The notes beneath the pieces were generated by a model. It was not told the origin of the DNA and made no database searches. It saw only the letters and a list, made by a program, of their open reading frames with translations. A DNA stretch of 64,000 nt, taken from Candidatus Yanofskybacteria bacterium RIFCSPHIGHO2_01_FULL_44_24. Lineage in GTDB: Bacteria > Patescibacteriota > Minisyncoccia > 2-02-FULL-40-12 > GWA2-44-9. The stretch spans positions 1,016 through 65,015 of the forward strand of contig MGJK01000020.1 of NCBI GenBank assembly GCA_001794215.1. Direction: 5' to 3'. Each line of letters opens with the position of its first letter. The stretch's first letter is position 1. The position numbers and the translations under genes were made by a program. This document shows, one piece after another, positions 1 to 64,000 of the stretch.

Positions 1-1161
1 CCGAGCAATAGATGACCCTATCGAATTGACCACCCCCAGAGTCAGGAGCCCCTTTCTTTTGATCTCCTTAAGCGCGCCGAGAGTATCGGCCGTCTCGCCA
101 GACTGGCTGACTGCCAATAAAGCGGTTTTTAAATCAAGGTTATGCTTTTTATACCTCAACTCCGAGGCATACTCTGTTTCCACGGGAATACCCGAATACT
201 CTTCGAGCATATATTCTCCGACTAAAGCAGCTAAATAGGCCGTTCCGCAAGCCGTCAAAATCAGCCGATTTATTTTTCTCAAATCATTCTGAACCAATTC
301 TAATCCCCCAAGCTTAGCCAGTCCGTCTTTCAAAACCAGACGCCCCCGAATCGCATTCGATACGGCTTCAGGCTCTTCAAAAATTTCCTTGAGCATAAAA
401 TGAGGAAAGTTGTTCTTGCGAACCATATCCTCGGACCACTCTATCCTTTCTTCGTTTCTCAAAACCGCCTTCCGATCAAGGGTAGCAATTCTAAAATCAT
501 TATGAGTCAGGATAGCGAACTCGCCGTCCTGCAGATACACAACCTTGCGCGTATATGGCAAAACGGCCGAGGCATCGGAAGCGACGTATTTTTCATTGTC
601 GGTGAAACCGACAAGAAGCGGACTGGAATTTCGAGCTACTATTATTTTGCCGGGATGATCAGCATGGATAAAGACAAAAGCATATGTTCCGACTATAGAC
701 TTGAGAGCAAGTCTTACCGCCTCTTCAAAGCTCACTCCCTCGTTTTTAGCAAAATCCTCAACCAGGTGGGCCACAACTTCCGTATCGGTATCGGACTGAA
801 ACTTATGCCCCCGCTTCAAGAGCCGGTCCTTTAATTCTCTGAAATTTTCGATTATACCGTTGTGGACCAAATAAATCTTCTTGCTACAGTCAAAATGAGG
901 GTGGGCATTCCTGTCTGTCGGCGCTCCATGGGTGGCCCAACGAGTATGGCCGATAGCGGCTTGGCTGTCCCATGTGTTATTCAGGATCTTTTCGACTTCA
1001 TGGATACGGCCCGACTTTTTCTTGCACAAAATTCTGCCGGAAACCACGGCTGCTATTCCGGACGAATCGTAGCCGCGGTACTCAAGACGCTTTAAGCCGT
1101 CCAGTATGACTGGTATTGCCCTTGTCTTATTCTTAGATACATACCCGAATATTCCGCACAT
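1..1161 (-). CDS. glmS: Glutamine--fructose-6-phosphate aminotransferase GlmS, N-terminal 387 codons; 3' end runs off the window
   Basis: Manual minus-strand translation from the ATG at 1161-1159 gives MCGIFGYVSKN...HTRWATHG...LVHNGIIENF (class II glutaminase domain), then a SIS domain. There is no stop before position 1. The gene is missing from the ORF track because it is incomplete. Confidence 0.9.
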   Translation of the reverse strand, partial: MCGIFGYVSKNKTRAIPVILDGLKRLEYRGYDSSGIAAVVSGRILCKKKSGRIHEVEKILNNTWDSQAAIGHTRWATHGAPTDRNAHPHFDCSKKIYLVHNGIIENFRELKDRLLKRGHKFQSDTDTEVVAHLVEDFAKNEGVSFEEAVRLALKSIVGTYAFVFIHADHPGKIIVARNSSPLLVGFTDNEKYVASDASAVLPYTRKVVYLQDGEFAILTHNDFRIATLDRKAVLRNEERIEWSEDMVRKNNFPHFMLKEIFEEPEAVSNAIRGRLVLKDGLAKLGGLELVQNDLRKINRLILTACGTAYLAALVGEYMLEEYSGIPVETEYASELRYKKHNLDLKTALLAVSQSGETADTLGALKEIKRKGLLTLGVVNSIGSSIAR

Positions 1162-1384
1162 GACGATTTTATCTGCGAGGAGTTGTGCTCTGCACAGACG
1201 AGCAGTTATAAAACTCGTCACCCCGCACTATCTGGGCTCAAAGTGCATGCTACCACACCATCAGAGCCGTAAGGCGGCTTCGCCTTATACTCTTCTGAAA
1301 TAAATGGCCTTGATTCCAGATAGTGCGGGGTTAAGTAACTGTTCCTGTGCTCGCTACGCTGCGCGCAGACATTTACATTCATTA

Positions 1385-1413
1385 TATCAATAAAAGCGCT
1401 GTTAGGCGCTTTT
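1385..1413 (-). promoter_or_regulatory. rpsP terminator hairpin (AAAAGCGCctaacaGCGCTTTT) followed by an extended -10 TTGATATAAT, the likely glmS promoter
   Basis: Inverted repeat 1392-1413. On the minus strand the -10 box TATAAT is preceded by TTGA. The same TTGATATAAT word precedes miaA, ssrA and the AbiEii cassette. Confidence 0.5.
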
Positions 1414-1439
1414 ATATCTTAGTTACCATTAGCTGACTA

Positions 1440-1760
1440 CTATACTGACGGAGCCGGAGCTGATTCTGTCTTTGGCGAATCTGTTTGAGCTTTTCTTTTG
1501 GGCTTCCAGCTCTGCATCTTGGGCTTATTCCATACCTTGTAGTTCACCATCAAATTATTGACTGTCGGGGATACTTGAGCGCCTTTTGAAATCCAATATT
1601 CAATCCGGTCTTTTTTAGCCTGAAATTGCTTCTGATGAGGATTATACGTACCCAAAAGCTCAAGGAATTCTCCCTTGGGTCTTGAGGTGTGCTCGGTAAC
1701 TATGATCCTAAAATGAGCCTGGCCTCTCTTTCCTATCCTTTGCAGTCTTACCATTAACAT
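1440..1760 (-). CDS. rpsP: 30S ribosomal protein S16
   Basis: MVRLQRIGKRGQAHFRIIV... is a typical bS16 N-terminus. The true start is probably the second M. Confidence 0.9.
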   Translation of the reverse strand: MLMVRLQRIGKRGQAHFRIIVTEHTSRPKGEFLELLGTYNPHQKQFQAKKDRIEYWISKGAQVSPTVNNLMVNYKVWNKPKMQSWKPKRKAQTDSPKTESAPAPSV

Positions 1761-1799
1761 GGGGTATATAATAACAAAAATTCTATACTATGCAACATG

Positions 1800-2165
1800 C
1801 TACACGCGGCTGACAATTTCCTTCATTTTTCGGACTTTTTCTTCTTCCAATCCTTGACTCATGAAATCGACATAGTTAGAAACAATTTTTTTGAAAACAA
1901 TACGGCTTCGGTCATACAAATCGTTCTCCGAGAATAATTCTGCGATCTTGTTTTTAATCTCGGCCACCTTGGGATTGGTCGGATCGGTTGATTTAATGTT
2001 TTCTGCAAGCCATTTCTGCTCATCTTCAGGAAGTTCTCCTTGAAGAGACTTAATAAGCTCTGCGGCAAGATATTTTTTGAAAATATCAAAAGCCCTATCC
2101 TTCTCGGGGGACGAAAGGCCCAAAACATTAAATAACTCAATTAAAACCGGCCTAAAGTTTTCCAT
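1800..2165 (-). CDS. hypothetical protein (121 aa)
   Basis: Complete ORF with no recognisable motif. Confidence 0.35.
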   Translation of the reverse strand: MENFRPVLIELFNVLGLSSPEKDRAFDIFKKYLAAELIKSLQGELPEDEQKWLAENIKSTDPTNPKVAEIKNKIAELFSENDLYDRSRIVFKKIVSNYVDFMSQGLEEEKVRKMKEIVSRV

Positions 2166-2344
2166 GACATCAAATAACTTATTTCTGCTCTAATAGCTTA
2201 TCGATAAAATCCCCTATCAAAAATATAGGTAATATTGGTAGCCATAACAAAAGCTCTGACTCCCAGGCGGACTGCCTTCCTCTTGATTCCTTTGATGGTG
2301 ATTTCTCTGACATATATCAATATTATATTGCTTTTATAAAATCC

Positions 2345-3037
2345 TTACCAGCCCTTTTTCTTTAGGGCATCCTCGGCGGCCATTTGCTGGGCTTCCTGCT
2401 TAGACGGCCCCCTGCCGGTTCCGATCAGATCCTTCTCAAGGAATACACCGACTTTAAAATTACGGGCATGATCGGGGCCCCATTCCTCTAAAACTTCGTA
2501 TGTGGGAGTAATCCCTACTTTATCCTGAGCTTGTTCCTGAAAAAGACTCTTCGAGTCGCGATAGAGGCGCTTTTCTATGATTACCGGGAGTTCCTTTAAT
2601 ATAAATTTATCTATAAATTTGGCCGCCGCCTCATAACCCCGGTCAAGATATGCGGCTCCGATAATCGCCTCGACGGCGTTGGCAAGGATATACTGTCGTG
2701 CCCGGCCGGTATCCCGGGCTTCGCCTCGGGATAAGAGCACAAAATCGTTGAGATCAAAATCGCTCGATATCTTCGATAACATATTGGCATTAACCAAGGC
2801 GGCGCGCCAATTGGTCATTTCCCCTTCCGGGTTAGGGTAGTTTTTATAAAGGTGGTCGGTCACGACTAACTCTAATACCGCATCGCCTAAAAACTCCAAG
2901 CGTTCGTTGTGATCAAGGTGCCAATTATGATTTTCGTTCAAGTAAGAACGGTGAGTAAGGGCCTGGAGCAAGAGGTTCTTGTCTATGAATTTAAGACCCG
3001 TTTTCTGTTCAAGCTGAGAAATTTTATCTTCGAACAT
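2345..3037 (-). CDS. rnc: Ribonuclease III
   Basis: ERLEFLGDAVL RNase III signature, followed by a C-terminal dsRBD. Confidence 0.9.
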   Translation of the reverse strand: MFEDKISQLEQKTGLKFIDKNLLLQALTHRSYLNENHNWHLDHNERLEFLGDAVLELVVTDHLYKNYPNPEGEMTNWRAALVNANMLSKISSDFDLNDFVLLSRGEARDTGRARQYILANAVEAIIGAAYLDRGYEAAAKFIDKFILKELPVIIEKRLYRDSKSLFQEQAQDKVGITPTYEVLEEWGPDHARNFKVGVFLEKDLIGTGRGPSKQEAQQMAAEDALKKKGW

Positions 3038-3147
3038 TTCTTCAATTTACAATTTACAATTTACAATTTACAATTAATTTTCAATAACTCAGTAATTGAG
3101 AAATTGAATTATTTAATGAAAATTGAAAACTGAAAACTGAAAATTAG
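3038..3147. repeat. AT-rich heptamer tandem repeats: (CAATTTA)x4.6 at 3043-3075 and (GAAAACT)x3 at 3125-3146
   Basis: Direct reading of the sequence; the repeats fill the spacer between rnc and nusB. Confidence 0.8.
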
Positions 3148-3651
3148 TTATTCTTTGCTTTCTTTATCTTTATCCTTTGGTTCTTCATTCCCTTCTTTAT
3201 CTTTTGCCGGGGGCGCATCATCTTTTCCGGGTTCTCCGATTTCTCGATAAACCGTACCTAAAACTCCGTTAACAAATTTCCCGGAAGACTCGCCGCCGAA
3301 AGACTTGGCTAATTCAATCGACTCGTTAATGGCGACCTTCGGAGGCACCTCTTCCCTGTTTCCGAAAAGCAATTCATAAAGCCCGACCCGCAAGACATTC
3401 CTATCCACCACCGCAATCTGTTCAAGGGGCCACTGAGGAGCGGCTTTTTCAATAATTAGATCGAGTTCTTTAATATGGCCCATTACGCCGTCAATGAGCT
3501 GGTGAACAAAGGTGCTGTCTTCAAGGCCGGCCGCAAATTCCTCCAAGTTTCTTTTGACTATCTCTGCCAACTCGTCATTTTTCCTGCCTCGAAAATCCCA
3601 CTCATAGAGTGATTGCATAGCTACGCTTCTTGAAAGGTGCCGTGATGCCAA
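3148..3651 (-). CDS. nusB: Transcription antitermination factor NusB (TTG start)
   Basis: [17 protein letters not shown] aligns to the NusB N-terminal RRRARExAxQALY motif. The start codon is TTG. Confidence 0.85.
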
Positions 3652-3759
3652 AATTCAATTTACAATTTACATTTTACAATTTACAATCGATGTCTCAATG
3701 ATCTAATTCTCAAAAATTGAAAATTCGATGAAAATTGGTACTTGAAAATTGAAAATTAT
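3652..3759. repeat. AT-rich heptamer tandem repeats: (CAATTTA)-like at 3656-3687 and (GAAAATT)-like at 3713-3759
   Basis: Direct reading of the spacer between rpmF and nusB. Confidence 0.8.
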
Positions 3760-3977
3760 TTCTGCCTGTGCTTCTGCTTCTCCTTCTTTTTCAGTTCCTT
3801 AGCCAAAACATTAATGATCTCTTTCCCCTTATAGTGGCCGCAATTTTTGCACACCAAATGAGGTAAAATCATTTTTTTACAGTGAGAACAGGCTGTCAAT
3901 TGTTTGGGCTTAAGGGCAAGGTGGCTTCGTCTTCGAAGCTGCTTGCCCTTGGCCATGTGGTGTCTTGGAACTGCCAT
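3756..3977 (-). CDS. rpmF: 50S ribosomal protein L32
   Basis: MAVPRHH...RRSH...CxxC...CxxC zinc-ribbon pattern of bL32. Confidence 0.9.
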   Translation of the reverse strand: MAVPRHHMAKGKQLRRRSHLALKPKQLTACSHCKKMILPHLVCKNCGHYKGKEIINVLAKELKKKEKQKHRQK

Positions 3978-4085
3978 AAGAAGTGGCCCAAAGCTTAAGG
4001 CCCCAGATCTAAAGATTTAAACGTTAAGCTTTAAGTGCAATACTAACACGAAATAATAATTTTTGCAATTGCCTAATCGGCCGAT

Positions 4086-4107
4086 CAAAAAGACCCGAAA
4101 AGGGTCT
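4086..4107 (-). terminator. Rho-independent terminator AAAGACCCgaaaaGGGTCTTT + T-run
   Basis: Perfect 8-bp stem. On the minus strand it is followed by TTTTTGAT, directly after the stop of the metalloprotease gene. Confidence 0.6.
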
Positions 4108-4719
4108 TTAGTCCGGTACGGCATTGATATGGGCAATCCGATCGTCGTATTCGGCATTATGATTGACCAGCCGAATAGCCAAAAAAAACAAATAGGGGTG
4201 CTTTCTCAAGAAATTCGTCTTCCGATCGCTTTCTTTTTTTAACTTTTTAACCACAGAGAGAATCCCCGATTTCCCGGCTATTTCCGCGGCACGAACATCA
4301 ACCATCCAATGAGGCCGAAAGTCATCGCCAAATCTCTCCGCCTCTTCCGCATGAGCAAATTCATGAGCCAATAAGCCCGCTAACTCATCAGGGGTAAACT
4401 CAATCAACGCTTTCTCGGTTATGTAAATGCATTTATAAACCCAGAAGTAATAAGCGTTGAGATAATCTGCTTTGAAAACAATGACATAGCACGGATCATG
4501 GATAGACAGCGAGACTTTAAATCTTTTTCTTGCCTCATTAATCTGCTCATAGTATCGGACGACCTGGTCATTATACAACGAAGCGGCCGGGAAATCGGTT
4601 TTATGCTCTTCTGTCTCAAGAAATCCAAGAGCATAAATATTTATAAGAAGAAAACAGCCAAGCAGACCCGCAAAAAAACGAAAAATCATCCGCCCAAGCC
4701 AGTTTTTATCAAAGAACAT
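4108..4719 (-). CDS. Membrane-anchored HExxH zinc metallopeptidase-like protein
   Basis: N-terminal TM helix; LAHEFAH motif followed by EEAERFGDD. Confidence 0.45.
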   Translation of the reverse strand: MFFDKNWLGRMIFRFFAGLLGCFLLINIYALGFLETEEHKTDFPAASLYNDQVVRYYEQINEARKRFKVSLSIHDPCYVIVFKADYLNAYYFWVYKCIYITEKALIEFTPDELAGLLAHEFAHAEEAERFGDDFRPHWMVDVRAAEIAGKSGILSVVKKLKKESDRKTNFLRKHPYLFFLAIRLVNHNAEYDDRIAHINAVPD

Positions 4720-4884
4720 GCCCTACCTCTGCCTCTAAGCGGACCCGGAAAGCTTAAAACAACAGCAAGATTTGTCTATTTTACTTGTCCACACCTTTTT
4801 CTCATTGCCGGCCTCGCCACTAATGCTAAAATAGAGTTATAGATCCTAAGTTCTAAATCCGAAATCCTAAACAATCTATGTTTA

Positions 4885-4914
4885 GAAATTAGAAATTAGA
4901 AATTAGAAATTATT
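4885..4914. repeat. (GAAATTA)x4 tandem repeat directly abutting the dnaE TTG start
   Basis: gaaattagaaattagaaattagaaattatttTTG. Confidence 0.8.
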
Positions 4915-7900
4915 TTGAGATTTACTCACCTCCACACCCATTCCCACTATTCACTCTTGGACGGACTCTCGAAAATAGATGAATTAGTGGCTAAAGCCAA
5001 AGAACTGGGAATGGAAGCGCTCGCTCTCACCGATCATGGCGTCATGTATGGCGCCATTGAGTTTTATAAGAAAGCCTCCGCGGCCGGGATCAAACCGATC
5101 ATAGGCTGTGAAATGTATATTTCCGAAAACGGAATGCACGAAAAAAGAACGGGCATAGATGATAAGAGATATCACCTAGTGATATTGGCGGAAAATAATA
5201 CCGGATACAGAAATTTAATCAAACTCGTAACCGCCGCCCACCTTGAGGGCTTCTACTATAAGCCGCGCATTGATAAAGAACTACTGCGCAGCCACTCTGA
5301 GGGCCTCATCGGTCTTTCCGCCTGCCTCGGAGGAGAAATTTCCAGAGCGGTTCTCGCAAAAAACAACGAGAAGGCCAAAAGAGTTGCATTAGAATATCAG
5401 GAGATTTTCGGAAAGGGAAACTTTTATCTTGAGGTTCAACAGCATCACCATATCGAAGAGCAGAATTTTGTCACACCCGAATTAATTAAGATATCAAAGG
5501 AAACCGGAATTCCTTTAGTCGCCACCCAAGACTCGCACTACACCCATACTGAAGACGCTCATGCCCACGATGTTCTGCTTGCGGTTCAAACCGGGAATAA
5601 ATTAGATGACAGCGACCGACTGACAATGAGAGATGATGACTTTTCATTGCTTAACGGAGAAATGATGCACGAAAAATTCAAGAATCTCGATCAGGAGTCA
5701 ATCAGTGAGGCATTTGAAAATACCAACAAGATCGCCGAACGATGCAACGTAAAAATAGACCTTGGCAAAACCCAGCTTCCTAACTTCGAATTGCCTAAAG
5801 GCTATCAATCAAGCGATGAGTATCTTCGAGAATTAAGCTCTGCCGGACTAAAGACGCGGTATGGAGATCAGATTGCCCCAGAAATACTGGACCGGCTGAA
5901 CTACGAGCTGAAAGTCATCAAACAAACGGGATTTGCTTCATATTTCTTAATCGTTCAGGACTTTGTAAACTGGGCGAAGAAAGGGGGTATCGTTGTCGGC
6001 CCGGGACGAGGATCAGCTGCCGGAAGCTTGGTTTCTTACCTACTCAATATAACCAATGTCGACCCGCTGAAATACGGACTGCTGTTTGAAAGGTTTCTAA
6101 ACCCTGAAAGGATTTCAATGCCCGACATAGACCTCGACTTTGATGACGCCAGAAGAAACGAGGTCCTGGAATATGTCGCCGAAAAGTACGGACACGATCA
6201 TTTCGCCCAGATCATAACTTTCGGTACTATGGCTGCCCGCGGCGGAATAAGGGACGCTGGAAGAGCTCTGGGATATTCCTACGATTTCTGCGATCAGATC
6301 GCTAAGATGATCCCCTTCAATCCTAACCAGGGAGAAAAGACCGGCCATCTTAAAAGATGCCTTGAGACCGTTGACGACCTAAGAAACATCTATAACACCA
6401 ACCTTGACGCCAAAAACCTGATAGATTCGGCCATGAAGCTTGAAGGAGTAGCCCGCCATGCCTCCACTCATGCCTGTGCTGTTATCATCACTCCTCAACC
6501 CCTGACCAACTACTTACCCCTTCAGCGCGGCACAAACGAGAGTGACATCATCACCCAATACGAAATGCACGCCGTTGAAGATTTGGGACTTTTAAAAATG
6601 GACTTCCTTGGATTGGCAAACCTGACTATTATCGAAAATACCCTGAAAGAAATAAAAAGAAACCACGGATTAGACCTGAATATCGATTCCATACCCCTTG
6701 ATGACAAAAAAACATATCAGCTTCTCCAAAAAGCCCAAACAACCGGAGTATTCCAATTAGAAAGCTCGGGAATGAAAAAATACCTGAAAGATTTAAAACC
6801 CAGCCAGTTTGAAGATATCGCTCTGATGATCGCTTTATACCGTCCCGGGCCGATGGATCTTATCCCCGAATTCATAGCCCGCAAGCATGGTCAGAGCAAA
6901 GTTACATATCTTCATCCAAGCCTTGAGCCCGTGCTAAACAGCACTTACGGCATTATGGTTTATCAAGAACAGCTTATGGCCGCCGCTCAGGCCTTAGCCG
7001 GCCTTTCACTGGCCCAAGCAGATATCCTTCGAAAGGCGGTAGGTAAAAAAATAAAAACCTTAGTCCAGGAGCAAAAAGACAAGGTTATAAACGGCTGTCT
7101 GAAAAATAACGTAAGGAAAGAGGTAGCTGAGAAATTTTGGCAGCTAATAGAGCCGTTCGATCGATACGGATTCAATAAAAGCCATGCCATCAGCTACGCC
7201 GCCATAGCTTATCAAACCGCCTATCTTAAAGCGCATTACCCCGTGGAATTCATGGCTGCGTTCATGAACAGTGAAACCGGAGACGTAGAGCGGGTGGCCT
7301 TCCTCATTGAGGAATGCAAAGAAATGGGCATCGAAGTCCTTCCCCCGTCTATCAACCACAGTTATGAAAAATTCGCGGTAGTTCCTTCAAACAGTTCCGG
7401 ACAGATGAAGCCGTCAATCAGATTCGGGCTGACGGCCGTTAAAAACGTAGGTGAGAATGTCGTTTCCGCAATTATTCAGGAAAGGGGAGAAAACGGTCCG
7501 TTCAAAGTAATCGATGATTTTATTTCAAGGATAAATAACAAAGACTTGAATAAGAAATCCCTTGAGAGTTTGATCAGATGCGGAGCCCTCGACATATTTG
7601 GAGAGCGCAATACGCTCCTGGCCAACATAGAACAATTGTTATACTACTCCAGGGAAAAACAGAAAAAATCTTCGATGGGCCAAGCCAGCCTCTTTGGAGA
7701 AGTGACGGATACGGAATTACCGCCCCTTCGTCTTGCCATAGCCGAACCGGCTCATAAATGGGAAAAATTATTGTGGGAGAAAGAGTTGTTGGGATTGTTT
7801 GTTTCCGATCACCCTCTCAACAGCTACCAAACTCAGCTTAGACTGGAAAAGGTTACGCCCATAAAGAGTATTTCAATCAATACTCCGGGGCCGATAAAAA

Positions 7901-8142
7901 TCGGGGGGGTTGTTACCAAAACTCAAAAAATAGTTACAAAAACCGGCAAACCGATGATATTCTCCTGGCTCGAAGACTTAACTTCAAAAATAGAGGTCGT
8001 GGTCTTTCCTAATGTTCTTGAGAAATACCCGGATGCCTGGAAAGAAAACACCGTAGTTATAGCTCAAGGAAAGGTTAACGACCGCGACGGCGTATTAAAG
8101 CTGTTATGCGATAAAGTAACTCCTCTTACGGTAAGGGCGTAG
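4915..8142 (+). CDS. dnaE: DNA polymerase III alpha subunit (TTG start)
   Basis: PHP domain HLHTHSHYSLLDG, a polymerase core, and a C-terminal OB fold. The start is TTG, bounded by an in-frame TAG 18 nt upstream. Confidence 0.95.
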   Translation: MRFTHLHTHSHYSLLDGLSKIDELVAKAKELGMEALALTDHGVMYGAIEFYKKASAAGIKPIIGCEMYISENGMHEKRTGIDDKRYHLVILAENNTGYRNLIKLVTAAHLEGFYYKPRIDKELLRSHSEGLIGLSACLGGEISRAVLAKNNEKAKRVALEYQEIFGKGNFYLEVQQHHHIEEQNFVTPELIKISKETGIPLVATQDSHYTHTEDAHAHDVLLAVQTGNKLDDSDRLTMRDDDFSLLNGEMMHEKFKNLDQESISEAFENTNKIAERCNVKIDLGKTQLPNFELPKGYQSSDEYLRELSSAGLKTRYGDQIAPEILDRLNYELKVIKQTGFASYFLIVQDFVNWAKKGGIVVGPGRGSAAGSLVSYLLNITNVDPLKYGLLFERFLNPERISMPDIDLDFDDARRNEVLEYVAEKYGHDHFAQIITFGTMAARGGIRDAGRALGYSYDFCDQIAKMIPFNPNQGEKTGHLKRCLETVDDLRNIYNTNLDAKNLIDSAMKLEGVARHASTHACAVIITPQPLTNYLPLQRGTNESDIITQYEMHAVEDLGLLKMDFLGLANLTIIENTLKEIKRNHGLDLNIDSIPLDDKKTYQLLQKAQTTGVFQLESSGMKKYLKDLKPSQFEDIALMIALYRPGPMDLIPEFIARKHGQSKVTYLHPSLEPVLNSTYGIMVYQEQLMAAAQALAGLSLAQADILRKAVGKKIKTLVQEQKDKVINGCLKNNVRKEVAEKFWQLIEPFDRYGFNKSHAISYAAIAYQTAYLKAHYPVEFMAAFMNSETGDVERVAFLIEECKEMGIEVLPPSINHSYEKFAVVPSNSSGQMKPSIRFGLTAVKNVGENVVSAIIQERGENGPFKVIDDFISRINNKDLNKKSLESLIRCGALDIFGERNTLLANIEQLLYYSREKQKKSSMGQASLFGEVTDTELPPLRLAIAEPAHKWEKLLWEKELLGLFVSDHPLNSYQTQLRLEKVTPIKSISINTPGPIKIGGVVTKTQKIVTKTGKPMIFSWLEDLTSKIEVVVFPNVLEKYPDAWKENTVVIAQGKVNDRDGVLKLLCDKVTPLTVRA

Positions 8143-8173
8143 GGGGAAGATGGAATTAGGCATTAGGAAAATC

Positions 8174-8206
8174 AAAAACCACCCATAGGGTGGTTAAAAC
8201 TTTTTA
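8174..8206. terminator. Bidirectional terminator AACCACCCataGGGTGGTT flanked by A/T runs
   Basis: Perfect 8-bp GC-rich stem between convergent dnaE (+) and the 8258-8623 ORF (-). Confidence 0.6.
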
Positions 8207-8257
8207 GAAACATCGAGTTAAAATGAGCCATACGCTTGAAATTGGTACCTACCAGCC

Positions 8258-8623
8258 TTAGACAGACGCCAACGACTCCGATATTCTTCCGACAGCATAG
8301 ACATATAAATCAGCAAGCGCCTGCAAGCCATGGCTAAAGCTTCTTCGAGCTACCATGGTTACTACTATAAAAACCCAGGCTACGGAGGTTATCAGCAAAG
8401 ATAAGGCCACCCAAGAAAAAACTAACTTATTTAAAAATTGATTATAGATTGGACTTTTTGAAATATCGATTTTATTACGCCACGTTTTAATAAGTACGAT
8501 CGATACTCCCAAAAGATAGACCACTATTGCTTCCACCGGCCAATTGGACATATCCGGTTTTCCCCTCTTTTCAATGAACTGAAATAGCTTCAAGATAATA
8601 CCAAGAATAATCACCCCGGTCAA
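8258..8623 (-). CDS. hypothetical small membrane protein
   Basis: Three predicted hydrophobic helices and no known motif. Confidence 0.35.
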   Translation of the reverse strand: MTGVIILGIILKLFQFIEKRGKPDMSNWPVEAIVVYLLGVSIVLIKTWRNKIDISKSPIYNQFLNKLVFSWVALSLLITSVAWVFIVVTMVARRSFSHGLQALADLYVYAVGRISESLASV

Positions 8624-8753
8624 GTCTTTTGGGTTACTGGAATTTTTGTTATCCTGATGAGATAGTTATAAAGTTGATCGGGTTCATAAAGCTAAAAGGT
8701 AATTAACGAAACTAAAACTTTAAGAACTTTACAAACTTTATAAACCTTAAACT

Positions 8754-10493
8754 ATGCCGAGAAATTCTATTGACGCAGTCCGCCACTCTCTTGCCCATCT
8801 TTTGGGTGCGGCTGTTTTAGAATTGTATCCCGGTTCTAAATTAGCCATCGGCCCGTCAATCGATGATGGTTTTTACTATGACATAGATGTACGAGGTAAG
8901 ATTTCTGATACCGACCTGCCCCGAATAGAAACAGAGATGAGGAAAATCCTGAAAACCTGGGACAAATTCGAAGAAATAAAGGAAACGGCTCAGTCTGCTA
9001 AAAAACGCTATGTCGGCAACGCCTTCAAGCTCGAACTGATTGAAGAATTAGCACAGAAGAAAGAGAAAATAACCTCCTACCAATCCGGAAAATTTATAGA
9101 TCTTTGCCGGGGAGGCCACGTAGAAAAAGCCTCGGACATAAAGCCTGATTCATTTAAGCTTTCGCGTGTCGCCGGCGCCTATTGGCGGGGAGATGAAAAA
9201 AATCCTCAGCTCACCCGTATTTACGGTTATGCTTTCGGAACTAAAAAGGAACTTGATGACTATGTAAAAATACTCGAAGAAGCCAAAAAGAGAGATCATA
9301 AAAAACTCGGTCCCGAATTAGATCTGTTCACCTTCTCTGACTTAGTCGGTCCGGGGCTTCCCTTATGGACGCCAAAGGGCACTCTGCTGAGAAATATTCT
9401 TGATGACTTCGTATGGAGTCTTAGAAAACAACATGACTATCAGCAAGTCGACATTCCTCACATCACCAAGAAGGAGCTCTACGAAAAAAGCGGCCACTGG
9501 GATAAGTTTCAGGATGAACTATTCAAAATAACTACCCGCGAGGGACATCTTTTCGCCATGAAACCGATGAATTGCCCTCACCATACCCAGATATACGCCC
9601 GCAAGCCCCACAGCTATCGTGAACTGCCCCAACGCTACGCCAATACCACCAAAGACTACCGAGACGAACAAACCGGGGAATTGTCCGGCCTATCGAGAGT
9701 TAGAGCCTTTACCCAGGATGATGCTCACGTTTTCTGCCGAATGAATCAGGTCAAAGAAGAATTCCTGAAGGTTTGGGATATCGTCCATGAATTCTATAAA
9801 TCTTTCGGTTTTGAACTTAAGGTACGTCTTTCCCGCCACGATCCCGAGCATATGGAAAAGTATCTGGGCGAGGAGAAAAAATGGCAGTCGGCCGAAAAAA
9901 TACTTAATGAAATAATAAAAGAAAAGAAGGTTAGAGCAATTGATGGACTCGGCGAAGCGGCTTTTTACGGACCCAAGCTGGATTTTCTGGCAAAAGATTC
10001 GATCGGACGAGAATGGCAGGTGGCAACCATACAGCTGGATATGAACATGCCGGAAAGGTTTGACCTGTCCTGTATTAATGAAAAGGGAGAAAAAGAGAGA
10101 ATTGTAATGATCCATGCGGCTATAATGGGTTCGATAGAGAGATTCATCTCGATAGCGATCGAGCACTACGCCGGAGCTTTTCCGTTATGGCTCTCCCCCG
10201 TTCAGGTCGCGATACTGCCGATATCAGAAAACCAGAATAAGTGGTCAGAGTCCATCGCCGAAGAATTAAGATCAGAGGGTATACGGGTCGAAATTAATTT
10301 CGACAACGAGACTCTCGGCAAGAAGATCCGTCAAGCCGAATTGCAGAAAATCCCCTATCTCCTGATAATCGGCGAAAAAGAGGTCGGCGCAAAAACGGTA
10401 TCCGTTCGCCAGAGGAGTAACGGCGACCTCGGCCAGATGACGATTGATAAACTAAAGGACCGGTTAAAGAGCGAGGTGATCAGTAAAAAGTAA
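8754..10493 (+). CDS. thrS: Threonyl-tRNA synthetase lacking the N-terminal TGS domain
   Basis: Begins in the N2 editing domain (HSLAHLL). Has class II motifs, MNCPHH and an anticodon-binding C-terminus. At 579 aa it is shorter than the usual ~640 aa. Confidence 0.9.
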   Translation: MPRNSIDAVRHSLAHLLGAAVLELYPGSKLAIGPSIDDGFYYDIDVRGKISDTDLPRIETEMRKILKTWDKFEEIKETAQSAKKRYVGNAFKLELIEELAQKKEKITSYQSGKFIDLCRGGHVEKASDIKPDSFKLSRVAGAYWRGDEKNPQLTRIYGYAFGTKKELDDYVKILEEAKKRDHKKLGPELDLFTFSDLVGPGLPLWTPKGTLLRNILDDFVWSLRKQHDYQQVDIPHITKKELYEKSGHWDKFQDELFKITTREGHLFAMKPMNCPHHTQIYARKPHSYRELPQRYANTTKDYRDEQTGELSGLSRVRAFTQDDAHVFCRMNQVKEEFLKVWDIVHEFYKSFGFELKVRLSRHDPEHMEKYLGEEKKWQSAEKILNEIIKEKKVRAIDGLGEAAFYGPKLDFLAKDSIGREWQVATIQLDMNMPERFDLSCINEKGEKERIVMIHAAIMGSIERFISIAIEHYAGAFPLWLSPVQVAILPISENQNKWSESIAEELRSEGIRVEINFDNETLGKKIRQAELQKIPYLLIIGEKEVGAKTVSVRQRSNGDLGQMTIDKLKDRLKSEVISKK

Positions 10494-10519
10494 AAGAGAC
10501 CCGGTTAGGTCTCTTTTGA
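10493..10519. terminator. Bidirectional terminator AAAGAGACCcggttaGGTCTCTTT
   Basis: Perfect 9-bp stem with flanking A/T runs between thrS (+) and the 10505-11191 ORF (-). Confidence 0.6.
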
Positions 10520-11191
10520 TTTCTTGAGAATGACTATGAGCAGCGCCAGAAATACGACGGAAAGAAGAATGAGCTGATGGATCGGCTGCATCCTGGAAAC
10601 TAACCCCCAAGCAAATACCATCATCGAGTTTTTCACCAAGTTTCCGGCAAGGACACAAAGCATGCCCTTTTTTGACTTCGACATACTGCAAATGAAAATA
10701 GCCGCTACCCTTGTTCCTGTTTCCGGAATCGAAGAGAACGAGAACAAGCCCCAATAGCCCAAACGCTTTAGTTTCGCGACGACCGGATTAGTATCTGAGA
10801 TAGACCAATGAAGCCATCGGTGCGAAATCTCTAAGATTCGGTCCTTAAGACCCGTTTCTTCGAGAACTGGCGCAGCTACCGTCTTGATCTCCTTACCAAG
10901 CTCGATAGTTTCCTTAACTAACGGCTTTTTATAGAAGGTTCGAAGCACCAAATCTCGAAACCAGACCAAAAAGTAAAACCAAAAAATCAGCTCAAGAGTA
11001 GAAACGATACAGATAATTACAAATATCTGCTTAAGGGTAAGGGCTGGTATAAGCCAAGAAAGATCGTATAGGCTGACCCCCCAAATACATAGGGCTCGCT
11101 TATGAAGACTCGGGATAACAACCCAATCGGTATTTAGGAACCAGACTACAAAAGCCAGTAGGAACGGCCAGACCTTCTGCCATTTTTTCAA
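10505..11191 (-). CDS. polytopic membrane protein, possibly VTT/DedA-like
   Basis: Multiple TM segments. Weak resemblance to the DedA G..R..P...AG motif region. Confidence 0.3.
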   Translation of the reverse strand: MKKWQKVWPFLLAFVVWFLNTDWVVIPSLHKRALCIWGVSLYDLSWLIPALTLKQIFVIICIVSTLELIFWFYFLVWFRDLVLRTFYKKPLVKETIELGKEIKTVAAPVLEETGLKDRILEISHRWLHWSISDTNPVVAKLKRLGYWGLFSFSSIPETGTRVAAIFICSMSKSKKGMLCVLAGNLVKNSMMVFAWGLVSRMQPIHQLILLSVVFLALLIVILKKSKET

Positions 11192-11202
11192 GGATCGCCC
11201 CC

Positions 11203-11232
11203 TTGTTAACTATACGGTGCTTGATATATAAT
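11203..11232 (+). promoter_or_regulatory. sigma70-like promoter TTGTTA-N18-TATAAT upstream of miaA
   Basis: Hexamers at 11203-11208 and 11227-11232. The site also contains the TTGATATATAAT word. Confidence 0.4.
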
Positions 11233-11241
11233 ACACCAAAA

Positions 11242-12264
11242 ATGAATAAAATCAACCGACCGGCTGGCAGAAAGAAAATTATCGTAATCGTAGGGCCCAC
11301 AGCTTCAGGAAAATCCGATTTAGGCGTTGAATTGGCCCGAAAATTTAATGGAGAAATAATATCGGCCGACTCAAGGCAGGTGTACAAAGGAATGGATATC
11401 GGCACCGGCAAAGTCCGAAGAGATCGGACTTTGCCGAAGTTAAAAGTTTTCTTAAAGAAGAATTTTTATTCAGAAGGAGTAAGGCATTATTTATTGGATA
11501 TGGTTTCGCCGAAAAAACAATTCACCGCTGATGATTTTAAAAAACTGGGAGAAAAAACCATTAAAAAAATCCTGGGAGAAAATAAAATTCCGATTATAGT
11601 CGGCGGAACCGGATTTTATATAGATATCCTCCTGGGCCGGATGAAAACGGCTTCGGTGCCGCCAAATTTAAAACTGAGAAAAACTCTCGATAATAAACCG
11701 GCTAAACGATTGTTCGAGATGCTGTTAAAGCTTGACCCCCAACGAGCTAAAACTATCGACCGCCATAATAAGCGCCGACTGATAAGAGCATTAGAGATTA
11801 TCCTCACCACAAAAAGACCTTCTCTGACTACCTACCACTTACTACCTACTACTAACTACAAGGTTTTATGGCTCGGTATAAACCCCGGAAAAGAAGTCCT
11901 GGCTAAGAAAATAAAAAAACGCCTCGACCAAAGATTGGATCAAGGAATGATTAAAGAAGTATTTAAGCTCCGTAAACAAGGAATGAGCTGGAAGAGGCTC
12001 GATAACTTCGGTCTCGAATACCGGTGGCTCTCGCGCTACCTAAAACAATTTTCAATTTTCAATTTTCAATTTTCAACAAAACCAAACGCCGAGAATTTTA
12101 AGAAATCAGAATATTATCAGAATCTTTTAAGGGATATTATCAAATACTCGAAACGCCAGATGACCTGGTTTAAGAGAAATAAAGAGATCCATTGGCTGAG
12201 CTCTAATGAGGCGAGTGAGCTCAGAAAGGCAGAGGGGCTGACGAGAAAATTTATTTATTCCTGA
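11242..12264 (+). CDS. miaA: tRNA dimethylallyltransferase
   Basis: P-loop IIVIVGPTASGKS and ...SADSRQVYKGMDIGTGK. The ORF in the track starts earlier; the ATG at 11242 is preferred. The coding (CAATTTT)x4 repeat at 12048-12078 lies in the C-terminal part. Confidence 0.85.
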   Translation: MNKINRPAGRKKIIVIVGPTASGKSDLGVELARKFNGEIISADSRQVYKGMDIGTGKVRRDRTLPKLKVFLKKNFYSEGVRHYLLDMVSPKKQFTADDFKKLGEKTIKKILGENKIPIIVGGTGFYIDILLGRMKTASVPPNLKLRKTLDNKPAKRLFEMLLKLDPQRAKTIDRHNKRRLIRALEIILTTKRPSLTTYHLLPTTNYKVLWLGINPGKEVLAKKIKKRLDQRLDQGMIKEVFKLRKQGMSWKRLDNFGLEYRWLSRYLKQFSIFNFQFSTKPNAENFKKSEYYQNLLRDIIKYSKRQMTWFKRNKEIHWLSSNEASELRKAEGLTRKFIYS

Positions 12265-12485
12265 GGCTCTTTTTCTGAAGGTCCGCGTATTTCTCCTTCG
12301 GTTGGAGTAGTGCGCTCGGATACGAATTTTGACCCCCTCTGTTCTACTCTTCTTTCCATAGTCGCATCGTATCTTTCTTTTTCAGTTAACGACTCCATGG
12401 CTGATTTCTCGTGGAACCTCTTTTCGCCCAGGTTCATTCTGGGTTGAAAATTAGTTACCAATCTTACTATAAGTTTTTTGATCAT
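12255..12485 (-). CDS. small charged hypothetical protein (76 aa)
   Basis: ORF only; it fills the miaA-gatB gap. Confidence 0.2.
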   Translation of the reverse strand: MIKKLIVRLVTNFQPRMNLGEKRFHEKSAMESLTEKERYDATMERRVEQRGSKFVSERTTPTEGEIRGPSEKEPQE

Positions 12486-12489
12486 AGTT

Positions 12490-14016
12490 TTATTTTAACA
12501 TACCTTTTAGAATCCCCTCGACCACCTGGGGATTAGCTTTGCCCTTGGTTTCTCTCATTGCCATACCGACAAGAAACCTGATTGAAGCTTCTTTCCCAGC
12601 CTTAAAATCCTCGACGGCTTTTGGATTATCCGTGATAACCTTCGCAACTGCCGAATTAAGATCCTCTACGTTAGAGACCTGCTCTAGATTTTTTTCTTTG
12701 ATTATCTGTCCAGGCGAAAAGCCCGTTGCAAACATTTCTTTTAGAACAGTCTGGGCGCCGGACGAGGAAACCTCTGAATGAAACACTCTGACCACTAAAT
12801 CAGCGAACATTTCCGGACTGATCTTAGTATCGGCCGGATCGGCGCCAACGCTGTCGGCCATTCTCTTCAGTTCGGTAATGACGTAGTTAGAAGCAAGCTT
12901 TAAAAGCCGGCCTTGGTGTTCCGGATCCGGTTTTTTAAGGTGATCAAGCCTATCAAAAGATAACAATTCGCTGGCAACATGCTCAAAGTAATCTCCTAAC
13001 GGCTTATTAACCGTAAACATCTCTACGTCATGGCCCGGCAATCCGTACTGTCTCACGAATCTTTCTCTCCTTTGCTGAGGCAATTCCGGCATTTCCGACC
13101 TGATCTTTTCGGCAGAAAACAGGGTTGGCGGCCCGCCCGTTGCGGGCGAGGCTCGCCCATTCGCAATGCGAATGGGCGGCAGATCAGGCTCCGGAAAATA
13201 GCGGTAATCATGGGCCTCTTCTTTGGAACGCTGGCTGAAGCTTTGTTTTTTAAACTCATCCCAGCCTCGGGTTTCCTGTTTTATCTTTTCTCCGGATTCC
13301 AACAACTCTCTCTGCCTTTTTATTTCATAGTCAACCGCGTCGGCCGCAAATTTAACCGAATTAATATTCTTAATCTCTACTTTGGTGCCCCAGCTTCCAT
13401 CAGGATTGGTTAAAGAAATATTGACCTCAATGCGCATCTGGCCCTTTTCCATATTTGCATCGGATACCTCAAGATACCGCCATATAAGTTGCAACTCTTC
13501 GGCGAATCTTTTAACTTGGTCGCCATTCTCAAAATCAGGCTCGGTTACTAATTCCATCAAGGGCACGCCAGCCCGATTGTAATCAACCAAAGAGTAATTT
13601 TTGTCCGGCAGATGATATAAACGTCCGGCATCTTCTTCTAAGTGAATCCGCGTTATACGAATTTTCTTTGATTGTGAGTTATTGGTCGTAGGTTGTAGGT
13701 TAAGGTATCCTTCATAGCACAAAGGTTTCTGATATTGGGATATCTGATAACCCTTAGGAAGATCCGGATAAAAATAATTTTTGCGTTCAAAAAACGTATC
13801 CTCGGCAATTTTACAGTTAAGAGCGAGGCCGGCGGTTATCACCTTTTCAATGGCCGCCATATTAATTACCGGAAGAGTTCCCGGATGACCCATGCAAATC
13901 GGACAAACGTTAATATTGGGATGCTTTTCATCCGGATCATTTAAAGAATCGCAGAACATCTTGGTCTTCGTTTTTAACTCTGCGTGTACCTCCAGTCCTA
14001 TAACAGGTTTGTACAT
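12490..14016 (-). CDS. gatB: Asp-tRNA(Asn)/Glu-tRNA(Gln) amidotransferase subunit B
   Basis: MYKPVIGLEVHAELKTKTKMFC... and the conserved ...YRYFPEPDLPP...PELP region. Confidence 0.9.
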   Translation of the reverse strand: MYKPVIGLEVHAELKTKTKMFCDSLNDPDEKHPNINVCPICMGHPGTLPVINMAAIEKVITAGLALNCKIAEDTFFERKNYFYPDLPKGYQISQYQKPLCYEGYLNLQPTTNNSQSKKIRITRIHLEEDAGRLYHLPDKNYSLVDYNRAGVPLMELVTEPDFENGDQVKRFAEELQLIWRYLEVSDANMEKGQMRIEVNISLTNPDGSWGTKVEIKNINSVKFAADAVDYEIKRQRELLESGEKIKQETRGWDEFKKQSFSQRSKEEAHDYRYFPEPDLPPIRIANGRASPATGGPPTLFSAEKIRSEMPELPQQRRERFVRQYGLPGHDVEMFTVNKPLGDYFEHVASELLSFDRLDHLKKPDPEHQGRLLKLASNYVITELKRMADSVGADPADTKISPEMFADLVVRVFHSEVSSSGAQTVLKEMFATGFSPGQIIKEKNLEQVSNVEDLNSAVAKVITDNPKAVEDFKAGKEASIRFLVGMAMRETKGKANPQVVEGILKGMLK

Positions 14017-14110
14017 TAAATTAATTTAAAATTTAAAAATTAAAATTAAAAATGACAATGTAAAATTCAAAGTTTTAAGATTTTAAACTATCATTTTCCA
14101 TTTTGATATT
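14017..14110. repeat. AT-rich low-complexity repeats (TTAAAAT-like), including the AAAATGACAATGTAAAATT word shared in inverted orientation with 44238-44257
   Basis: Direct reading. The same 19-mer occurs as its reverse complement upstream of htrA. Confidence 0.6.
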
Positions 14111-14157
14111 TGAACTTTACATTTTGTCTAGTTTATCACTATTTTTACAACAAAAAA

Positions 14158-14180
14158 AGCCCCGATTTGGGGCTAAGCTT
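14158..14180 (-). terminator. Terminator GCCCCaaatcGGGGC + T-run (minus strand, after thyX)
   Basis: Inverted repeat followed by TTTTTTTGTTG on the minus strand. Confidence 0.6.
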
Positions 14181-14181
14181 A

Positions 14182-15099
14182 CTATGCGACAAAGTTTAAT
14201 CTTTTCAATTTATCCAGAAATTCGCTTCTTTCGCGCTTATTTACTATCCCTCTTTCCAGTATGGCAGATAATCTTGGCATATCCATGGGCCATTGATTCT
14301 GGCTGAGTATATCCAGCTCAAGCCTTGAAAAGGACAAAGCGTAAAGCTGATAATCTTCAAAGGCTCCGTAAGATATGGGCATGGCATCTTTAATGATGCG
14401 AGCCATAGCCTCGCCGAACACCCTGATCTCATACTGGGCATGGGTATCGAGGCGCAATCTTAAGAAATGGAGAAGATTGTGCAGATCAATTTTCCAGTAC
14501 CATTGAGTGTAGTTAGCCACAGATAAGCCGATGCGGGAAAGCTCTTTTGCCAAACCGACATCATCAATAAACCGTTTGTAGGTTCGGTACTGACTGTTGT
14601 ATTCAGCCTTGAGTAAACCCAGAACAAAGCGCTGATCTTCTTCGCTTAAATTTTCGCTCCTGCCCTGGCGGTTATCGGCTGACTGCTTTTTCAGAACGGC
14701 CGGCTCAGGAAGATAAAATTCGTCCAACATTTTCGAATATCGTCCGGAGTATTCATTCACATTGGCGGTCCGGTGGCGGATCCATTGGCGGGCTACAAAA
14801 ATAGGCATCTTGCAATGGAACTTGAATTCCACCATCTCTGAAGGGGTAGTATGCAGGTGTCTCCGCAAATATCGGATAAGCCCCCTGTCTTCGTTTACTT
14901 TTTTAGTCCCCTTTCCGTATGAAACGCGAGCCGCCTGAGCGATCGACTCATCACAGCCCATATAGTCGACAAGATAAACAAAACCATGATCAAGACACTG
15001 AATCGGCCTATGCAACCACTTTTCCGCGCCTTCGCTAATTGGGCGGAAAGTTGAATGAGTTTCCTCAAATATTCGAGCCGGAAGATTTTCTTCGCTCAT
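14182..15099 (-). CDS. thyX: Flavin-dependent thymidylate synthase ThyX
   Basis: ThyX motif ARQWIRHRTANVNEYSGRY (RHR...S). The track ORF extends to 15156; the preferred start is MSEENLP at 15099. Confidence 0.85.
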   Translation of the reverse strand: MSEENLPARIFEETHSTFRPISEGAEKWLHRPIQCLDHGFVYLVDYMGCDESIAQAARVSYGKGTKKVNEDRGLIRYLRRHLHTTPSEMVEFKFHCKMPIFVARQWIRHRTANVNEYSGRYSKMLDEFYLPEPAVLKKQSADNRQGRSENLSEEDQRFVLGLLKAEYNSQYRTYKRFIDDVGLAKELSRIGLSVANYTQWYWKIDLHNLLHFLRLRLDTHAQYEIRVFGEAMARIIKDAMPISYGAFEDYQLYALSFSRLELDILSQNQWPMDMPRLSAILERGIVNKRERSEFLDKLKRLNFVA

Positions 15100-15159
15100 A
15101 TCGCTCCTCAATGTTAATGTACTGCTAAAGAATGTTATCAAAAAAGATATCAACAAAAA

Positions 15160-15182
15160 AGCCCCGCTGCAGCGGGGCAGAA
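15160..15182 (-). terminator. Terminator GCCCCGCTGCAGCGGGGC + TTTTTTGTT (minus strand, after tmk)
   Basis: Perfect GC hairpin followed by a T-run on the minus strand. Confidence 0.65.
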
Positions 15183-15184
15183 AA

Positions 15185-15862
15185 TCACAAGTCTGTACTA
15201 TCGGTCAGGCCCAAGATAAAGTAAAGAACATTCTTGGTCATCTCGAAGACTTCTTGAGGACTCTTACTGCCGTCGATAACATAGCAGTTATCGTAATCCT
15301 GGGCGAAAGCAAGATAATTATTCCTTACCCGCCTTAGATTCTCGATCTCTTCGAACTGATCAAGAACCTTGCCGGATTTGAGCATTCTATCCATCGCAAC
15401 CTCAACCGGAACATCGTAGATTATATTTCCGTCCGGCCAGATAAAATCAGTGCCTGAATACTTAAAAACCTGTTCCTGAATATTCATTAAATCATCGAAG
15501 TTGGCATAGGAATCGGCGCCGAAAACTACAGAAACCGGTCCGCGATCAGCTAAGACGTGAATCCCCGAAGAAATCCAAGGAATAACCCTGTTCCTGTAAT
15601 TCCAGACCCTGTCCCTGAAGTACATCTCCTGGAACTGATAGGAATGCATCTCCGATAACTTCAGGGTCGGGTGCTGCTTTCTCAAAATAGAATAGATCTC
15701 CCGACCGGAAGGTTGATCAGTCGGTTCCTTGGTAAGAGCGAGTTTTAGATCTTTAAAATAAGCCTTTAAAAAGTTGACTGCCCGGGCATACTGTTCGCTT
15801 TTACCGGAACCGTCGATCCCCTCAAAGGTTATAAATTTTCCGGGATACGGATTTGATATCAT
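15185..15862 (-). CDS. tmk: Thymidylate kinase
   Basis: P-loop FITFEGIDGSGKSEQ. Confidence 0.9.
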   Translation of the reverse strand: MISNPYPGKFITFEGIDGSGKSEQYARAVNFLKAYFKDLKLALTKEPTDQPSGREIYSILRKQHPTLKLSEMHSYQFQEMYFRDRVWNYRNRVIPWISSGIHVLADRGPVSVVFGADSYANFDDLMNIQEQVFKYSGTDFIWPDGNIIYDVPVEVAMDRMLKSGKVLDQFEEIENLRRVRNNYLAFAQDYDNCYVIDGSKSPQEVFEMTKNVLYFILGLTDSTDL

Positions 15863-15949
15863 ATCGATCTCCTTAAAAAGAACTGAACTAAAAGATTATA
15901 GAACTTTATAAATCAGGATGCAAGGAGCAATTCCGTCGGCTTCATAAAA

Positions 15950-16430
15950 ACCGCTCAACCTTAAGCTCCGCCGTAACCCATTCAGGGAGGGCACGACATA
16001 ACAGATCTTACTCGCCCCTTGTCCATCTTCAGCACGCCTCCGGCTTTTCCTGCGAAAACCTCGGCTATGTTCGCCCCGCCCTTTCAGATCCAAGCAAAGG
16101 GCGGGGTCTCAAATGCTTCAGATGGACAAGGGGCTTCGTCTTAGTTTTTCGTAGATCACTTAGTCGGATTAAATCTCTATAGACACTGAGCGAGGCCTTG
16201 ACCGTGAAGGGATCTACAGAAAATCATAACGAAGCCTTGGCTTATGAGAGGATTTGCGCAGGCTGACCGAGCCGAGTAAAAGACAAAATTTCAGCTCGCC
16301 TCGCCGAAGCCTACGGCGGAGCGCGGGCAGAAATTTATGGCGTGCCTCGAATAAGCCAAGGCTGAGTGGACTCTATGCCGTACCCTGAATGGGTTGAAGC
16401 AGAGCTTCTTTATGGTGTGTCCTTTATAGA
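15950..16430. repeat. GC-rich noncoding region built from ~34-nt repeat units (consensus roughly CTATGCCGTRCCCTGAATRGGTTRAGGCGRAGC) in both orientations, forming nested perfect inverted repeats
   Basis: Perfect pairings: 15975-15987/16383-16395 (13 bp); 16015-16028/16120-16133 (14 bp); 16074-16084/16096-16106 (11 bp); 16233-16245/16351-16363 (13 bp). Tandem units lie at 16335-16369 and 16373-16405. A homologous copy lies at 37330-37500. Confidence 0.7.
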
Positions 16431-16437
16431 TTGGGGG

Positions 16438-16474
16438 CTAAGCAAGTAAAAATCCCCTCTGGGGATTTTTACTT
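16438..16474 (-). terminator. Hairpin AGCAAGTAAAAATCCCCtctGGGGATTTTTACTTGCT overlapping the rplK stop
   Basis: 17-bp perfect palindrome. The inner GGGG/CCCC stem is followed by ATTTTTACTT on the minus strand. Confidence 0.5.
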
Positions 16475-16891
16475 GCTGACTTCTATGCCCATGGAGCGTG
16501 CCGTGCCTTCGACTATCTTCATCGCGGCATCGACATCATTTGCGTTGAGATCTCCTATTTTTTTCTCGGCTATTTTCCTGACCTGATCTTTGGTTACCTT
16601 TCCGATTTTTTCTTTATTTGGAGTCCCGGAGCCCTTTTCGATTCCGGCCGCAACTCTTAACAGATAGGCCGCTGGAGGAGTTTTTAATTTAAATTCAAAA
16701 GTCCGGTCTTCGTAGATCGTAATCTCAACGGGGATAACTTCGCCCTGCTGAGCCTTGGTTGCCTCGTTGACCTGCTGCATGAACTGTTGGAGATTGATCC
16801 CCTGAGGACCCAAAGCCTGACCGATCTTGGCCGGCTCCAGCGCTCCGCCGGTTACCTGAATTTTTACTATTGTTTTTATTTTCTTCGCCAT
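16469..16891 (-). CDS. rplK: 50S ribosomal protein L11
   Basis: [16 protein letters not shown]...[14 protein letters not shown] is the L11 family signature. The track ORF starts 21 nt further upstream at 16912. Confidence 0.9.
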
Positions 16892-17062
16892 AACTTGTTC
16901 GCCCTCCGCCAACTTTCGTTAGGCGGTACGGACCCTTCGGGTTCTCTCAACTTCTTTGTTAAAACCTGCGGTCCTCCCTCGCCATAGTTCACTATGGCTC
17001 GATCCGGTCCTCGGTTTTACCTCGAATTTGAGCAAACGACCTGCGTTATCAGTGCCACATAT

Positions 17063-17608
17063 TTATAATTTCTTAATCTGCAGAAAATCAAGCTCGACAG
17101 GTGTCTCTCTTCCGAAGATAGTCACCAACACTTTAACTCTTCCTCGCTCCATGTCAATCTCCGATATCTTCCCGTCAAAATCCTTGAACGGCCCGTCGGT
17201 AATCTTGACCCGGTCGCCCACCGCCACGTCAATTTTGTATTTAGGCTCCTCGACGCCCATCCTCTTCATAAGTATGTCGATTTCGGCAGCTGATAAAGGC
17301 GTAGGAATGGTCCCCGCTCCGATAAATCCGGTAACATTTGGGGTATTCCTGACCACGTACCAGGAATCATCATCGACAACCATTTCCACTAAAACGTACC
17401 CGGGATAGATCTTCTCTTCAATGACCTCTCTCTTTCCGCCCTTTATCTTGATCTTTTTTTCCTTGGGAACAAGAACGCTAAAAATCTTGTCCTCAAAACC
17501 GAGGGATTCTACTCTTTGTTTAAGATTACGGGCGACATTATCTTCATAGCCGGAATAGGTGTGAATGGCATACCAATGACGCTCTCCTGTTGTTACCTGT
17601 TTTGGCAT
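17063..17608 (-). CDS. nusG: Transcription termination/antitermination factor NusG
   Basis: NGN domain (WYAIHTYSGYE) plus C-terminal KOW (GDRVKITDGPFKDFDGKI). Confidence 0.9.
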   Translation of the reverse strand: MPKQVTTGERHWYAIHTYSGYEDNVARNLKQRVESLGFEDKIFSVLVPKEKKIKIKGGKREVIEEKIYPGYVLVEMVVDDDSWYVVRNTPNVTGFIGAGTIPTPLSAAEIDILMKRMGVEEPKYKIDVAVGDRVKITDGPFKDFDGKISEIDMERGRVKVLVTIFGRETPVELDFLQIKKL

Positions 17609-17609
17609 T

Positions 17610-17795
17610 TTATTTAAGTATGAGCTCCTTTAACAATGTTCCAAGGCCCAAATCGACTAATCCCAAAAAGACAGCCAAAAAGAGGCTGATACCGACCACT
17701 ATCAAGGTATACTGGGTTGTCTGCTTTCGAGTTGGCCAGTTGACCTTTGAGAGCTCCGTTTTAACGTCTTTTAAGAAATTGACTACTTTGTCCAT
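17610..17795 (-). CDS. secE: Preprotein translocase subunit SecE
   Basis: 61 aa with a single C-terminal TM helix, in the conserved position upstream of nusG. Confidence 0.8.
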   Translation of the reverse strand: MDKVVNFLKDVKTELSKVNWPTRKQTTQYTLIVVGISLFLAVFLGLVDLGLGTLLKELILK

Positions 17796-17823
17796 AGGTG
17801 AAATAAATAGTTAGAAAACCTTA

Positions 17824-17882
17824 CCCCGCACCAATTTCGTCCGCTGACCGCCATTAAGAAAAGAGGCGGAATTGGTGCGGGG
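17824..17882. promoter_or_regulatory. 59-nt near-perfect palindromic structure immediately upstream of secE
   Basis: 13-bp perfect outer stem CCCCGCACCAATT/AATTGGTGCGGGG enclosing an inner CCGCC/GGCGG stem. It is not a tRNA. Confidence 0.4.
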
Positions 17883-17925
17883 TTAAATGGCTGTAACCAA
17901 TCGCAAAAGCTCTTGGACATCCATT

Positions 17926-17950
17926 TAAAAACGCCCCGGGGCGTATTAAA
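17926..17950 (-). terminator. Terminator ACGCCccggGGCGT + TTTTTAAAT (minus strand)
   Basis: Perfect 5-bp GC stem with a CCGG loop, flanked by A5 and T5 runs; downstream of pyrH. Confidence 0.5.
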
Positions 17951-18136
17951 TTCATATTACTCCCTACCAAATAAAAAGTCAACGCCCTCACTTGAGGAGG
18001 ATTGGCTCTGCAACGGCAAAGATTTATAGACAAGGATTAATAAATTAACTGATGAATAATTTATAGACTCGGCTATTATACAGAGCAGCTGCTTTGCAGA
18101 TCCTCTTCAAGTGCAGGGGTCAACCACAGTACCGTC

Positions 18137-18856
18137 TCAAGAAGAGCTTATAATCGAGCCTATCTTGTCTCCGGCTATGGCCTTTTTTAAGTTTCCTTTT
18201 TCGAAAATATTAAAAACCTTTATATCCCAGTTAAGATTGCGGGCCAAAGCTACGGCGGCTGAATCAATAATTCTTAAATCCCTGGAAAGATAGTCTGTAT
18301 GGGTAATGACCTTTATCTTTTTGGCGGCGCTATCCTCTTTTGGATCACGATCATAAATCCCGTCCACCTTGGTTCCTTTGAGGGTCAGGTCTGCATTTAA
18401 CTCATGGGCTCTTAGAACCATGGCTGTATCGGTAGAAAAATTGGGGTTACCGGTTCCCCCGGCCAGAATAACCACCCGGCCCTTCTCAAGATGACGCATC
18501 GCTCTTCTCCGGATAAAGAGCTCCCCAAAAGATCTCATTTCGGTAGCGGTCATAACCCTTGTATGGATACCGAACTTTTGCTCCAGAACACCCTGAAAAA
18601 CAAGCGCGTTCATGGTGGTGGCCAGCATTCCTACGTGATCGCAGATCGTTGAGTCCTTAAGATCTAAGCCTTTCTGGATTTCTGATCCGCGCAGAAGATT
18701 ACCTCCGCCGACTACAATAGCAATTTCGGCCATATCGATCACGGAAAATATCTCATTGGCTATAAAATCTATGGCTTTTGCAGAAAAATGGGTCTTGGAG
18801 GATCTATCTCCCAAAACCTCCCCCGACATTTTTAGAAGTATCCGTTTCTTTGTCAT
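18137..18856 (-). CDS. pyrH: UMP kinase
   Basis: LLKMSGEVLG...IAIVVGGGNLLRG amino-acid kinase fold motifs. Confidence 0.9.
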   Translation of the reverse strand: MTKKRILLKMSGEVLGDRSSKTHFSAKAIDFIANEIFSVIDMAEIAIVVGGGNLLRGSEIQKGLDLKDSTICDHVGMLATTMNALVFQGVLEQKFGIHTRVMTATEMRSFGELFIRRRAMRHLEKGRVVILAGGTGNPNFSTDTAMVLRAHELNADLTLKGTKVDGIYDRDPKEDSAAKKIKVITHTDYLSRDLRIIDSAAVALARNLNWDIKVFNIFEKGNLKKAIAGDKIGSIISSS

Positions 18857-20986
<2,130 letters not shown>

Positions 20987-21122
20987 TCAAGAGTGAAGCG
21001 ATTGACCACAAAATTGAGCACCTCGCCGAAGCCCGAAGGGCAAAGGCGGGTAACCGCTAATTCACTCCTCTTTTAACTAATAAATCATAGCATTTCAGCT
21101 TATCTGAATCAAGCTTATTTTA

Positions 21123-21159
21123 GCATCAAAAAGGGGCTCAAATAGCCCTTTTTTGATGC
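21123..21159. terminator. Bidirectional terminator GCATCAAAAAGGGGctcaaataGCCCTTTTTTGATGC
   Basis: Near-perfect 14-bp hairpin between pheS (stop 21178) and the gyrB start. Confidence 0.6.
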
Positions 21160-21177
21160 TATCCACAAATCAATATT

Positions 21178-22308
21178 TCACCTCAGCTCCGCTCCAAATT
21201 GTTTGACGGTTTCTTTGTAAATCTTTCCTTGGATAGGATCGATCTCCTCGGTCGTAAGAGTCCTCTCATTAGAACGATAAACGATTCGATAAGTATAGCT
21301 CAGTTTCTCTTTTCCGAATTTTTCGGCATTTTCATATTTATCCAGAAGTTCGACTTGCTCCACTAAGTCCCCTCCTATATGGCGGATCAGATCAAAATAG
21401 TTATTCGGCACGAACGTTTTCTCAACCACAAAAGAAATATCCCGAGTAATGGGCGGAAATTTGGAAACTTCTTTAAATTTATTTCCGAGCTTAAGCTGTT
21501 TCTTCACCCGAGGATCATCGGACCATAATAACCGTATGTCGGGCAGTTCCATGGAAGCCATCGCCAAACGCTCTAATCCAAACCCGAAAGCCCAGCCGTT
21601 ATATCCGGTTACTCCGAAATTTGATAAAACGCTCTTTCTTGGTAAGCCTGATCCGACCATCTCCACCCATTTCCCGTTAATCTCCGCCTCCATCTCGTAG
21701 CTCGGATCGGTATAAGGGAAAGTATGCTCGTAAAAACGGAATTTAATATTTTCTCCAAAAATGCTTTTTCCAATCTTAGAAAGAGTATCTTTCAAATCAT
21801 CCGCCGCAACAGTTTGCTTACTGTCGGGAGCAAGGTAGAGTCCGCCGATCTGGTGAAAAACATTCATGTGGCTACGGTCGATTTCATCCTTTCTGTAGAC
21901 CTTGCCATAACAAACTGCCCCGAAGGATTCGTTTTTATTAATACGCCCTTGAATTTCTGGATGATTCAAATAATAGTACCAGAATGCGGTGTCATGGGTT
22001 CTTAAAACATTTTTCTCGTCAACATAATAAGTGTCCGACTTACTGCGGGCCGGATGACCTTCGGGCATATTAAAAAGATCGAATAGAATTTTTGTCGGAA
22101 TTATTTCCGGTATTTCAACGACATCGAACCCCCTCAGGACGCTTAGGGTCCGGTCGACTATTTCTTTCAAAGGGCTGTCTGAAGTCCGCGACAAGTCGGG
22201 CATATCTAAATACCTCTTTATCCTTCCACTTTCAAAATCACTTCTTTGATTAAGCTTGTCTCTTAGAATATGGGCTTCCTTGGAAACAATTTTGATATAT
22301 TTACCCAT
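21178..22308 (-). CDS. pheS: Monomeric phenylalanyl-tRNA synthetase: PheS catalytic core fused to a C-terminal FDX-ACB-like anticodon-binding domain
   Basis: Class II motifs (FNMPEGHPARSKSDTYY; GFGLERLAMA). The C-terminal ~95 aa (KFPPITRDISFVVEK...YTYRIVYRS) resemble the PheT/mitochondrial FDX-ACB domain. No pheT is adjacent. Confidence 0.8.
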   Translation of the reverse strand: MGKYIKIVSKEAHILRDKLNQRSDFESGRIKRYLDMPDLSRTSDSPLKEIVDRTLSVLRGFDVVEIPEIIPTKILFDLFNMPEGHPARSKSDTYYVDEKNVLRTHDTAFWYYYLNHPEIQGRINKNESFGAVCYGKVYRKDEIDRSHMNVFHQIGGLYLAPDSKQTVAADDLKDTLSKIGKSIFGENIKFRFYEHTFPYTDPSYEMEAEINGKWVEMVGSGLPRKSVLSNFGVTGYNGWAFGFGLERLAMASMELPDIRLLWSDDPRVKKQLKLGNKFKEVSKFPPITRDISFVVEKTFVPNNYFDLIRHIGGDLVEQVELLDKYENAEKFGKEKLSYTYRIVYRSNERTLTTEEIDPIQGKIYKETVKQFGAELR

Positions 22309-22510
22309 TATTATTTCTTCTGCTGATTATCCTCAAAGCCATAAAAGCGGTCAAAACCATACCGAGCATAGACATCAAAAACGAAGCGAAAAATAAGGCT
22401 TTTATTAAAAGCCCGACACGATAAGGATCGAAGTTGACCGCTATCATAGCAAGTCCGCCCAGTGAAAGGACGGTGATTAAAAAGACAATAAAAAACTGCC
22501 AATTAATCAT
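22301..22510 (-). CDS. hypothetical small membrane protein
   Basis: 69 aa with two hydrophobic helices. Confidence 0.3.
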   Translation of the reverse strand: MINWQFFIVFLITVLSLGGLAMIAVNFDPYRVGLLIKALFFASFLMSMLGMVLTAFMALRIISRRNNNG

Positions 22511-22532
22511 AGATAGTGGTAGAAATTTACTG

Positions 22533-22812
22533 CGCGGGCGACGGGGCTCGAACCCGCAACCTCATCCGTGCACTTATCTAATATTTTCATATTAGGGTGG
22601 ACTATATCTTGCTCGTGTCTCAATAGAATTAAGATTTAGAGTCTCTGGTATCTAGTCTCTACGGCGCCCCCGCCATAGCGGGGTTCCCACGGTATTACCC
22701 GAGCTTTCGCTGTAGGGCTTCACCGTTATCCCAAAGTTATTCATCTTATAGTTTCCTATAAGAGCTGCGTGACTCCACAGGGATGCGATCTAACCAATTG
22801 ATCTACGCCCGC
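22533..22812 (-). tRNA. tRNA-Asp(GUC) interrupted by a group I intron between positions 35 and 36 (exon 1 22812-22777, exon 2 22570-22533)
   Basis: Spliced sequence: GCGGGCGTAGATCAATTGGTTAGATCGCATCCCTGT|CACGGATGAGGTTGCGGGTTCGAGCCCCGTCGCCCGCG. The cloverleaf is perfect. T-arm GCGGGTTCGAGYCCCGT matches E. coli tRNA-Asp. The discriminator is G73. The anticodon loop is CUGUCAC. CCA is not encoded. Confidence 0.85.
22571..22776 (-). mobile_element. Group I self-splicing intron (IC3 / Azoarcus-like), ~206 nt, with no internal ORF
   Basis: P1 by exon CUGU|G pairing with IGS CGCAG, placing a U.G wobble at the splice site. P2 hairpin CTTATAG-GAAA-CTATAAG. A GCGAAAGC GNRA tetraloop. The conserved GUAGAGACUAGA (J8/7-P7) word. 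The S element AAGATATAGTCC. Terminal G before the 3' splice site. Confidence 0.8.
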
Positions 22813-23564
22813 AATAAATTTTTAAAATAATGCTCAAATATAACCTTTTTTCTGCTTAAATACAACTTCCCGGCATCCTTATACATAAAGTTATATAGAC
22901 CAAAGCTGTCGTTAGAAGAGAAACATAATCGATGACCTTGGGCATAGAATAGAGTCCCTCCCTTAACAACCGCGTACTTTTTTAATACGCCCCAAAGTCC
23001 TTTTAAAAATTTCTTACTTCCTGAGGTAAGGCCGGTTATAATAATTTTGCTTTTATGCTTGCGGTCTTTTTTCTGATATTCCGACGCAGATACATGTCCA
23101 TCACCATCAAAATAGCCTCTTAAAAAATGTGGGGCAAGCGCTCGAGGTATCTTTGGCATTTTTAGAATTAGGCTTTTATTCGGCATAAAGCCCAGACGTA
23201 GAAGATCCTTGAATATCTCCTTGCTTCCAATCTGTATTTGATATGCCTTTTTCCAGTTTTTATTTTGTAAGTTTTTCTTTCTGATATAAATTTTATGATC
23301 AGAGCCTAAACAAAACTTGATCTTCTCAAGAATATCTCGGTCGGTACTATAGAATGCGATAAAATGAGCGCCTCGCTTGTTTTTGATCATATTCCCATCA
23401 GCCGCAAAAAACCCTAAAACATAAGTCATTTCTGGCGACCAATTCTTGAAAAAATCCTCATTCTTAGCTTTAAATACGGGCATTTTACCAATAAATTCTA
23501 CCGCATTTCCGGCAAAATTAAAAGCCCGCATAAAGCGGGCTTTTGAAAATTTTATCTGTCCCAA
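22803..23564 (-). CDS. LAGLIDADG homing endonuclease (double-motif), free-standing, 3' end overlapping the tRNA-Asp 5' end by 10 nt
   Basis: Two LAGLIDADG motifs: LGFFAADGNM and LRGYFDGDGHV. The likely true start is MPVFKAKNEDF at about 23483. The stop TAG lies inside the tRNA acceptor stem. Confidence 0.8.
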   Translation of the reverse strand: MGQIKFSKARFMRAFNFAGNAVEFIGKMPVFKAKNEDFFKNWSPEMTYVLGFFAADGNMIKNKRGAHFIAFYSTDRDILEKIKFCLGSDHKIYIRKKNLQNKNWKKAYQIQIGSKEIFKDLLRLGFMPNKSLILKMPKIPRALAPHFLRGYFDGDGHVSASEYQKKDRKHKSKIIITGLTSGSKKFLKGLWGVLKKYAVVKGGTLFYAQGHRLCFSSNDSFGLYNFMYKDAGKLYLSRKKVIFEHYFKNLLRA

Positions 23565-25009
23565 GACTCTTTCTGGGCGGCCAAAGAAAGCTTAACCAAA
23601 TGCTTCCTTGGGTTCTTCATGAAAATCTCTCGAGCTTCCTGAAGAGACATCCCGCCCAAATAACTGACAGTGGATGCAAGGTGGCCGGCTATCTCTCTGA
23701 TGATCGGGATCACAGATCCTTTGTACTCTATCTTTTTCTCAAGTCCCTCTGGACTTAGTTTGGAAGAGGTTTCATAAGGATCGTCTACCTCTTCGGCTCG
23801 AAGCCTTTCATACATAGCCTCACGGGAAGCCATACCCCGGAATATCTTGGCCTTTCTGCCGGTTGAATCTCTGAAAACGAGACCGGGAGTTTCATCGGTT
23901 CCGGCAATAAGTCCTCCAACCATAACCGATTCTGCTCCCAAAAGAAGAGCCGAGGCGATGTGTCCGTCTCTCTTTATTCCCCCATCAGCTATGATTGGAA
24001 CATCAGAAACTCTGGCACAATCATAGATAGCCTGAGCCTGAGGAACGCCTATATTGGTATTAAATCTGGTCGTGCAAGCCGATCCCGGTCCAAGTCCGAT
24101 CTTCAGACCGTTTACGCCCAAATCCTGATAGACTTTCACTGCGTCCGGGTCAACAATATTGCCGACAACCAATTCTGCTTCTGGAAATTTACTCCTGAGA
24201 TTCTTAACCGCTTCAAGGCCAACATCCGATTGGAAGTTAGCGATATCCATAATTAGGACATCCGCTCCGATCTTGATCAGTTCAGCCGTACGCTCTATAT
24301 AATCTCCGGTGGCGCCGACAGCCGCACCGACCACGAGTCGTCCGTTGGTATCTTTGTTGGCTAATGGATAGAGTCCGAGATTTTCGATATCTTTAGAAGT
24401 TATCAGACCGACAAGTTTCCTATCTTTGTCGACCAAAGGAAGCTTCTCAAGTCGGTTTCTATCCAAAATCTGGCGAGCCTTTGAAAAAGAAACGTCCGGC
24501 GAGGCCGTAATCAAATCTTTTTCCGATTTCATCCTTTCAGCCACGAGCTGATCATCGGAAGCAAATCTGACATCCCTCGAGCTAAGCAGTCCGAGCAACT
24601 TGCCGCTGTCGTTTATGACGACCAAACAGCCGATTTTTTCTCTTTCCATTATTTTACGGGCTTCGCCGATAGTGCTCCCCTTGGAAATACTCCGGGGATT
24701 TTCAATTACTGAGCTCTCTTTACGCTTGACCTCTTCGACTTTTTTACATTGATCCCCTATGCCGAGGTACCGATGGATAATACCGATTCCGCCTTCTCTG
24801 GCGAAGGCAATAGCCATACGGGCACCCGTTATCGTGTCCATATTGGCGGAAACGACGGGCACATTAAGAGAAACATGCTCTGAAAACCGCGAAATCAGGG
24901 ATATTCCCTTTCTGCTTTTAGCCTTTCCCCAACCGGGAGGAACCAAAAAATCATCAAAAGTACAGCCTCTGAGCTGATTTAAAAGCCACTGATCCTGCCG
25001 GCTCTTCAC
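23552..25009 (-). CDS. guaB: IMP dehydrogenase
   Basis: CBS pair plus catalytic loop IGLGPGSACTTR and GGLIAGTDETPG. Confidence 0.9.
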   Translation of the reverse strand: MKSRQDQWLLNQLRGCTFDDFLVPPGWGKAKSRKGISLISRFSEHVSLNVPVVSANMDTITGARMAIAFAREGGIGIIHRYLGIGDQCKKVEEVKRKESSVIENPRSISKGSTIGEARKIMEREKIGCLVVINDSGKLLGLLSSRDVRFASDDQLVAERMKSEKDLITASPDVSFSKARQILDRNRLEKLPLVDKDRKLVGLITSKDIENLGLYPLANKDTNGRLVVGAAVGATGDYIERTAELIKIGADVLIMDIANFQSDVGLEAVKNLRSKFPEAELVVGNIVDPDAVKVYQDLGVNGLKIGLGPGSACTTRFNTNIGVPQAQAIYDCARVSDVPIIADGGIKRDGHIASALLLGAESVMVGGLIAGTDETPGLVFRDSTGRKAKIFRGMASREAMYERLRAEEVDDPYETSSKLSPEGLEKKIEYKGSVIPIIREIAGHLASTVSYLGGMSLQEAREIFMKNPRKHLVKLSLAAQKESWDR

Positions 25010-25050
25010 GAAATGACTCCTTCTGATTTAAAAGATCACCCCGTACTAAT

Positions 25051-25100
25051 ACCACAACAAAGGGCATCTTTGCAATTGCAAAGATGCCCTTTGTTGTGGT
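25051..25100. repeat. 50-bp perfect palindrome ACCACAACAAAGGGCATCTTTGCAA|TTGCAAAGATGCCCTTTGTTGTGGT
   Basis: 25-bp arms with no mismatch. It shares the core CAACAAAGGGCATCTTTGCAA with 25684-25719. Confidence 0.85.
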
Positions 25101-25145
25101 ATCCAAGATAGTTTTAAACTTTCGTATTTAAAATTTAGATATTGT

Positions 25146-25610
25146 TTAGGATTTTTCTTCGAGAGAGGGATGCCAATAAATTTTTTCTATTTTACGGGTG
25201 CCGTTATAGGTATAATGGTGCTTTGCAATAAATCCTGTATCGCGAGAGCTATTGCTAACGGCCATATCGTTGCCCATATAAAACCCGATGTGATAATGCT
25301 CTTGGCCGTCACCGGAAGAGACTTTTTTCTCCCAAACCAAAACAGCCCCCGGCCTCGGTTCCTTCGCCTCTTTCCAGCCGAACTTAATCATATCTTTTTC
25401 GGTACTCTTCACATTCGCATGCAGATCTGTGATCATTTTTGATAAATATAAAATCGAGGAAACAAAAAAGGCACAGCTCAAGCCTCCGTCTTTTAGAATA
25501 TCAATTTCTTTTCCGTCAATTTCCGCGTATAAATTCCTGAACATCCAGTTTTCACCCTTAACTGCGTTCTCTATCAGGGTTAAGTAGTTTTTTGTCAATG
25601 AAAGTTTCAT
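25146..25610 (-). CDS. hypothetical protein with a Cys...His pattern (possible NlpC/P60- or CHAP-like hydrolase)
   Basis: GLSCAFFVSSIL ... HIGFYMGND. The assignment is tentative. Confidence 0.3.
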   Translation of the reverse strand: MKLSLTKNYLTLIENAVKGENWMFRNLYAEIDGKEIDILKDGGLSCAFFVSSILYLSKMITDLHANVKSTEKDMIKFGWKEAKEPRPGAVLVWEKKVSSGDGQEHYHIGFYMGNDMAVSNSSRDTGFIAKHHYTYNGTRKIEKIYWHPSLEEKS

Positions 25611-25630
25611 ATGAGATTATTTAATCATAT

Positions 25631-25719
25631 AACCAGAAACTCCGCAAAAAGCGGAGTTTCTGGTTGTTCATTTTCTTATCCTCAACAAAGGGCATCTTTG
25701 CAAAGATGCCCTTTGTTGA
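25631..25719. repeat. Two adjacent perfect palindromes: AACCAGAAACTCCGCaaaaaGCGGAGTTTCTGGTT (25631-25665) and CAACAAAGGGCATCTTTG|CAAAGATGCCCTTTGTTG (25684-25719)
   Basis: Direct reading. The second is a copy of the core of the 25051-25100 palindrome. Confidence 0.85.
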
Positions 25720-25752
25720 TTTTGTTGATTGTTGAAGGCTGTTCCCTATTCC

Positions 25753-28245
25753 TTACTTTGGCCTGATTTCTTTCCAAATAGGAATCGCCTTGCCGACAGA
25801 AACCTGCCTTTGACTGCTCGTACAAGAGTAACCATTTACATCAGTAGACCTTACGGTAACTTGATAAATACCCTCTAACGTATACGTGTGAGTGGGGTTC
25901 TGAAGCGTGCTGGTCTGGGCATCGCCGAAATTCCAGAGCCAGGCCGAGGGAGCGGCGGAGAAATTAGTTCTATCGGTAAAAGTAGCCGGGAAACTCACTG
26001 GAGGAGCGGAAGGAAAAACGTTCGGATGATAATTCGGAGCACGATTATCCGGCCAGGCATTGACTGGCGTTCTCCAGCTCGTATTTCCAGCCTGACAACC
26101 TCCCGGACTTACAGGATAACCGTTACAAATTGTCATGTTAGCCCAAGTCGATGGCAAGCCTGCGTTATTCCAAGCCATGACACGGGCATAATAAATCGTG
26201 TTAAAGGCTAATACTCCTTGCGGAATAGTATAATTTCTGGAGGCTCCTCCTCCGCAATTAGAACCGGAAGGACAGGAATCGACTAAAGGACTGCTAAAAT
26301 TAGAGTCGTTATCTACCTGCACCCGACGGCCGCGCTGAGGATTTGATCCCGGATCCGAGTATGACCAGCTTACATCGCCTCCCGGCCCTCCTCCGCAATA
26401 AGTCGGCTCGGCAAGAGTTACATTGCTGACGGTCGGAGGTACGCTGAGGTTGAAATTAGTTTCAAAATTGACCCAACCAGATCCTTCCCATCCAGCGCTA
26501 TAAGCATAACCCGAAATATCGTTATTCGTTAACGGACCATCGACTCCAAAATTTGGATTGAAAGCCACCGTATAGACCACGGTGCGGCTGTTCCCGCTGA
26601 TTGAGCTTGAGCATGAAACAAGTTCTAAGTAATCATGACCATAGCCAGTGGATGACCCCGTATTTTGAATAGAAGCCCAGCCACCACTTCCTAAAGGTGA
26701 ACATGCTTGATTGTCTTTAGTGCCCGACCAACCGCCCCCATCAGTACTATCCCAGGCAATAAATCCTCGATAGGCACCGGAATTTGTACCCTGATAATTT
26801 ATAATGATGTACTGATGACGTATATTTGCCCCTCCGGTAGAAATCATGCTGGTTTCTGTAATGTTGTATGTGGTGACACCGTCGGGTATAACCGTCGGAG
26901 AACTAATAGTTATACTATTAACGGTCGGAGGGGGGAGATACATACCAAAGTCATGGCGTAAGGGAGGATTGCACTCAGCCTCACAGCCGGCTAAAGTCTG
27001 ATAACAAAATCCTGTCGTCTGACCAGGAAGGTATATAGCTAAATTAGCCTCGCAAGAAGCCCTATCCGCGTAATAACTCGAGGTCTGGTTGCAAGTATAA
27101 TTAAGATCTGTCCTGCAGGCATACATTTTTTGTTTAACCCTTATGCTACCGGTACACGTTTCGCCGAACCACTCAACACCATCCTGAACCATCGCCCAAT
27201 CAAACGGATAGACGCCCCCAAGAGTCGGAAAATCGGGAGCGATAAAATTATAGGTAAAAATAGTCGAAACTCCGGGACCTATCGGCTCCGAAGAAAGAGA
27301 CACTCTGCTGGTCCCCCACCTTGTATTGTCTCGGGAGTTTTGGGAACCAAGCCTGTAATCTGCCCCACTGGTCCAGCTGGTAGTGCCGTTATTCATCATG
27401 GTTATCGATGCGGAAAATGTCTGACCGGCATTAACCTCTGCGGGTGCGCTGATTCCTATACACTGAGCGCTATTAACCGAAAATACATTAACAGTGACTG
27501 AATCCTGGGGACTAGTTCCCCCGGGTCCGGTACAATCTATCGTAAATGTCGTCGGCGAGTTAATGGGTCCGGAAGATTCGCTGTTGTTGGGATTGGCTGT
27601 TTTTCCACCCGACCATCCCCCGGAAGCCGTACAAGAAGTAGCGTTACCGGAAACAGTCCAAGAGAGGTTACCGCTATAACCGGGATTAACAGTAACCGGA
27701 CCGTCAGATCCGTCAAAGAAAATATTTACTGAGGGCGGAGGGGGGGGGATGATAGTAAAGGGAATAAACTGATCGCTTGAATCGTCATTACTGTTGGCGG
27801 CACTCAGATGAATGGTATAGTCTCCGGGACCGAGACCCGATATATCAATATACTCTTGGAATGAGTAATTCCATTCCTGCAAATCGCTGCATTGGTTGGC
27901 GTAACCGTTCGTATTGTTTGTTGCGCTAACCGGCCCGGCCAAACCGGTGCCAAGGATATCGTAATATAATGACCCCAACTCAAATGCATAAGAATCATAG
28001 AACCCTGATCCGCACATGCACTCAACCGTACCGGCATCATAATCTCCATAAACAGAGATCGTTTGTGGCCCAACAAAATCAACAGCAGCAAAAGTTATCT
28101 CCGGTAAATTATCAATGCCTCCCTCAGGACAATTCCCGCCGGAATCTATGGCGTAAGCGATCGGAGCTTCGTAAATACCGTTAAGGAACATAAAAACAGC
28201 CAAGATCGAAAATATAATAAGGCTTAAAATTAAAGAAATACGCAT
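25753..28245 (-). CDS. Large secreted Gly/Ser/Thr/Asn-rich surface protein with a C-terminal PKD domain
   Basis: Signal peptide MRISLILSLIIFSILAVFMF. PKD motif near the C-terminus (NPTHTYTLEGIYQVTVRSTDVNGYS). Confidence 0.6.
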   Translation of the reverse strand: MRISLILSLIIFSILAVFMFLNGIYEAPIAYAIDSGGNCPEGGIDNLPEITFAAVDFVGPQTISVYGDYDAGTVECMCGSGFYDSYAFELGSLYYDILGTGLAGPVSATNNTNGYANQCSDLQEWNYSFQEYIDISGLGPGDYTIHLSAANSNDDSSDQFIPFTIIPPPPPSVNIFFDGSDGPVTVNPGYSGNLSWTVSGNATSCTASGGWSGGKTANPNNSESSGPINSPTTFTIDCTGPGGTSPQDSVTVNVFSVNSAQCIGISAPAEVNAGQTFSASITMMNNGTTSWTSGADYRLGSQNSRDNTRWGTSRVSLSSEPIGPGVSTIFTYNFIAPDFPTLGGVYPFDWAMVQDGVEWFGETCTGSIRVKQKMYACRTDLNYTCNQTSSYYADRASCEANLAIYLPGQTTGFCYQTLAGCEAECNPPLRHDFGMYLPPPTVNSITISSPTVIPDGVTTYNITETSMISTGGANIRHQYIIINYQGTNSGAYRGFIAWDSTDGGGWSGTKDNQACSPLGSGGWASIQNTGSSTGYGHDYLELVSCSSSISGNSRTVVYTVAFNPNFGVDGPLTNNDISGYAYSAGWEGSGWVNFETNFNLSVPPTVSNVTLAEPTYCGGGPGGDVSWSYSDPGSNPQRGRRVQVDNDSNFSSPLVDSCPSGSNCGGGASRNYTIPQGVLAFNTIYYARVMAWNNAGLPSTWANMTICNGYPVSPGGCQAGNTSWRTPVNAWPDNRAPNYHPNVFPSAPPVSFPATFTDRTNFSAAPSAWLWNFGDAQTSTLQNPTHTYTLEGIYQVTVRSTDVNGYSCTSSQRQVSVGKAIPIWKEIRPK

Positions 28246-28257
28246 AGCAAAAAAGGC

Positions 28258-29754
28258 CTATGGAACATTTATAAGAATCGAGTCATCGGTTGTTCTAACA
28301 TATCCGCTTAATACGGTATGCGAAAGAAGATATTGTCCGGACTGTACTCCGGTAAATACATAATAGCCGCTCGCATCCGTAATCGCAGTCAAAACGGCGC
28401 CGGAAGACTGATTAGTCAAAGTTACGGTTTCTCCGGCAAAGACGGGCTCGGTACCCTGATTATAAACTCCGCCGCAACAAGTGGTTGTATCTAAATCATG
28501 ATAAACATAACCCGAAACAACCGATCCGATTGACGAGCTTACGTTCACCGTAACCGAAGCATTGGCGCTTCCGCCTGGGCCAGAACAACTAAGGGTATAT
28601 GTGGTGGTCTGATTCAATGGCCCAGTATTTTGCGGTCCGGAAGTACCGCTCCATGGACCTATCGTACAGGAAGTCGCATTAGCGGTACTCCAATTGATAG
28701 TCGCGCTCTGACCGGAGGTTATATTGCATGAAGAAATCTGGCCGTTACAGTTAAGCGAAAGGCTCGGAGGAGGCGATCCGCACGAACCGTCGGAAGTATA
28801 GACGATATTAAAGGTTATTGTTTCTCCGGGATTAACGGTTTGGGTTGCCGGCCCGGACAAGCTGAATGAATTGCAAGATTGCGGATCGGGATGAATCGTA
28901 TATGCGCCGGGAGGAACGTCAAAATAAGAATTATTCTGACCCGAAAGCCACGATGGACCGGATATCAGTGAAGCTCCGTCGATATAACCGGAAGTATCAA
29001 GGTTTGTCGTAATATTTATATTTGCCGGCTGAGAAGATGTTACCTCGAAAACCAAACCCGGCGAGTGAACATAGATTAACTCATAATAATTACACGGCGG
29101 ATCCGGATTTTCCGGACTGTCCCAGTAGGCTGTATCGCAATTACCAAATTCTTCTCCCGGACTTTCCGTTGAGTTAAATGCGACTTCGTATATTCCTGGC
29201 GATAACCCGCCAATCGGAATGGGAATATTGTTGAATCTGAATATATTTGGTTTCCAGGGACCGGGAGGAGGGCCAGACCCGCTCGGACCGTCAGGATCAT
29301 CGGGATTGCCCGAAGAAAAGTTCGTAGGACAAGCTATCAGAATATCTCCGCCTTCAGCCCTGTTGAACTTTCCAGACGATTGCACATAATCAGGGCCTCT
29401 TTGGAAATTTGATCCTGTAATGACAACTGCGCTACTACTGTCAATGATGTCATAGCCGAGCTGAGGAAGACCAAACCCCCCTAAAGGACTTCGCGGAAAG
29501 TAACCGTATGTATTGGAGCCCTGGTTGCCGCAATCCGGTATCCAGGGTTCGGTATAAAACTTATCGTTTAAGTAGAGAGTTGATGTGCCCACCGGAACCA
29601 CATAAGAATTGAGTGTGACTCCAGTACCGTACTTACCTCCGCCATACATGCCTTGAATTGCAAAGGATTGAGGTGTAACCAAAAAATAGACTCCGACTAG
29701 TATAGTTAAAATAAGGATGGATTTCTTTATGGCCATACAAGATAATTGTACCAT
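28258..29754 (-). CDS. Secreted Gly/Ser-rich protein with a C-terminal SdrD-B/Cna-B-like domain
   Basis: Signal peptide, then VSGYVYHDLD...DASGYYVFTGVQSGQY at the C-terminus. Confidence 0.55.
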   Translation of the reverse strand: MVQLSCMAIKKSILILTILVGVYFLVTPQSFAIQGMYGGGKYGTGVTLNSYVVPVGTSTLYLNDKFYTEPWIPDCGNQGSNTYGYFPRSPLGGFGLPQLGYDIIDSSSAVVITGSNFQRGPDYVQSSGKFNRAEGGDILIACPTNFSSGNPDDPDGPSGSGPPPGPWKPNIFRFNNIPIPIGGLSPGIYEVAFNSTESPGEEFGNCDTAYWDSPENPDPPCNYYELIYVHSPGLVFEVTSSQPANINITTNLDTSGYIDGASLISGPSWLSGQNNSYFDVPPGAYTIHPDPQSCNSFSLSGPATQTVNPGETITFNIVYTSDGSCGSPPPSLSLNCNGQISSCNITSGQSATINWSTANATSCTIGPWSGTSGPQNTGPLNQTTTYTLSCSGPGGSANASVTVNVSSSIGSVVSGYVYHDLDTTTCCGGVYNQGTEPVFAGETVTLTNQSSGAVLTAITDASGYYVFTGVQSGQYLLSHTVLSGYVRTTDDSILINVP

Positions 29755-29827
29755 AACTCCTTTATCTGATGCTAATAAAAAACTAAAAGGGACAGGTCAT
29801 AGACCTGTCCCTCCTTTGTTGAAAATA

Positions 29828-30346
29828 CTATCCCCCTCCTTTTGTCACCCTGATCCTCAGGAACCGGAAGTCCCCACCGGTTCCTGAACCCTGTCCGGTA
29901 ACCTGAAAGTTAGCCCCCGAGATGTTGTCGATATAGGGCGAGGGTGGATTGCCTCCGTCGGCTTCGTACCTTCCTCCATCCAAGACCCTGAGGAGGTACT
30001 CTTTGCCTACTTCGAGAGAAGGAAATACGCACATCCAACTATTACCGGACCCCTTCCACTCAAGAGGATACCTGGATGGACCTGCTGTCGGATAGTAGGG
30101 CCAGGTACACTCCTTGATCCCACTGAATTTGCCCGTGAAAGACATCTCGCCCAGCTCAACAATCGGTCCAAGCGACGGCAGGGCTTCGTAGTTCGGCCTT
30201 GGCCAACTGTACAGAACCGACACATCCACGAACTCTACCGGAGGTGGGGGCGGGGGCGGAGGTGGGGGCGGAGTGGGAGCAACCTTATCGCAGGCTGCCA
30301 CCAATAGAATAGAAAAAATAGCTATTAGAACCCTCTTCTTGGTCAT
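29828..30346 (-). CDS. Lipoprotein with a poly-proline linker
   Basis: Lipobox LVAAC followed by a P13 tract. Confidence 0.5.
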   Translation of the reverse strand: MTKKRVLIAIFSILLVAACDKVAPTPPPPPPPPPPPVEFVDVSVLYSWPRPNYEALPSLGPIVELGEMSFTGKFSGIKECTWPYYPTAGPSRYPLEWKGSGNSWMCVFPSLEVGKEYLLRVLDGGRYEADGGNPPSPYIDNISGANFQVTGQGSGTGGDFRFLRIRVTKGGG

Positions 30347-30497
30347 ACAACACCTCTTTTGAAAGAAACTGTCTTAACTATATCACTGTTTTATAAGAAA
30401 ATCAAGAGGTCGGGAGGTTCACTACGGGGGTTGTAAAACCGGCCTTTTTCTGGCCTGTTTTTTAAAAAAAAATTAAAACTTAAAAATTCTATCTACC

Positions 30498-30932
30498 CTA
30501 CCTCCCATTGATAACAATTTTCCTTACCCTAACCGGCTCGTCCTCATACGGATTACTTATATTAGTATAGGCGGTGACCTTGTCGCCCACTCTGAAATAG
30601 TCGGGGCCTACTCCAACCGTTCTCCCGGCCGTAACGCTCAGTATCAAGACATGGGAATCAACTATTATCTTCTTCTCTTTTTTTACGAATTGAGTACCCT
30701 GAGTGGTTCTCTCCACCCAGCCTGTATCTATGACGATATACCCGTCGCCAGCTTCGTTGACGGTCCCGCTCAGAGAACTATTAACGTTCTCAAGGTTTTT
30801 AATTTTCTCAGAGGCTATTTCCGGCCTCGTAAACACATGCCATAGCCTAAATCCTACGAAGATCAAGACCGCTAAAACCAAAGCTATGATAGTGGTCACA
30901 ATATGCACTTTCTGAAGTTTTATGGTATTCAT
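30498..30932 (-). CDS. membrane-anchored hypothetical protein
   Basis: N-terminal TM helix; no motif. Confidence 0.35.
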   Translation of the reverse strand: MNTIKLQKVHIVTTIIALVLAVLIFVGFRLWHVFTRPEIASEKIKNLENVNSSLSGTVNEAGDGYIVIDTGWVERTTQGTQFVKKEKKIIVDSHVLILSVTAGRTVGVGPDYFRVGDKVTAYTNISNPYEDEPVRVRKIVINGR

Positions 30933-30950
30933 ATTTGATTTATACAGACA

Positions 30951-31054
30951 TTAACTTATTATACCAGAAATATCACCCGCCTTCACCCTCTCTTGTTTCG
31001 CCGAATCCCTGTCCCGCACGGTAACCGTATCATCCTCGAGGGTTTGGAAGTCAA
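30951..31054 (-). pseudogene. Displaced duplicate of the glyQS 3' end (82-bp repeat copy A at 30973-31054 plus an alternative tail ...VKAGDISGIIS*)
   Basis: 82 bp is identical to 32032-32113 except for one A/G difference. It is in frame with a TAA at 30951-30953. Confidence 0.6.
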
Positions 31055-31065
31055 TGGCTGGATAT

Positions 31066-31722
31066 TTAATCCAGTATTTCTGTCTTGAATTTCTTAGCCT
31101 CCTCCATGAAAAAATTCTGCCAATCTTGGATCGGTAGATTCTTAATCATTCTCGGATAATCTTCAGCCTCTGTCGCTTTAACGAACTGGGTCCCAAGCTG
31201 GATAAGGTCGAGGTGCCAATCAAATTTGATTCTGGCCTTCTTTATTAGGTCGCTGACTAAATACCCTTTATGCCGACAAATGGAATATAGATCTATAAAA
31301 TCTCGGGCTTTCGTTCTTTGGTATATCGTAAATAATTTATTTACTCCGATATCTAAAATACTGTCTATCGCTAGGTCTTTCTGTTTCTCTCCTCGATCAA
31401 GTCTGGGAAATGGGAAAAAAGTGAATTCTGCCTTCAAGATCTCATTGTCGAAGTGCAGAAAAAATAGGTTTCTGTTATAGCTCTGCTGAAAATCGATTTT
31501 TTTTATCCGCAAATTTTTCTTTATTTGACTGAAAAAAACATTCAAGTTAAAGATATCGAATTCTTTTTCAGAAAAAAAATCCAGATCTTCCGAGTAACGA
31601 TGGTTGAGATAAAAAGCCGCCAGAGCCGTACCTCCGGTAAGATAAAAATTCTCTGTAATGAACCTGTCGCTCCCAATCTTATCAAGAACAGTAATCTGGT
31701 TTTTAGTAAGTATTTCTTTCAC
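31066..31722 (-). CDS. AbiEii-type nucleotidyltransferase (DUF1814 / type IV toxin-antitoxin toxin family)
   Basis: YLTGGTALAAFYLNHRYSEDLDFF matches the AbiEii NTase signature (GGTAL...HRxSxDLDF). Confidence 0.75.
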   Translation of the reverse strand: MKEILTKNQITVLDKIGSDRFITENFYLTGGTALAAFYLNHRYSEDLDFFSEKEFDIFNLNVFFSQIKKNLRIKKIDFQQSYNRNLFFLHFDNEILKAEFTFFPFPRLDRGEKQKDLAIDSILDIGVNKLFTIYQRTKARDFIDLYSICRHKGYLVSDLIKKARIKFDWHLDLIQLGTQFVKATEAEDYPRMIKNLPIQDWQNFFMEEAKKFKTEILD

Positions 31723-31909
31723 CTAAAAGTAGCTTGAGAAATTTCCTGCGATAAGGATCAATGCTGATTCTATCCCAATGTAACTTGAGTTCCGATATTT
31801 TTATTTTCTCGCCACCGGCTCCATAATCAATCATCTGTTCCAGCTTCCAAATACCATATTTCCCCGGATTTTTTGCTAACTCTTTTTCGTTAGTTGACCA
31901 ATTATACAT
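31703..31909 (-). CDS. Small partner ORF of the NTase (candidate antitoxin/regulator), 68 aa, overlapping the NTase start by 20 nt
   Basis: Operonic overlap with the NTase gene and its own promoter. No HTH was recognised, so it may be a minimal or truncated AbiEi-like partner. Confidence 0.4.
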   Translation of the reverse strand: MYNWSTNEKELAKNPGKYGIWKLEQMIDYGAGGEKIKISELKLHWDRISIDPYRRKFLKLLLGERNTY

Positions 31910-31945
31910 GCGTATATTATATCAAAAATCCTTTATTTTGCATAG
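31910..31945 (-). promoter_or_regulatory. Extended -10 promoter TTTTTGATATAATAT ending 6 nt before the ATG of the small ORF (likely leaderless)
   Basis: The minus strand reads ...GGATTTTTGATATAATATACGCATG. The same 15-mer precedes ssrA. Confidence 0.5.
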
Positions 31946-31981
31946 TGCGTTGTTGAGATTGGTCGATCTAAAATTAGCTGC

Positions 31982-33301
31982 TTAGACTTGCTTGATACTG
32001 CGGCTAATAATTTCTTGAAGCTCACCCGCCTTCACCCTCTCTTGTTTCGCCGAATCCCTGTCCCGCACGGTAACCGTATCGTCCTCGAGGGTTTGGAAGT
32101 CAACGGTAAAACACATCGGGGTTCCGATTTCGTCTTGGCTATAATATCGCTTACCAATATTCCCCCTATCGTCCCAAGCGATCGGAAGTAGTGAGTGGTT
32201 AGTAGTAAGTAGTTTGTAGACGGAACGGGCCTTTTCAATTAACTGAGGCTTATTAGCTAATAGTGGAAATACCGCGGCTTTATAGGGAGCGAGCTTGGGA
32301 TGCAATTTGAGAACAACCCTGTCTCCATCTTCATGATAGGCATCACACAAAACAGCAAGAAGTGTCCGATTCAATCCAAATGTGGGTTCGACCACATGCG
32401 GCAGAAATTTTTCTCCCGTGTCTGGATCGGTATAATTCAAGTCTTGGCCGCTTTTTTCCATGTGATTTTTTAAGTCAAAATCGGTTCGATAGGCAAGGCC
32501 GTAAAGTTCTTCCTGGCCAAATGGAAAATCATATTCCAAATCAACAGTACGCTTTGAGTAATGGGCCAGGTCTTTTTTCTCAAACTCGTGAACATTGTTC
32601 TTATTAATACCGAGCATTTCAATCCAGCGATGCATTTCTTTCTTCCACATCTCAAATACATCTTCCCAGTCTGATTCTTTGATAAAATATTCAAACTCCA
32701 TTAGATCAAATTCGCGAGTGCGGAAAATGAAATTTCCCGGCGTGATTTCATTGCGAAAAGCTTTGCCTTGCGACGCAATGCCGAATGGAAGTTTTACACG
32801 GGTAGAATCAAGTATGTTTTTAAAATTTACAAACATCGCCTGAGCAATCTCGCCGCGCAAATATGACTGTGTCGAACTGTCTTCTGATGCCCCCAGACGA
32901 ACCGGGAACATAAGGTTGAATTGTTTGGCTTTAGTGAATTCTTTGTTGCCGCAATTTGGACACTGATCACCGATCTGATCAGCCCGATATCGCTGATGGC
33001 ATTTCTTGCATTCTACAAGCGGATCAGTAAAACCAGAAACATGACCAGAAGCTTCCCAGACCTTAGGATTCATGATAATGGCGGCATCAATGCCGACCAT
33101 GTCGTCCCGACTTTGAACAAAATGCTTCCACCAGAGTTGTTGAATATTATTCTTTAGTTCAACGCCCAACGGCCCGTAATCCCAAGAATTGGCCAACCCG
33201 CCGTAAATTTCCGACCCGGGAAATATAAATCCCCTCCTCTTACAGAGACTGACGATCTTCTCGAGCAGGTTATCCTGATTGTTGTTCTTAATATTCTGCA
33301 T
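31982..33301 (-). CDS. glyQS: Glycyl-tRNA synthetase (alpha2, GlyQS type)
   Basis: N-terminus MQNIKNN...KRRGFIFPGSEIYGGLANSWDYGPLGVELKNN, class II motifs and an anticodon-binding C-terminus. The 3' end contains repeat copy B (32032-32113). Confidence 0.9.
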   Translation of the reverse strand: MQNIKNNNQDNLLEKIVSLCKRRGFIFPGSEIYGGLANSWDYGPLGVELKNNIQQLWWKHFVQSRDDMVGIDAAIIMNPKVWEASGHVSGFTDPLVECKKCHQRYRADQIGDQCPNCGNKEFTKAKQFNLMFPVRLGASEDSSTQSYLRGEIAQAMFVNFKNILDSTRVKLPFGIASQGKAFRNEITPGNFIFRTREFDLMEFEYFIKESDWEDVFEMWKKEMHRWIEMLGINKNNVHEFEKKDLAHYSKRTVDLEYDFPFGQEELYGLAYRTDFDLKNHMEKSGQDLNYTDPDTGEKFLPHVVEPTFGLNRTLLAVLCDAYHEDGDRVVLKLHPKLAPYKAAVFPLLANKPQLIEKARSVYKLLTTNHSLLPIAWDDRGNIGKRYYSQDEIGTPMCFTVDFQTLEDDTVTVRDRDSAKQERVKAGELQEIISRSIKQV

Positions 33302-33309
33302 AATATGCG

Positions 33310-33465
33310 CTATTTAAATTCCAAATCCCAAGCACCAAATCACAAACAATGTCTAAATCTCAAATTCTGAATCTTAAACTTTTTATAGATGGGCCATTGG
33401 AAGTTGGGACTTATTTGGAATTTGTCATTTGGTATTTGGTATTTTCCAATAAAAACCTCTGGTTT
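33310..33465. repeat. Imperfect palindromic element of CCAAAT/ATTTGG repeats plus a terminator hairpin CCAATAAAAACCtctGGTTTTTATTGG
   Basis: Direct reading between the surface-protein gene and the glyQS start. No T-box motif is present. Confidence 0.5.
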
Positions 33466-35190
33466 TTATTGGACGGTTCCTTCTTTGGGCCTATCGGTAA
33501 GCTCCTCGGTATTTAAATCCTTCTTTCGTATTATAACATTAAGCTTCGTAAAATTATCAGTCCCCAAGAACTGAAACTCTTCCAAGATATTCACAAAGCT
33601 TCCTCTTTGAATGCTCGATGGTTTAATTTTTACCCTGAAAACGCCCTCGTATTTAGGGGTAAAGACCCCTATCCCAAACGGTACCACAGGCAAAGACCAC
33701 GAAACTTCTTGCGTATTGGGGTTAAAAGACGGCCGCATATCATCGGGCACGGCGCTCGTTTGATCCATCCAGGAGACACCGGAAGATAGTTTGGCCTTGA
33801 CGACTGCATTGCCGATATCATTCCCGGGATTTGTGATCTGCCAATGAATTGTAAAAATCGTTTCTTCTCCGGCTCTTGGAGGCAAAGGCCCCGAAGAACC
33901 AAAAACAGGATCATTGTAATAAGCCAATTGATTTACCGTCGGCTGGGTGCCTATTTTCGTAATCGAACTTATTGAAACAGCAATCTCTTCGACATTCGAA
34001 TCGGGAAGGACATTGGGCGTATTCAGGAGCGCAATCACTTTGACAAAACGGTCGCGGGAAGAACCGCCGGAGGCAAAAGCCTGCTTAAGAGCAATTCTGA
34101 AATTAACCTGTCCCCTTGCTCCCGGACTAAGATTTATAAAATCAGGCAGAGTGCTGGCATTCCATAAAATAGTCTTAGTGGAATCGTCGAAAAACCCTCC
34201 GCCGGCATTGAGCGATGCGAAATCAAACATTTCTCCCTCAAGCTTTACACTTAAATTCAGCCCGGAGATATTGAAATTGGAATTGTTGGCATATTGGACT
34301 ACGTACCTTAAACTATCGCCCGGATAAGCTGAATATTCGCTCGATTCATTAACCGATATACCCACTCCGAGAATCGGACTGGAAATCATGGTCACCGAAG
34401 ACGCTCTTTCATAATCTACGTAAATATCTCCGATTTTTCTTTTTAGCTTCAGAGTGATCGATTTAGCCTCTCCTTCTTTTCCTTCTAAAATTCCCTGAAT
34501 CGAAATCCTCTCTCCTGAACCGCGGTCAAGCATCGGAACAATCCATGCATTATTCCCCTGATCCGGCTGAGGATCATAACTTCTGACCGAAAATCCTTCG
34601 GGATAAGCAACCTCAAAAAACAAATCGGAAATGTCCTCTCCTGAAATATTGCGATAATCGAGAATATAGGTAATCGGCTGGCCCGATGTAATATTCGGCG
34701 GAGCGACGAGAGTAAGCTCCACCGGCATAGAAACAATCGTGGTTGAAGTATTGGCCGCTTTCTCAAATGAAGACTGGAGATTGCCGGCCCTGAAAGAAAG
34801 AGTTACCTTGGCGGTCTTGATATTACCCCGATCCCCGACGATAAAAACCTTTATTTCCTTCTCGCCCTTCTGCCCGGGAGCCAATTCTTCCACTTCAAAA
34901 CCTTCAGTATCTCCTTCAACGGTTAGGCCGTCTTTGATGAACGTCGCTCCTTCGGGATAGAAGAACAGAAAGTTAAGACCATGAAGAGTAGTCTTAGTCG
35001 CATTGGCATATTTTATCTTATAGACAACCTCGTCTCCGGCCGAAGCCTGAAGAGGGCTTTCAAGCTCAAGCTTAACGTCTTTCTCGCTAAAAGAACTTTT
35101 GCCACCGAACCAAAAAGAAGATATGGCAACAACCAGCAGAAGAGCGGCGAATAAAATAAGGTATTTTAGGGCTTTGTTGGCGAAAATCAT
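33466..35190 (-). CDS. Large membrane-anchored extracellular protein
   Basis: N-terminal TM/signal sequence (LILFAALLLVVAISSF). Repetitive beta-rich sequence with no catalytic motif. Confidence 0.45.
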   Translation of the reverse strand: MIFANKALKYLILFAALLLVVAISSFWFGGKSSFSEKDVKLELESPLQASAGDEVVYKIKYANATKTTLHGLNFLFFYPEGATFIKDGLTVEGDTEGFEVEELAPGQKGEKEIKVFIVGDRGNIKTAKVTLSFRAGNLQSSFEKAANTSTTIVSMPVELTLVAPPNITSGQPITYILDYRNISGEDISDLFFEVAYPEGFSVRSYDPQPDQGNNAWIVPMLDRGSGERISIQGILEGKEGEAKSITLKLKRKIGDIYVDYERASSVTMISSPILGVGISVNESSEYSAYPGDSLRYVVQYANNSNFNISGLNLSVKLEGEMFDFASLNAGGGFFDDSTKTILWNASTLPDFINLSPGARGQVNFRIALKQAFASGGSSRDRFVKVIALLNTPNVLPDSNVEEIAVSISSITKIGTQPTVNQLAYYNDPVFGSSGPLPPRAGEETIFTIHWQITNPGNDIGNAVVKAKLSSGVSWMDQTSAVPDDMRPSFNPNTQEVSWSLPVVPFGIGVFTPKYEGVFRVKIKPSSIQRGSFVNILEEFQFLGTDNFTKLNVIIRKKDLNTEELTDRPKEGTVQ

Positions 35191-35194
35191 ATTT

Positions 35195-35863
35195 TTATAT
35201 CGTCACTGCTTTTATCAGATTTAAAGAATCAAATTTCTTTTCAGCTATACCTTGGAAGATAATTTCAGATACGGAAGAGTCGTTCATTTTAATAAATATT
35301 CCCTTCTGGCCCGATAAAAAGCAGTCGGAACATAGAGCTCCGCCCAAATCCTGGCTGTAGGCTCTGTGGTTTCCGCTTGTCGGACTAAGGCACAGGCAGC
35401 ATTCGCTAAGATTAGGCGCATAGCCCATAATCTTCAAAAGTTCGGCTTGTTTTTCATGAATAAATTCAGAAAAGTCATTCTCTCCCTCTTTGACCTTTTT
35501 ATCAAGCAGTCTGAATACATTCTCGATGAACCTCCACAGCAAGGGGTCCTTTTCGTTATCAAAAACGATTTTATCGATAGCCTCAAGAAAAAAATAAGCT
35601 GCCGCTAAAGCGTTTAGGTTGGATTTAATGAATCCGTGGCCATTCTCTAATTGGGCTCCGGCTATGATAGGGGTTGCTCTTCCGCTGACAAGGTCGAAGT
35701 CAACCAAGTTGAAAAGATCGACATGCATGGCCTGAATGGATTCTTTCTTAAGACTGCCCTTGGCCATCGCCGTTAGTTTGCCGAATTCTTCGGTGTAACA
35801 GCTGATGAGCTGATCATGTTCTTTGACCGGCTGTTTTTTTATAATTATCGCCCTCGTCCTCAT
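35195..35863 (-). CDS. recO: DNA repair protein RecO
   Basis: N-terminal OB fold (RTRAIIIKKQPVKEHDQLISCYTEEFGKLTAMAKG). C-terminal zinc motif CxxC...CxxC. Confidence 0.8.
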   Translation of the reverse strand: MRTRAIIIKKQPVKEHDQLISCYTEEFGKLTAMAKGSLKKESIQAMHVDLFNLVDFDLVSGRATPIIAGAQLENGHGFIKSNLNALAAAYFFLEAIDKIVFDNEKDPLLWRFIENVFRLLDKKVKEGENDFSEFIHEKQAELLKIMGYAPNLSECCLCLSPTSGNHRAYSQDLGGALCSDCFLSGQKGIFIKMNDSSVSEIIFQGIAEKKFDSLNLIKAVTI

Positions 35864-36435
35864 TTGATCATTTTTAGTAATTCCCTCAAAACAACGGGCA
35901 ACTCTATTATCCCGTCGTCTTTATCAAAATGCCCCTTATGGCCGTCCAAAATGGTTTTGGCCCCGAGATTTTCTTCAAAAAGAGTTTTATTTTCTAAATC
36001 GACATAGGGGTCGTTTTCAGAAAAAACCGCAACCAAACTATGAGCATGCCGTTTAACTTTTTCAAAATTAATAATTCTTTCCATCCATGGCTTGGCTATA
36101 TCCCAGTCTTCTTCGGTAGTAAGATTTTTCAGCTTAAACCACCCGGCCACAAACACGCATCCGCCTACCTTGATATCCTCCGGCAACTTCTCAAGATATC
36201 TCATTATCGCCTGACTACCGCTTGAATGTCCGACAAAGTAAGTGTTCTTATCCGGAGAATCAATCAGATTTTCGAGAAACTGAACCCAGACTTCTATCTT
36301 CGGGTAGTCAGGATCCGGCATAGCCGGGGCAAAAACTTCGAAGTCTTTTTCCTCAAGCTGCTTCCGGATCCAAGGGAACCAAGCCTCGTCAGGTCTCCCC
36401 GCCCAACCATGAATTATATAGACTCTCTTAGCCAT
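35860..36435 (-). CDS. Alpha/beta serine hydrolase of the YdeN/RBBP9 family
   Basis: VYIIHGWAG...FVGHSSGSQA nucleophile elbow and a C-terminal GHF motif. Confidence 0.7.
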   Translation of the reverse strand: MAKRVYIIHGWAGRPDEAWFPWIRKQLEEKDFEVFAPAMPDPDYPKIEVWVQFLENLIDSPDKNTYFVGHSSGSQAIMRYLEKLPEDIKVGGCVFVAGWFKLKNLTTEEDWDIAKPWMERIINFEKVKRHAHSLVAVFSENDPYVDLENKTLFEENLGAKTILDGHKGHFDKDDGIIELPVVLRELLKMIK

Positions 36436-36439
36436 GTGT

Positions 36440-36637
36440 CTATTTTGCCATATTTAACAGCTCTTCCAAAGCAACAGGTAAGTCCAAAACTCCATCGCTT
36501 CCGCTAAAATGACCACCGCCTTTTACAATTATAAGCTTCGCGCTCAGTCTATTCCTCAACTCTTCAGCTCTTTCCATCGGAACCCATTCATCATTATCTC
36601 CATGAATTACAAAAACTCGTTTAGGCATTGGGGTCAA
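36440..36637 (-). pseudogene. C-terminal fragment of a second YdeN-family hydrolase (tandem paralog remnant)
   Basis: 65-aa ORF VFVIHGDNDEWVP...GGGHFSGSDGVLDLPVALEELL is parallel to the C-terminus of the 35860-36435 protein but lacks the nucleophile region. Confidence 0.5.
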
Positions 36638-37205
36638 ATAAAAGTTTGAGTTCCTTCATTTTTTTACCATCCATTTTTGCCTCAAAAAGCTTATAAACAA
36701 TCTCTTTTTCCGCAAAGCGTTGATAGATTCCTAATTCCAAAAATTCATCGAAAGTCACCATCTTCAAAGTAATCTTTTCTCCGGCATCAAGACTAGGGTC
36801 GGAAACCCTTTTAAGATCTTTGGCTATGAACGAATATACGGCCCAATCAATTTTACTAGTTGGCTGCTGGGCATCCCAAAGAATAAACCGACCGGCAGCA
36901 TATCCGCTCTCCTCTAATAACTCTCTTTTAGCTGCCGATAGTACATCTTCGCCATCCTCAATTCGTCCGCCAGTTGCTCCTATAAACGACTCCCTCCCCG
37001 GTTGTTGCTGTTGCGTCAGAACAATTCTACCATCGGAGAGAACCGGAAAAACTACCACCGTATCCGGTCTTTTTAATTTTTCGAAAATGGTCTTAGTCCC
37101 ATCAAAAAGCTCTTGTTCCCATTGATAAACATCAAATATTTTACCGCTAAAAACCTTTGTGGCCGATTCTGGAATAGGTTGTTTTGATTCTGGTCGCTTG
37201 ATCAT
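36621..37205 (-). CDS. NUDIX hydrolase
   Basis: Nudix box GGRIEDGEDVLSAAKRELLEESGY. Confidence 0.8.
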   Translation of the reverse strand: MIKRPESKQPIPESATKVFSGKIFDVYQWEQELFDGTKTIFEKLKRPDTVVVFPVLSDGRIVLTQQQQPGRESFIGATGGRIEDGEDVLSAAKRELLEESGYAAGRFILWDAQQPTSKIDWAVYSFIAKDLKRVSDPSLDAGEKITLKMVTFDEFLELGIYQRFAEKEIVYKLFEAKMDGKKMKELKLLFDPNA

Positions 37206-37329
37206 TATTAAGATTAATAAACTCTTTCAAATAATTAGGTGACCTATTTGAAGCATTCGGGACCCCATCTCTTGATCATAAGGGTATTCGCACGGGTTTT
37301 TATCTAAAACACCAAGCGAAGCTTTAACC

Positions 37330-37500
37330 TATGAAGGGATTTACGGACCGCGACTGGCGGGAGTAAAAGGCAAGATTTTATCAAAAATCTATGCCGTGCC
37401 CTGAATAGGTTAAGGCGAAGCGTCTTTATATCATGCCCTTCATTGGCTAAATCCGAGTAAGATTTTATGACGCGCGCCCAATAACCCAAGACTGAGCGCC
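37330..37500. repeat. Second copy of the ~34-nt GC-rich repeat family (units at 37389-37422 and 37465-37500)
   Basis: ctatgccgtgccctgaataggttaaggcgaagcg matches ctatgccgtaccctgaatgggttgaagcagagc at 16373-16405. The flanking gaagggatttac and gagtaaaaggcaag words are also shared with 16208-16290. Confidence 0.7.
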
Positions 37501-40500
37501 TATTTTCTGACTCCCACCCAAATCTTTTTCTGCGGAGCCAATTCTAATTCTTTTTCTACATCGTATGCCTTAGTTCCGGTCTGACCGGCGATAAACTCTT
37601 TTAATAAAACCTCTTTCTTAATCTCCTCGGCCCATTGATTAACCGCCGCCGCCACGTCTTGGTCGTCTGAATGCCATCGGCTGAAAACTTTTTCATCCAG
37701 TCTGTATTTGGCTTCCTTTCGCATATCTTGCATCTGCCTGATCAACTCCCTCACATAACCTTCATGGATAAGCGCCGGATCAAGATCAAAATCAAGCGCA
37801 ATCTCCGCTTCTTGTTTTCTATTGTAGGCTAATTTCTTCACATTTAACTCGTCCTCAATCAAAACCTCGATGTCCTTCTGAAACTTGCCGCTTCTTTTGA
37901 TACTCGCCGAACGAATAGGCTGACGAACTTTCACCTGTTTTTCTTTTCTCAGAGCCAACCCCGCAGCCACAACATTTCGAGCTTCATCCATCTCAGCCTC
38001 CAATTTGAGGTTTATGGATTTCTTATCGGCCGATAGCCAATCGTGGAGGTGTACGCTTAAGGTTCCTGCTTTATAGCCACGATGCATTCTCCTATGGATA
38101 TCTTCGGCAAGAAAAGGAGCAAAAGGGGCTAAGATCTTGGATAAATCCAAAAGTAAAGACCTCAAAAGAACGAGGGCTTCTTTTCTTTTTCGGGAGCGTC
38201 TCAACCACCAATTAGACAGATCTTCGACGACAAATTTCTCCAGACTCCTTGAGGCCGAAGTCGGATCATACTTATCTAAATCAGACGTAACTTGGTCAAC
38301 CAAACCATTGAATTTAGAGAGCATCCATTTGTCTAATAGGTTAGAACTTGAGGCGAACGATTTGTAACTGGAGACTTCTTGCGAGTAAAGTTCGTAAAAT
38401 CTTACACAATTTTGCAAAGTAAATATAAACCCTTTAAGGCGGTCTTGGGCGCTCTTTTTACTTACGACTATGGATTCGCCTAAGGTGCTGGCGGTGTAGA
38501 AATACCAGCGAGTTGCGTCCACTCCGACTAAATCCATTATCTCATCAGGCCTGACCACATTGCCCAAAGATTTGGACATCTTCTTGCCATGCTCATCGAG
38601 GGCATGGCCGTTAACCATAACATTTCTGTAAGGAATCCCTTTGCCAAGCAATGTTGATATGGCCAATAAAGTGTAAAACCAGCCCCGAGTTTGATCGATG
38701 CCTTCTATGATGTAATCTGCCGGAAACTGATCTTTGAATGTTTTTGTATTTTCAAAAGGCCAGTGCCATTGGGCGTAAGGCATCGCTCCGGAATCAAACC
38801 AGACATCGATAAGGTCAGGAACTTTTTTCATAACTGCTCCGCATTTCTGACACTTGATGGAAATTTTATCGATAAATGGCCGATGAAGATCTAATTCTCC
38901 ATATTCATTTCGAGGAAGTGATTTCCATTCTAACGGTTCGAGCGAAGCCAAAGGAGGATACCAGCCTTTTTGCCTGTTTTCCAAAATTTCTTTTTGATCT
39001 TTTCCGGAGGCCATATTGTACAGGAGCCAAAGAGGATCTCCGTGTCCGACGATAAGTATCCGCTTTCCCGAATATTTAGATTCCAGATCGTTAATGAAAT
39101 CCTCCGTCCTCTTTCTGACATCGTTCCAGCTTTCTCCGTCGGGATGAGTTTTAAAATTAAAATCTGGTCTTAGGTCTTTAACCGGACAAAGCCTGTGGGC
39201 TTTGTCCTCGCAGCTTACGCCGTGAACTATTTCTGCAAGCCTTTGATCTTCTTCTACTTTCACATGGATTAGTCTGCCGATAATTTCTGCCGTTTCTTTG
39301 GTACGCATGAAAGGAGAGGTGAAAATGATATCCGCCCCGCCCTTTCGGTCAAGTTCTTTGGCGGCCTTTTCAACCTGCTTTTTCCCAATCGAAGTAAGCA
39401 GGTACTTGTCTGATTTCAACACGGAACTGATTATCATTTTCCCCGATTCATCCCGAGTAGTACTGCCGTGCCGAATAATATAGTATGTATTTTTCCGGCC
39501 TATCGCCCTGCTTTCAATTTCCTTAACCGAACCCAAAACTTCATGGCTCTGGCACTTTACACATTCCCAAACCGGCAACGGAGTACCCCAGTACCGTTCC
39601 CGGGAAAAAGCCCAATCCTTTCCTTCTTTGAGCCACTGGCCGAATCTCCCCTCTTTTATATGCTCGGGAATCCAATTAACCTTGGAGTTATCCTTGATCA
39701 GCTGATCCCGGACTGCCGATATTTTTATAAACCAGGAGCTCTTGGCGTAATAAAGGAGCGGGGAATGGCATCGCCAGCAGAACGGATAATCATGCTCGTA
39801 CTCCTCTTCTTTCAAAAGAGCGTTTTTTGCCTTGAGACTGTCCATTATTTTCTGGGTGGTTTTTTCTTCGGTCGGCTTGTCTTTGTGTTTTACGATCATC
39901 CCGTCAAAGTCCTTCCCCACGCCGGTGAATCTCCCCTGCTCATCAACAGTATGAAATTTGGGCAGGCCTAATTTTGTTCCAAGGACATAATCGTCTTCTC
40001 CGTACATCACGGCCGTATGGACCACGCCCGTACCGTCATCGGTAGAAACAAAATCAGCTTCATAAACTTTATAGGAAGTTTTTGATTTCAGCTCTTTGAT
40101 ATCGAAAAGGGGCTCGTACTCTAAACCAACCAGGTCGCTGCCCTTGAATTTGGAGTCGTGAATTTTCAATCCAGGATCGGCCCTGAAAACTTTCTCAACT
40201 AAATCCGAGGCGAGAATATATCTCTCCCCCTCTTTCTCGACAACTGCATATTCGATGTCCTTGCCCACCGCTAAAGCAACGTTACCCGGAAGCGTCCAGG
40301 GCGTGGTTGTCCAAGCCAGAATATAAGTCATTGCCGGAGACAACTCCTTAATTTTTAGTTTTAAATTTTTAATTTTAAACTTAATAATAACCGACCTGTC
40401 TTTTACTTTTTCATATCCCTGAGCAACCTCATGCGAAGAAAGCGGAGTTCCGCATCTGACGCAAAAAGGCAGAACCTTATGGGCGCGGTACAGTAGCTTT

Positions 40501-40985
40501 TTTTTCCAAATTTGCTGAATGATATACCAGAGAGTTTCTATATAATTATTCTCATAAGTTATATAGGGGTCTTTCATGTCAAGCCAAAAACCCATTTTCC
40601 GGGTCATGGCCTCCCATTCTTCTTTGTATTTCCATACGCTTTCTCTGGCTTTCTTGTTGAATTTCTCGATTCCATAGTTCTCGATGTCTTTTTTGCTTTT
40701 GAACCCAAGTTCTTTCTCGATTTCGATTTCAACCGGCAAACCATGAGTATCCCAGCCCGCCTTTCTTAAAACAAAAAATCCCCGCATAGTTTTATAGCGG
40801 CAATACAGGTCCTTATAAACCCGAGTCAAAAAGTGTCCGATATGAGCCCTCCCGTTAGCAGTCGGCGGTCCTTCAAAAAAAACGAACCTCTTGCCCTTCC
40901 GGCGCAGATCTAAAGACTTTTTAAAAATATCGTTTTTATGCCAAAAATCGAGTGTTTCCGACTCAACTCTCTTGAAATCATACAT
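37500..40985 (-). CDS. ileS: Isoleucyl-tRNA synthetase carrying an inserted histidine-phosphatase (PGAM-like) domain
   Basis: HIGH (PPTANGRAHIGH), the editing-domain TTTPWTLP motif, WFDSG and KMSKS. Residues ~500-695 (nt ~38901-39488) read YYIIRHGSTTRDESGKM ... SPFMRTKETAEII ... ILIVGHGDPLWLL, the RHG / second-His pattern of the His_Phos_1 superfamily. They sit between the CxxC zinc motifs. Confidence 0.9.
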   Translation of the reverse strand: MYDFKRVESETLDFWHKNDIFKKSLDLRRKGKRFVFFEGPPTANGRAHIGHFLTRVYKDLYCRYKTMRGFFVLRKAGWDTHGLPVEIEIEKELGFKSKKDIENYGIEKFNKKARESVWKYKEEWEAMTRKMGFWLDMKDPYITYENNYIETLWYIIQQIWKKKLLYRAHKVLPFCVRCGTPLSSHEVAQGYEKVKDRSVIIKFKIKNLKLKIKELSPAMTYILAWTTTPWTLPGNVALAVGKDIEYAVVEKEGERYILASDLVEKVFRADPGLKIHDSKFKGSDLVGLEYEPLFDIKELKSKTSYKVYEADFVSTDDGTGVVHTAVMYGEDDYVLGTKLGLPKFHTVDEQGRFTGVGKDFDGMIVKHKDKPTEEKTTQKIMDSLKAKNALLKEEEYEHDYPFCWRCHSPLLYYAKSSWFIKISAVRDQLIKDNSKVNWIPEHIKEGRFGQWLKEGKDWAFSRERYWGTPLPVWECVKCQSHEVLGSVKEIESRAIGRKNTYYIIRHGSTTRDESGKMIISSVLKSDKYLLTSIGKKQVEKAAKELDRKGGADIIFTSPFMRTKETAEIIGRLIHVKVEEDQRLAEIVHGVSCEDKAHRLCPVKDLRPDFNFKTHPDGESWNDVRKRTEDFINDLESKYSGKRILIVGHGDPLWLLYNMASGKDQKEILENRQKGWYPPLASLEPLEWKSLPRNEYGELDLHRPFIDKISIKCQKCGAVMKKVPDLIDVWFDSGAMPYAQWHWPFENTKTFKDQFPADYIIEGIDQTRGWFYTLLAISTLLGKGIPYRNVMVNGHALDEHGKKMSKSLGNVVRPDEIMDLVGVDATRWYFYTASTLGESIVVSKKSAQDRLKGFIFTLQNCVRFYELYSQEVSSYKSFASSSNLLDKWMLSKFNGLVDQVTSDLDKYDPTSASRSLEKFVVEDLSNWWLRRSRKRKEALVLLRSLLLDLSKILAPFAPFLAEDIHRRMHRGYKAGTLSVHLHDWLSADKKSINLKLEAEMDEARNVVAAGLALRKEKQVKVRQPIRSASIKRSGKFQKDIEVLIEDELNVKKLAYNRKQEAEIALDFDLDPALIHEGYVRELIRQMQDMRKEAKYRLDEKVFSRWHSDDQDVAAAVNQWAEEIKKEVLLKEFIAGQTGTKAYDVEKELELAPQKKIWVGVRK

Positions 40986-41056
40986 TCCGCCATTATAGCT
41001 GAACTTGAGCCAAAATTCAATTTGAAAAAAGAGCCTTTTTGTGTTAAATTATTTGA

Positions 41057-41509
41057 ATGAAGAGAGCGTTATTGTATCTATCTCTCCTTTTCGCCTCAAA
41101 TGTGGTCAGCATGTACTATAGCCTCTACATCAAGTGGTGGTGGTTTGACGCGGTACAGCATTTTTTAGGAGGATTTTTCATAGCCATGCTGATAGCCTCT
41201 TACTTAAAGGACCATATGGTTTCCGGCAAAACATTTAAGAATATGCTGGTTGTCACAGGCGCTACAGCCCTCATAGGAGTATTCTGGGAATTCACCGAGT
41301 ATACGGCCAACCAAACATTGCCCGGCTGGATTTATGAGCAATTTCAAATAAAAACCTACTTCATCGGCGATCTAAAAGACACCCTGTCTGACTTATTTCT
41401 CGATATAGCAGGGGCCGCGTGCTTTTACGGCCTACATCTTCTCAACCGCAGAAATTCCCATGAGTCCAAGGCAGTTTTTGAGAACAAGATCAACGGCCCA
41501 ACAAAGTAA
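41057..41509 (+). CDS. small membrane protein, possibly VanZ-like
   Basis: Four hydrophobic segments; IGDLKDTLSDLFLDIAGA resembles the VanZ family. It overlaps the argS 3' end by 78 nt in a convergent arrangement. Confidence 0.3.
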   Translation: MKRALLYLSLLFASNVVSMYYSLYIKWWWFDAVQHFLGGFFIAMLIASYLKDHMVSGKTFKNMLVVTGATALIGVFWEFTEYTANQTLPGWIYEQFQIKTYFIGDLKDTLSDLFLDIAGAACFYGLHLLNRRNSHESKAVFENKINGPTK

Positions 41510-43051
41510 AAGCCGCGCCTCTTCGAGTTTTTTGTTATCATGCATAACTCGGTGTTTTTCGTAAAAATTGTGGAAATCCCCCGCCAGCTCGAATGCGTAC
41601 TGGGCTAATTGGTGAATCTGATAAGTCTCGGAGACTTCCTCGATCAACTCCGGAAATTTGGACATCTTTCTCATCAACCCCAGCTCTTCTTTCTCTTTGA
41701 GCAAACCCGCATCTGCCCTTTTTATGACTCCGGACTCCCGGCTCTCCTGAGATTTATTGAATATGCTGTTCAGTCTGGCAGAGGCGTATTGAATATAGAA
41801 TACGGGGTTTTTCTTGGACTGCTCCTCGGCCAAATCGATATCAAAATCCATATGCGTACTCAAGTCCTTGGCCATAAAAAAGAACCTGATTGCATCCCGG
41901 CCGACTTCTTTCAGCAAGTCAGAGAGCAAAACGAACTCTCCTTTTCTTTTGGACATTCTCTGGAATTCATCTTGTTTTTTTATCAAAACCAACTGATGAA
42001 GAAGAACTTTGAGCTTATCGGGACTGAAGCCCAACGCCTCCGATCCGGCTAAGAGCCTCGGCACATCGCCATGATGATCGGCTCCCCAGATATTGATAGC
42101 CCGATCAAAGCCTCTTTTGAATTTATTTTTAGTATAAGCGATGTCGTTCATCAGATAGGACGTGGATCGGTCGCTTTTGACCAAGACGGCTTCTTTATCG
42201 CCGCCGAACACCAGCCAAATCGCCCCGTCTTTTTCTTTGGTATGGCCCGCCTTTTTCAGATCACTAAGAACTGCCGCCACCTCTCCTGATTCATGCAGTT
42301 TACTTTCCGAAAACCAAACATCAAATTTTACACCTAAATCACCCAAAGAGCTCCGAGCCGAATCTATGAATTTTTGAGTTGCATACTTACGGCATTTATC
42401 CGCCACCTCATCGAAGTTTTCATCGGGACCGATCAGATTACTTTCTTTTATCTCTTTAGCTGCCTGAATAATATATTCCCCTTGATAAAGATTTTCTTCG
42501 AAATCAATATCCTTGCCCTTTAATTGAAGGTAGCGCTTGGCAACCGATTCCCCCAAAGTTCGGATCTGAACACCGACATCATTGATGTAGTACTCTTTTG
42601 TAACTTGGTAGCCGGCCTTTTTCAGAACATTCCCAAGCGCATCACCGAAAGATGCCGCCCTTATATTGGCGACGGTCAAAGGGCCGGTCGGATTAGCCGA
42701 TACGAATTCGAGGTTGATCTTAAAATTCTTTTCCTTGGCCGAACCGAAGCCATCTTTTTCTTGAACTATTTTTAAAAGTTCTCTATGCAAAAAGCTCTCC
42801 GATAAAAAGAAGTTGATAAAACCTCCGGCCGGCTCTATCTTCTCGAAATATTTATTGAGTTCGGTATCTCGCGAAAACTGATCCGCCATTTGGCGGGCCA
42901 TATCTTCGGGGTTCTTCTTCTCTTTTTTGGCCACAATAAAAGCCAGGTTGACCGAATAGTCTCCCATATTCGGGTCGGGAGGGATAAGAATGCCGAAATC
43001 TGCTCCAGGATATTCCCGAGAAATTATCTGTCTGATTAGATGTTTAACCAT
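41432..43051 (-). CDS. argS: Arginyl-tRNA synthetase
   Basis: N-terminal Add-1 domain, class I ANPTGPLTVANIRAASFGD, and a DALR anticodon-binding C-terminus. Confidence 0.9.
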   Translation of the reverse strand: MVKHLIRQIISREYPGADFGILIPPDPNMGDYSVNLAFIVAKKEKKNPEDMARQMADQFSRDTELNKYFEKIEPAGGFINFFLSESFLHRELLKIVQEKDGFGSAKEKNFKINLEFVSANPTGPLTVANIRAASFGDALGNVLKKAGYQVTKEYYINDVGVQIRTLGESVAKRYLQLKGKDIDFEENLYQGEYIIQAAKEIKESNLIGPDENFDEVADKCRKYATQKFIDSARSSLGDLGVKFDVWFSESKLHESGEVAAVLSDLKKAGHTKEKDGAIWLVFGGDKEAVLVKSDRSTSYLMNDIAYTKNKFKRGFDRAINIWGADHHGDVPRLLAGSEALGFSPDKLKVLLHQLVLIKKQDEFQRMSKRKGEFVLLSDLLKEVGRDAIRFFFMAKDLSTHMDFDIDLAEEQSKKNPVFYIQYASARLNSIFNKSQESRESGVIKRADAGLLKEKEELGLMRKMSKFPELIEEVSETYQIHQLAQYAFELAGDFHNFYEKHRVMHDNKKLEEARLLLCWAVDLVLKNCLGLMGISAVEKM

Positions 43052-43093
43052 TATAAATACTATACATGAAAAACGGCAAAATAAAAAAGGCGG

Positions 43094-43522
43094 TTAACGC
43101 CTTTCCCCCCTCGGGGCATTGTCAATAAACGACTGAAGCATTTTCTTCTGCCGCCCCGAAAGACTGTTATAAAAGCAGGCTTCCCATTCCAAAATTCTTA
43201 ATTCACCGTATCTAAAAAATTTATCGGGGTTTTTAATCTTAGCTAAATCTTTTTTGGGTCTTGATCTTGCTTCGTCGTCTAATAATTCGTCCAAAAGAAC
43301 ATGGCCAATCTCGTGTACCAAAATCTTCGCGTGGGCATGCCTTCTGTCCAAATATATAACCTCGTCTTCAAGGTCAACGCAGCCCCAATAACTCCTTTCG
43401 TCTTTATTTTTAGACTTCCTGAAATCAGTCACAACAACCTTCCAGGCACTGTTGCTCAGAAATAACATAGCCCTTTGAAACCACCAGTCCCTAAACGGTG
43501 CATGACTTTTGGATCTGGCCAC
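43094..43522 (-). CDS. Small HExxH zinc metallopeptidase-like protein
   Basis: ILVHEIGHVLLDEL motif. Confidence 0.4.
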   Translation of the reverse strand: MARSKSHAPFRDWWFQRAMLFLSNSAWKVVVTDFRKSKNKDERSYWGCVDLEDEVIYLDRRHAHAKILVHEIGHVLLDELLDDEARSRPKKDLAKIKNPDKFFRYGELRILEWEACFYNSLSGRQKKMLQSFIDNAPRGERR

Positions 43523-43574
43523 CGTACAGCCTCTTTAAATATCAAGAGTCTGCCCCTATATTAACTGAATAATC

Positions 43575-44183
43575 CTAAATGTAAAACCGCCACAATTTAT
43601 GTCGCCACGCTCCGGCGTAGTCAACTCCTATGCGCTTTCCCTTTTTGATCTGGCCCGGTTTCACTTCCTCTCCGCCTTCCTCGATCCATAACTCTTTAAC
43701 TTTACAGATGTCGACTCCATTCAAATGCTTGTCGATTTTTAATTCCCGACAAATAATCCCCGGACCTTTTAATTGCAAGTTCAAATCTGTTTTAAATTTA
43801 GAATTTCTAATTTTCGGTCTTTGTTTAGTATTTAGTGCTTCGAATTTCGGATTTATTATTTCTGCCTTGCGGATTAGAACCGCGGCTGGGTATCCTTCTT
43901 TCTCGGTTACGACATTAAGGCAGTGATACATACCGTAAATCATATAAACATAGGCATGGCCCGGCGGTCCAAACATAATTTTTGTCCTTGAGGTCAATCC
44001 CCGGGAAGCGTGGCTGGCTTTATCCTTAAACCCGCAATAAGCTTCGGTTTCAGTAATCTTCGCTCTAATCAGATTTCCTCCTATGCGCCTAACCAAGTAT
44101 TTACCCAATAATTGGCGGGCGACGACAACGGTGGACCTATTGAAGAACGAGGTTTTTAATCGTATACTGTATTTATAATTCAA
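43575..44183 (-). CDS. mpg: DNA-3-methyladenine glycosylase (AAG/Mpg family)
   Basis: ARQLLGKYLVRR...ITETEAYCGFKDKASHASRGLTSRTKIMFGPPGHAYVYMIYGMYHCLNVV. Contains an AT-rich in-frame insert of about 30 aa, encoded at 43786-43870. Confidence 0.8.
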   Translation of the reverse strand: MNYKYSIRLKTSFFNRSTVVVARQLLGKYLVRRIGGNLIRAKITETEAYCGFKDKASHASRGLTSRTKIMFGPPGHAYVYMIYGMYHCLNVVTEKEGYPAAVLIRKAEIINPKFEALNTKQRPKIRNSKFKTDLNLQLKGPGIICRELKIDKHLNGVDICKVKELWIEEGGEEVKPGQIKKGKRIGVDYAGAWRHKLWRFYI

Positions 44184-44277
44184 AAGGTAAATTTCAAAAT
44201 GGAAAATGACGGAGTAAAATCATTAAATTTAAATTTTACATTGTCATTTTGATTTTTGAATTTTAAATTTTTCACTC

Positions 44278-45318
44278 ATGATGAATAGCGTTGAATACGA
44301 TAAATTAGCAATCGATGCGGTCAAAAAAGTCGCTCCTTCGGTCGTCAGTATTGTTATATCAAAATATATGCCTAAGATTAAGGGCATATATCCCGCTCCG
44401 TTCTTTAATCCTTTTATGTACGGGGAGGTTGAGGGCGGAGAAAAGGAAAAGGTCAAAGTCGGAGGCGGATCAGGCTTTATCGTCCACCCCGACGGATTAG
44501 TTCTTACGAACAAGCATGTCGTTTTCGATCCCGACTCCGAATACACGGTCTTGACCATGGATGGAAGCGAATATCAGGGCAAGGTCATTTCCCGCGATCC
44601 CATCAATGATATTGCCGTTTTGAAAATAAATGCCAAGGGTCTACCGGCGGTAAGGTTGGGAAATTCGGTAAAACTTGAACTCGGCCAAACCGTGATAGCC
44701 ATAGGCAATGCTTTGGGGCTTTTTTCAAATACCGTTTCCAAGGGCATCATTTCGGGACTTTCAAGAAAAATTTCCGCTTCACTGGGAACAGGCGGACAGA
44801 TGGAGCATCTCCGAGGAGTTCTCCAGACTGATGTTGCGATTAATCAGGGAAATTCGGGCGGTCCGCTCATAAACCTCGATGGCGAAGTAATCGGAATCAA
44901 TACTGCCATAATTTTCGGCGCTCAGAATATAGGCTTTTCCATTCCGATCAACTGGGCTAAGCAGGATTTGGAAGATATCATCAAGCACGGCCGAATCATC
45001 AAGCCGTTTATCGGTCTGCAATATGTGATGCTCAGCAAAGAACTGCAGAAAAAATACTCTTTGCCGGTTGAGTACGGAGCTTTGGTCGTCAGGGATCATA
45101 TCCCCAATTCAGTGGCAGTCGTTCCTGGTTCTCCGGCCGACAAAGCGGGCGTACAAGAAAATGACATAATTCTTGCGTTAAACGGGGAGAAGCTGACCGA
45201 AGACAAGGACTTGAGCGACAAGCTTCAGGGTTTCAAGGTGGGCGAAGAGATCGATATGTCTGTTTTGAGAAAAAGTGAAAATCTTTCGTTGAAAGCTCGT
45301 CTCGAGGAAAGAAAGTAG
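44278..45318 (+). CDS. htrA: HtrA/DegP-family serine protease with a PDZ domain
   Basis: Catalytic triad context TNKHVV / DIAVLKI / GNSGGPL, plus a C-terminal PDZ domain. Confidence 0.85.
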   Translation: MMNSVEYDKLAIDAVKKVAPSVVSIVISKYMPKIKGIYPAPFFNPFMYGEVEGGEKEKVKVGGGSGFIVHPDGLVLTNKHVVFDPDSEYTVLTMDGSEYQGKVISRDPINDIAVLKINAKGLPAVRLGNSVKLELGQTVIAIGNALGLFSNTVSKGIISGLSRKISASLGTGGQMEHLRGVLQTDVAINQGNSGGPLINLDGEVIGINTAIIFGAQNIGFSIPINWAKQDLEDIIKHGRIIKPFIGLQYVMLSKELQKKYSLPVEYGALVVRDHIPNSVAVVPGSPADKAGVQENDIILALNGEKLTEDKDLSDKLQGFKVGEEIDMSVLRKSENLSLKARLEERK

Positions 45319-45370
45319 ATCTCTCTACCTAATCTATTATCAAGACCATAATTGACATCACGTATTAAAG

Positions 45371-45568
45371 ATGCTACCGTATAAAAACGGCTGGAGCCGG
45401 GAGGGGAAAATGAGCGAACACTATAAGGAAATCTGTCGAGATTGCGAAACAGTCATCAGTCAGTGCCGCTGTGCCGGACCCAAAACCATCCGCCTAGGTC
45501 TATGCCAAAACCGCAAGACTTGCCGAAAGAGAAAGAACGCTCTCAAATTTGTCGCACTGCAAAAATAA
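45371..45568 (+). CDS. small Cys-rich (zinc-ribbon-like) protein
   Basis: CRDCETVISQCRCAGPKTIRLGLCQNRKTC. The start may be MSEHYKE at 45410. Followed by the terminator AGCCTGCtttttGCGGGCT + T7 at 45583-45610. Confidence 0.3.
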   Translation: MLPYKNGWSREGKMSEHYKEICRDCETVISQCRCAGPKTIRLGLCQNRKTCRKRKNALKFVALQK

Positions 45569-45639
45569 CCCGGACTACACGCTACCAGCCTGCTTTTTGC
45601 GGGCTTTTTTATTGCTACAAAACAGGATAGTATTGACCT

Positions 45640-46083
45640 ATGAGCGAATACGCTAATAACCCGAAAGCTAACTTTGATTATGAGATCCTCGAAACAATCG
45701 AGGCCGGCATTGTATTGACCGGACAGGAGGTAAAATCGATTAAAAATGGAATGGCGTCGATCAGGGGTTCCTACGTCAAAATAATCAACGAGGAGCCTTT
45801 TCTGATAGGATCTGCGATCCCTCCCTATCAAGCCGCCAACGCCCCGCCCGATTACGAACCGCAAAGATCAAGGAAACTATTAATGTCGAAGAGGCAGATA
45901 GCCTCGCTTATCGGGACATCGAAAGCTCACGGCCTCACCCTCGTACCCCTAAAACTCTACGGTAAAAAAGGCTTCGTAAAACTTCTTGTCGGAGTTGCCA
46001 GAGGTAAGAAAAAATACGATAAGCGCGAAACAATAAAAAAGAAGGACATAGCCCGCGCTAAACAGAGAGGACTCGGGGTTTAG
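45640..46083 (+). CDS. smpB: SsrA-binding protein SmpB
   Basis: NFDYEILETIEAGIVLTGQEVKSIK...YVKIINEEPFL is the SmpB family pattern. The C-terminal tail is basic. Confidence 0.9.
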   Translation: MSEYANNPKANFDYEILETIEAGIVLTGQEVKSIKNGMASIRGSYVKIINEEPFLIGSAIPPYQAANAPPDYEPQRSRKLLMSKRQIASLIGTSKAHGLTLVPLKLYGKKGFVKLLVGVARGKKKYDKRETIKKKDIARAKQRGLGV

Positions 46084-46211
46084 CGCGGCAGAAAGGGATC
46101 GGGAAAACACAATTGTTTTCCCGGAGCGGAAGAATTGAAACCGAGGGGTTTCAAGGAGGGAAGCTCCGTCGCGGCGGAGCGAACGACGATCAATACAAAG
46201 AAGTGTAGAAA

Positions 46212-46232
46212 TTTAAAATCCCGCTTAGCGGG
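46212..46232 (-). terminator. Terminator AAATCCCGCttaGCGGGATTT + T-run (minus strand)
   Basis: Perfect 9-bp stem, followed by TTTTAAATTT on the minus strand after the 46235 stop. Confidence 0.55.
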
Positions 46233-46234
46233 AT

Positions 46235-46681
46235 TTAGTTTAAATCAAGCGTGAGCTCTTTCGGGCCGTCGAAGGTATCGAGAGTCATTTTCACTCCGGT
46301 CGGTTTTCCAGTCGAGTCGTAAACAGCCATAAAAACCGGCGACTTATTTTTATCCTTGGCAACATGCCATTTTCCATTAACCTTGATGGCAAAGCGACGG
46401 TCTGCGTCACTGGCGCCGAAAACCATAGCTACTTCCGACCCCCTCCATAGGAGAGTGTTGGCATACATCTTCTCCGTATCGTTGTAGTAAAACTTGGCAC
46501 TGGTCTGGAGATCCGCCTGCTGGTTGTTGGTCTGGACAGAAACTAACACACCGCTCTCACCCTCAAACTTCCAATTCTTACTCGTCAAATCAGGGACTGT
46601 GGGATTGACTGGCGTCTGACCAAAGCAACTCGTCACAAATACAAGCGACAGGACCAAGGAAAGGGTTGCGATTCTGCGCAT
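46235..46681 (-). CDS. Lipoprotein, hypothetical
   Basis: MRRIATLSLVLSLVFVTSC lipobox. The track ORF extends to 46750. Confidence 0.45.
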   Translation of the reverse strand: MRRIATLSLVLSLVFVTSCFGQTPVNPTVPDLTSKNWKFEGESGVLVSVQTNNQQADLQTSAKFYYNDTEKMYANTLLWRGSEVAMVFGASDADRRFAIKVNGKWHVAKDKNKSPVFMAVYDSTGKPTGVKMTLDTFDGPKELTLDLN

Positions 46682-46826
46682 CTTTTTATTCTCTCTTTTT
46701 CTGATTTCAATGAGCTCCTTAAGTGTCGCAAATATGATTATTGAAGTCAATATATCGTATAGGCCTCTCTATATACAGCTAATGAGGGATTTTGACTGAA
46801 GTAGGGCCATTTAGTACATTTACCCT

Positions 46827-47930
46827 ATGCCTAAAGTACTAATCACCGTTGGTCCGATTCCTGCCCGCTTAGATTCTGTTAAATACATCACCAACAGATT
46901 CCAAGGCGGACTTGCCCTGAAAACTTCAGAAAAGTTAAGCAACCTCAAACATCAAGTTACCTTAGTGGCTTGGGAATACCTAAAAATAGAAACCAACCTA
47001 CCCATTATCCGGGTTAAAGATGTCTATGATTACTTTCAAAAAGTCACTTCTTTCAAGGCTGATGCCTACATACTTGCCGCAGCTGTAGCCAATCTCGCAC
47101 CCTTCAGTCCCTTTGTTGGGAAATTTCCATCTCATAAGTATAAAGTTGGCGACAAATTTTCGATAGACTTTACCATCGCTCCCAGAACCATTGATGAAAT
47201 TAAGAAAAGATATCCCGTCACAACTCTTATAGGATACAAGCTTTTTGACGGAACTCGAGATGAACTTATCAGGGCCGGACAAAAAACTCTTTTCGAAAGT
47301 CGGGCGAATATAATCTTCGCCAACCACCCCGACTGGGCTAAGGAGAAAAAAATTGCAATCACGGCCGACGGAGCATGCTTTGATATTACCTTCGATGAGC
47401 ACATCAAACTCATAGATAGCCTCTTAAAGTCGAGATTCTATAAAACCAAGATGGCAGCATTCCCAAGCCCGACCTTGGATGAAGAGACCGAGTTTGTTAT
47501 TGAGAACTACCCAAGGGATAGAAAGGCTGACCTGGTATTCGGTACTTTCGCGGTCAGAATAGGGGCGGGATTCATCACAACCACCAGAGGAAAGAGGGCG
47601 GGAGAGAAATCCTTATCTTTCGTTAAAAAGGTCGATCATCGAAAAAGGATCGTTTATACGAACCGAAAGGCCACCCTTAACGCTCCCCTGCTCGATATGC
47701 TGTTTCAAAGGAATCCCCACATAAAATTTCTGATTCACGGCCATGAACTAATCGGAAAAAAAATACAAAAAGAATACCAATTCCCGGGTACTGACGGTGA
47801 TCTTAAAAACTCTTTCCAAACCAAGAAAAAATCTTTTATCATCCGCTTGCCTTACCACGGATATATAGCCGGTTTTGCCGATTTCTCTGATTGCAAGCAA
47901 TTTGTTAACAAGCACCGCAATGTGGACTAA
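46827..47930 (+). CDS. Phosphopantothenate--cysteine ligase (CoaB)-like N-terminal domain fused to a class II aldolase/adducin-like C-terminal domain
   Basis: N-terminus VLITVGPIPARLDSVKYITNRFQGG...ADAYILAAAVANLAP matches the DFP/CoaB pattern ITxGPTxEPIDPVRxISNxSSG...AAVADY. The C-terminus FGTFAVRI...NPHIKFLIHGH...YHGY resembles aldolase-II GNxSxR...AVxHTHS. Confidence 0.6.
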   Translation: MPKVLITVGPIPARLDSVKYITNRFQGGLALKTSEKLSNLKHQVTLVAWEYLKIETNLPIIRVKDVYDYFQKVTSFKADAYILAAAVANLAPFSPFVGKFPSHKYKVGDKFSIDFTIAPRTIDEIKKRYPVTTLIGYKLFDGTRDELIRAGQKTLFESRANIIFANHPDWAKEKKIAITADGACFDITFDEHIKLIDSLLKSRFYKTKMAAFPSPTLDEETEFVIENYPRDRKADLVFGTFAVRIGAGFITTTRGKRAGEKSLSFVKKVDHRKRIVYTNRKATLNAPLLDMLFQRNPHIKFLIHGHELIGKKIQKEYQFPGTDGDLKNSFQTKKKSFIIRLPYHGYIAGFADFSDCKQFVNKHRNVD

Positions 47931-48513
47931 CTATCGAAAAACGTTTCCCGCAAGGTACATTAAGTCTGGATACTTTGATCAGTATATCCAAAGGGTTATT
48001 TCCGAAAAAAAGCCGAAAACCATTCTTGATATTGGAGGGGGCCCTCAAGGAACCGAGACTCTTAAAGGATCTGGGGGCAGAGTTTACTTACTCGACCCAT
48101 TCATCCCCCATAAACCAAGATGGATATATAAAAAGGTTGGCTGGGATGCTAAAGAAAAATTTGATGCCATCGTTTGCAGAGGGAGTATCAACTACCTGAC
48201 AAAGGGTGAATTATTAAAAATAAAAGGCTTTCTAAAAATTAGGGGCTTCTTTATCGCTAATTCTTTTTTAAATCCTCCCCCTGAAACTTGGACAGAGAGA
48301 CAGTACCAGACCATCTCCGATCGGATCGGAATCGAGCGTTTTCGATATAACCGCAAGAAAATAGTTATTGAACATGAACTAATTCCGGACAGAGGAGGGA
48401 TTATCAAGCATTCATTCTTCTATTATTCTCTCTCAGATTACAAGAAGATATTTCCCGGACTAAAACTAATGAATTATAAAAATAACTCGATAATTTTATA
48501 TTTCGAAAAATAG
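47920..48513 (+). CDS. SAM-dependent methyltransferase
   Basis: Motif I ILDIGGGPQG. The preferred start is MWTNYRK; the track ORF starts at 47875. Confidence 0.55.
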   Translation: MWTNYRKTFPARYIKSGYFDQYIQRVISEKKPKTILDIGGGPQGTETLKGSGGRVYLLDPFIPHKPRWIYKKVGWDAKEKFDAIVCRGSINYLTKGELLKIKGFLKIRGFFIANSFLNPPPETWTERQYQTISDRIGIERFRYNRKKIVIEHELIPDRGGIIKHSFFYYSLSDYKKIFPGLKLMNYKNNSIILYFEK

Positions 48514-48567
48514 CGTAGTGGCTCTATGCCCTGACACCACCGAGGTACTGAGATAGAACGGTACCCC

Positions 48568-48595
48568 TTGAAATTATCCTGTTTTTTGATATAAT
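48568..48595 (+). promoter_or_regulatory. ssrA promoter TTGAAA-N16-TGaTATAAT
   Basis: -35 at 48568-48573 and extended -10 at 48587-48595. The RNA 5' GGGG starts 9 nt downstream. Confidence 0.6.
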
Positions 48596-48604
48596 ATGGC
48601 TATT

Positions 48605-48970
48605 GGGGATGTCGGGCTTCGACGAAGCTTACGACCGATAAATGCTGGGGGTGGCATGATCGTTCAGCCACGGAAATCACATCCGATCAATTGAATAGGT
48701 GCCAAAAATTCACCTAATTACGCTTTCGCCTAACATCGTTTAGGTAAGCCATTCCACCGCGGTGTCTACTGGCGGATCATGGAGTGTCATATTGTAGACT
48801 GGACAGTTTTCGTTTTTTTTCTTCCGGAGGCTGTTGAATAAATTAAAAGAAATAGCCGTAGATTATTTTGTCGGTTTTCTACTTTACGGCGAAAGACTAA
48901 ATCGTCTATCTCGGTACACATTTATCGGTATAACTTTCGGACGTGGATTCAACTTCCACCATCTCCACCA
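48605..48970 (+). ncRNA. ssrA: tmRNA (SsrA), one-piece, ~366 nt; tag peptide AKNSPNYAFA
   Basis: 5' GGGGAUGUCGGGCUUCGACG fits the tmRNA 5' consensus. 3' GGACGUGGAUUCAACUUCCACCAUCUCCACCA matches the E. coli 3' end GGACGCGGGUUCAACUCCCGCCAGCUCCACCA. Resume codon GCC at 48701; reading frame GCC AAA AAT TCA CCT AAT TAC GCT TTC GCC TAA with the stop in a hairpin. Confidence 0.9.
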
Positions 48971-48987
48971 AGCTAAGCTCGGTTCAT

Positions 48988-49030
48988 CTGAGCTCAGCAA
49001 AAAGCAACTTTTAGTTGCTTTTTGCTTTTT
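48988..49030 (+). terminator. Terminator hairpins after ssrA (AGCTCggttcatctGAGCT; GCAACttttaGTTGC + T-runs)
   Basis: Direct reading. Confidence 0.5.
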
Positions 49031-49113
49031 ACCAAGCAACTATCTGAGGCTATTGATAAGAATTATAAATATCTTAATATTACCGCAGTATATTGAAATA
49101 AGGGGTATATTCG

Positions 49114-49917
49114 ATGCCAAGGACCGCCCTCCTGCTCATGACTGCTCTGTTACTGCCTACTGCTTTGGCCACTGCTCAAGAATTGCCTGATAGCCCGATA
49201 GTTACGAAGAGGGTCATAGAGAAAAGAAATTTTTACCCGGAAAATCTTTTTGAAAATACATCGGCGGACAGACCTCGCTTCAAGATCAGATTTCCCGATC
49301 CATTCATAGCGACCAAGCCTAAGACGACAAATTACCGTAACATCGTCATACAAAGCGGAGTTTTCTTGGGAATCCAAACTTCCATCAGACTAACCGAAGA
49401 AAAAACTATCAGAGAACTTAAAGGACCCTTCCTTAAAGACTGGTTCGAGTCTGTCCGGTCTATCAGAGGATGGAACGACGGCAATACGTCTCTGACAAAC
49501 TGGGTCGGCCATCCTTTAATGGGCTCGACGGCCGCCTTTATTTTCGCCCAAAACCATGAACCTTCAAAAAGAGCCAAGCCCGGGTGGAACAAGGCCTACT
49601 GGAACTCCAAGAAGAAGCAGTTGATTTTCTCATTTATATACAGTGAAAACTTCGAGTTCGGACCCGTATCGGAAAGCTCTATCGGAAACGTCGGTCTCCG
49701 CCGCAAAGGCGAACAGTCGTACATGGATCATGTTGTCACTCCGCTGGCCGGCACGCTCCTTTCCATCGGAGAGGATCTGATAGACTACAAGCTTATACGG
49801 CCGGTAATGAAAACACATAAGGCCTGGGGTGCCATACTTGCATTCTTTTTGAATCCGACCAGGTCCGCCGCCAACATGCTCGCATTTAAGTGGCCGTGGC
49901 ATAGAAGTTACAACTAA
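49114..49917 (+). CDS. secreted hypothetical protein
   Basis: Signal peptide MPRTALLLMTALLLPTALATAQE. Local GC is higher than in the surrounding sequence. Confidence 0.45.
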   Translation: MPRTALLLMTALLLPTALATAQELPDSPIVTKRVIEKRNFYPENLFENTSADRPRFKIRFPDPFIATKPKTTNYRNIVIQSGVFLGIQTSIRLTEEKTIRELKGPFLKDWFESVRSIRGWNDGNTSLTNWVGHPLMGSTAAFIFAQNHEPSKRAKPGWNKAYWNSKKKQLIFSFIYSENFEFGPVSESSIGNVGLRRKGEQSYMDHVVTPLAGTLLSIGEDLIDYKLIRPVMKTHKAWGAILAFFLNPTRSAANMLAFKWPWHRSYN

Positions 49918-50076
49918 GTCAAACACCTCCTATATGGGAGGTGTTTTAAAATCACGCCACCCTTTATGATATATCATAAAGGGTGGCTGTTCACTATATC
50001 ATTGCCAAATTCGATTTGAAATTAAAATCCATAGTAAAGGCGGGTTTTTAATTAACAAAACCGCCTTAAGCGGCGG

Positions 50077-50691
50077 TTAAAAAACAACTCCAAAAGTTCC
50101 GGCAAGGTGATTCTTTCGATTAGTAAAGCGCAAGTAACTGATGCCCATATAAATAGGGTGATTAGCGCTGGGGAAATAATTTAAGCCTAATCCGTAATTG
50201 CCCAAGAGGTCCCAATCGGTCTGGCAAGAATTATAAAAATAGTAGTAACGACAAACATTTTGCCATTGGTTGTAGTAACCCCGCAAGGAAATGGTCTGAA
50301 CCTGGCCGTAAAGAGTAAACCCTCCGTTCAAATACAAATTCACCCTACGATTCTTGATAACATCAAGCCCCATGCTCGGACTGAAATATAAGCCGTGCTT
50401 GTTCACTCTTGCAACGCCGATATAATCGATGAAAACCTCCTCCTTAGACACGGAGACGTAGTCAAAGGCGAAGTCCAAGCTTAGCTTCTTAGTAACGGAC
50501 CCCCGGCCTAAATGATCCCCGACTTTAAATCCTACTGAAAAATTACCTTCGTTGCCGGAAACAGCGGCGTTGGAATTAAAGATCCCTCCAACCCTTGCTT
50601 CGGCTTTCCCGCTTCTATCGCCTTGATCCTGAGCCCAGGCCGGAACAGCAAAAGATGTAAGCAAAATTGCGAAACCAATCACTCTCTTCAT
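50077..50691 (-). CDS. Outer-membrane beta-barrel-like protein (OmpW/OmpA-beta-barrel type)
   Basis: Signal peptide ...AVPAWAQ, alternating hydrophobic beta-strand pattern, and a C-terminal aromatic residue (..GVVF). Confidence 0.4.
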   Translation of the reverse strand: MKRVIGFAILLTSFAVPAWAQDQGDRSGKAEARVGGIFNSNAAVSGNEGNFSVGFKVGDHLGRGSVTKKLSLDFAFDYVSVSKEEVFIDYIGVARVNKHGLYFSPSMGLDVIKNRRVNLYLNGGFTLYGQVQTISLRGYYNQWQNVCRYYYFYNSCQTDWDLLGNYGLGLNYFPSANHPIYMGISYLRFTNRKNHLAGTFGVVF

Positions 50692-50806
50692 TCGAATCTC
50701 CTTATTTAAGTATCAAAGAGCCTATACTTTTTATAAAAAATATCAAGTTGTGTCAACTAACCGCCGAACAAGAACACAAAAGTCCCGCATTGGCGGGACG
50801 TATAAG

Positions 50807-51667
50807 TTACTTTTTCACCTTGAGCATTTTCTTGGCTTGCTCCCATTCCTGACGCTGTTCTCTTGAAATTGAGGGATAGTCTAAGTCTAAAGCTTTAAGT
50901 CTTTTAACGATAACATCCGCAATCACCGCCCGAGTGAACCATTTGCGATCTGCTGGAATAACATACCACGGCGCCCAAGGAGTGCTGGTATTGGAAATCG
51001 CACTTTCGTAAGCTCTCATATACTTAGGCCAAAACCTTCTTTCTTTAATATCAGACAGAGAGAACTTCCATCTTTTAGAGGGCCGGTGCCGGCGCTCTAA
51101 AAATCTTTTCCTCTGCTCCTCTTTGGAAACATGGAGAAAGAATTTCAAGACAATGATTCCATTTTCTGTTAAGAATTTCTCAAAATTACTTATCTGCTCA
51201 AATCTCCTTTTCCAGATATTCCTCTTTCTTAGCCCAGATGGAATCTTTTGCTTCTCTAAAAATTCAGGGTGCACCCTTACGACAACAACTTCTTCATAGT
51301 GGGAGCGGTTGAATACCCCGATCTTTCCCCGCCTTGGCAGTGCCTTAACATGCCTCCATAAAAAGTCATGATCCAACTCTTCACTCGTGGGAGATTTGAA
51401 ACTATTAACATCAAAGCCGGCGGGATTAACTTCCCATAAAACATGCTTAACTGCACTATCCTTACCGGAAGCATCCATACCCTGAAGAATAATAAGTACG
51501 GCATGAGTGCCTCGAGAAAACAAACGATTCTGAAGTTTTCTTATTTTTGCGACATCTGTCGAGAGCTGCTTTTCGGCATCTCTCTTAGTTAAGCGTCCGG
51601 TAAAATCTGGGTTACAATCCTTAAGCCTGAATTTCTTAGCAGAAACGAGAAAACGATTTGAGTTCAA
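50807..51667 (-). CDS. ppk2: Polyphosphate kinase 2 family protein
   Basis: Walker A ILQGMDASGKDS and PPK2 lid motifs. Confidence 0.85.
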   Translation of the reverse strand: MNSNRFLVSAKKFRLKDCNPDFTGRLTKRDAEKQLSTDVAKIRKLQNRLFSRGTHAVLIILQGMDASGKDSAVKHVLWEVNPAGFDVNSFKSPTSEELDHDFLWRHVKALPRRGKIGVFNRSHYEEVVVVRVHPEFLEKQKIPSGLRKRNIWKRRFEQISNFEKFLTENGIIVLKFFLHVSKEEQRKRFLERRHRPSKRWKFSLSDIKERRFWPKYMRAYESAISNTSTPWAPWYVIPADRKWFTRAVIADVIVKRLKALDLDYPSISREQRQEWEQAKKMLKVKK

Positions 51668-51839
51668 ATCTAACTCCTTCTTGAAAGGTATTTAAAGGAA
51701 CCTTCTGATTATATAAAAAATTCGTAAAAAGTCAACCCCCGTGTAACTGCCCCTCTCCGGGAGGAATCGGTGATCTCTCTCCCGGACATCCTCAACTAAC
51801 CGGTACTCGCCGAAGGCCTCGCTAAACCGAAGCCATTTC

Positions 51840-52604
51840 TCATCTAAAAAATTCCTTCCACTCTGCGGGATAATCTATTTTTATGGTCTTAAACTCTTCC
51901 GTCGTAGCCGTTCTGAACGTAACCTCGGTAGCACATAAGGCTATATCTCTGCCATTCTTAAATCGTAAATCTTCATTCTTAAATCCATATTTAGTATCCC
52001 CCGCTATCGGGTGGCCCGATTCGGAAAGCTGAACCCTTATCTGATGAAACCGACCTGTCTTCGGTTCTATTTTTAGAAGGGAAAATTTATCATTCGCCCT
52101 TACTGTTTCATAATAAAGTTCCGACTCTTTGCCCTCATCGGAAACCTCAGCGATTCTTTCGTCCTCTTTTTTTACCAAAGAATGACGCAATATGCCATTG
52201 GCCGGATCCATTCGTCCGACTACCACTGCATGATATATTTTGCTTACATCCCGGCTCCTGAACTGTTCAGATAACCTTGAAGCGCCCTTGGAGGTCTTGG
52301 CAAATAAAACAATGCCCGCAACTGGCCGGTCTAAACGATGCACGATCCCCAAGAATACATTGCCTGGCTTATTATATTTTTTCTTTAAATATTCCTTAAC
52401 CTCCCCGAAAAGACTGTGGTCGCCGATACTTTTCGAAGAAGCGGGTTGGAACCCGTTAGAAGTCCGACTTGCCAAAGGCATGTCGGCAGACATCCTAAAG
52501 GATGTCTTACTTCTAACGGGTTGAACTAAAACGCCCGCAGGCTTATAAACCGCAATCAGATGATTGTCTTCGTATAATATTTCGAGATTCTTGGCGGAAA
52601 GCAT
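51840..52604 (-). CDS. rluA: RluA-family pseudouridine synthase with an in-frame palindromic-element insertion
   Basis: Catalytic GIVHRLDRPVAG. About 100 nt of nested palindromes (52436-52540) is inserted in frame upstream of the catalytic motif. Confidence 0.8.
   Translation of the reverse strand: MLSAKNLEILYEDNHLIAVYKPAGVLVQPVRSKTSFRMSADMPLASRTSNGFQPASSKSIGDHSLFGEVKEYLKKKYNKPGNVFLGIVHRLDRPVAGIVLFAKTSKGASRLSEQFRSRDVSKIYHAVVVGRMDPANGILRHSLVKKEDERIAEVSDEGKESELYYETVRANDKFSLLKIEPKTGRFHQIRVQLSESGHPIAGDTKYGFKNEDLRFKNGRDIALCATEVTFRTATTEEFKTIKIDYPAEWKEFFR
52436..52540. repeat. RPE-like palindromic element inside the rluA coding sequence
   Basis: Perfect inverted repeat AACCCGTTAGAAGT (52450-52463) / ACTTCTAACGGGTT (52509-52522). 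Inner palindromes GACATCCtaaaGGATGTC, TGCCaaaGGCA and CGGGTTggAACCCG. Confidence 0.75.
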
Positions 52605-54302
52605 CTATTTAATCGGCGGCTGCGCCGGTTTCCTGATCAATTTGAGAAGTCTATCCCTAAACACAAAGAGGATCAAGGCCGCTATGACAACCGTCAAATA
52701 CGGCCATAGGGCCAGCAATCTGCCCGTAAAATCTTCATCGCCGATTTTTAAACTGGTCGGAGGACCGACTTTCTCCATCACCCTTCCCTCGTCGGCATAA
52801 ACCACGGCATAGTATTCGCCATCCGGAATGCCGGTAATCGTCGCTTCCGAAACCCCCCTGGGCAGGGTGATCTGCTTTATTAGGTTTTTATTATTATCAA
52901 AAATATCAACCCGATAGCCTTCTTCCGGTTCTCCTCCCGAAGATGTGCTCCACTGAACCGTATAAAACCCGTTCCCGCTTTGGATATAAAGAACATTATT
53001 TTCCGGCAAAGGAGTAGGCGCGGGGGTCGGACTGCCGTCCGGAGGCGGAATCGGAGACGGCGGGATGGGTGATGGCGGAGGAGGCGGGGTCGGAGTCAGT
53101 AAGGGAGTCGGAGTCAGCGAAGGAACCTTCAGGGTAGTAAAAGCTATGGTCTGACTGGCCACACTACCAAAGGCATCATAAGAAGTGACTCTGGCAAAAT
53201 ATGTCTTGTTCGGATCAAGAACGTCACCGGTTTTTAATAAGTGCTCTAATTCAAAAGTATTATCGGATACGGCCGTAACAGTTATAAAATCAGAACTGAA
53301 ACTTATAAGAAGGTATGAATTAGCCGCTCGATCAGTATGCCAAGAAACCTCCACCGACCTGTCTGTAGCTTCGTTAATGAAAAAATCTGAGATAACTAAG
53401 GGTGAACTATCCGGAGTTCCCGAAGGAATCGGGGTTGGGGTCGGTGAAACGGTTTGAGCAGGACTGACTTCTCCCGAATCAAATGAACCGGCAGCCTGAA
53501 CCTGATTTCCCCAGATATCCCGCACCGTCAAAATATAATTATAGGTCTGATCCGGAATCGTGGACATGGCTATGCTGCAGAAATCTATTCCCGGGCCACA
53601 ATATTGATAGGCTCCGCTGAAATTTATGTTTTGATTGTATCCCTGCCCCGCCAAACCGTAAGCCATGCTATAATCAACCGGCTCGGTTGAATTGAAATCA
53701 AGACGAGTTTGATTCGTGGAAACAGGAGTTGTTGAAATATTAGACAACACCGGCGGAACAGTTTCGAATGTTTCATAAAGAGCGAATTTAAAGCTGAACT
53801 CTCTCTCTTCTGAATCTATGTTGGCGACGCCGTTTATGTATTGTGAAGAATAAGGAGCGTTGTGGCCGATAAACTGAATCCGACTGGAGTAATGAATCCT
53901 CAGATTAGGCATGCCGGTTATTATCCTGAGAGTATAATTGCTGTTATTGGTTACGGCTATCTGGTTAAAGTCTATATGGAACCTCTGGCCTCCGGCAATC
54001 GGACTGATGGTTGGAATTGTCGCCGTCTTTGAGGCCACAAGAGTACCGGCCTGATTTCTCAATTCAAAAGTGGCGGTTCCGCTTGAACCGCTATTATCAA
54101 GCCAGAGATCCAATCCGCCCAAGAAATCGTTCTGGGGCATAAATATTTCCGACGGAGAATCGACGCTAACCGGGTATAAAAACGATGAGTTATCGGGATT
54201 AAATTCGAAAAAAGGACTTCCGTGGCCGAAAGATACGAGGGGCGTAAAAACAAAAATAAGTACTAAAAAGCTTATTTTTTTCACATACTTATTATAACAC
54301 AA
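52605..54302 (-). CDS. Cell-surface protein with a Pro-rich linker and a C-terminal TM anchor
   Basis: Signal peptide; PTPLLTPTPPPPPSPIPPSPIPPPDGSPTPAPTPLP; C-terminal hydrophobic helix plus a basic tail. Confidence 0.5.
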   Translation of the reverse strand: MCYNKYVKKISFLVLIFVFTPLVSFGHGSPFFEFNPDNSSFLYPVSVDSPSEIFMPQNDFLGGLDLWLDNSGSSGTATFELRNQAGTLVASKTATIPTISPIAGGQRFHIDFNQIAVTNNSNYTLRIITGMPNLRIHYSSRIQFIGHNAPYSSQYINGVANIDSEEREFSFKFALYETFETVPPVLSNISTTPVSTNQTRLDFNSTEPVDYSMAYGLAGQGYNQNINFSGAYQYCGPGIDFCSIAMSTIPDQTYNYILTVRDIWGNQVQAAGSFDSGEVSPAQTVSPTPTPIPSGTPDSSPLVISDFFINEATDRSVEVSWHTDRAANSYLLISFSSDFITVTAVSDNTFELEHLLKTGDVLDPNKTYFARVTSYDAFGSVASQTIAFTTLKVPSLTPTPLLTPTPPPPPSPIPPSPIPPPDGSPTPAPTPLPENNVLYIQSGNGFYTVQWSTSSGGEPEEGYRVDIFDNNKNLIKQITLPRGVSEATITGIPDGEYYAVVYADEGRVMEKVGPPTSLKIGDEDFTGRLLALWPYLTVVIAALILFVFRDRLLKLIRKPAQPPIK

Positions 54303-54345
54303 AACGCGCCCTCGGGCGCGTTTTGTTCGGAATCATAATAATTCC

Positions 54346-54813
54346 TTATCGAGTGACCGAGATGGCCTCGTTTAATTCTGCGAGAGGAGCGGTAACGGTA
54401 ATTCTACCTGCGGCACCAGCCTGCATGATAGTGTAGCCGGTATTGGCCGCTGTTCCGCTTGACGGATCCATTACCATCGTCGAAACATAGGTCGGAACAA
54501 TACAGGGGTCAAGATCAATATTTCCTGACGCAGTATCATCTCCGATATTTGTTGCCGTAGCCGGCAATGTTACCGTATCCGTACCGCAAGCGGAGAGCCA
54601 GACCCCTCTTGCGTCAGCCATTCTCTGGGTAACGGCATTCAAGATAGTATTGACATTTGACCATCGCTGGGTGTTTCGAGCCTGGGCAAATTGCCTGGCC
54701 GGATTCAAGGCAACGATGACGACCGCCGCCAAAATAGCGATGATGCCGATAACGACTAAGATTTCGATAAGAGTGAATCCTTTTTGATTTCTCATAAATT
54801 TCATAAAATTCAA
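54346..54813 (-). CDS. Type IV pilin (prepilin-type N-terminal cleavage/methylation domain)
   Basis: MNFMKFMRNQKG|FTLIEILVVIGIIAILAAV class III signal peptide. Confidence 0.75.
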   Translation of the reverse strand: MNFMKFMRNQKGFTLIEILVVIGIIAILAAVVIVALNPARQFAQARNTQRWSNVNTILNAVTQRMADARGVWLSACGTDTVTLPATATNIGDDTASGNIDLDPCIVPTYVSTMVMDPSSGTAANTGYTIMQAGAAGRITVTAPLAELNEAISVTR

Positions 54814-54945
54814 TATTTATTTATATATTAGGTTTTAATTATACCTTTATCCGCCCAAGCGCTTTGGAGCAGATAAATCGACCATTAGTACTAATTTTAC
54901 CATCCCGAGGCTCACTTTAGGATAAGCACTTATCAACATATCCCC

Positions 54946-56397
54946 CTAAAGCTCCTCCCATGATATCTGCTCGTACTGGCTTCCAGTCGGAAAACTCGGC
55001 GGAGGGGAGAAGAGAAGATTGGGATCATAGATGATATTCCTCTGCTGATAGCCGGTGCCGTCGGTATAGGAGAACCCATATTCATCAAAAGTGGCAAGAA
55101 TACCGTAAGTGGTGATAACGGCCCGAGTATGATACGGAGAGCATCTTGGCTGATTACCTTCCGGACCACGGTAATAATTCCTACCGATGCGCCTGTTCTG
55201 CGAAACAATAGCGGCATCAATCCGAAGATCGTCCTCGCTTACCCATCCAACGGTAAAATCTCCCTGAGCAATCAGCCCAATGACATCAGTCCCGTCATAA
55301 TTCGTGTACAGAAGATCTTTATTAACCATAATATCCTTCAGCTTGGAGGGATTCTCGGGCAGAAGACCGGCAGAAATTGTCAGGCGAGCGCCATCAATCT
55401 GGCCGTCGATCCAAAGATGATCCTCCACGAAAATAACCCGATTGGCCGGAAAGGCATAATTTTGAACGAAAACTTCCTGATCGATGCTCCAGCTCCCCCA
55501 ATCCTGCTGACCCTGAACATTTATACAGCCGTTCGGCGTATTAACGGTTTTTTTAACTTTATACAAATCGAAGGTGTCGTCAGTCTTTAAAACTATATGA
55601 TATCCTTCGAATCCCTGTCCGGAAGGACCGAAATAATGTCCGCCTGACTGGGCGTCGCCCTTGATTGCCGCGATACTTGAAGTAATCCCGGCAAAATCTA
55701 CAGCCGGAACGGGAAACTGCCTGCCGGCCATGAAAACATCGGGCCTGTCCGGCACGGCAGCCGGCGGCATCGGATCTGCCGGAGCAACATGCGTATGGAC
55801 GCCGAACTCTTCATTTCCGGAATGTTCGGGATCGTTATAGTCGGTTCTGGCGCTGGTAACTATGTTATGGGCAAGGCCGTCAAAATGAACTCCCCCGTTC
55901 GAATGAACCGGCCCGAAAACTTCCGTACCCGGCGGAAAATATATATCTGAATTAGATACAGCCGCATATTTCACGAACGATGAGCGTCCCATTTTTACCC
56001 TGACCGATCTCTCAATATCGGGGTTAGTTGTAATCTTACCGGTTGACTTTATTGTGACCACTGTTGATCCTTGAACCGGAGAAGTAATGTCGAGAATGAA
56101 TTGACCGATTACATTGCCGTCCTTGTCTTTATAGTCATGCACATACGGTCCGGTCTGGCCGGTGCCATCCTGAAAATCAGCCGGATCATGGGCAAGATGC
56201 CAGCGATAATATTCGGCGCCGGCTTCAGCGATCATAAGCGCCAAAGCCCCGTCATTGCTTCGATGGGAATTTTTTAGCTGAGCATCCACCCAGATAACCA
56301 ATCCGCCTAAAATGACTATGGCAATCGAGCTGAACAATAAAACCATCAGCGCAAGCTGACCTTTCTGTCCTTCTTTGCTTAAAAATTTATTCATCAT
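54946..56397 (-). CDS. Pilus-associated protein with a non-canonical pilin-like N-terminus
   Basis: KGQLALMVLLFSSIAIVILGG hydrophobic N-terminus lacking Glu5; its position is inside the pilin gene cluster. Confidence 0.4.
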   Translation of the reverse strand: MMNKFLSKEGQKGQLALMVLLFSSIAIVILGGLVIWVDAQLKNSHRSNDGALALMIAEAGAEYYRWHLAHDPADFQDGTGQTGPYVHDYKDKDGNVIGQFILDITSPVQGSTVVTIKSTGKITTNPDIERSVRVKMGRSSFVKYAAVSNSDIYFPPGTEVFGPVHSNGGVHFDGLAHNIVTSARTDYNDPEHSGNEEFGVHTHVAPADPMPPAAVPDRPDVFMAGRQFPVPAVDFAGITSSIAAIKGDAQSGGHYFGPSGQGFEGYHIVLKTDDTFDLYKVKKTVNTPNGCINVQGQQDWGSWSIDQEVFVQNYAFPANRVIFVEDHLWIDGQIDGARLTISAGLLPENPSKLKDIMVNKDLLYTNYDGTDVIGLIAQGDFTVGWVSEDDLRIDAAIVSQNRRIGRNYYRGPEGNQPRCSPYHTRAVITTYGILATFDEYGFSYTDGTGYQQRNIIYDPNLLFSPPPSFPTGSQYEQISWEEL

Positions 56398-56978
56398 AGA
56401 TTTCTTATATTAACCGAGGCTGATAAATTGATCTGGGATATCGTATCGGCCGGATTCTGATCAACGGTGATGTTTATTTTTATAAGCCGGACGAGAGGGA
56501 TATTAACGGGGAAATTCAGAGCCGCCTGGCTGCCCGTGTAGCTTGAGTCGTAGTAACTGAAAATATTGCCGGCCGAAGCTAAAACATTATGGACCGTCTC
56601 GTCTATGTCTTCATCGCCGGCAGGATATGCAAGCGGAGATCCGCTGGCCTTGGTCAATCCCCTTTTCAGGATATTGCCGTCTAAAAAGTACCTGATCTTT
56701 TCGGTTAAGCCGTCCCCGTCGATATCGCTGTAAAATGTGATTGAGTTCTGAGAAACAGATTCGATCGCATAAGCTCCGCTTACCGATTGGTTCATTGATT
56801 TCATCTCAGAAACCATTCCCCTCAAAGTAAGCTGTATTTCATACTGGCCGGTGACGCTTTCCCCGAGAAATATTCCAAAATCAGAAATATCCAGGCCGAA
56901 AGAACTTATCGTTAAAGCAAGCCCGGTAAAAATGGTGATGGCGATGATTATTTCTATTAATGTGAAGCCCTTGCTCAA
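56394..56978 (-). CDS. Pseudopilin/minor pilin (TTG start)
   Basis: MSKG|FTLIEIIIAITIFTG. Confidence 0.7.
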   Translation of the reverse strand: MSKGFTLIEIIIAITIFTGLALTISSFGLDISDFGIFLGESVTGQYEIQLTLRGMVSEMKSMNQSVSGAYAIESVSQNSITFYSDIDGDGLTEKIRYFLDGNILKRGLTKASGSPLAYPAGDEDIDETVHNVLASAGNIFSYYDSSYTGSQAALNFPVNIPLVRLIKINITVDQNPADTISQINLSASVNIRNL

Positions 56979-56979
56979 A

Positions 56980-57012
56980 GAATTATGAATTATGAATTAT
57001 GAATTATGAATT
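56980..57012. repeat. (GAATTAT)x4 heptamer tandem repeat upstream of the pseudopilin gene; a degenerate copy at 58803-58845
   Basis: gaattatgaattatgaattatgaattatgaatt. Confidence 0.8.
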
Positions 57013-57043
57013 TAAAATCCATAATTCATAAGCCCATAAATCG

Positions 57044-58813
57044 CTATGGCTGCAATACCGCCCTGTAATCTTCCCAGTTGGAATTAACTATCGCGTCCGT
57101 ATCGGTAAAAGTCTGATAGCCTCCCTTTTCAATGGTTACCGTGTAGGTGTCCTGGGTCAATCCGTCAAAATAAACCTGGCCATCCGGAATGCAGGATGAA
57201 TGAAAATCAACGGTCAGATCATCGAGGCTTGGCGTAACGGAGTCGTCAACGGTTTTTAAGAAAACTTTATAACGCAGATATCTGTTGCCGTCATGGCCGG
57301 AATATATATCCGTTCCGCTGACCGTATAAAAAGAACCGGGCGTTCCGTCAGGACCTATAAAATTCCAAGTACTGTTGTCGTTGTTGGCGGCTATCTGAAA
57401 AGAGAGGCTGTCAGGACCGGCCTGAGGCGGTTGAGAAACCGGATTCCAGCTTAAGCCGTAAAAGACCGTAACCGATGTTCCGAAATCAACAGTTGAAGAG
57501 ATCAATTCCTGGCTTGAAGTCGCATACTTTCCGTTTATCTGGCCTAAGACGAGCTGGCCGGCCGGATTATCGGTTTCAACGAGTCCGGTCTTGGAGGAAT
57601 ACTGGCCGCCCGACCAATCACTCTTGTTCAAAAATTTCTGGCCGGAATATTTAATCTGACTGAGGCCCGGCCTGGAAAGAGTCACCTTGGCGTCATTTAT
57701 CATCTGGCCGTTCTGATTCTTTACGGATATTAAAATCCCCGAAGGGTTCTTGGGAGCGGTTAACCAGGTAAACCCATAGCTGCCGTTAGGATCGACAACT
57801 ACCGGGGGCATCGGCGAAGATCCAGAAATTTCAAAATTCAAATCCTGATTTCGAAAATCATATGTATCGAACTCCAAATTATAGACGGCTCTGTTACCGC
57901 TAATGTCGGTGGCGTGGGCAACGGAATATTTTAAAATATCGGGATTGGTTCCGATAAGTTTGAATCCGTCCTGGATAAAATCCATGCCCGGAATCCCCGC
58001 ACAAAATTCATCCTGAGCCCTGAAATTAAGAGTACTGACCCGATCGATAACAAAACTTATCTGAGTAACCTGCTGGCTGACGACGGTGGCATGGGGCTTA
58101 AGGGGGTTGGGATTGGCTAAGTCTCCGGGATTATATGTCCTGTCGATAGAATATCCTGACTTAGAGACGGTGATCGCATATCCGACATTGCTGACCGGAA
58201 CATCAATTAACTTAAGCGTTCCGCTTATATCGGTAACGTCGCTTATATTAACGGCCGGACTGACATTATTATTAACAACCGAAACGCCGGCCCCTGCAAC
58301 GGGTTGGCCCGAGGCGTTTATTACCTGAATAAGAAGCGTTCCCCTGTTGGTGACGCTTTCAAGGCCCTGGGGAGCGACCGTGGTGGTTATTTTTGCCGGA
58401 ATATATCTTAAACAGGCCGGACAGCTTACCTCCACCTCAATCAATTTATAATCGGCCGGCGTGCTGTCGTTGGGGCTCCCGCCCTGAAGTCCGTCAAAAG
58501 GGTCGTCCACATTCCTTACCAAAGTTTTTACGACAAAATCCACTTCCCCTAAAACAATGTTCTTTTCGGCCACTAAAACTCCAGCCGGCAATCCGCCCTG
58601 GATGCCAACATCGCCATAGGACATGTTACGGATAATCTCCAATTCATTTTCAATGGCCGATAGAGCCGTCAAATTCAAATACGACGCCGAAAAAATATCC
58701 AGTATATTCGAGTAGGCAAGGTATATGGATACTGAGACAACGGCAAAAATGGCAACGGCTATCAAGGATTCGATCAGGGTAAACCCCCCGTTCTTCTTTG
58801 AATTATGAAGCAT
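57044..58813 (-). CDS. Large prepilin-type protein (589 aa; pilin N-terminus plus a large extracellular domain)
   Basis: NGG|FTLIESLIAVAIFAVVSV. Confidence 0.65.
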   Translation of the reverse strand: MLHNSKKNGGFTLIESLIAVAIFAVVSVSIYLAYSNILDIFSASYLNLTALSAIENELEIIRNMSYGDVGIQGGLPAGVLVAEKNIVLGEVDFVVKTLVRNVDDPFDGLQGGSPNDSTPADYKLIEVEVSCPACLRYIPAKITTTVAPQGLESVTNRGTLLIQVINASGQPVAGAGVSVVNNNVSPAVNISDVTDISGTLKLIDVPVSNVGYAITVSKSGYSIDRTYNPGDLANPNPLKPHATVVSQQVTQISFVIDRVSTLNFRAQDEFCAGIPGMDFIQDGFKLIGTNPDILKYSVAHATDISGNRAVYNLEFDTYDFRNQDLNFEISGSSPMPPVVVDPNGSYGFTWLTAPKNPSGILISVKNQNGQMINDAKVTLSRPGLSQIKYSGQKFLNKSDWSGGQYSSKTGLVETDNPAGQLVLGQINGKYATSSQELISSTVDFGTSVTVFYGLSWNPVSQPPQAGPDSLSFQIAANNDNSTWNFIGPDGTPGSFYTVSGTDIYSGHDGNRYLRYKVFLKTVDDSVTPSLDDLTVDFHSSCIPDGQVYFDGLTQDTYTVTIEKGGYQTFTDTDAIVNSNWEDYRAVLQP

Positions 58814-58874
58814 GAATCATGAATTATGAGAATTCATAATTATCCTGATTCCCGCCTCCTAACCCGCGGCCCTC

Positions 58875-59936
58875 CTACCGCCCCAATGTCTGAGTGATTT
58901 TATATATCGGAGTTATAATGGCTAAAGCCACGAAACTGACTATCAGGCCCATTATCAAAAGCATGATCGGCTCCAAAATATTGGACATGGCTTTAGTGGC
59001 CTCGTCGAGTTCTGATTCGTAAAAATCAGCCAAAAACAAGATTGACTCGTCTAACTTACCCGTATTCTCTCCGACAACAATCATCTGGGAGAAGATAGAC
59101 GGAAAAATTTTGGGATTATCAATAAAATACTTAGACATCTGATCTCCCTTGCGGACACCTTCGGCAACGCTTCTAACCTCTTTTCTGTAAACAAGGTTGG
59201 TCATGGTTGAACTTGTTATTTCAAGCGCCTCGACTATCTTGATGCCGGCCCGCAGAAGAAGGCCGACCGTCCTTGCTAAGCTTATAATATTGACTGTTTG
59301 TACCATATTCCCGACATAAGGAGTGGCCAAGAGAAGTTTGTGCCATTGAAAACGAACGACCGGAATTCTTAGAATAAGAAACAGAGCAATAAACAACGCG
59401 GCTATGCCGGCAAAAACCAAAGCGCCGTAGCTTATCATAAAGGTCGAAACGGCGACGAAAACAACCGTTACCATGGGAAGTTCGACGTTAATACTTTTAA
59501 GAATCGGGAGGATCTTCGGAAAAATTACAAAAGTCATCAAAGACGTGATGCCGATAGTCGCTACGAAAATCACGATCGGATAGATCATCGCTCCGCGCAC
59601 CTTCTTCTTGAGCTCATCCTTTTTCTTTAATTCTTCGGTCAGGTACTGAAGGTTTTCGGCCAATGTTCCACTGGTTTCGCCGACTCTTACAAGATTTATA
59701 AAAAAGTCGCCGAAAACGTTGCGGTATCGTTCCAGTCCCGAAGACAAAAAATGGCCGTTCTTAACGTCGCCGATAATCTGTTCCAATATTTTTTTAAAAG
59801 CCGCGGACTTGGTTTGCTTTTTTAGAATTTCGAGACTCTGAAGAATCTGCATGCCCGACTTAACCATGACCTCCATATGGCGGGAAAAGAGCATCTTTTC
59901 TTTAAGCGACAATCTAAAGAAAATATTTTCTAACAT
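58875..59936 (-). CDS. pilC: Type IV pilus / T2SS platform protein (PilC/GspF family)
   Basis: Two T2SSF repeats, three TM segments, and the conserved ...FPxLxxxMIxVGExTGxL motif (FPSIFSQMIVVGENTGKL). Confidence 0.85.
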   Translation of the reverse strand: MLENIFFRLSLKEKMLFSRHMEVMVKSGMQILQSLEILKKQTKSAAFKKILEQIIGDVKNGHFLSSGLERYRNVFGDFFINLVRVGETSGTLAENLQYLTEELKKKDELKKKVRGAMIYPIVIFVATIGITSLMTFVIFPKILPILKSINVELPMVTVVFVAVSTFMISYGALVFAGIAALFIALFLILRIPVVRFQWHKLLLATPYVGNMVQTVNIISLARTVGLLLRAGIKIVEALEITSSTMTNLVYRKEVRSVAEGVRKGDQMSKYFIDNPKIFPSIFSQMIVVGENTGKLDESILFLADFYESELDEATKAMSNILEPIMLLIMGLIVSFVALAIITPIYKITQTLGR

Positions 59937-59942
59937 GTGATT

Positions 59943-61691
59943 TTACTCTCGAACCACCCTCAGAATTTCTTCAATGGTCGTAAATCCGGCCAATGCTTTT
60001 TTAAAACCGTCTTCAAGCAACGGAACCATGCCGTTCTTTATGGCAATCTTCTTCACCTCGCCGGCATCGGCTCTGCGCATAATAGCTTCTCTGATAAAAT
60101 CGTTCATCTCTAAGACTTCGTATATACCCATACGGCTGAAATATCCGCTTTGATTGCAAACCGAACATCCTTTGCCGTAATAAAAATCTTTGTGATTATC
60201 CAGAACTTCCTTGGGAATGTACTCGGCTAAATTATTAAACTCGGCCTCGGTGATCCTCTTCTTTGTTTTGCACTTCTGGCAAATCATACGGACCAAACGC
60301 TGGCCGATGGCAACATTAATCGTGGAGGCAACCAAAAATGGTTCGACGCCCATATCCAACAATCTCGGTAAGGTAGTGGCGGCGTCGTTCGTATGAATAG
60401 TGGACAGGAGTTTATGTCCGGTTAAGGCGGCGTTAACGGCTATGCCCGCCGTTTCTTCGTCTCTAATTTCTCCGACCATGATCACGTTGGGATCCTGTCT
60501 GAGTATCGAACGAAGTCCGTTGGCAAAAGTAAGGCCGGTTCTTTGGTTGACTTGAATCTGATCAATGCCTTCAAGAGAATACTCGATCGGATCTTCAATG
60601 GTAATGATCGAAACTTCCCGAGTATTTATTTCCTTAAGGATGGTGTACAGGGTTGTCGTCTTGCCGGAACCGGTCGGTCCGGTGGCAAGGATCATGCCAT
60701 GGGGTTTGCTCGTCGCTTTCTTTATTTTTAGCTTATCGCTATCGGTAAGAGCCATATCGTCAAGCTTTGATATCTTGGTCTGCTCGGCCAATAAACGCAG
60801 CACGGCATTTTCACCATAAAAAGTAGGGATAATGGAAACACGAACGTCGAACTCAACGCGAGGCTCTTTGGTAGTCATCTTAAAACGTCCGTCTAAGGCA
60901 GCCTGGTGCTCATCGGTTCGTATTCCGCCGAGAACTTTTATCCTGGTGATAATTCCCGAATGTAATCCTTTGCTGAACTTAAATGAATCCTGGAGTATTC
61001 CATCAATTCTCAAGCGGGCAAGAAGACTTTCTCCGAAGGGTTCCAAGTGAATATCGGAAGCACGAGCCCAGAAAGCATACTCCATCATATCATCAACCAA
61101 ATTGATGATCGATATTTCGGTCTCGGGAGATTTAAGGGCCGCTTCAACCTTAGACTTGAATTTGTTGGCCAGCTCTATAGTAAGTTCAGCCCCAACCTCC
61201 GGCGCCTTGGATGTCGTCTTGGGTTGAACTATCTTCGGCGCCTCAACGCCGGATTCGTCGGGAACCTTGGATTTTCCAACAATGAGTTTATCTTTATTCT
61301 TTAGGGCATCTTTAACGCTCGCTATTATCTCCTCCGTGCTGGTAAAAGCTTTGATAAGGTAACCGTTAGCCCCAAGCTTCATAACCTGATCTATAACCTT
61401 GGGATCGTTTACACTGAACAGGGCAATGACCGGAAGAGATTTTTTATCATGCAACTTCCTGAGCCGACGAAGCAATTCGGTGCCGTCGATATCGCCCGAC
61501 AAAGAAATATCGAGCAGCACTAAACCTGGTTTTTCCTTTCCGATTATGCTGATCGCCCCTTCTGCGTCGTATATGCTTAGAGCGTTTAACCCTTCATTGC
61601 TCATCTTTTCTACCAACAACTCGGCCATGAAAAGATTGTCCTCGATGATGAGAATGCTTTCTTTGGGCTTAAGTGCTTTTTTTGCATCCAT
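59943..61691 (-). CDS. pilB: Response-regulator receiver domain fused to a PilB/GspE-type secretion ATPase
   Basis: N-terminal REC (ILIIEDN...VLLDISLSGDIDG...K). C-terminal Walker A ILATGPTGSGKTTTLY, Asp box, Walker B and tetracysteine motif. Confidence 0.85.
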   Translation of the reverse strand: MDAKKALKPKESILIIEDNLFMAELLVEKMSNEGLNALSIYDAEGAISIIGKEKPGLVLLDISLSGDIDGTELLRRLRKLHDKKSLPVIALFSVNDPKVIDQVMKLGANGYLIKAFTSTEEIIASVKDALKNKDKLIVGKSKVPDESGVEAPKIVQPKTTSKAPEVGAELTIELANKFKSKVEAALKSPETEISIINLVDDMMEYAFWARASDIHLEPFGESLLARLRIDGILQDSFKFSKGLHSGIITRIKVLGGIRTDEHQAALDGRFKMTTKEPRVEFDVRVSIIPTFYGENAVLRLLAEQTKISKLDDMALTDSDKLKIKKATSKPHGMILATGPTGSGKTTTLYTILKEINTREVSIITIEDPIEYSLEGIDQIQVNQRTGLTFANGLRSILRQDPNVIMVGEIRDEETAGIAVNAALTGHKLLSTIHTNDAATTLPRLLDMGVEPFLVASTINVAIGQRLVRMICQKCKTKKRITEAEFNNLAEYIPKEVLDNHKDFYYGKGCSVCNQSGYFSRMGIYEVLEMNDFIREAIMRRADAGEVKKIAIKNGMVPLLEDGFKKALAGFTTIEEILRVVRE

Positions 61692-61787
61692 TAACTGATA
61701 TTATACCACACAATAAGGGGCGCATAAAAACATTGATACCCACCCCTTTCCCTTTCCGATGAATTCTGATAAAATAACCCTTAACCG

Positions 61788-62315
61788 ATGCAAAAGCCCT
61801 TCCGCGTAAACAACCAGATAAGAATTCTCGAAGTAACCGTCATAGACGATCAGGGGAAACAGCTTGGAAAGATGCGGACTTTTGACGCCCTGCAGATGGC
61901 TAAAGAAAGAGGTCTTGATCTGGTAGAGGTCGGCCCCAATGTTCAGCCGCCTATTGCGAAAATCATGGATTATGGTAAATATATCTACCAGAAGGAACGC
62001 CAGGAGAAGAAGGCCAAGAACAAGCAAAAGGATCAAGAACTTAAGACCGTGAGGGTGGGATTCAAGACCGGGAATCATGACTTGAACTTTAAGGCCAGCC
62101 ATGTGAATGAGTTTTTGAAAGAAGGTCATATGGTAAAAATTGAGCTTACCCTGAGGGGACGCGAAAAGGCTCTGAGCCACATTGGACGAGAAAAACTTGA
62201 TAAATTCCTAAAAACTATCACCGAACCGCATATCATGGGCGACCCGCCCAAAAGATCCCCTTTTGGATGGATAGTAGTGATAAGAAAAGATGCTAAACTA
62301 AAAAATCAGAACTAA
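61788..62315 (+). CDS. infC: Translation initiation factor IF-3
   Basis: NNQIRILEVTVIDDQGKQLG...DLVEVGPNVQPPIAKIMDYGKY. Confidence 0.85.
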   Translation: MQKPFRVNNQIRILEVTVIDDQGKQLGKMRTFDALQMAKERGLDLVEVGPNVQPPIAKIMDYGKYIYQKERQEKKAKNKQKDQELKTVRVGFKTGNHDLNFKASHVNEFLKEGHMVKIELTLRGREKALSHIGREKLDKFLKTITEPHIMGDPPKRSPFGWIVVIRKDAKLKNQN

Positions 62316-62319
62316 AATC

Positions 62320-62514
62320 ATGGTTAAAACAAACAAATCACTGCACAAAAGAATCAAGATCACCGGAAGAAGCAAAATACTAAAACGACCGCCGGGCCAG
62401 AATCATTTTAACGCAAAAGATTCCGGAAATGCCACCCGCCAGAAAAAGGGCGATAAAACCGCACCCGGAGATCTTAATCGGACAGTGAAAGCATTGGTTA
62501 ACTTCCACTACTAA
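62320..62514 (+). CDS. rpmI: 50S ribosomal protein L35
   Basis: MVKTNKSLHKRIKITGRSKILKR. Confidence 0.9.
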   Translation: MVKTNKSLHKRIKITGRSKILKRPPGQNHFNAKDSGNATRQKKGDKTAPGDLNRTVKALVNFHY

Positions 62515-62515
62515 A

Positions 62516-62860
62516 ATGACCCGAGTCAAAAGAGGCGTACAAGCTAATCGAAGGAGAAAGAGGCTGCTGAAACATGCAAAGGGTTTTATGTGGACCCGCG
62601 ATTCCAAGTACCGCCAAGCCAAAGAAGCCCTTCTCCATGCCTGGTCATTCCAATTCGTAGGAAGAAAGAACAAGAAAAGAGACTTTCGAAGATTATGGCA
62701 GGTCAAGATAGGAGCCGCGGCCAAAGAAAACGGAATAAGCTACAGCAGACTGATCGACCGGCTTCATAAGGCCAAGATAGAGCTCGATAGGAAGATACTC
62801 GCCGATCTGGCGGAAAACCATCCGGAGACGTTTAAGAAAATAATCTCCCAGTCACAATAA
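62516..62860 (+). CDS. rplT: 50S ribosomal protein L20
   Basis: MTRVKRGVQANRRRKRLLKHAKGF. Confidence 0.9.
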   Translation: MTRVKRGVQANRRRKRLLKHAKGFMWTRDSKYRQAKEALLHAWSFQFVGRKNKKRDFRRLWQVKIGAAAKENGISYSRLIDRLHKAKIELDRKILADLAENHPETFKKIISQSQ

Positions 62861-62899
62861 ATCCCCGATCGGGGATTTATTGTGACTGGGAGAGTTCTT
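62856..62899. repeat. 44-bp perfect palindrome CCCAGTCACAATAAATCCCC|GATC|GGGGATTTATTGTGACTGGG that supplies the last codons and stops of both convergent ORFs
   Basis: Each arm encodes ...SQSQ* for rplT (+) and for the 62877-63131 ORF (-). It acts as a bidirectional terminator. Confidence 0.85.
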
Positions 62900-63131
62900 G
62901 CTCTAACTTTGTAATTTGATTCTGAAGATTTTCAGCTAAGTTCCGGTCTTCAATCGTCCAGTGGTTGCTCCATTGTTTCAACTCCTCAAGTCTATCTCTG
63001 TAGCCTTGAAGCATCTCGGCTTTTGAAACCTCTTTTTGGGATTCCTCAGCTGGTTGCCTCTGGCCAAGCATACGCTCAAATATATTCTTCCTCATATACT
63101 CCATTGTATCAAAATATTCACAAAAAGTCAA
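62877..63131 (-). CDS. small coiled-coil hypothetical protein
   Basis: ORF only, with charged heptad-like sequence. Confidence 0.3.
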   Translation of the reverse strand: MTFCEYFDTMEYMRKNIFERMLGQRQPAEESQKEVSKAEMLQGYRDRLEELKQWSNHWTIEDRNLAENLQNQITKLEQELSQSQ

Positions 63132-63216
63132 ATTTTAGCGAAAAAGTATTTTAAAAAATCCTCGATAATATAATTAGATAGATACTTCCTTGCTTTGCCC
63201 TCCATAGGCGGGCGGG

Positions 63217-63263
63217 CATTCTCCTTGGGTAGGGCCAATAGAGAACATTGGAAAACTTTAATG
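63217..63263. repeat. Direct repeat (~47 bp) copy 1: CATTCTCCTTGGGTAGGGCCAATAGAGAACATTGGAAAACTTT
   Basis: Matches 63869-63915 with 2 mismatches. Confidence 0.8.
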
Positions 63264-63344
63264 TCGAATATTTATAGATATTTTATCAAAAACCCAGATA
63301 TCTTGTCACTGGACTTTTAGATAAAATTATATATGATATGAGGG

Positions 63345-63758
63345 TTGTTCTCGTCTCGGGAGGCAAATGTGAGTAGATTTAGTCAGACATTGCAAAAGTT
63401 ATTTGATAATACAGAATTATTTACGAGATCTGAATGGGCTAGATTTCTGGGTATTCCAGAATCATCCATCTCCGAATGGCTGGAAGATAAATCGTTACCT
63501 CGTCCCGATCTAATTCGAATGACAATCGATCTTGTTGAAAATAGTGCCGAGGCCAAGAAAGAGTACCTAAATGAGTTCGAGGGCATGACTAATCTTCCAT
63601 CGGCAGAAATATCTCCATTATTTCATTTAATGGGCAATACCTTGAATGATTATATGAATGAGACTTTTATGGATCTCGGGCGGAGACTCAGAAATCTTTC
63701 GGTATCTCAGCAAATAAAAGTTTTAGAGAAAGGCTGTATAGGCCCGGTAACGTCTTAA
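63345..63758 (+). CDS. HTH (XRE-like) DNA-binding protein, hypothetical
   Basis: RSEWARFLGIPESSISEWLEDKSLP is helix-turn-helix-like. It is bracketed by 47-bp direct repeats. Confidence 0.4.
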   Translation: MFSSREANVSRFSQTLQKLFDNTELFTRSEWARFLGIPESSISEWLEDKSLPRPDLIRMTIDLVENSAEAKKEYLNEFEGMTNLPSAEISPLFHLMGNTLNDYMNETFMDLGRRLRNLSVSQQIKVLEKGCIGPVTS

Positions 63759-63868
63759 ATTCTAAGACGTTTTTTATTCTAGAGTTTTCCATTCCCCTTG
63801 GGGGTAAAACAAAGTCCATTTTTGGAAAACCAGAATAATCGAAGTAAAGGCTTACTTCCCTGGTCATT

Positions 63869-63915
63869 TCATGCTGACCATTCTCCTTGGGCAGGGCCAG
63901 TAGAGAACATTGGAA
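63869..63915. repeat. Direct repeat copy 2
   Basis: CATTCTCCTTGGGCAGGGCCAGTAGAGAACATTGGAAAACTTT. Confidence 0.8.
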
Positions 63916-64000
63916 AACTTTGTTACAGAATATCTACCAAAGCTTTATCAGTGAACCCTTGTTAATTCCCGATTCCTACGCATTCAGTCAATAATGATGG

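Follow-up and report, generated by a model that had tools for sequence, protein, structure and literature searches.

The window analysed here, a 64,000-nt stretch of a Candidatus Yanofskybacteria contig, carries tmk and rplK on its minus strand, and the interval between the two genes holds a block rich in inverted repeats at 15950-16440. The interval is without coding sequence, as the first-pass annotation of this DNA had held. The block and the features that frame it are laid out as follows.

15185-15862, minus strand: tmk
15895-15923, minus strand: promoter-like site for tmk (TTGCAT-17 nt-TATAAT, read by eye); lower boundary, outside the repeat
16119-16232: 114 nt absent from a single, otherwise identical population variant (LCJR01000001, locus L005)
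16441-16477: intrinsic-terminator hairpin of rplK, bidirectional, 17 bp, perfect; upper boundary, outside the repeat
16469-16912, minus strand: rplK

The first-pass annotation had described the block as GC-enriched and as standing where rplA would normally follow rplK. An enrichment was present, at a modest level only (GC 0.52 vs ~0.45 in the flanks); the displacement of rplA was not borne out, since relatives carry rplK and then tmk, with no rplA. In three relatives (loci L009, L011 and L012; 50-57% Tmk identity) rplK stays upstream of tmk, directly adjoining it in two (L011 and L012) and separated from it by two extra genes in L009, and rplA was found in none of the three. Ribosomal protein L1 is missing in one subgroup of Parcubacteria (bioRxiv 10.1101/2022.01.07.475337). 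The lack of rplA is ancestral in this lineage.

The relatives have an equivalent hairpin directly 3' of rplK, and the 117-nt spacer of L011 holds this terminator only. We found no sequence of the repeat family in the rplK-proximal spacers of L009, L011 and L012, either by reading the sequence or by cmsearch. By comparison with these relatives, at 50-57% Tmk identity, the block appears to have been inserted at the rplK-tmk interval. Among contigs from the same population the spacer is identical in all except L005, which carries the clean 114-nt deletion.

Inverted repeats and composite layout of the block

The long perfect pairings reported for this block by the first-pass annotation were recovered: we observed five to six inverted repeats with perfect cores of 11-15 bp within 15950-16440, against ~0.05 perfect inverted repeats of at least 11 nt expected in 671 nt (our own arithmetic).

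15963-87 / 16383-407: inverted repeat I2
15965-75 / 16312-22: inverted repeat
16014-34 / 16114-34: inverted repeat, with a perfect 15-mer inside
16074-84 / 16096-106: inverted repeat
16132-61 / 16207-36: inverted repeat I1
16233-51 / 16345-63: inverted repeat

Folding of the block on both strands gave z = -8.81 (plus strand) and z = -7.65 (minus strand), with 0/100 shuffles folding as well. The ~34-nt unit proposed earlier is real, both in tandem (at 16334, 16370 and 16407, and again at 37386, 37423 and 37462, with a period of 36-39 nt at both loci) and inverted (15960-16004); it is, however, only the 3' half of a module of ~106 nt. A 22-mer, TATGCCGTRCCCTGAATRGGTT, occurs at 16374 and 37390, that is, twice in the window vs 0 expected, with a partial inverted copy at 15975-87. 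Recurrence of related sequence between ileS and the NUDIX gene was likewise confirmed, at 37270-37500. A covariance-model search of the window with filters off returned three modules, and the two loci consist of the following parts.

15960-16004, minus strand: orphan 3' half-unit of the minus-strand element, TTATGTCGTGCCCTCCCTGAATGGGTTACGGCGGAGC; the inverted copy of the first-pass annotation
16009-16137, minus strand: module M1, divergent variant subtype (cmsearch 23.3 bits, E 1e-3)
16138-16175, minus strand: linker AAAAACTAAGAC and degenerate 5' half-unit GATTTAATCCGACTAAGTGATCTACG of the minus-strand element, the half-unit itself at 16150-16175 (comparison with L019, 9250-9300)
16188-16229, plus strand: 5' half-unit GAGCGAGGCCTTGACCGTGAAGGGATCTACAG, itself at 16188-16219, and linker AAAATCATAA (part order as in L020; inverted repeat I1)
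16230-16368, plus strand: module M2, canonical three-way junction (cmsearch 100.3 bits, E 3e-24)
16370-16408, plus strand: 3' half-unit CTATGCCGTACCCTGAATGGGTTGAAGCAGAGC
16407-16440, plus strand: degenerate 3' half-unit TTTATGGTGTGTCCTTTATAGATTGGGGGCTAAGC
37270-37316, plus strand: degenerate 5' half-unit TCTTGATCATAAGGGTATTCGCACGG and small linker hairpin GGGTTTTTATCTAAAACACC
37317-37422, plus strand: canonical 106-nt module (cmsearch 113.4 bits, E 1e-27)
37423-37462 and 37462-37500, plus strand: two orphan 3' half-units, reaching the ileS stop codon

The block is thus built of two composite elements, one on the minus and one on the plus strand, that lie head to head amid orphan half-modules. 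Its central imperfect palindrome (16132-16236) is made of the minus-strand parts at 16138-16175 and the plus-strand parts at 16188-16229. What lets 15960-16004 pair with 16383-16407 is solely that each is a 3' half-unit and the two are oppositely oriented, and the pair 15965-75/16312-22 involves an arm fragment inside the P3 loop of M2. The closed multi-branch fold described earlier is therefore a by-product of the head-to-head layout, its outermost helix joining 3' half-units of opposite-strand elements, and the 480 nt do not form a single RNA but combine two elements on opposite strands.

In M1, P1 spans 15 bp and includes the tandem G.A (CUGAAG/CUGAAG), P2 is long and GC-rich (16074-84/16096-106) and P3 is bulged; the minimum free energy (MFE) of M1 is -71.0 kcal/mol on the minus strand vs -64.9 on the plus strand. 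Paralogues of M1 were found in L019 (94% identical), L022 (87%) and, as a fragment, in L024 (81%), and the helices of the L022 copy are kept by compensatory changes. The P3 loop of M2 carries a 34-nt insertion with a fragment of another 3' arm (TACGGCGGAGC, 16312-22). The module at 37317-37422 lies antisense to both of its neighbours, the NUDIX gene (36621-37205, minus strand, identified by Pfam) and ileS (37500-40985, minus strand). Folded alone, it adopts an MFE structure that matches the covariation model exactly, at -44.9 kcal/mol vs -34.9 for the complement strand. The linker hairpin GGGTTTTTATCTAAAACACC recurs at other loci.

A covarying three-way junction on one defined strand

The module is a three-way junction of helices P1, P2 and P3 on one defined strand. 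It runs from the 5' arm GAAGCnTTnnCCTATGAAGGG through A-TTTAC-GGA-(4 bp, loop GACYG)-GA-GTAAA-A, then (GNNN + 7 bp, loop AGCA, bulged A) and GTG, to the 3' arm CCCTGAATAGGnnAAGGCnnAGC. P1 is variable (12-29 bp) and usually carries a tandem G.A/A.G four pairs from the junction. P2 comprises UUURC/GYAAA, an internal loop GSA/GA, a 4-bp stem (P2b) and the loop GACYG, and P3 comprises 4 bp, a bulged A, 7 bp and the loop AGCA. The junction strands are A, A and GUG (1, 1 and 3 nt).

Ten simple modules were aligned by MAFFT without structure, and the three-way junction was scored afterwards. In this alignment 96.9% of cells were paired vs 72.9% in shuffles, 27/36 pairs changed on both sides, and the covariation score (0.727 vs 0.226) was reached by 0/500 shuffles; as a control, sliding the partner by 1-3 columns gave 35-52% pairing. 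Extending the comparison to 17 distinct copies gave 94.9% pairing, with 29/36 pairs covarying. The P2b stem is fully different in six variants and still paired (CCGC/GCGG, GGCU/AGCC, AGCU/AGCU, GCUC/GAGC, AAUC/GAUU and CCUC/GAGG), with the GACYG loop constant throughout. Across species the unpaired GACYG, AGCA, GUG and GSA/GA and the tandem G.A are constant while the stems change, and in some intact copies, such as the inner module of L020, Watson-Crick pairs replace the tandem G.A. The earlier argument that perfect helices reflect recent propagation is not supported by this evidence: the stems differ among copies with pairing kept by compensatory changes, as in the 27/36 pairs, so the helices are not perfect merely from youth.

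Several observations concern the strand. Paired columns contain 20 G.U vs 7 A.C, the tandem G.A and the purine-rich loops are present on one strand only, and folding favours the module strand over its complement by 6-10 kcal/mol. By these results, selection acts on the single-stranded form of a defined strand, which could be RNA or DNA, as either fits the data.

RNAalifold favours another junction, with UACGG/CCGUG stacked on P1b and AUU bulged out. In this helix the variable N of TATGNCGTGCC covaries with its partner (GU 6, GC 5, CG 3), as it also does in P3a of the three-way junction (AU 6, GC 5). Two junction pairings covarying with one column may indicate a conformational switch; alternatively, they may reflect half-units that need to pair after nesting.

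Copies elsewhere and comparison with known families

We searched for further members of the family in several collections. Scanning metagenomes with a degenerate arm pattern gave 14 loci, 12 of them clearly related and two chance-like; cmsearch of the retrieved DNA gave 20 matches, 17 distinct, two of them weak; and BLAST added further M1-type copies. By the accessions of their flanking proteins, L017, L019, L020, L022 and L024 belong to the genome of the window (Ca. Yanofskybacteria GW2011_GWA2_44_9). The family thus recurs elsewhere in the genome: at least 11 full modules lie at 9 intergenic sites in one genome, a count made with a narrow scan pattern that the true number may exceed. Other copies belong to another Yanofskybacteria genome (L015/L016), to unbinned Rifle contigs (L014, L018) and to a Hainich aquifer contig, where the copy lies downstream of 23S-5S rRNA (L026). 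Multiple copies per genome were found together with presence and absence among relatives, the combination by which a mobile repeat is judged. Viral contigs gave no match to the arm pattern, and a loose core pattern gave 94 stretches there, with the covariance model confirming 0 of the 80 loci listed. BLAST against phages and plasmids gave no match, and a search of genome contigs with the strict 22-mer, a pattern too narrow for the purpose, gave two chance-like matches. We found no described CPR repeat or RNA motif of relevance in the literature.

Copies are intergenic throughout, and their orientation relative to neighbouring genes is mixed: plus-strand modules run antisense to, or converge with, the adjoining genes at 37317-37422, at M2 and in L015, L020, L022 and L024, and sense orientation is seen for M1 and the L019-5607, L026 and L014 copies. 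Head-to-head doublets occur in the window (M1/M2), twice in L014 and in L019, with spacers of only 30-33 nt in L014. Terminators or gene 3' ends often adjoin copies (window 16441-77, L015, L019-5607, L022, L026), and the module starts ~10 nt after the terminator in L015 and ~25 nt after it in L026. L015, L026 and the L014 doublets leave no space for a promoter of the module's own. A promoter/terminator scan performed no better than on shuffles, at thresholds that missed the promoter-like site of tmk. Mixed orientation, tight doublets and starts close to terminators argue against leaders or riboswitches and against small-RNA genes with their own promoters. A riboswitch or cis-regulatory leader, which would keep a constant sense placement in the 5' UTR of one gene class, was rejected because neighbours and orientation are both mixed and M1 lies upstream of the tmk promoter.

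The copies also differ in how their parts are joined. L014 and L018 have a common core with the same P2 insertion and different surviving 5' arms; the M1 paralogues likewise have a common core and differing flanking arms. L020 is concentrically nested in four layers, and orphan and degenerate half-units surround the modules.

The family matches no catalogued RNA or repeat family. Rfam 15 at gathering thresholds detected only a tmRNA (48605-48970) and a group I intron (22578-22788) in the whole window, in line with the earlier failure to match the block to RNase P RNA, tmRNA, SRP RNA or group II domains. At E<=10, over both window loci and four other loci, nothing fell on the modules and no ribozyme family appeared, and a tRNA/tmRNA search of the window returned the genuine tmRNA only. 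No transposase, reverse transcriptase, Y1/HUH, Nop, RAYT or integrase protein was found among the 40 window ORFs scanned. Neither a target-site duplication nor terminal inverted repeats conserved among copies nor a parent transposase was found for the family. Similarity exists between the flanks AAGCGAAGC and GCGAAGCG, but these may belong to the fold, as a GAA/GAA loop with 2-4 bp, and TAAGCAA stands on both sides of the module in L015 only. An insertion sequence beside the L015 copy was rejected as parent, its ends being unrelated (GTTAGACAAT...).

Among the recognised classes of small repeats, MITEs share with this family a short, non-coding, multi-copy and nested form with inverted-repeat arms, present or absent between relatives. 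In the typical MITE, however, conservation is the reverse of that seen here, where the arms vary between subfamilies and the interior is conserved; the P1 arms are wholly different between subfamilies, unlike MITE terminal inverted repeats, and no target-site duplication or parent insertion sequence was found with them. REP/BIME-REPIN elements are also extragenic and mosaic in both orientations, with recurring inverted doublets and a single-strand fold that is presumably the recognised form. They were set aside as an identity for the module, a 106-nt three-way junction against units of 20-40 nt, without a GTAG head in the alignments, with copies in tens rather than hundreds and no RAYT in the 64 kb scanned. 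In integron attC sites the base of the folded strand carries AAC...GTT triplets (R''/R') that hardly vary, and the sites lie in cassette arrays beside intI. An attC identity was rejected, because other copies have GGC/GCC or AGC/GCU where P1 shows AAC/GTT and no integrase is encoded in the window. A K-turn or box C/D motif built on the tandem G.A was also rejected, as no 3-nt bulge accompanies it and the pairs next to it show Watson-Crick covariation.

In behaviour the closest analogues appear to be RPE, ERIC and BOX elements. RPEs are palindromic repeats of ~100-150 nt, present in many copies in a small host-dependent genome, with no associated transposase, a stable hairpin fold and in-frame insertion inside genes. 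The present family resembles them in its palindromic ~100-150-nt size, many copies in a small host-dependent genome, lack of a transposase and stable fold. It differs in phylum and sequence, and its conserved part is a three-way-junction core with specific loops rather than a simple hairpin; in-frame insertion of the RPE type was rejected for the family, as all its copies are intergenic. ERIC/IRU and pneumococcal BOX elements are imperfect intergenic palindromes of ~100-130 nt with a fold conserved between copies; BOX has the composition A-B(n)-C, and ERIC takes internal insertions at fixed sites. The likeness lies in a modular or mosaic build with larger variants carrying extra pieces, an intergenic location and a conserved fold. 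The sequence is unrelated, and concentric nesting, tandem 37-nt half-units, the three-way core and the CPR host set the present family apart.

The window holds a further palindrome, at 52436-52540: a 105-nt three-way junction (z -8.6) with no sequence similarity to the ~106-nt module family, lying in frame inside a gene for an RluA-type pseudouridine synthase. Its core of ~25 residues is present in 4/11 aligned homologues; it is identical in a protein only 65% identical overall, and absent from the closest homologue (70% identical). The pairing of the inner hairpins is kept through compensatory changes. This element resembles RPEs in being an in-frame insertion inside a gene. In the other CPR loci retrieved for this comparison, cmsearch found no copy of the ~106-nt module family. 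An RPE-like insert in the same genome lends indirect support to a mobile-palindrome reading of the module family.

Interpretation of the repeat family

The first-pass annotation had offered either a MITE/REP-like repeat or a structured small RNA. A dispersed repeat family of at least 11 modules is what we found, without the perfect-helix argument that had been given for it. The family is dispersed in either orientation and often head to head, is absent from this site in the relatives, is unstable, and is under selection for a fold on one strand. We lean, with modest confidence, towards reading the block as an accumulation of copies of an interspersed repeat specific to the lineage, which would be a small selfish element, non-autonomous and of the MITE/RPE/ERIC/BOX kind. 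When L014 is set beside L018, and the M1 paralogues beside one another, the pattern suggests that recombination took place between two conserved segments, GGATTTACGG and TATGNCGTGCC. Exchange of this kind would place copies inside one another, reshuffle their parts and cut some short, which would explain both the orphan halves of ~37 nt in tandem and the concentric nesting of L020. A trans-acting factor encoded elsewhere may recognise the folded single strand during propagation, as folded DNA during replication or as an RNA copy. Such recognition of the single-stranded form would keep the fold and the loop sequences, since new copies would descend only from fold-competent ones. The block itself, between the rplK terminator and the tmk promoter, is probably neutral.

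Several features tell against a selfish repeat. Searches gave no target-site duplication, conserved terminal repeat or parent transposase. Species-conserved loops with fully turned-over stems are the signature of a functional RNA too, and two alternative covarying junction pairings are unusual for junk. We consider it unlikely that the 106-nt junction is instead a functional RNA confined to Patescibacteria, a new structured class in many copies that recruits a protein or cleaves itself as a small ribozyme. The three-way junction would be the active part, with dispersal and debris secondary, as for hammerhead and twister copies on repeats. In a bolder form of this reading, the junction would have two built-in states, as both pairings covary with the same nucleotide, and spread through the genome would belong to the function and not to decay. 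Covariation is very strong in every helix, even the 4-bp P2b, and GACYG, AGCA, GUG, GSA/GA and the tandem G.A are invariant across species. The strand asymmetry (G.U 20 vs A.C 7; 10 kcal/mol) and the covariation of both junction pairings fit as well, and with junction strands of 1, 1 and 3 nt, P3 could fold back onto P1. Against this, many copies have no room for a promoter, some lying between a terminator and the next promoter and some antisense to both neighbours; a 30-nt head-to-head pair, if read through, would form one long hairpin rather than two junctions; some intact copies, among them the inner module of L020, have Watson-Crick pairs in place of the tandem G.A; and no ribozyme family scores, even at E<=10.

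The constant intergenic location, often abutting terminators or gene 3' ends, and GC-rich hairpins that are very stable on both strands would suit a host-domesticated cis element acting in the transcripts that cross it. Such an element might stabilise 3' ends, block read-through or insulate neighbouring genes from each other, or be bound by a nucleoid or RNA-processing protein, roles of the sort suggested for REP/BIME and ERIC. We find this rather improbable: the selected fold is on one strand only, yet orientation relative to transcripts is mixed; the relatives' spacer lacks the block and a plain terminator suffices there; and a simple barrier needs no sequence-specific loops. Stem-loop TIGR arrays are known from CPR bacteria and have variable palindromic stems processed at a CUU of the stem base (PMC12045711; bioRxiv 10.64898/2026.09.09.750476). 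An origin of the modules as stem-loop guide RNAs (tigRNAs) of a Tas (Nop-domain) effector would agree with the host clade, with variable palindromic stems conserved only beside the junction, with the CUU that often follows the 3' stem (GCGTCTT, GCTTCTT), and with a short 4-bp middle hairpin between two 9-nt segments. It is nevertheless highly improbable. Every copy conserves the 9-nt segments, AUUUACGGA and GAGUAAAAG, which pair mutually or with the 3' strand, so that no variable single-stranded spacers remain. The box C (CCA)/box D (UG) layout is absent, the P3 hairpin has no counterpart in tigRNAs, and the copies are spread over at least 9 loci, not arrayed beside a tas gene, with no Nop-domain ORF in the window.

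As the fold is unusually well supported, its covariance model can now be used for annotation and for a search for a partner protein. If the RNA reading is true, the module would be a new motif with a possible conformational switch. CPR genomes are ~1 Mb and are regarded as streamlined. The copy number of this family (at least 11), its nesting and its indel within one population show that selfish DNA or recombination-driven plasticity acts in CPR genomes too, and the insert in the RluA-type gene suggests that RPE-like behaviour, as in Rickettsia, recurs in another reduced, host-dependent lineage.

Gene order and a 114-nt absence in the rplK-tmk spacer

In the window, the gene order after rplK was found to be tmk and thyX instead of rplA, an arrangement shared with the corresponding loci of three relatives (L009, L011 and L012); in L009, rplK and tmk are separated by two extra genes. 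The window genes that flank the spacer are as follows:

15185-15862, tmk
16469-16912, rplK

The rplK-tmk-thyX order without rplA fits a Parcubacteria subgroup lacking L1. The relative's spacer in L012 contains a short tandem repeat at 9875-9910 (CATGCGACCATGGC, 2.5 copies), which is unrelated to the main module family, the dispersed ~106-nt intergenic repeat.

Comparison with an assembly from the same population (L005, LCJR01000001.1) revealed that exactly 114 nt, window positions 16119-16232, are missing there, and that the remaining rplK-tmk spacer is identical to that of the window. No microhomology was found at the junction, and the absence could be either a genuine allele or an assembly artefact.

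Alternative junction pairings and module copies at other loci

At the module junction, the columns of both the structure-free MAFFT alignment of ten modules (A2) and the alignment of main-family modules used for the covariance model (A3) revealed two mutually exclusive pairings, for example window 37342-37346 with 37428-37432. Both alternatives covary with the same variable nucleotide in A2 and A3, and together they may constitute a conformational switch.

On an unbinned Rifle contig (L014, 1-2258), two head-to-head module doublets bound a two-gene segment whose products are a membrane protein and an S24/LexA-like peptidase. All four modules have TAATTAGCA in their 3' flanks, followed at two of the four by the -10-like TGTTATAT. 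In a Hainich aquifer contig (L026, 135-428), the 23S-5S rRNA genes and their terminator are closely followed, on the same strand, by a module. In another Yanofskybacteria genome (L015), an IS-like element lies ~275 nt from the module:

L015 3269-4509, IS-like element

This element carries terminal inverted repeats of 18 nt (GTTAGACAAT...), and its 389-aa ORF shows weak rve/IS481-like similarity; the ends of the element bear no relation to the module.

Other features of the window

Further features of the window are listed below:

within 22578-23564, minus strand, group I intron (Rfam match, 57.8 bits)
22803-23564, minus strand, LAGLIDADG homing-endonuclease ORF adjoining the intron
31066-31722, AbiEii-type toxin gene
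45640-46083, smpB
48605-48970, tmRNA with tag AKNSPNYAFA, 2.5 kb from smpB
54346-61691, type IV pilus/T2SS-like cluster with several N-methyl pilins, T2SSF and T2SSE

The intron and its LAGLIDADG ORF are sited between pheS and IMP dehydrogenase, and ARAGORN and Rfam gave no rRNA or tRNA call at 22578-23564. The T2SSE of the pilus cluster is fused with a receiver domain.

An in-frame palindrome in a pseudouridine synthase gene

An RluA/RluC-type pseudouridine synthase gene (ORF 51840-52604, minus strand) was found to contain, in frame, a perfect palindrome:

52436-52540, inside the ORF, 105-nt three-way-junction palindrome (fold z -8.6)

It encodes ~35 extra residues, whose ~25-residue core occurs in 4 of the 11 homologues that were aligned; the closest one lacks it. 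In one protein the core is identical, despite an overall identity of only 65%. Covariation was observed in the inner hairpins. The palindrome is unrelated in sequence to the main ~106-nt family, and is an insertion resembling the Rickettsia palindromic element (RPE).

Follow-up and report, generated by a model that had tools for sequence, protein, structure and literature searches.

Reviews describe phenylalanyl-tRNA synthetase (PheRS) as an alpha2beta2 enzyme conserved in all prokaryotes. A gene in the 64,000-nucleotide stretch analysed here (the window), DNA of the ultra-small groundwater bacterium Candidatus Yanofskybacteria, raises the question of whether this rule holds in Patescibacteria (CPR). 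A preliminary description of the DNA had proposed that the product is a monomeric PheRS of mitochondrial type, a PheS core fused to an anticodon-binding domain, with no pheT beside it. Literature searches found no paper on the PheRS of Patescibacteria, nothing on monomeric PheRS in CPR, Parcubacteria or Gracilibacteria, and nothing linking the profile TIGR00472 to Patescibacteria. We ask what the gene encodes, whether its product serves as the PheRS of the cell, and how it compares with single-chain enzymes known from elsewhere.

Gene, domains and predicted fold

The gene occupies 21178..22308 (-), exactly the interval first proposed, and runs from an ATG start through 376 amino acids to a stop codon. 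Residues 43-271 (21496..22182, -) form a class II catalytic core, recognised by the Pfam family tRNA-synt_2d (PF01409; E 1.1e-53, 182.6 bits against a cut-off of 19.8) and by the residue mapping described below. Residues 282-376 (21181..21465, -) are the extension of about 95 residues for which an FDX-ACB identity had been suggested. They match PF03147 over its full length (1-94/94; E 6e-24, 84.7 bits against 31.1) as well as positions 693-798 of TIGR00472 (pheT_bact), and they align with the C-terminal domain of human mitochondrial PheRS, as a B8-type anticodon-binding domain. Both scores lie far above chance. The N-terminal helical region (residues 1-42; 22183..22308, -) is short, with helices at 10-21 and 25-35 in the model, and the coiled-coil domain PF02912 had no match in the protein at E<=0.1. 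The JGI gene call is shorter, at 341 aa; we take the long start to be real because the family conserves residues 5-35. The layout, a class II module followed by FDX-ACB and without the N-terminal coiled coil of PheS, is that of PheRS-M.

The AlphaFold model of the protein (pLDDT 91.3, pTM 0.87) was compared with solved structures using Foldseek. It aligned with full-length, closed human mitochondrial PheRS (5MGH/3CMQ) at E 2e-35, TM 0.76 and an rmsd of 3.8 A over 386 columns, and with the open, tRNA-bound form (3TUP) at TM 0.59; bacterial PheS superposed on the model over the catalytic half alone. Human mitochondrial PheRS was also the top match in a sequence search of the PDB (E 3e-58, 200 bits), in which bacterial PheS scored E 1e-31 and about 110 bits. 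As modelled, the fold of the whole chain and the arrangement of its domains are like those of the human mitochondrial enzyme.

Against curated family profiles the protein scores 234.5 bits for TIGR00469 (mitochondrial family; cut-off 258.35), 158.9 bits for TIGR00468 (bacterial PheS; cut-off 237.45) and 222.4 bits for NF051887, the 'PheS-related mystery ligase SrmL' (cut-off 300), and thus falls below all three; a sister sequence, P0121, passes TIGR00469 at 264.3. The term mitochondrial-type is borne out by the best structural and sequence matches and is to be qualified by the TIGR00469 score and by a substrate pocket that appears remodelled. With TIGR00468 below its cut-off, no PF02912 domain and no pheT nearby, the protein would not be classed as canonical PheS. 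Current labels vary: NCBI lists the CPR family as 'hypothetical protein', the automatic UniRef name of its members is 'phenylalanine--tRNA ligase', and JGI calls the single-chain enzyme 'alpha chain' and a 130-150-aa B2 fragment found in relatives 'beta chain'.

The neighbours named in the preliminary description were recovered. The gyrB gene (18857..20980, -; identified by the Pfam domains of the gene call in L001) lies 197 nt downstream. It is found within 600 nt downstream in 26 of the 67 loci with enough flank and lies near the gene elsewhere in many others, and the core-gene setting of the family comprises gyrB and secE-nusG-rplK-rplA. The supposed terminator corresponds to a hairpin at 21134..21148 (-), 30 nt past the PheRS stop, which is a weak match to the consensus; scanning with that consensus gave 3 sites against 2.2 expected in shuffled sequence, no more than chance would provide. 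Upstream, a 69-aa ORF with two hydrophobic stretches (22301..22510, -), the small membrane ORF of the description, overlaps the PheRS start by 8 nt at its stop. It is poorly conserved, with a tblastn match in L017 alone among the GTDB and NCBI relatives compared. The tRNA-Asp reported farther upstream is real: its gene, tRNA-Asp(GTC) at 22533..22812 (-), consists of exons 22812..22777 and 22570..22533, and between them, following U35, sits a group I intron of 206 nt (22776..22571, -; Rfam RF00028, 57.8 bits). ARAGORN missed the intact locus because of this intron, and called tRNA-Asp(gtc) when it was removed in silico.

Distribution of the gene and fate of the canonical enzyme

The family comprises more than 7,700 clusters at 90% identity, with 72-86% identity, and the gene was found in at least 558 GTDB species, all of them Patescibacteria, with conserved synteny. 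Alignment columns compared across candidate phyla average 80% identity, and PheRS is more conserved than the adjacent gyrB (65% versus 58%) in 45 of 51 loci. A closed genome, OZ246418.1, is among the carriers. The same architecture in at least 558 species rules out a chance ORF or an assembly chimera, and a frame that is intact and highly conserved rules out a pseudogene. Fusion of pheS and pheT by simple deletion was likewise rejected, as the core is nearer to PheRS-M than to bacterial PheS; it is also disfavoured by a B2 ORF that lies upstream rather than downstream of the gene in some relatives. Given a one-piece PheRS in hundreds of related species, the design regarded as exclusive to mitochondria exists in bacteria as well.

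The proposed absence of a pheT neighbour was upheld over a much wider sample. No pheT-like or second pheS-like sequence was found in the 64-kb window by tblastn with E. coli PheT and PheS, and Pfam searches of the ten largest ORFs of the window gave neither. Within 10 kb on either side of 86 related loci, 1.25 Mb in total, there was no pheT (B3_4, B5, CLM) and no second pheS. For whole genomes, published counts give indirect evidence (Meheust et al. 2019 Table S2). Canonical PheS and PheT were recorded in 1645 and 1642 CPR genomes, compared with 2118 for AlaRS, 2053 for HisRS, 2017 for SerRS and 2011 for ThrRS, and with 1985 for GyrB and 1983 for EF-Ts. Both canonical subunits are therefore short by about 370-470 CPR genomes relative to the other synthetases, in totals that are unlinked, genome by genome, to carriers of the single-chain gene. 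Bacteria outside the CPR have no such gap (PheS and PheT 1011 and 1046, against 946-1057; Meheust et al. 2019 Table S2).

A reciprocal case is provided by the MAG of Ca. Yanofskyibacterium parasiticum (Paceibacterales), whose 866 genes are fully listed: it carries canonical pheT-pheS, and beyond this pair none of the 866 is a PF01409 or PF03147 gene. Canonical pheST is thus present in some Paceibacterales. The CPR shortfall and this one MAG argue, indirectly, that canonical pheST is missing from the rest of the carrier genome, and the 376-aa protein is most likely the sole PheRS of the cell, a single chain without an editing domain.

Our main reading, to which we assign a probability of roughly 70%, is that the gene encodes a housekeeping single-chain PheRS of the PheRS-M type that took the place of the canonical (alpha-beta)2 enzyme in this lineage. 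Phe and tRNA-Phe would be its substrates and the monomer its active form. The catalytic core would make Phe-AMP and the C-terminal FDX-ACB domain would read the GAA anticodon of tRNA-Phe; like its counterpart in human mitochondrial PheRS, the anticodon domain would have to leave a closed position for an open one, so that one chain grips both ends of the tRNA. Having no B3/B4 (editing) domain, such an enzyme would be without cis proofreading of Tyr-tRNA-Phe.

A stand-alone B2 protein, an altered pocket and rival readings

Whether the chain acts alone is a question raised by a small protein encoded beside it in some relatives. In 18 of the 86 related loci an ORF for a B2 domain only lies 2-148 nt upstream of the PheRS gene. 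Where complete it has about 130-150 aa and matches residues ~41-150 of E. coli PheT at 31-44% identity; its best NCBIfam match is TIGR00472 at positions 41-152 (103-117 bits), followed by YtpR (74-96 bits) and TapR (39-53 bits), all below the curated cut-offs. The B2-only family has about 1,300 clusters, and its occurrence beside a single-chain PheRS gene appears to be a new observation. YtpR (NF045760), TapR (NF045867) and Trbp111/CsaA are likewise OB-fold proteins (PF01588) of 130-150 aa whose genes adjoin a synthetase gene, but the B2-only protein is nearest to the B2 domain of PheT itself. This stand-alone B2 (tRNA_bind) protein probably aids tRNA binding in trans in the part of the clade that has it.

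Class II synthetases are normally dimers, and this, along with the number and position of the B2 ORFs, favours a variant in which the protein is a real PheRS and not a lone monomer, requiring the B2 protein, a free-standing editing factor or a homodimer in the class II manner. We consider such a requirement rather unlikely. No B2 ORF is present in this window and none adjoins the gene in about 80% of the 86 related loci, and the closest solved relative, human mitochondrial PheRS, is fully active as a monomer (PMC3275996).

Residues of the active site were mapped using 99 homologues, E. coli PheS and human mitochondrial PheRS. The core holds motif 2 (YGKVYRKDEIDRSHMNVFHQIGG, R139...G155), a Phe-pocket strand (F197-P-Y199-T200) and motif 3 (GWAFGFGLER, with A240 and R247). 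It retains R139, H147, F151-H152-Q153, F197, T200, S203, E205, A240 and R247, which are near-universal in the PheRS-type homologues compared and which we take to include the arginines of motifs 2 and 3 and the equivalent of E. coli A294. As the last acid of motif 2 (FHQxE/D), E. coli PheS and all 99 other homologues carry E or D, and none of the 99 has glycine; at least 95% of the CPR family have Gly155 there instead. Trp110 stands at the position of human mitochondrial Gln124, Tyr199 at that of T. thermophilus Phe-alpha260, and Asp106 is new relative to human mitochondrial PheRS. Gln124 and Glu159 of the human enzyme belong to the lining of its amino-acid pocket (PMC3275996), and the changes at these two positions therefore indicate that the substrate pocket has been remodelled. 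Judged from these residues, a different amino-acid preference of the CPR enzyme is conceivable.

The loss of an otherwise invariant acid and the change of two more pocket residues also bear on the proposal that the protein is a paralogue in a cell with a normal pheS-pheT elsewhere. Its task would then be a different ligation, with a Phe analogue, with a special tRNA or with an acceptor other than tRNA, in the manner that NCBI's SrmL entry suggests. The near end-to-end match to SrmL at 222 bits speaks for this proposal, and the search for pheST in the source genome covered the 64-kb window. A distant relative, P0124, occurs in an Oligoflexia MAG, and a non-reduced bacterium of that kind is expected to have a canonical PheRS. 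We nevertheless judge a paralogue improbable. The SrmL score is under its cut-off, the FDX-ACB domain is intact and full-length, and the active site retains its remaining conserved residues. The gene is extremely conserved, more so than gyrB, and sits in a core-gene neighbourhood; the shortfall is specific to CPR and affects both canonical subunits, and the sole MAG examined with canonical pheST is without the single-chain gene. In a genome of less than 1 Mb, a second PheRS-like enzyme would, we infer, be a surprising extravagance.

Recent horizontal acquisition of an accessory gene, with either a huge phage or a eukaryote's nuclear gene for mitochondrial PheRS as the source, is suggested by the eukaryotic organellar nature of the closest characterised relatives and by monomeric PheRS-type genes on a 340-kb phage-like contig and a 635-kb GenBank phage, but is very improbable, as the CPR family, P0121 (a sister 57% identical), and Gracilibacteria and Oligoflexia relatives form a separate neighbour-joining clade (49 of 50 bootstraps) that is not nested among eukaryote-like sequences, the gene keeps its synteny across the GTDB species that carry it, its GC content is ordinary for the window, and no IMG/VR contig has CPR-type motifs.

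Replacement by a housekeeping single-chain PheRS, our preferred reading, can be extended to a wider proposal that we offer as a tentative possibility: that a large part of the Patescibacteria, made up of subgroups of Paceibacteria, Doudnabacteria and, divergently, UGA-recoded Gracilibacteria, dropped the alpha2beta2 enzyme and translates Phe codons with a non-editing chain of ~375 aa. If this is true, the change of Glu to Gly155, that of Gln to Trp110 and the new Asp106 would be what excludes Tyr and m-Tyr from the pocket, and a leftover B2 domain would act in trans in some lineages. The monomeric PheRS of mitochondria and huge phages would then derive from this prokaryotic clade or be sister to it, rather than having been invented by eukaryotes.

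A free-standing cell lineage is probably viable on a minimal PheRS without editing, which bears on the fidelity of translation in reduced genomes, and prokaryotic relatives are now available for tracing the origin of mitochondrial PheRS. Compact by nature and unusual in its pocket, the enzyme may also be of use in enzymology and in engineering of the genetic code. Surveys based on marker genes or KOs mis-score the carrier genomes, since TIGR00468 and TIGR00472 are both missed.

Comparison with known PheRS-type systems

Spirochaetes have an archaeal-type alpha2beta2 PheRS, and we know of no basis for the 'spirochaete-like monomeric PheRS' that the preliminary description had offered as a comparison group. 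With the canonical (alpha-beta)2 enzyme, the CPR protein shares a catalytic core homologous to E. coli PheS (34% identity to residues 108-327) and a C-terminal domain homologous to the B8 domain of E. coli PheT (24% identity to 608-794). It differs in having neither the PF02912 coiled coil nor an adjoining pheT; without a beta subunit, it is also without B1, the B3/B4 editing domains, B5 and B6/7.

The alignment with SrmL (NF051887) spans model positions 16-345 of 349, which implies that SrmL has the same layout of core and FDX-ACB. The SrmL cut-off of 300 was reached by none of ten diverse relatives tested, and our literature search found nothing published on SrmL. PheRS-type genes of huge phages, on the 340-kb contig (L089) and in LR745206.1 (635 kb), encode the same two domains in about 348 aa, with about 41% (L089 type) and 26.5% (LR745206.1) identity to the CPR enzyme. 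The huge-phage type passes the TIGR00469 cut-off, whereas the CPR enzyme falls below it, and the phage genes belong to another neighbour-joining clade and have a phage-like genetic context. Apart from LR745206.1, GenBank phage matches do not extend beyond the query's PheS-type core, and two of them are annotated pheS; a scan of IMG/VR with the family motifs found no relatives.

The closest comparison is with mitochondrial PheRS, represented by human FARS2, yeast MSF1, PDB 3CMQ and 3TUP, TIGR00469 and the PheRS-M family of AARS Online. One enzyme is bacterial and the other organellar. The CPR chain is about 30-40 aa shorter than the human one and is missing an insertion that the latter has between motif 2 and the next helix; it has Gly155 for Glu159, Trp110 for Gln124, Tyr199 for Phe and a new Asp106. 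Human Thr235 has a Thr counterpart in the CPR chain, the specificity position of motif 3 is Ala in both, and both are single chains in which an alpha-type catalytic module is followed by a B8/FDX-ACB domain, without B3/B4 editing.

Gene architecture and neighbourhood

The gene at 21178..22308 on the minus strand starts with ATG and encodes 376 aa, with exactly the coordinates given in the preliminary description. The Pfam check was run and bears out the PheS core with a C-terminal FDX-ACB domain proposed there: the class II PheRS core (PF01409) occupies aa 43-271 (E 1.1e-53), followed at aa 282-376 by an FDX-ACB domain that is complete (PF03147, profile positions 1-94 of 94, E 6e-24). No PheS N-terminal coiled-coil domain was found in the protein by Pfam. 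The JGI gene call gives a shorter, 341-aa product; conservation of residues 5-35 across the CPR (Patescibacteria) family shows the longer start to be correct. Against NCBIfam the protein scores below the cut-offs of TIGR00469 pheS_mito (234.5, cut-off 258.35), NF051887 'PheS-related mystery ligase SrmL' (222.4, cut-off 300) and TIGR00468 pheS (158.9, cut-off 237.45), and its final ~107 residues align with the C-terminal end of the TIGR00472 pheT_bact profile. Judged by these profile scores, its position is between families.

gyrB lies 197 nt downstream, as described, and the terminator reported between the two genes amounts to a weak terminator-like hairpin (21148..21134) accompanied by a promoter-like site. 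On the upstream side the described small membrane ORF is present, encoding 69 aa with two hydrophobic stretches and overlapping the PheRS start by 8 nt; the tRNA-Asp is there too but is interrupted by an intron. This split tRNA-Asp(GTC) gene (22533..22812, minus strand) is called by ARAGORN once 206 nt (22776..22571), inserted after U35, are taken out, and Rfam places a group I intron at 22578..22788 (57.8 bits). A free-standing 253-aa LAGLIDADG_3 ORF (22803..23564, minus strand) has its stop codon within the 5' acceptor stem of the tRNA. The tRNA-Asp of relatives is uninterrupted and usually sits in a tRNA-Met/tRNA-Met/tRNA-Asp cluster; two related loci (L017 and L072) have group I introns at other places. 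ARAGORN found no ordinary tRNA genes in the 64-kb window, its sole find being a tmRNA at 48605..48970 with the tag AKNSPNYAFA.

The reported lack of a pheS-pheT pairing holds throughout the 64-kb window, where E. coli PheT and PheS, used as tblastn queries, matched the single-chain gene alone. The ten largest ORFs include DNA polymerase III alpha, ThrRS, GatB, IleRS, ArgRS and a type II/IV secretion-system ATPase, and no PheT is among them. The class I catalytic domain of the 1161-aa IleRS (37500..40985, minus strand) is split into two stretches by an inserted histidine-phosphatase domain (PF00300 His_Phos_1, aa 502-671, E 5.6e-27).

Distribution and phylogeny

The window derives from Rifle groundwater metagenomes, and the names of its homologues assign it to the Patescibacteria/CPR. 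A search of 5.8 billion proteins returned more than 7,700 clusters at 90% identity. The top 120 are 72-100% identical to the query, each with the PF01409 plus PF03147 pair; the range is 72-86% without P0001, which is the query gene itself in JGI's 341-aa call. Organisms named among these 120 are Yanofsky-, Giovannoni- and Doudnabacteria, Paceibacterota, 'Parcubacteria/Patescibacteria group' or plain 'bacterium', and the products are labelled mostly 'hypothetical protein' by NCBI, 'PheRS alpha chain' by JGI and, automatically, 'phenylalanine--tRNA ligase' by UniRef. At least 558 loci in GTDB species genomes encode a relative; the best 80 of these (59-78% identity), nearly all labelled as Patescibacteria lineages or plain 'bacterium', add Zambryski-, Taylor-, Jorgensen-, Kaiser- and Harrisonbacteria and Minisyncoccia, and include a closed 808-kb chromosome (OZ246418.1). 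Only 208 matches at E<=1e-30 were found among 1.84 billion 50%-identity representatives. The MAG JACQLT01 has two copies of the gene, 74-75% identical and each by a contig end (contigs 1 and 3), which probably reflect strain mixing in the bin, and a 4.5-kb contig with the gene pair filed as 'Candidatus Binatia' is probably bin contamination.

In a neighbour-joining tree the CPR family and its sister P0121 (57% identical) join P0124 (from an Oligoflexia MAG), P0126, P0127 and P0132 in 49 of 50 bootstraps. This bacterial grouping stands apart from a large eukaryote-like and phage-like cluster, and the whole set is distant from E. coli PheS. P0132 comes from Gracilibacteria and 'gcode 4' ACD genomes, and its gene has in-frame TGA codons where the CPR family carries Gly (about 12 in the P0132-type gene L091 8001-9371, two of them at motif 3 glycines). 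These codons, read as Trp in the database translation, fit genetic code 25 (UGA = Gly). Gracilibacteria thus have a single-chain PheRS too, in a more divergent form. Locus L089 (10001-11047) encodes a 348-aa protein with the core and an FDX-ACB domain, scoring above the TIGR00469 cut-off; it lies on a phage-like ENA contig of 340,874 bp with PhageMetallopep, PcfJ, an SNF2 helicase and many small unknown ORFs, so monomeric PheRS-type genes occur in huge phages too. The 635-kb GenBank phage LR745206.1 also encodes one.

Probable replacement of the two-subunit enzyme

The best explanation of these data, to which we give a probability of roughly 0.7, is that the single-chain protein is a housekeeping PheRS that replaces the alpha2beta2 enzyme. 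Column identity of the CPR family averages 80% across candidate phyla, and at 45 of 51 loci conservation of the gene exceeds that of gyrB beside it; by this measure of sequence, constraint on it is very strong. In many lineages it has core-gene surroundings (gyrB, secE-nusG-rplK-rplA, tRNA-Met/Asp clusters), and the flanks of 86 related loci, 1.25 Mb in total, contain neither canonical pheS nor canonical pheT. In Table S2 of Meheust et al. 2019, canonical PheS and PheT are recorded in 1645 and 1642 CPR genomes and AlaRS, HisRS, SerRS, ThrRS, GyrB and EF-Ts in 1983-2118. Canonical PheS/PheT are therefore found in about 370-470 fewer CPR genomes than the other four synthetases (the deficit relative to GyrB or EF-Ts is about 340), these counts being totals in which carriers of the single-chain gene are unmatched genome by genome. 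Non-CPR bacteria have no such gap (PheS 1011, PheT 1046, others 946-1057). One MAG offers the reciprocal case: among the 866 fully listed genes of Ca. Yanofskyibacterium parasiticum, a canonical pheT (B3/4+CLM+B5+FDX-ACB) adjoins pheS, and there is no further PF01409 or PF03147 gene. A point against replacement is that some Paceibacterales clearly have canonical pheST.

A same-strand ORF lies 2-148 nt upstream of the PheRS gene in 18 of the 86 loci (L005 9551-9979, L006 9606-9998, L019 9582-9986 and 15 others), an adjacency confirmed by the consecutive locus tags HY336_02290 and HY336_02295. Its length is about 130-150 aa save in three cases: one is cut by a contig end, one was counted from the most upstream start possible, and one is a 122-aa scanned piece. 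The product corresponds to E. coli PheT residues ~41-150, the B2 (tRNA_bind) domain (31-44% identity, E 1e-9 to 1e-18), and its top NCBIfam match is TIGR00472 positions 41-152, above YtpR, TapR and MetG-C. The family comprises about 1,300 clusters, mostly from Doudnabacteria and always stand-alone; tblastn with E. coli PheT found no such ORF in the window. We infer that this ORF would be what survives of PheT's tRNA-binding module, acting in trans in some members of the clade. JGI labels it 'PheRS beta chain', and KO-based surveys would therefore wrongly score both subunits as present in these genomes.

Substrate pocket and relation to known enzymes

The protein keeps the residues that are shared by E. 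coli PheS and essentially all of the 99 homologues it was compared with (H105, which is Gln in E. coli, R139, H147, F151-H152-Q153, F197, T200, S203, E205, A240 and R247). Gly155 stands at the motif-2 position that is E or D in all 99 other homologues and E. coli PheS; at least 95% of the CPR family has this Gly, and the nearest sister retains Asp. Trp110 stands where Gln is usual, Tyr199 in place of Phe, and Asp106 in place of Thr or Met. Trp110 and Gly155 are the equivalents of human mitochondrial Gln124 and Glu159, which hydrogen-bond to the meta-hydroxyl of bound m-Tyr (PMC3275996). Loss of these polar groups would plausibly disfavour Tyr and m-Tyr in an enzyme without editing, with Asp106 as a relocated carboxylate. 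The alternative is that the pocket serves an altered substrate, which keeps alive the idea of a paralogue that ligates something else beside a normal pheS-pheT elsewhere in the genome.

With thousands of sequences in public databases and a PheRS rule-name in UniProt, the protein itself is not undiscovered. Our literature search found no paper mentioning a single-chain PheRS in CPR; a paper on CPR tRNA identity merely notes that B2 is absent from many CPR PheRS beta subunits. A bacterial clade that as a whole probably relies on a single-chain PheRS is seemingly unreported, as appear to be its family-specific pocket, the presence of a trans B2 gene in some of its lineages, and the prokaryotic clade that these proteins form beside the mitochondrial and phage enzymes.

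The mitochondrial-type kinship suggested in the preliminary description is upheld by sequence and predicted fold. The best solved relatives are human mitochondrial PheRS (3CMQ, 8P8X and others; E ~3e-58, 200 bits), against about 110 bits for solved bacterial PheS chains and just about 31 for PheT. A confident AlphaFold model (41 family members in the alignment, pLDDT 91.3, pTM 0.87) matches the closed human mitochondrial enzyme over its full length in Foldseek (TM 0.76 over 386 columns, rmsd 3.8 A); the open, tRNA-bound 3TUP is matched more weakly (TM 0.59), and bacterial PheS over the catalytic half alone (TM ~0.53). Mitochondrial PheRS is described as a chimera in which the catalytic module of alpha is joined to the B8 domain of beta; it works as a monomer and, having no editing activity, can stably produce Tyr-tRNA-Phe (PMC3275996). 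The CPR protein shares this design and is predicted to work in the same way, although it fails formal membership of TIGR00469 on score and has one defining residue set altered.

Follow-up and report, generated by a model that had tools for sequence, protein, structure and literature searches.

A tRNA-Asp(GUC) gene of Patescibacteria with a probable 35/36-type group I intron and an adjoining LAGLIDADG endonuclease gene

Results and discussion

A split tRNA-Asp gene and its upstream neighbour

In the 64 kb stretch of DNA analysed here (the window), positions 22812-22533 of the minus strand, on which all features described below lie, hold a tRNA-Asp(GUC) gene in two exons. The 5' exon (22812-22777, 36 nt) covers tRNA nucleotides 1-35 and ends in ...CCCUGU, with U35 preceding the 5' splice site when the gene is spliced in silico (ARAGORN), and the 3' exon (22570-22533, 38 nt) begins with CACGG (C36, A37, C38) and reaches the discriminator G73 at 22533, the CCA end not being encoded. 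Between U35 and C36 is a 206-nt intron without an open reading frame (22776-22571) that matches the Rfam group I model RF00028. Outside the intron and directly upstream of the 5' exon is an open reading frame for a free-standing, double-motif LAGLIDADG endonuclease (22803-23564; 253 aa as the longest ORF, or 226 aa from the likely start MPVFK at 23483; Pfam LAGLIDADG_3 E 7.8e-16). This gene abuts the tRNA so closely that its final three codons and TAG stop coincide with tRNA nucleotides 1-10, the TAG itself being nucleotides 8-10.

The first-pass annotation of this DNA had given both exons and the intron exactly these coordinates and had foreseen a 74-nt tRNA-Asp(GUC) after splicing, which is what ARAGORN calls from the in-silico product, folded as a standard cloverleaf. 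We found the locus to be 100% identical in 8 independent assemblies; two genome bins from Rifle groundwater, GCA_001794475.1 and GCA_001795655.1, carry identical loci. [quoted passage not shown]

RF00028 (Intron_gpI) matches 22788-22578 over model positions 1-253 of 253 with 57.8 bits (E 4.5e-12) against a gathering score of 50, and this is the sole group I match in the 64 kb window; together with the covarying fold, it bears out the earlier assignment to group I. Homologues of the intron occupy the identical position of tRNA-Asp in 26 further GTDB species, mostly Paceibacteria, Saccharibacteria and Daviesbacteria, in which the architecture of the 5' exon is also the same. The intron had been put at the small end of the size range, and it is indeed short, but 206 nt is unremarkable against the 196-269 nt of its relatives and the published range of 184-894 nt (PMC13011429).

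Splice register

In its default mode ARAGORN reports zero tRNAs in the whole 64 kb window and so misses the intron-bearing tRNA-Asp, and no second tRNA-Asp was found with it within the 64 kb. Its intron-permissive mode, which had been suggested as a check, does detect the gene but names it tRNA-Ala(UGC) with an intron at 33/34. Such a host would have its intron boundaries 2 nt upstream (CCCU|GUGG...UAAG|UGCAC) and a spliced junction of CCCUUGCACGG. Within the window this second register also obeys the rule that a U precedes the 5' site and a G ends the intron, and the Rfam alignment sets its conserved splice-site U on U33, which favours the alanine register as well. The relatives, however, exclude it: nine of them end in ...CAUG|CAC, where the alanine register would put an A at the end of the intron, whereas the aspartate register has U before the intron and G at its end in 27 of 27 sequences. 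The body of the tRNA points the same way. Alanine identity resides in the pair G3:U70, and G73 is the discriminator of tRNA-Asp; pair 3:70 is here G3:C70, and the discriminator is G73. When the two products are aligned to intron-less tRNAs, that of the alanine register breaks at the anticodon, whereas that of the aspartate register runs unbroken across it against tRNA-Asp genes that have no intron, at 88% in an alignment of 52 nt and at 86% in one of 63 nt. Finally, the 2-nt mis-call of such introns by ARAGORN/tFind is known and has been disproved by sequencing of the spliced product (PMC13011429). We accordingly regard a tRNA-Ala host as extremely improbable: the alanine register is ruled out by the relatives and the tRNA identity features, and the junction predicted in the aspartate register is CCCUGUCACGG. 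The spliced product called by ARAGORN, the relatives and the alignment to intron-less tRNA-Asp all agree with the insertion point between nucleotides 35 and 36 that the first-pass annotation had proposed.

The value of the intron lies in practice rather than in concept. With default settings tRNA finders overlook the gene and the intron-aware mode labels it tRNA-Ala, and therefore the genome seems to be without a tRNA-Asp and both completeness estimates and inference from codon usage are distorted. The point about missed tRNAs has already been made in PMC13011429.

Fold and covariation of the intron

To the window's intron we added its 26 relatives, and in these 27 sequences scored 54 pairs, drawn from the anticodon stem, P1, P3-P9 and P9.0. 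Overall 95.7% of the positions are paired, against 35-42% with the partners slid; compensatory changes occur in 28 of the 54 pairs, and none of 500 shuffles matched the real alignment on any measure. RNAalifold on the MAFFT alignment missed both P2, because of a one-column shift in the loop register, and the pseudoknotted P7; P2 was therefore assessed by folding each sequence, and P7 was entered by hand.

The anticodon stem, formed across both exons, shows compensatory changes in 3 of its 4 pairs. P1 is made by the exon end CUGU plus intron G1 (22780-22776) and the guide CGCAG (22769-22765), is 100% paired in the 27 sequences and has the proposed U.G wobble at the 5' splice site; this U35.G pair and the terminal G of the intron are present in 27/27. 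Its pair on the intron side shows covariation, as 25 sequences have A-U there and two, the window's and L016, have G-C; the exon pairs are invariant, so that covariation is silent on them. The P2 hairpin (22763-22744, 8 bp) carries the expected GAAA tetraloop; per-sequence folding gives a GAAA-capped P2 with differing stems in most of the 27 sequences, and the GAAA motif is there in all of them. Pairing in P3, P4, P6 and P8 is 91.7-100% complete, and all four helices show compensatory changes. P3 (5' strand 22736-22731, 3' strand CCAGAG at 22648-22643) has 6 pairs, 5 of them compensatory. The P4-P5 domain (22726-22689) comprises P4 (22726-22721/22694-22689) and P5 (22717-22716/22699-22698), both 100% paired, and a GAAA-capped distal hairpin; an A-U to U-A switch is seen in P4 in 10 of the 27 sequences. 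The P6/P6a hairpin (22687-22663) has 9 pairs, of which 5 are compensatory and which are 91.7% paired, and P8 (22642-22611) has 6 compensatory among the 7 pairs counted and is the sole hairpin between the 3' strand of P3 and J8/7, with no P7.1/P7.2. P9.0 (22598-22596/22574-22572) has one pair that changes from C-G to U-A in 7 sequences, and the P9 hairpin (22595-22578; 7 pairs, 5 compensatory) has a GAAA loop, GAAA being found at the L9 position in 27/27. The intron closes, as claimed, with its terminal omegaG at 22571. No clear P10 pairing was seen on reading the window's own sequence.

J6/7, P7 and J8/7 lie in two conserved blocks. In the Rfam alignment the first (22662-22643, including the P3 3' strand) consists of J6/7 GUAGA and the P7 5' strand GACUA (22657-22653). 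The word GUAGAGACUAGA is present here, at 22662-22651, but the label of J8/7-P7 that it had been given is wrong, as it is J6/7 with the 5' strand of P7; its bases are invariant in the 27 sequences, save for one column that is >90% conserved. The second block, the S element AAGAUAUAGUCC, is likewise present as reported, at 22610-22599, and in the Rfam alignment joins J8/7 AAGAUA to the P7 3' strand UAGUC and a C; it is invariant in the 27 sequences. P7 is paired at 5 of 5 positions and never varies, which fits the fold, with covariation neither for nor against it. An inability of P3-P7 to form had been named as what would count against a group I intron; in the 27 sequences P3 is 98.8% and P7 100% paired. 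The compensatory changes support the P1-P9 fold, except for P7 and for the exon pairs of P1.

These data also bear on whether the intron could be an inactive relic, and this tRNA a pseudogene whose task is covered by a further tRNA-Asp gene of the same genome. The visible portion of the genome, 64 kb only, leaves room for such a copy, but every core element is intact and conserved, the compensatory changes point to selection on the fold, the cloverleaf is perfect in both exons, and 8 assemblies carry the identical locus. [quoted passage not shown] We consider decay very unlikely, and a functional split tRNA-Asp remains our reading.

Relation to published introns

Group I introns at 35/36 of Patescibacteria tRNA-Asp(GUC) and tRNA-Asn(GUU) were described by Nakagawa et al. 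(bioRxiv July 2025, 10.1101/2025.07.03.662931; mSystems January 2026, PMC13011429), who surveyed 95 complete genomes and found a tRNA-Asp intron in 3 of them. The tRNA-Asp intron of GCA_001029755.1 was shown to splice in vitro in a GTP-dependent manner, with the junction sequenced, exon ligation was blocked when the terminal G was mutated to C, and ARAGORN was found to mis-call tRNA-Asp introns as tRNA-Ala(UGC), as reproduced here (all PMC13011429). The window's intron fits this 35/36 class by its insertion point, its GUN anticodon and the exon CUGU at the splice site, and it shares with the published set the phylum, the host tRNA, the exon context CUGU|...G|CAC and the 33/34 Ala(UGC) mis-call. 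A profile HMM of the family scores the published introns of GCA_023898525.1 (Asp, Paceibacteria) at 191 bits, GCA_030583765.1 (Asn) at 140 and GCA_016699995.1 (Tyr) at 113, and it aligns end-to-end with the in vitro spliced intron of GCA_001029755.1 (29.9 bits, E 2.9e-10).

The window's tRNA-Asp intron is thus of a type already known. The first-pass annotation had taken tRNA-Asp to be an undescribed host, a claim of novelty that falls because PMC13011429 and its preprint describe 35/36 tRNA-Asp introns in Patescibacteria, one of them spliced in vitro, and its list of four known hosts had been outgrown as well, Williams having enlarged the four classical tRNA settings to 21 (bioRxiv 10.1101/2020.01.27.920355). 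Unlike the published set, the window belongs to a Rifle groundwater draft bin outside the 95 complete genomes, and its flanking LAGLIDADG gene goes unmentioned in PMC13011429, where endonuclease genes were sought only inside introns ("free-standing" occurs 0 times). What the locus adds to the published catalogue is one lineage, probably Yanofskybacteria, and 26 further GTDB species, with independent covariation support for the fold.

By analogy with the canonical group I pathway and the published splicing of the GCA_001029755.1 homologue, itself a distant relative at 29.9 bits, we predict guanosine-dependent self-splicing of the window's intron. The precursor RNA would fold into P1-P9, with the exon CUGU pairing with the internal guide GCAG and U35 held in the U.G wobble. 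An external guanosine bound in P7 would attack 3' of U35, after which the terminal G (22571) would take the same P7 site; the freed 3'-OH of U35 could then attack after the terminal G, joining ...CCCUGU to CACGG... and releasing the intron. Ligation would rebuild the anticodon loop CUGUCAC. The unspliced tRNA-Asp could not function, because the anticodon itself is split.

Architecture and subgroup

Within 206 nt the intron has one hairpin each for P2, P5, P6, P8 and P9 and no P2.1, P5abc, P7.1/P7.2 or P9.1. This inventory parallels that of the minimal IC3 intron in the tRNA-Ile(CAU) gene of Azoarcus sp. BH72, which at ~205 nt is equally ORF-less, has nothing peripheral beyond P1-P9 and has GAAA loops on both P2 and P9. 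The word GUAGAGACUAGA is presumably common to the two introns, which we take as a lead. Receptor-like CCUAAG...UAUGG motifs occur in P5 (14/27) and P8 (4/27) among the window's relatives, whereas the window's own P5 and P8 are without a canonical receptor. The Azoarcus intron (structures cited in PMC3984707) differs in host tRNA and in site (36/37 versus 35/36), and it is IC3, whereas homologues of the window's intron are IA by published models (PMC13011429). The IC3 intron of cyanobacterial and plastid tRNA-Leu(UAA) also belongs to group I, splices itself and interrupts the anticodon loop of a bacterial tRNA 3' of a U, but its insertion is at 34/35, its P7 and J8/7 words differ, and the Nostoc PCC 7120 example (Table S4 of PMC13011429) scores 3.1 bits against the family HMM, essentially no sequence match.

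We slightly favour placing the window's intron in the lineage called IA by current covariance models, rather than in IC3. No Patescibacteria tRNA intron in PMC13011429 was assigned to IC; 25 of the 28 introns at 35/36, and nearly all overall, were IA, and the 191-bit homologue of the window's intron belongs to that data set. In the part of the PMC13011429 table available to us, the P7 and J8/7 words GAGACUAGA and GAUAGUCC are by eye closer to tRNA-Asn introns labelled IA1/IA2 than to the IC3-labelled GAGACUUGA and AAAGUCCAGACCACAA. Against IA stand the Azoarcus-like inventory, receptor-like motifs of the relatives included, and the single hairpin between P3' and J8/7. P7.1/P7.2, which the window's intron lacks, are reportedly, after Michel and Westhof, the peripheral elements that usually mark IA. 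Nor does the family HMM separate the classes: among the introns available for comparison it gives IC3 tRNA-Leu 26 bits, Azoarcus 14 (a local match only), IA1 9.8 and IA3 9.2. The IC3 label is therefore best left unsettled; of the earlier description as "Azoarcus-like (IC3)", the first half is fair for the minimal architecture only, and the second is at odds with the published classification (PMC13011429).

The flanking LAGLIDADG gene

Enough upstream sequence was available for 24 intron-bearing loci (23 from GTDB and the window), and in 16 of them the tRNA is immediately preceded, in the same orientation, by a LAGLIDADG gene (13 intact copies and 2 degenerate ones from GTDB, and that of the window). 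The family is by no means confined to split genes: among 74 metagenome loci it adjoins tRNA-Asp in 72, and 61 of those tRNAs are uninterrupted, an intron being present in 11 of the 72. The catalytic aspartates of both LAGLIDADG motifs are invariant in 13 sequences, decayed copies are seen at L031 and L033, and the spacer between tRNA-Met and tRNA-Asp is empty at L017, L024, L029, L035 and L040. A PDB sequence search with the endonuclease returned only 2DCH, a putative homing endonuclease, as a weak match (E 9e-4). A scan of 22200-25200 for promoters and terminators gave counts within the shuffle range, and between the endonuclease ORF and the tRNA no site resembled a promoter.

What may be new biology is that, throughout the phylum, a LAGLIDADG gene is tightly linked to the tRNA-Asp 5' end. 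Were the endonuclease active, it would be a candidate driver of turnover at the tRNA-Asp locus, and its gene an unusual case of a coding sequence that terminates within a tRNA.

Could the endonuclease move the intron?

The adjoining enzyme might help the ORF-less intron to spread, either by collaborative homing, in which the enzyme would cut tRNA-Asp genes that lack the intron, at 35/36 or close to it, while the intron would confer immunity, or by hitch-hiking of the intron, 35 bp downstream, on the co-conversion tract. Both pathways are established in phages, where a cyanophage psbA intron is accompanied by a free-standing endonuclease (Zeng et al. 2009) and T-even phages carry free-standing endonucleases (PMC3984707). 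Consistent with such help are the presence of the gene, intact or degenerate, at those 16 of 24 loci, the invariant aspartates, and the decayed copies and empty spacers, which fit a cycle of homing-endonuclease gain and loss. Introns are also more frequent in endonuclease-linked tRNA-Asp genes (11/72) than in the complete genomes of PMC13011429 (3/95; Fisher p = 0.009), although the former figure is biased, the query endonucleases having been taken from intron-bearing loci. Intron state partly tracks endonuclease similarity, in that the nearest neighbour is also intron-positive in 14 of 24 cases, but vertical inheritance would give the same.

Against the idea stands the finding that at 61 of the 74 metagenome loci the tRNA-Asp beside the endonuclease is uninterrupted. 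Those genomes tolerate the enzyme in the absence of the intron, so that self-immunity does not require it, and 35/36 is unlikely to be the general target of the enzyme; judged indirectly from these loci, target and insertion site probably do not coincide, and collaborative homing with the intron as immunity element is rejected as a general explanation. In this respect the family is unlike the phage systems (PMC3984707), as it is found mostly beside uninterrupted tRNA-Asp, an overlap of cleavage and insertion sites being unlikely, and unlike them also in having a cellular tRNA operon rather than a phage gene as host. We hold help from the endonuclease in either form to be improbable. The same doubt attaches to its more specific form, in which the LAGLIDADG gene would encode an active free-standing endonuclease that homes, throughout the Patescibacteria, into the spacer between tRNA-Met and tRNA-Asp, and the 35/36 intron would spread or persist through its break-repair tracts. 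If true, however, this would provide a route of mobility for tRNA introns that the published survey deemed largely immobile because internal endonuclease genes are absent.

The closest endonuclease pairs of opposite intron state are L025/L064 (77% identity) and L075/L078 (72%). L025/L064 was rejected as a comparison of near-isogenic loci that differ in the intron, since its tRNA exons are clearly different and afford no clean empty-site comparison. No indication of origin came from the ORFs that flank L046 and L059, and some of the endonuclease-linked tRNAs have TTCAAAT T-loops, which raises the possibility that they are archaeal.

A tRNA-Asp gene interrupted by a group I intron

The window carries on its minus strand the two halves of a tRNA-Asp gene, a 5' exon (GCGGGCGUAGAUCAAUUGGUUAGAUCGCAUCCCUGU, 22812-22777) and a 3' exon (CACGGAUGAGGUUGCGGGUUCGAGCCCCGUCGCCCGCG, 22570-22533), both read directly from the sequence and separated by an insert of 206 nt (22776-22571, minus strand). 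Joined in silico, the exons were recognized by ARAGORN as tRNA-Asp(GUC) with a regular cloverleaf; run in default mode over the whole 64 kb window, the same program reported zero tRNAs and only the tmRNA. An Rfam scan of the whole window returned two matches above the gathering score, the tmRNA and Intron_gpI, the latter spanning 22788-22578 (minus strand) with 57.8 bits (cut-off 50, E 4.5e-12) and covering the full model. Given the ARAGORN call on the spliced product and the Rfam match, the split gene described in the first-pass annotation is therefore correct to the base. The tRNA-intron region was 100% identical across all eight loci retrieved from independent assemblies that share it. The tmRNA is a one-piece standard form at 48605-48970 (plus strand; Rfam, 132 bits) with the tag peptide AKNSPNYAFA.

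Relatives were collected by scanning GTDB, each species represented by a single genome, for a pattern made up of the J8/7-P7 word, a gap and the tRNA-Asp T-arm, in that order. The 32 loci obtained comprised 26 complete tRNA-Asp introns at position 35/36 of the anticodon, 2 that were edge-cut, 1 tRNA-Asn intron and 3 chance matches. The 26 complete introns were aligned with that of the window, and the structure was written out as the anticodon stem, P1, P3 to P6a, the P7 pseudoknot, P8, P9.0 and P9. Standard pairs occupied 95.7% of 1450 pair cells, and 35-42% when the 3' partners were slid by 1-3 columns; both-sided changes occurred at 28 of 54 pairs in this 27-sequence alignment, and none of 500 shuffles attained any of five measures. 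Compensatory changes fell mostly in P3, P6a, P8 and P9, P4 switched from A-U to U-A in 10 sequences, and on the intron side of P1 the pair is A-U except in the window and one relative (L016), where it is G-C. P7 (GACUA/UAGUC) and the P1 pairs on the exon side are invariant in all 27 sequences, and hence agree with the model without lending it independent support. P2 was misaligned by MAFFT and was for this reason folded sequence by sequence; most of the 27 gave a hairpin capped by GAAA, with stems that differ widely in sequence. In the Rfam alignment AAGAUAUAGUCC forms J8/7 and the 3' strand of P7, and GUAGAGACUAGA forms J6/7 and the 5' strand of P7, so that the original J8/7-P7 label for the latter word has to be amended. 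With the Rfam match and covariation across 27 sequences both in its favor, the insert is a genuine group I intron within the tRNA-Asp gene, as first proposed.

Splice register and tRNA identity

In the window, two registers obey the rule that U precedes the 5' splice site and G closes the intron. The first (CCCUGU|GGAG...AAGUG|CAC) corresponds to an Asp(GUC) tRNA interrupted at 35/36. The second (CCCU|GUGG...UAAG|UGCAC), which is the choice of ARAGORN in intron mode, corresponds to an Ala(UGC) tRNA interrupted at 33/34 and is in our view exceedingly improbable. None of the 26 homologous loci in other species departs from U...G under the Asp register, whereas nine of them read ...CAUG|CAC, where the Ala register would leave A as the last base of the intron. 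The Asp product aligns with uninterrupted tRNA-Asp genes without a break through the anticodon (88% over 52 nt, 86% over 63 nt), while the alignment of the Ala product breaks into two pieces at that point. Under the established tRNA identity rules, G3:C70 with discriminator G73 is compatible with Asp and incompatible with Ala, and the acceptor stem here has both features. Because the relatives, the intron-less tRNA-Asp alignments and the acceptor-stem features all decide for Asp, a tRNA-Ala(UGC) host is rejected. An identical 2-nt mis-call has been reported in a survey of Patescibacteria tRNA introns, where it was resolved by sequencing spliced products (PMC13011429).

Relationship to known tRNA introns

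The intron has a minimal architecture, with a single hairpin each for P2, P5, P6, P8 and P9, and GAAA stands at the L2 and L9 positions in 27 of 27 sequences. Canonical receptor motifs of the CCUAAG...UAUGG type are carried by 14 relatives in P5 and by 4 in P8, and are absent from the window's own P5 and P8. As the hairpin set, the GAAA loops and the relatives' receptor motifs parallel the Azoarcus ribozyme, "Azoarcus-like" is a fair description. With regard to subgroup, for which the first-pass annotation proposed IC3, assignment by best-scoring model placed no Patescibacteria tRNA intron in IC, and 25 of 28 at 35/36 in IA (PMC13011429); scores of our 27-intron sequence profile against subgroup-labelled introns do not separate the classes, and IC3 is at most a tentative placement.

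Although the first-pass annotation knew of no description of tRNA-Asp as a host, Nakagawa et al. (bioRxiv July 2025; mSystems January 2026) had surveyed 95 complete Patescibacteria genomes and published group I introns at 35/36 in 15 tRNA-Asn(GUU) and 3 tRNA-Asp(GUC) genes (PMC13011429). For one tRNA-Asn and one tRNA-Asp example they demonstrated in vitro splicing that depended on GTP and sequenced the junctions, and mutation of the terminal G blocked exon ligation (PMC13011429). The four classical tRNA settings of group I introns had already grown to 21 in Williams (bioRxiv 2020). Run against introns from the supplement of PMC13011429, the profile of 27 introns matched a Paceibacteria tRNA-Asp intron (GCA_023898525.1) with 191 bits, a tRNA-Asn intron (GCA_030583765.1) with 140 bits, a tRNA-Tyr intron (GCA_016699995.1) with 113 bits, and, over its full length, the tRNA-Asp intron spliced in vitro with 29.9 bits (E 2.9e-10). 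These scores make the window's intron a further member of a described family. The phenomenon is thus already known, having been published from 2025 onward together with experimental proof for a homologue, and the window's intron in all likelihood self-splices along the canonical route.

The lineage of the window's intron lies nearer to the tRNA-Asn and tRNA-Tyr introns (140 and 113 bits) than to a pair of tRNA-Asp introns published from Microgenomatia (30-44 bits). One intron lineage is thus found in tRNAs for Asp, Asn and Tyr, each of which has CUGU as the exon word preceding the splice site, the sole exon requirement of the internal guide GCAG; these scores and the shared word suggest that the intron may have moved between tRNAs with GUN anticodons. 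A longer 35/36 group I intron, with extra hairpins after P7/P3', lies in a tRNA-Asn(GUU) of locus L011 (CAZCAB010000046.1, ~6787-7100, minus strand), from a genome bin labelled Gammaproteobacteria.

A LAGLIDADG endonuclease gene linked to tRNA-Asp

Directly upstream of the tRNA is a free-standing ORF with two LAGLIDADG motifs (22803-23564, minus strand; Pfam E 7.8e-16), whose final three codons and TAG stop are tRNA nucleotides 1-10 (22803-22812, minus strand). Homologues of 37-51% identity occupy the same position and strand in 13 GTDB intron loci, and decayed remnants persist in two more (L031, L033). The stop codon usually lies inside the tRNA, with an overlap of 10, 15 or 23 nt, and in 9 loci and the window it is the tRNA's own U8-A9-G10. 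The ORF often begins 0-3 nt past a tRNA-Met gene, so that the endonuclease fills the whole tRNA-Met/tRNA-Asp spacer; at intron loci lacking it the spacers are short (61-242 nt). Cleavage by RNase P at tRNA nucleotide 1 would deprive the endonuclease mRNA of its stop codon, which could limit expression of the enzyme.

The endonuclease beside tRNA-Asp in intron loci raised the possibility of collaborative homing, a mechanism established in phages (PMC3984707), and as a test we searched metagenome contigs, taking an aligned set of 13 of these endonuclease proteins as the query. In 72 of 74 evaluable loci a tRNA-Asp(GUC) followed immediately downstream, uninterrupted in 61 cases and with the intron in 11; the endonuclease is therefore linked to tRNA-Asp and not to the intron. 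Loci in which it abuts the tRNA-Asp 5' end are L014-L016, L018, L021, L023, L025, L027, L030, L036, L038, L039 and L041-L120. Given the uninterrupted majority, the intron as an immunity element in collaborative homing finds no support as a general account. That the endonuclease aided intron spread, whether by such homing or by hitch-hiking on repair tracts (a weaker link than intron immunity), is unlikely, even though the intron is more frequent in endonuclease-linked genes (11 of 72) than in the genomes of PMC13011429 (3 of 95; p = 0.009), a comparison biased by query choice. The intron is patchily distributed among loci whose endonucleases are close relatives. We found no mention of a LAGLIDADG gene flanking tRNA-Asp in PMC13011429, and this linkage is the sole lead here for which no earlier description was found.

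Two 'uncultured Gammaproteobacteria' bins, L018 (CAYMRP010000001.1) and L039 (CAZWTE010000026.1), carry the endonuclease and tRNA-Asp-intron locus as in Daviesbacteria bins (L014-L016), and their taxonomic labels look doubtful. In L059 a 543-aa large serine recombinase-like ORF (3214-4845, minus strand) overlaps with its 3' end the 3' end of an uninterrupted, endonuclease-linked tRNA-Asp (3178-3253) on the opposite strand, and may be part of an element integrated at that gene.

The neighbouring PheS-like gene

A PheS-like protein of 376 aa (21178-22308, minus strand) has at its C-terminus an FDX-ACB anticodon-binding domain (Pfam E 6e-24), which is normally found on the beta subunit. There is no adjoining pheT, gyrB coming next, and in both respects the protein resembles the single-chain, mitochondrial-type phenylalanyl-tRNA synthetase. 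Among the GTDB loci, the PheS proteins nearest to it (64-66% identity) carry the labels Candidatus Yanofskybacteria or Paceibacterota, which points to a member of the Patescibacteria (CPR) as the host, probably a relative of Yanofskybacteria. Residue-for-residue matches occur on 18 contigs, including the Rifle groundwater bins GCA_001794475.1 (MGJW01) and GCA_001795655.1 (MGKL01).
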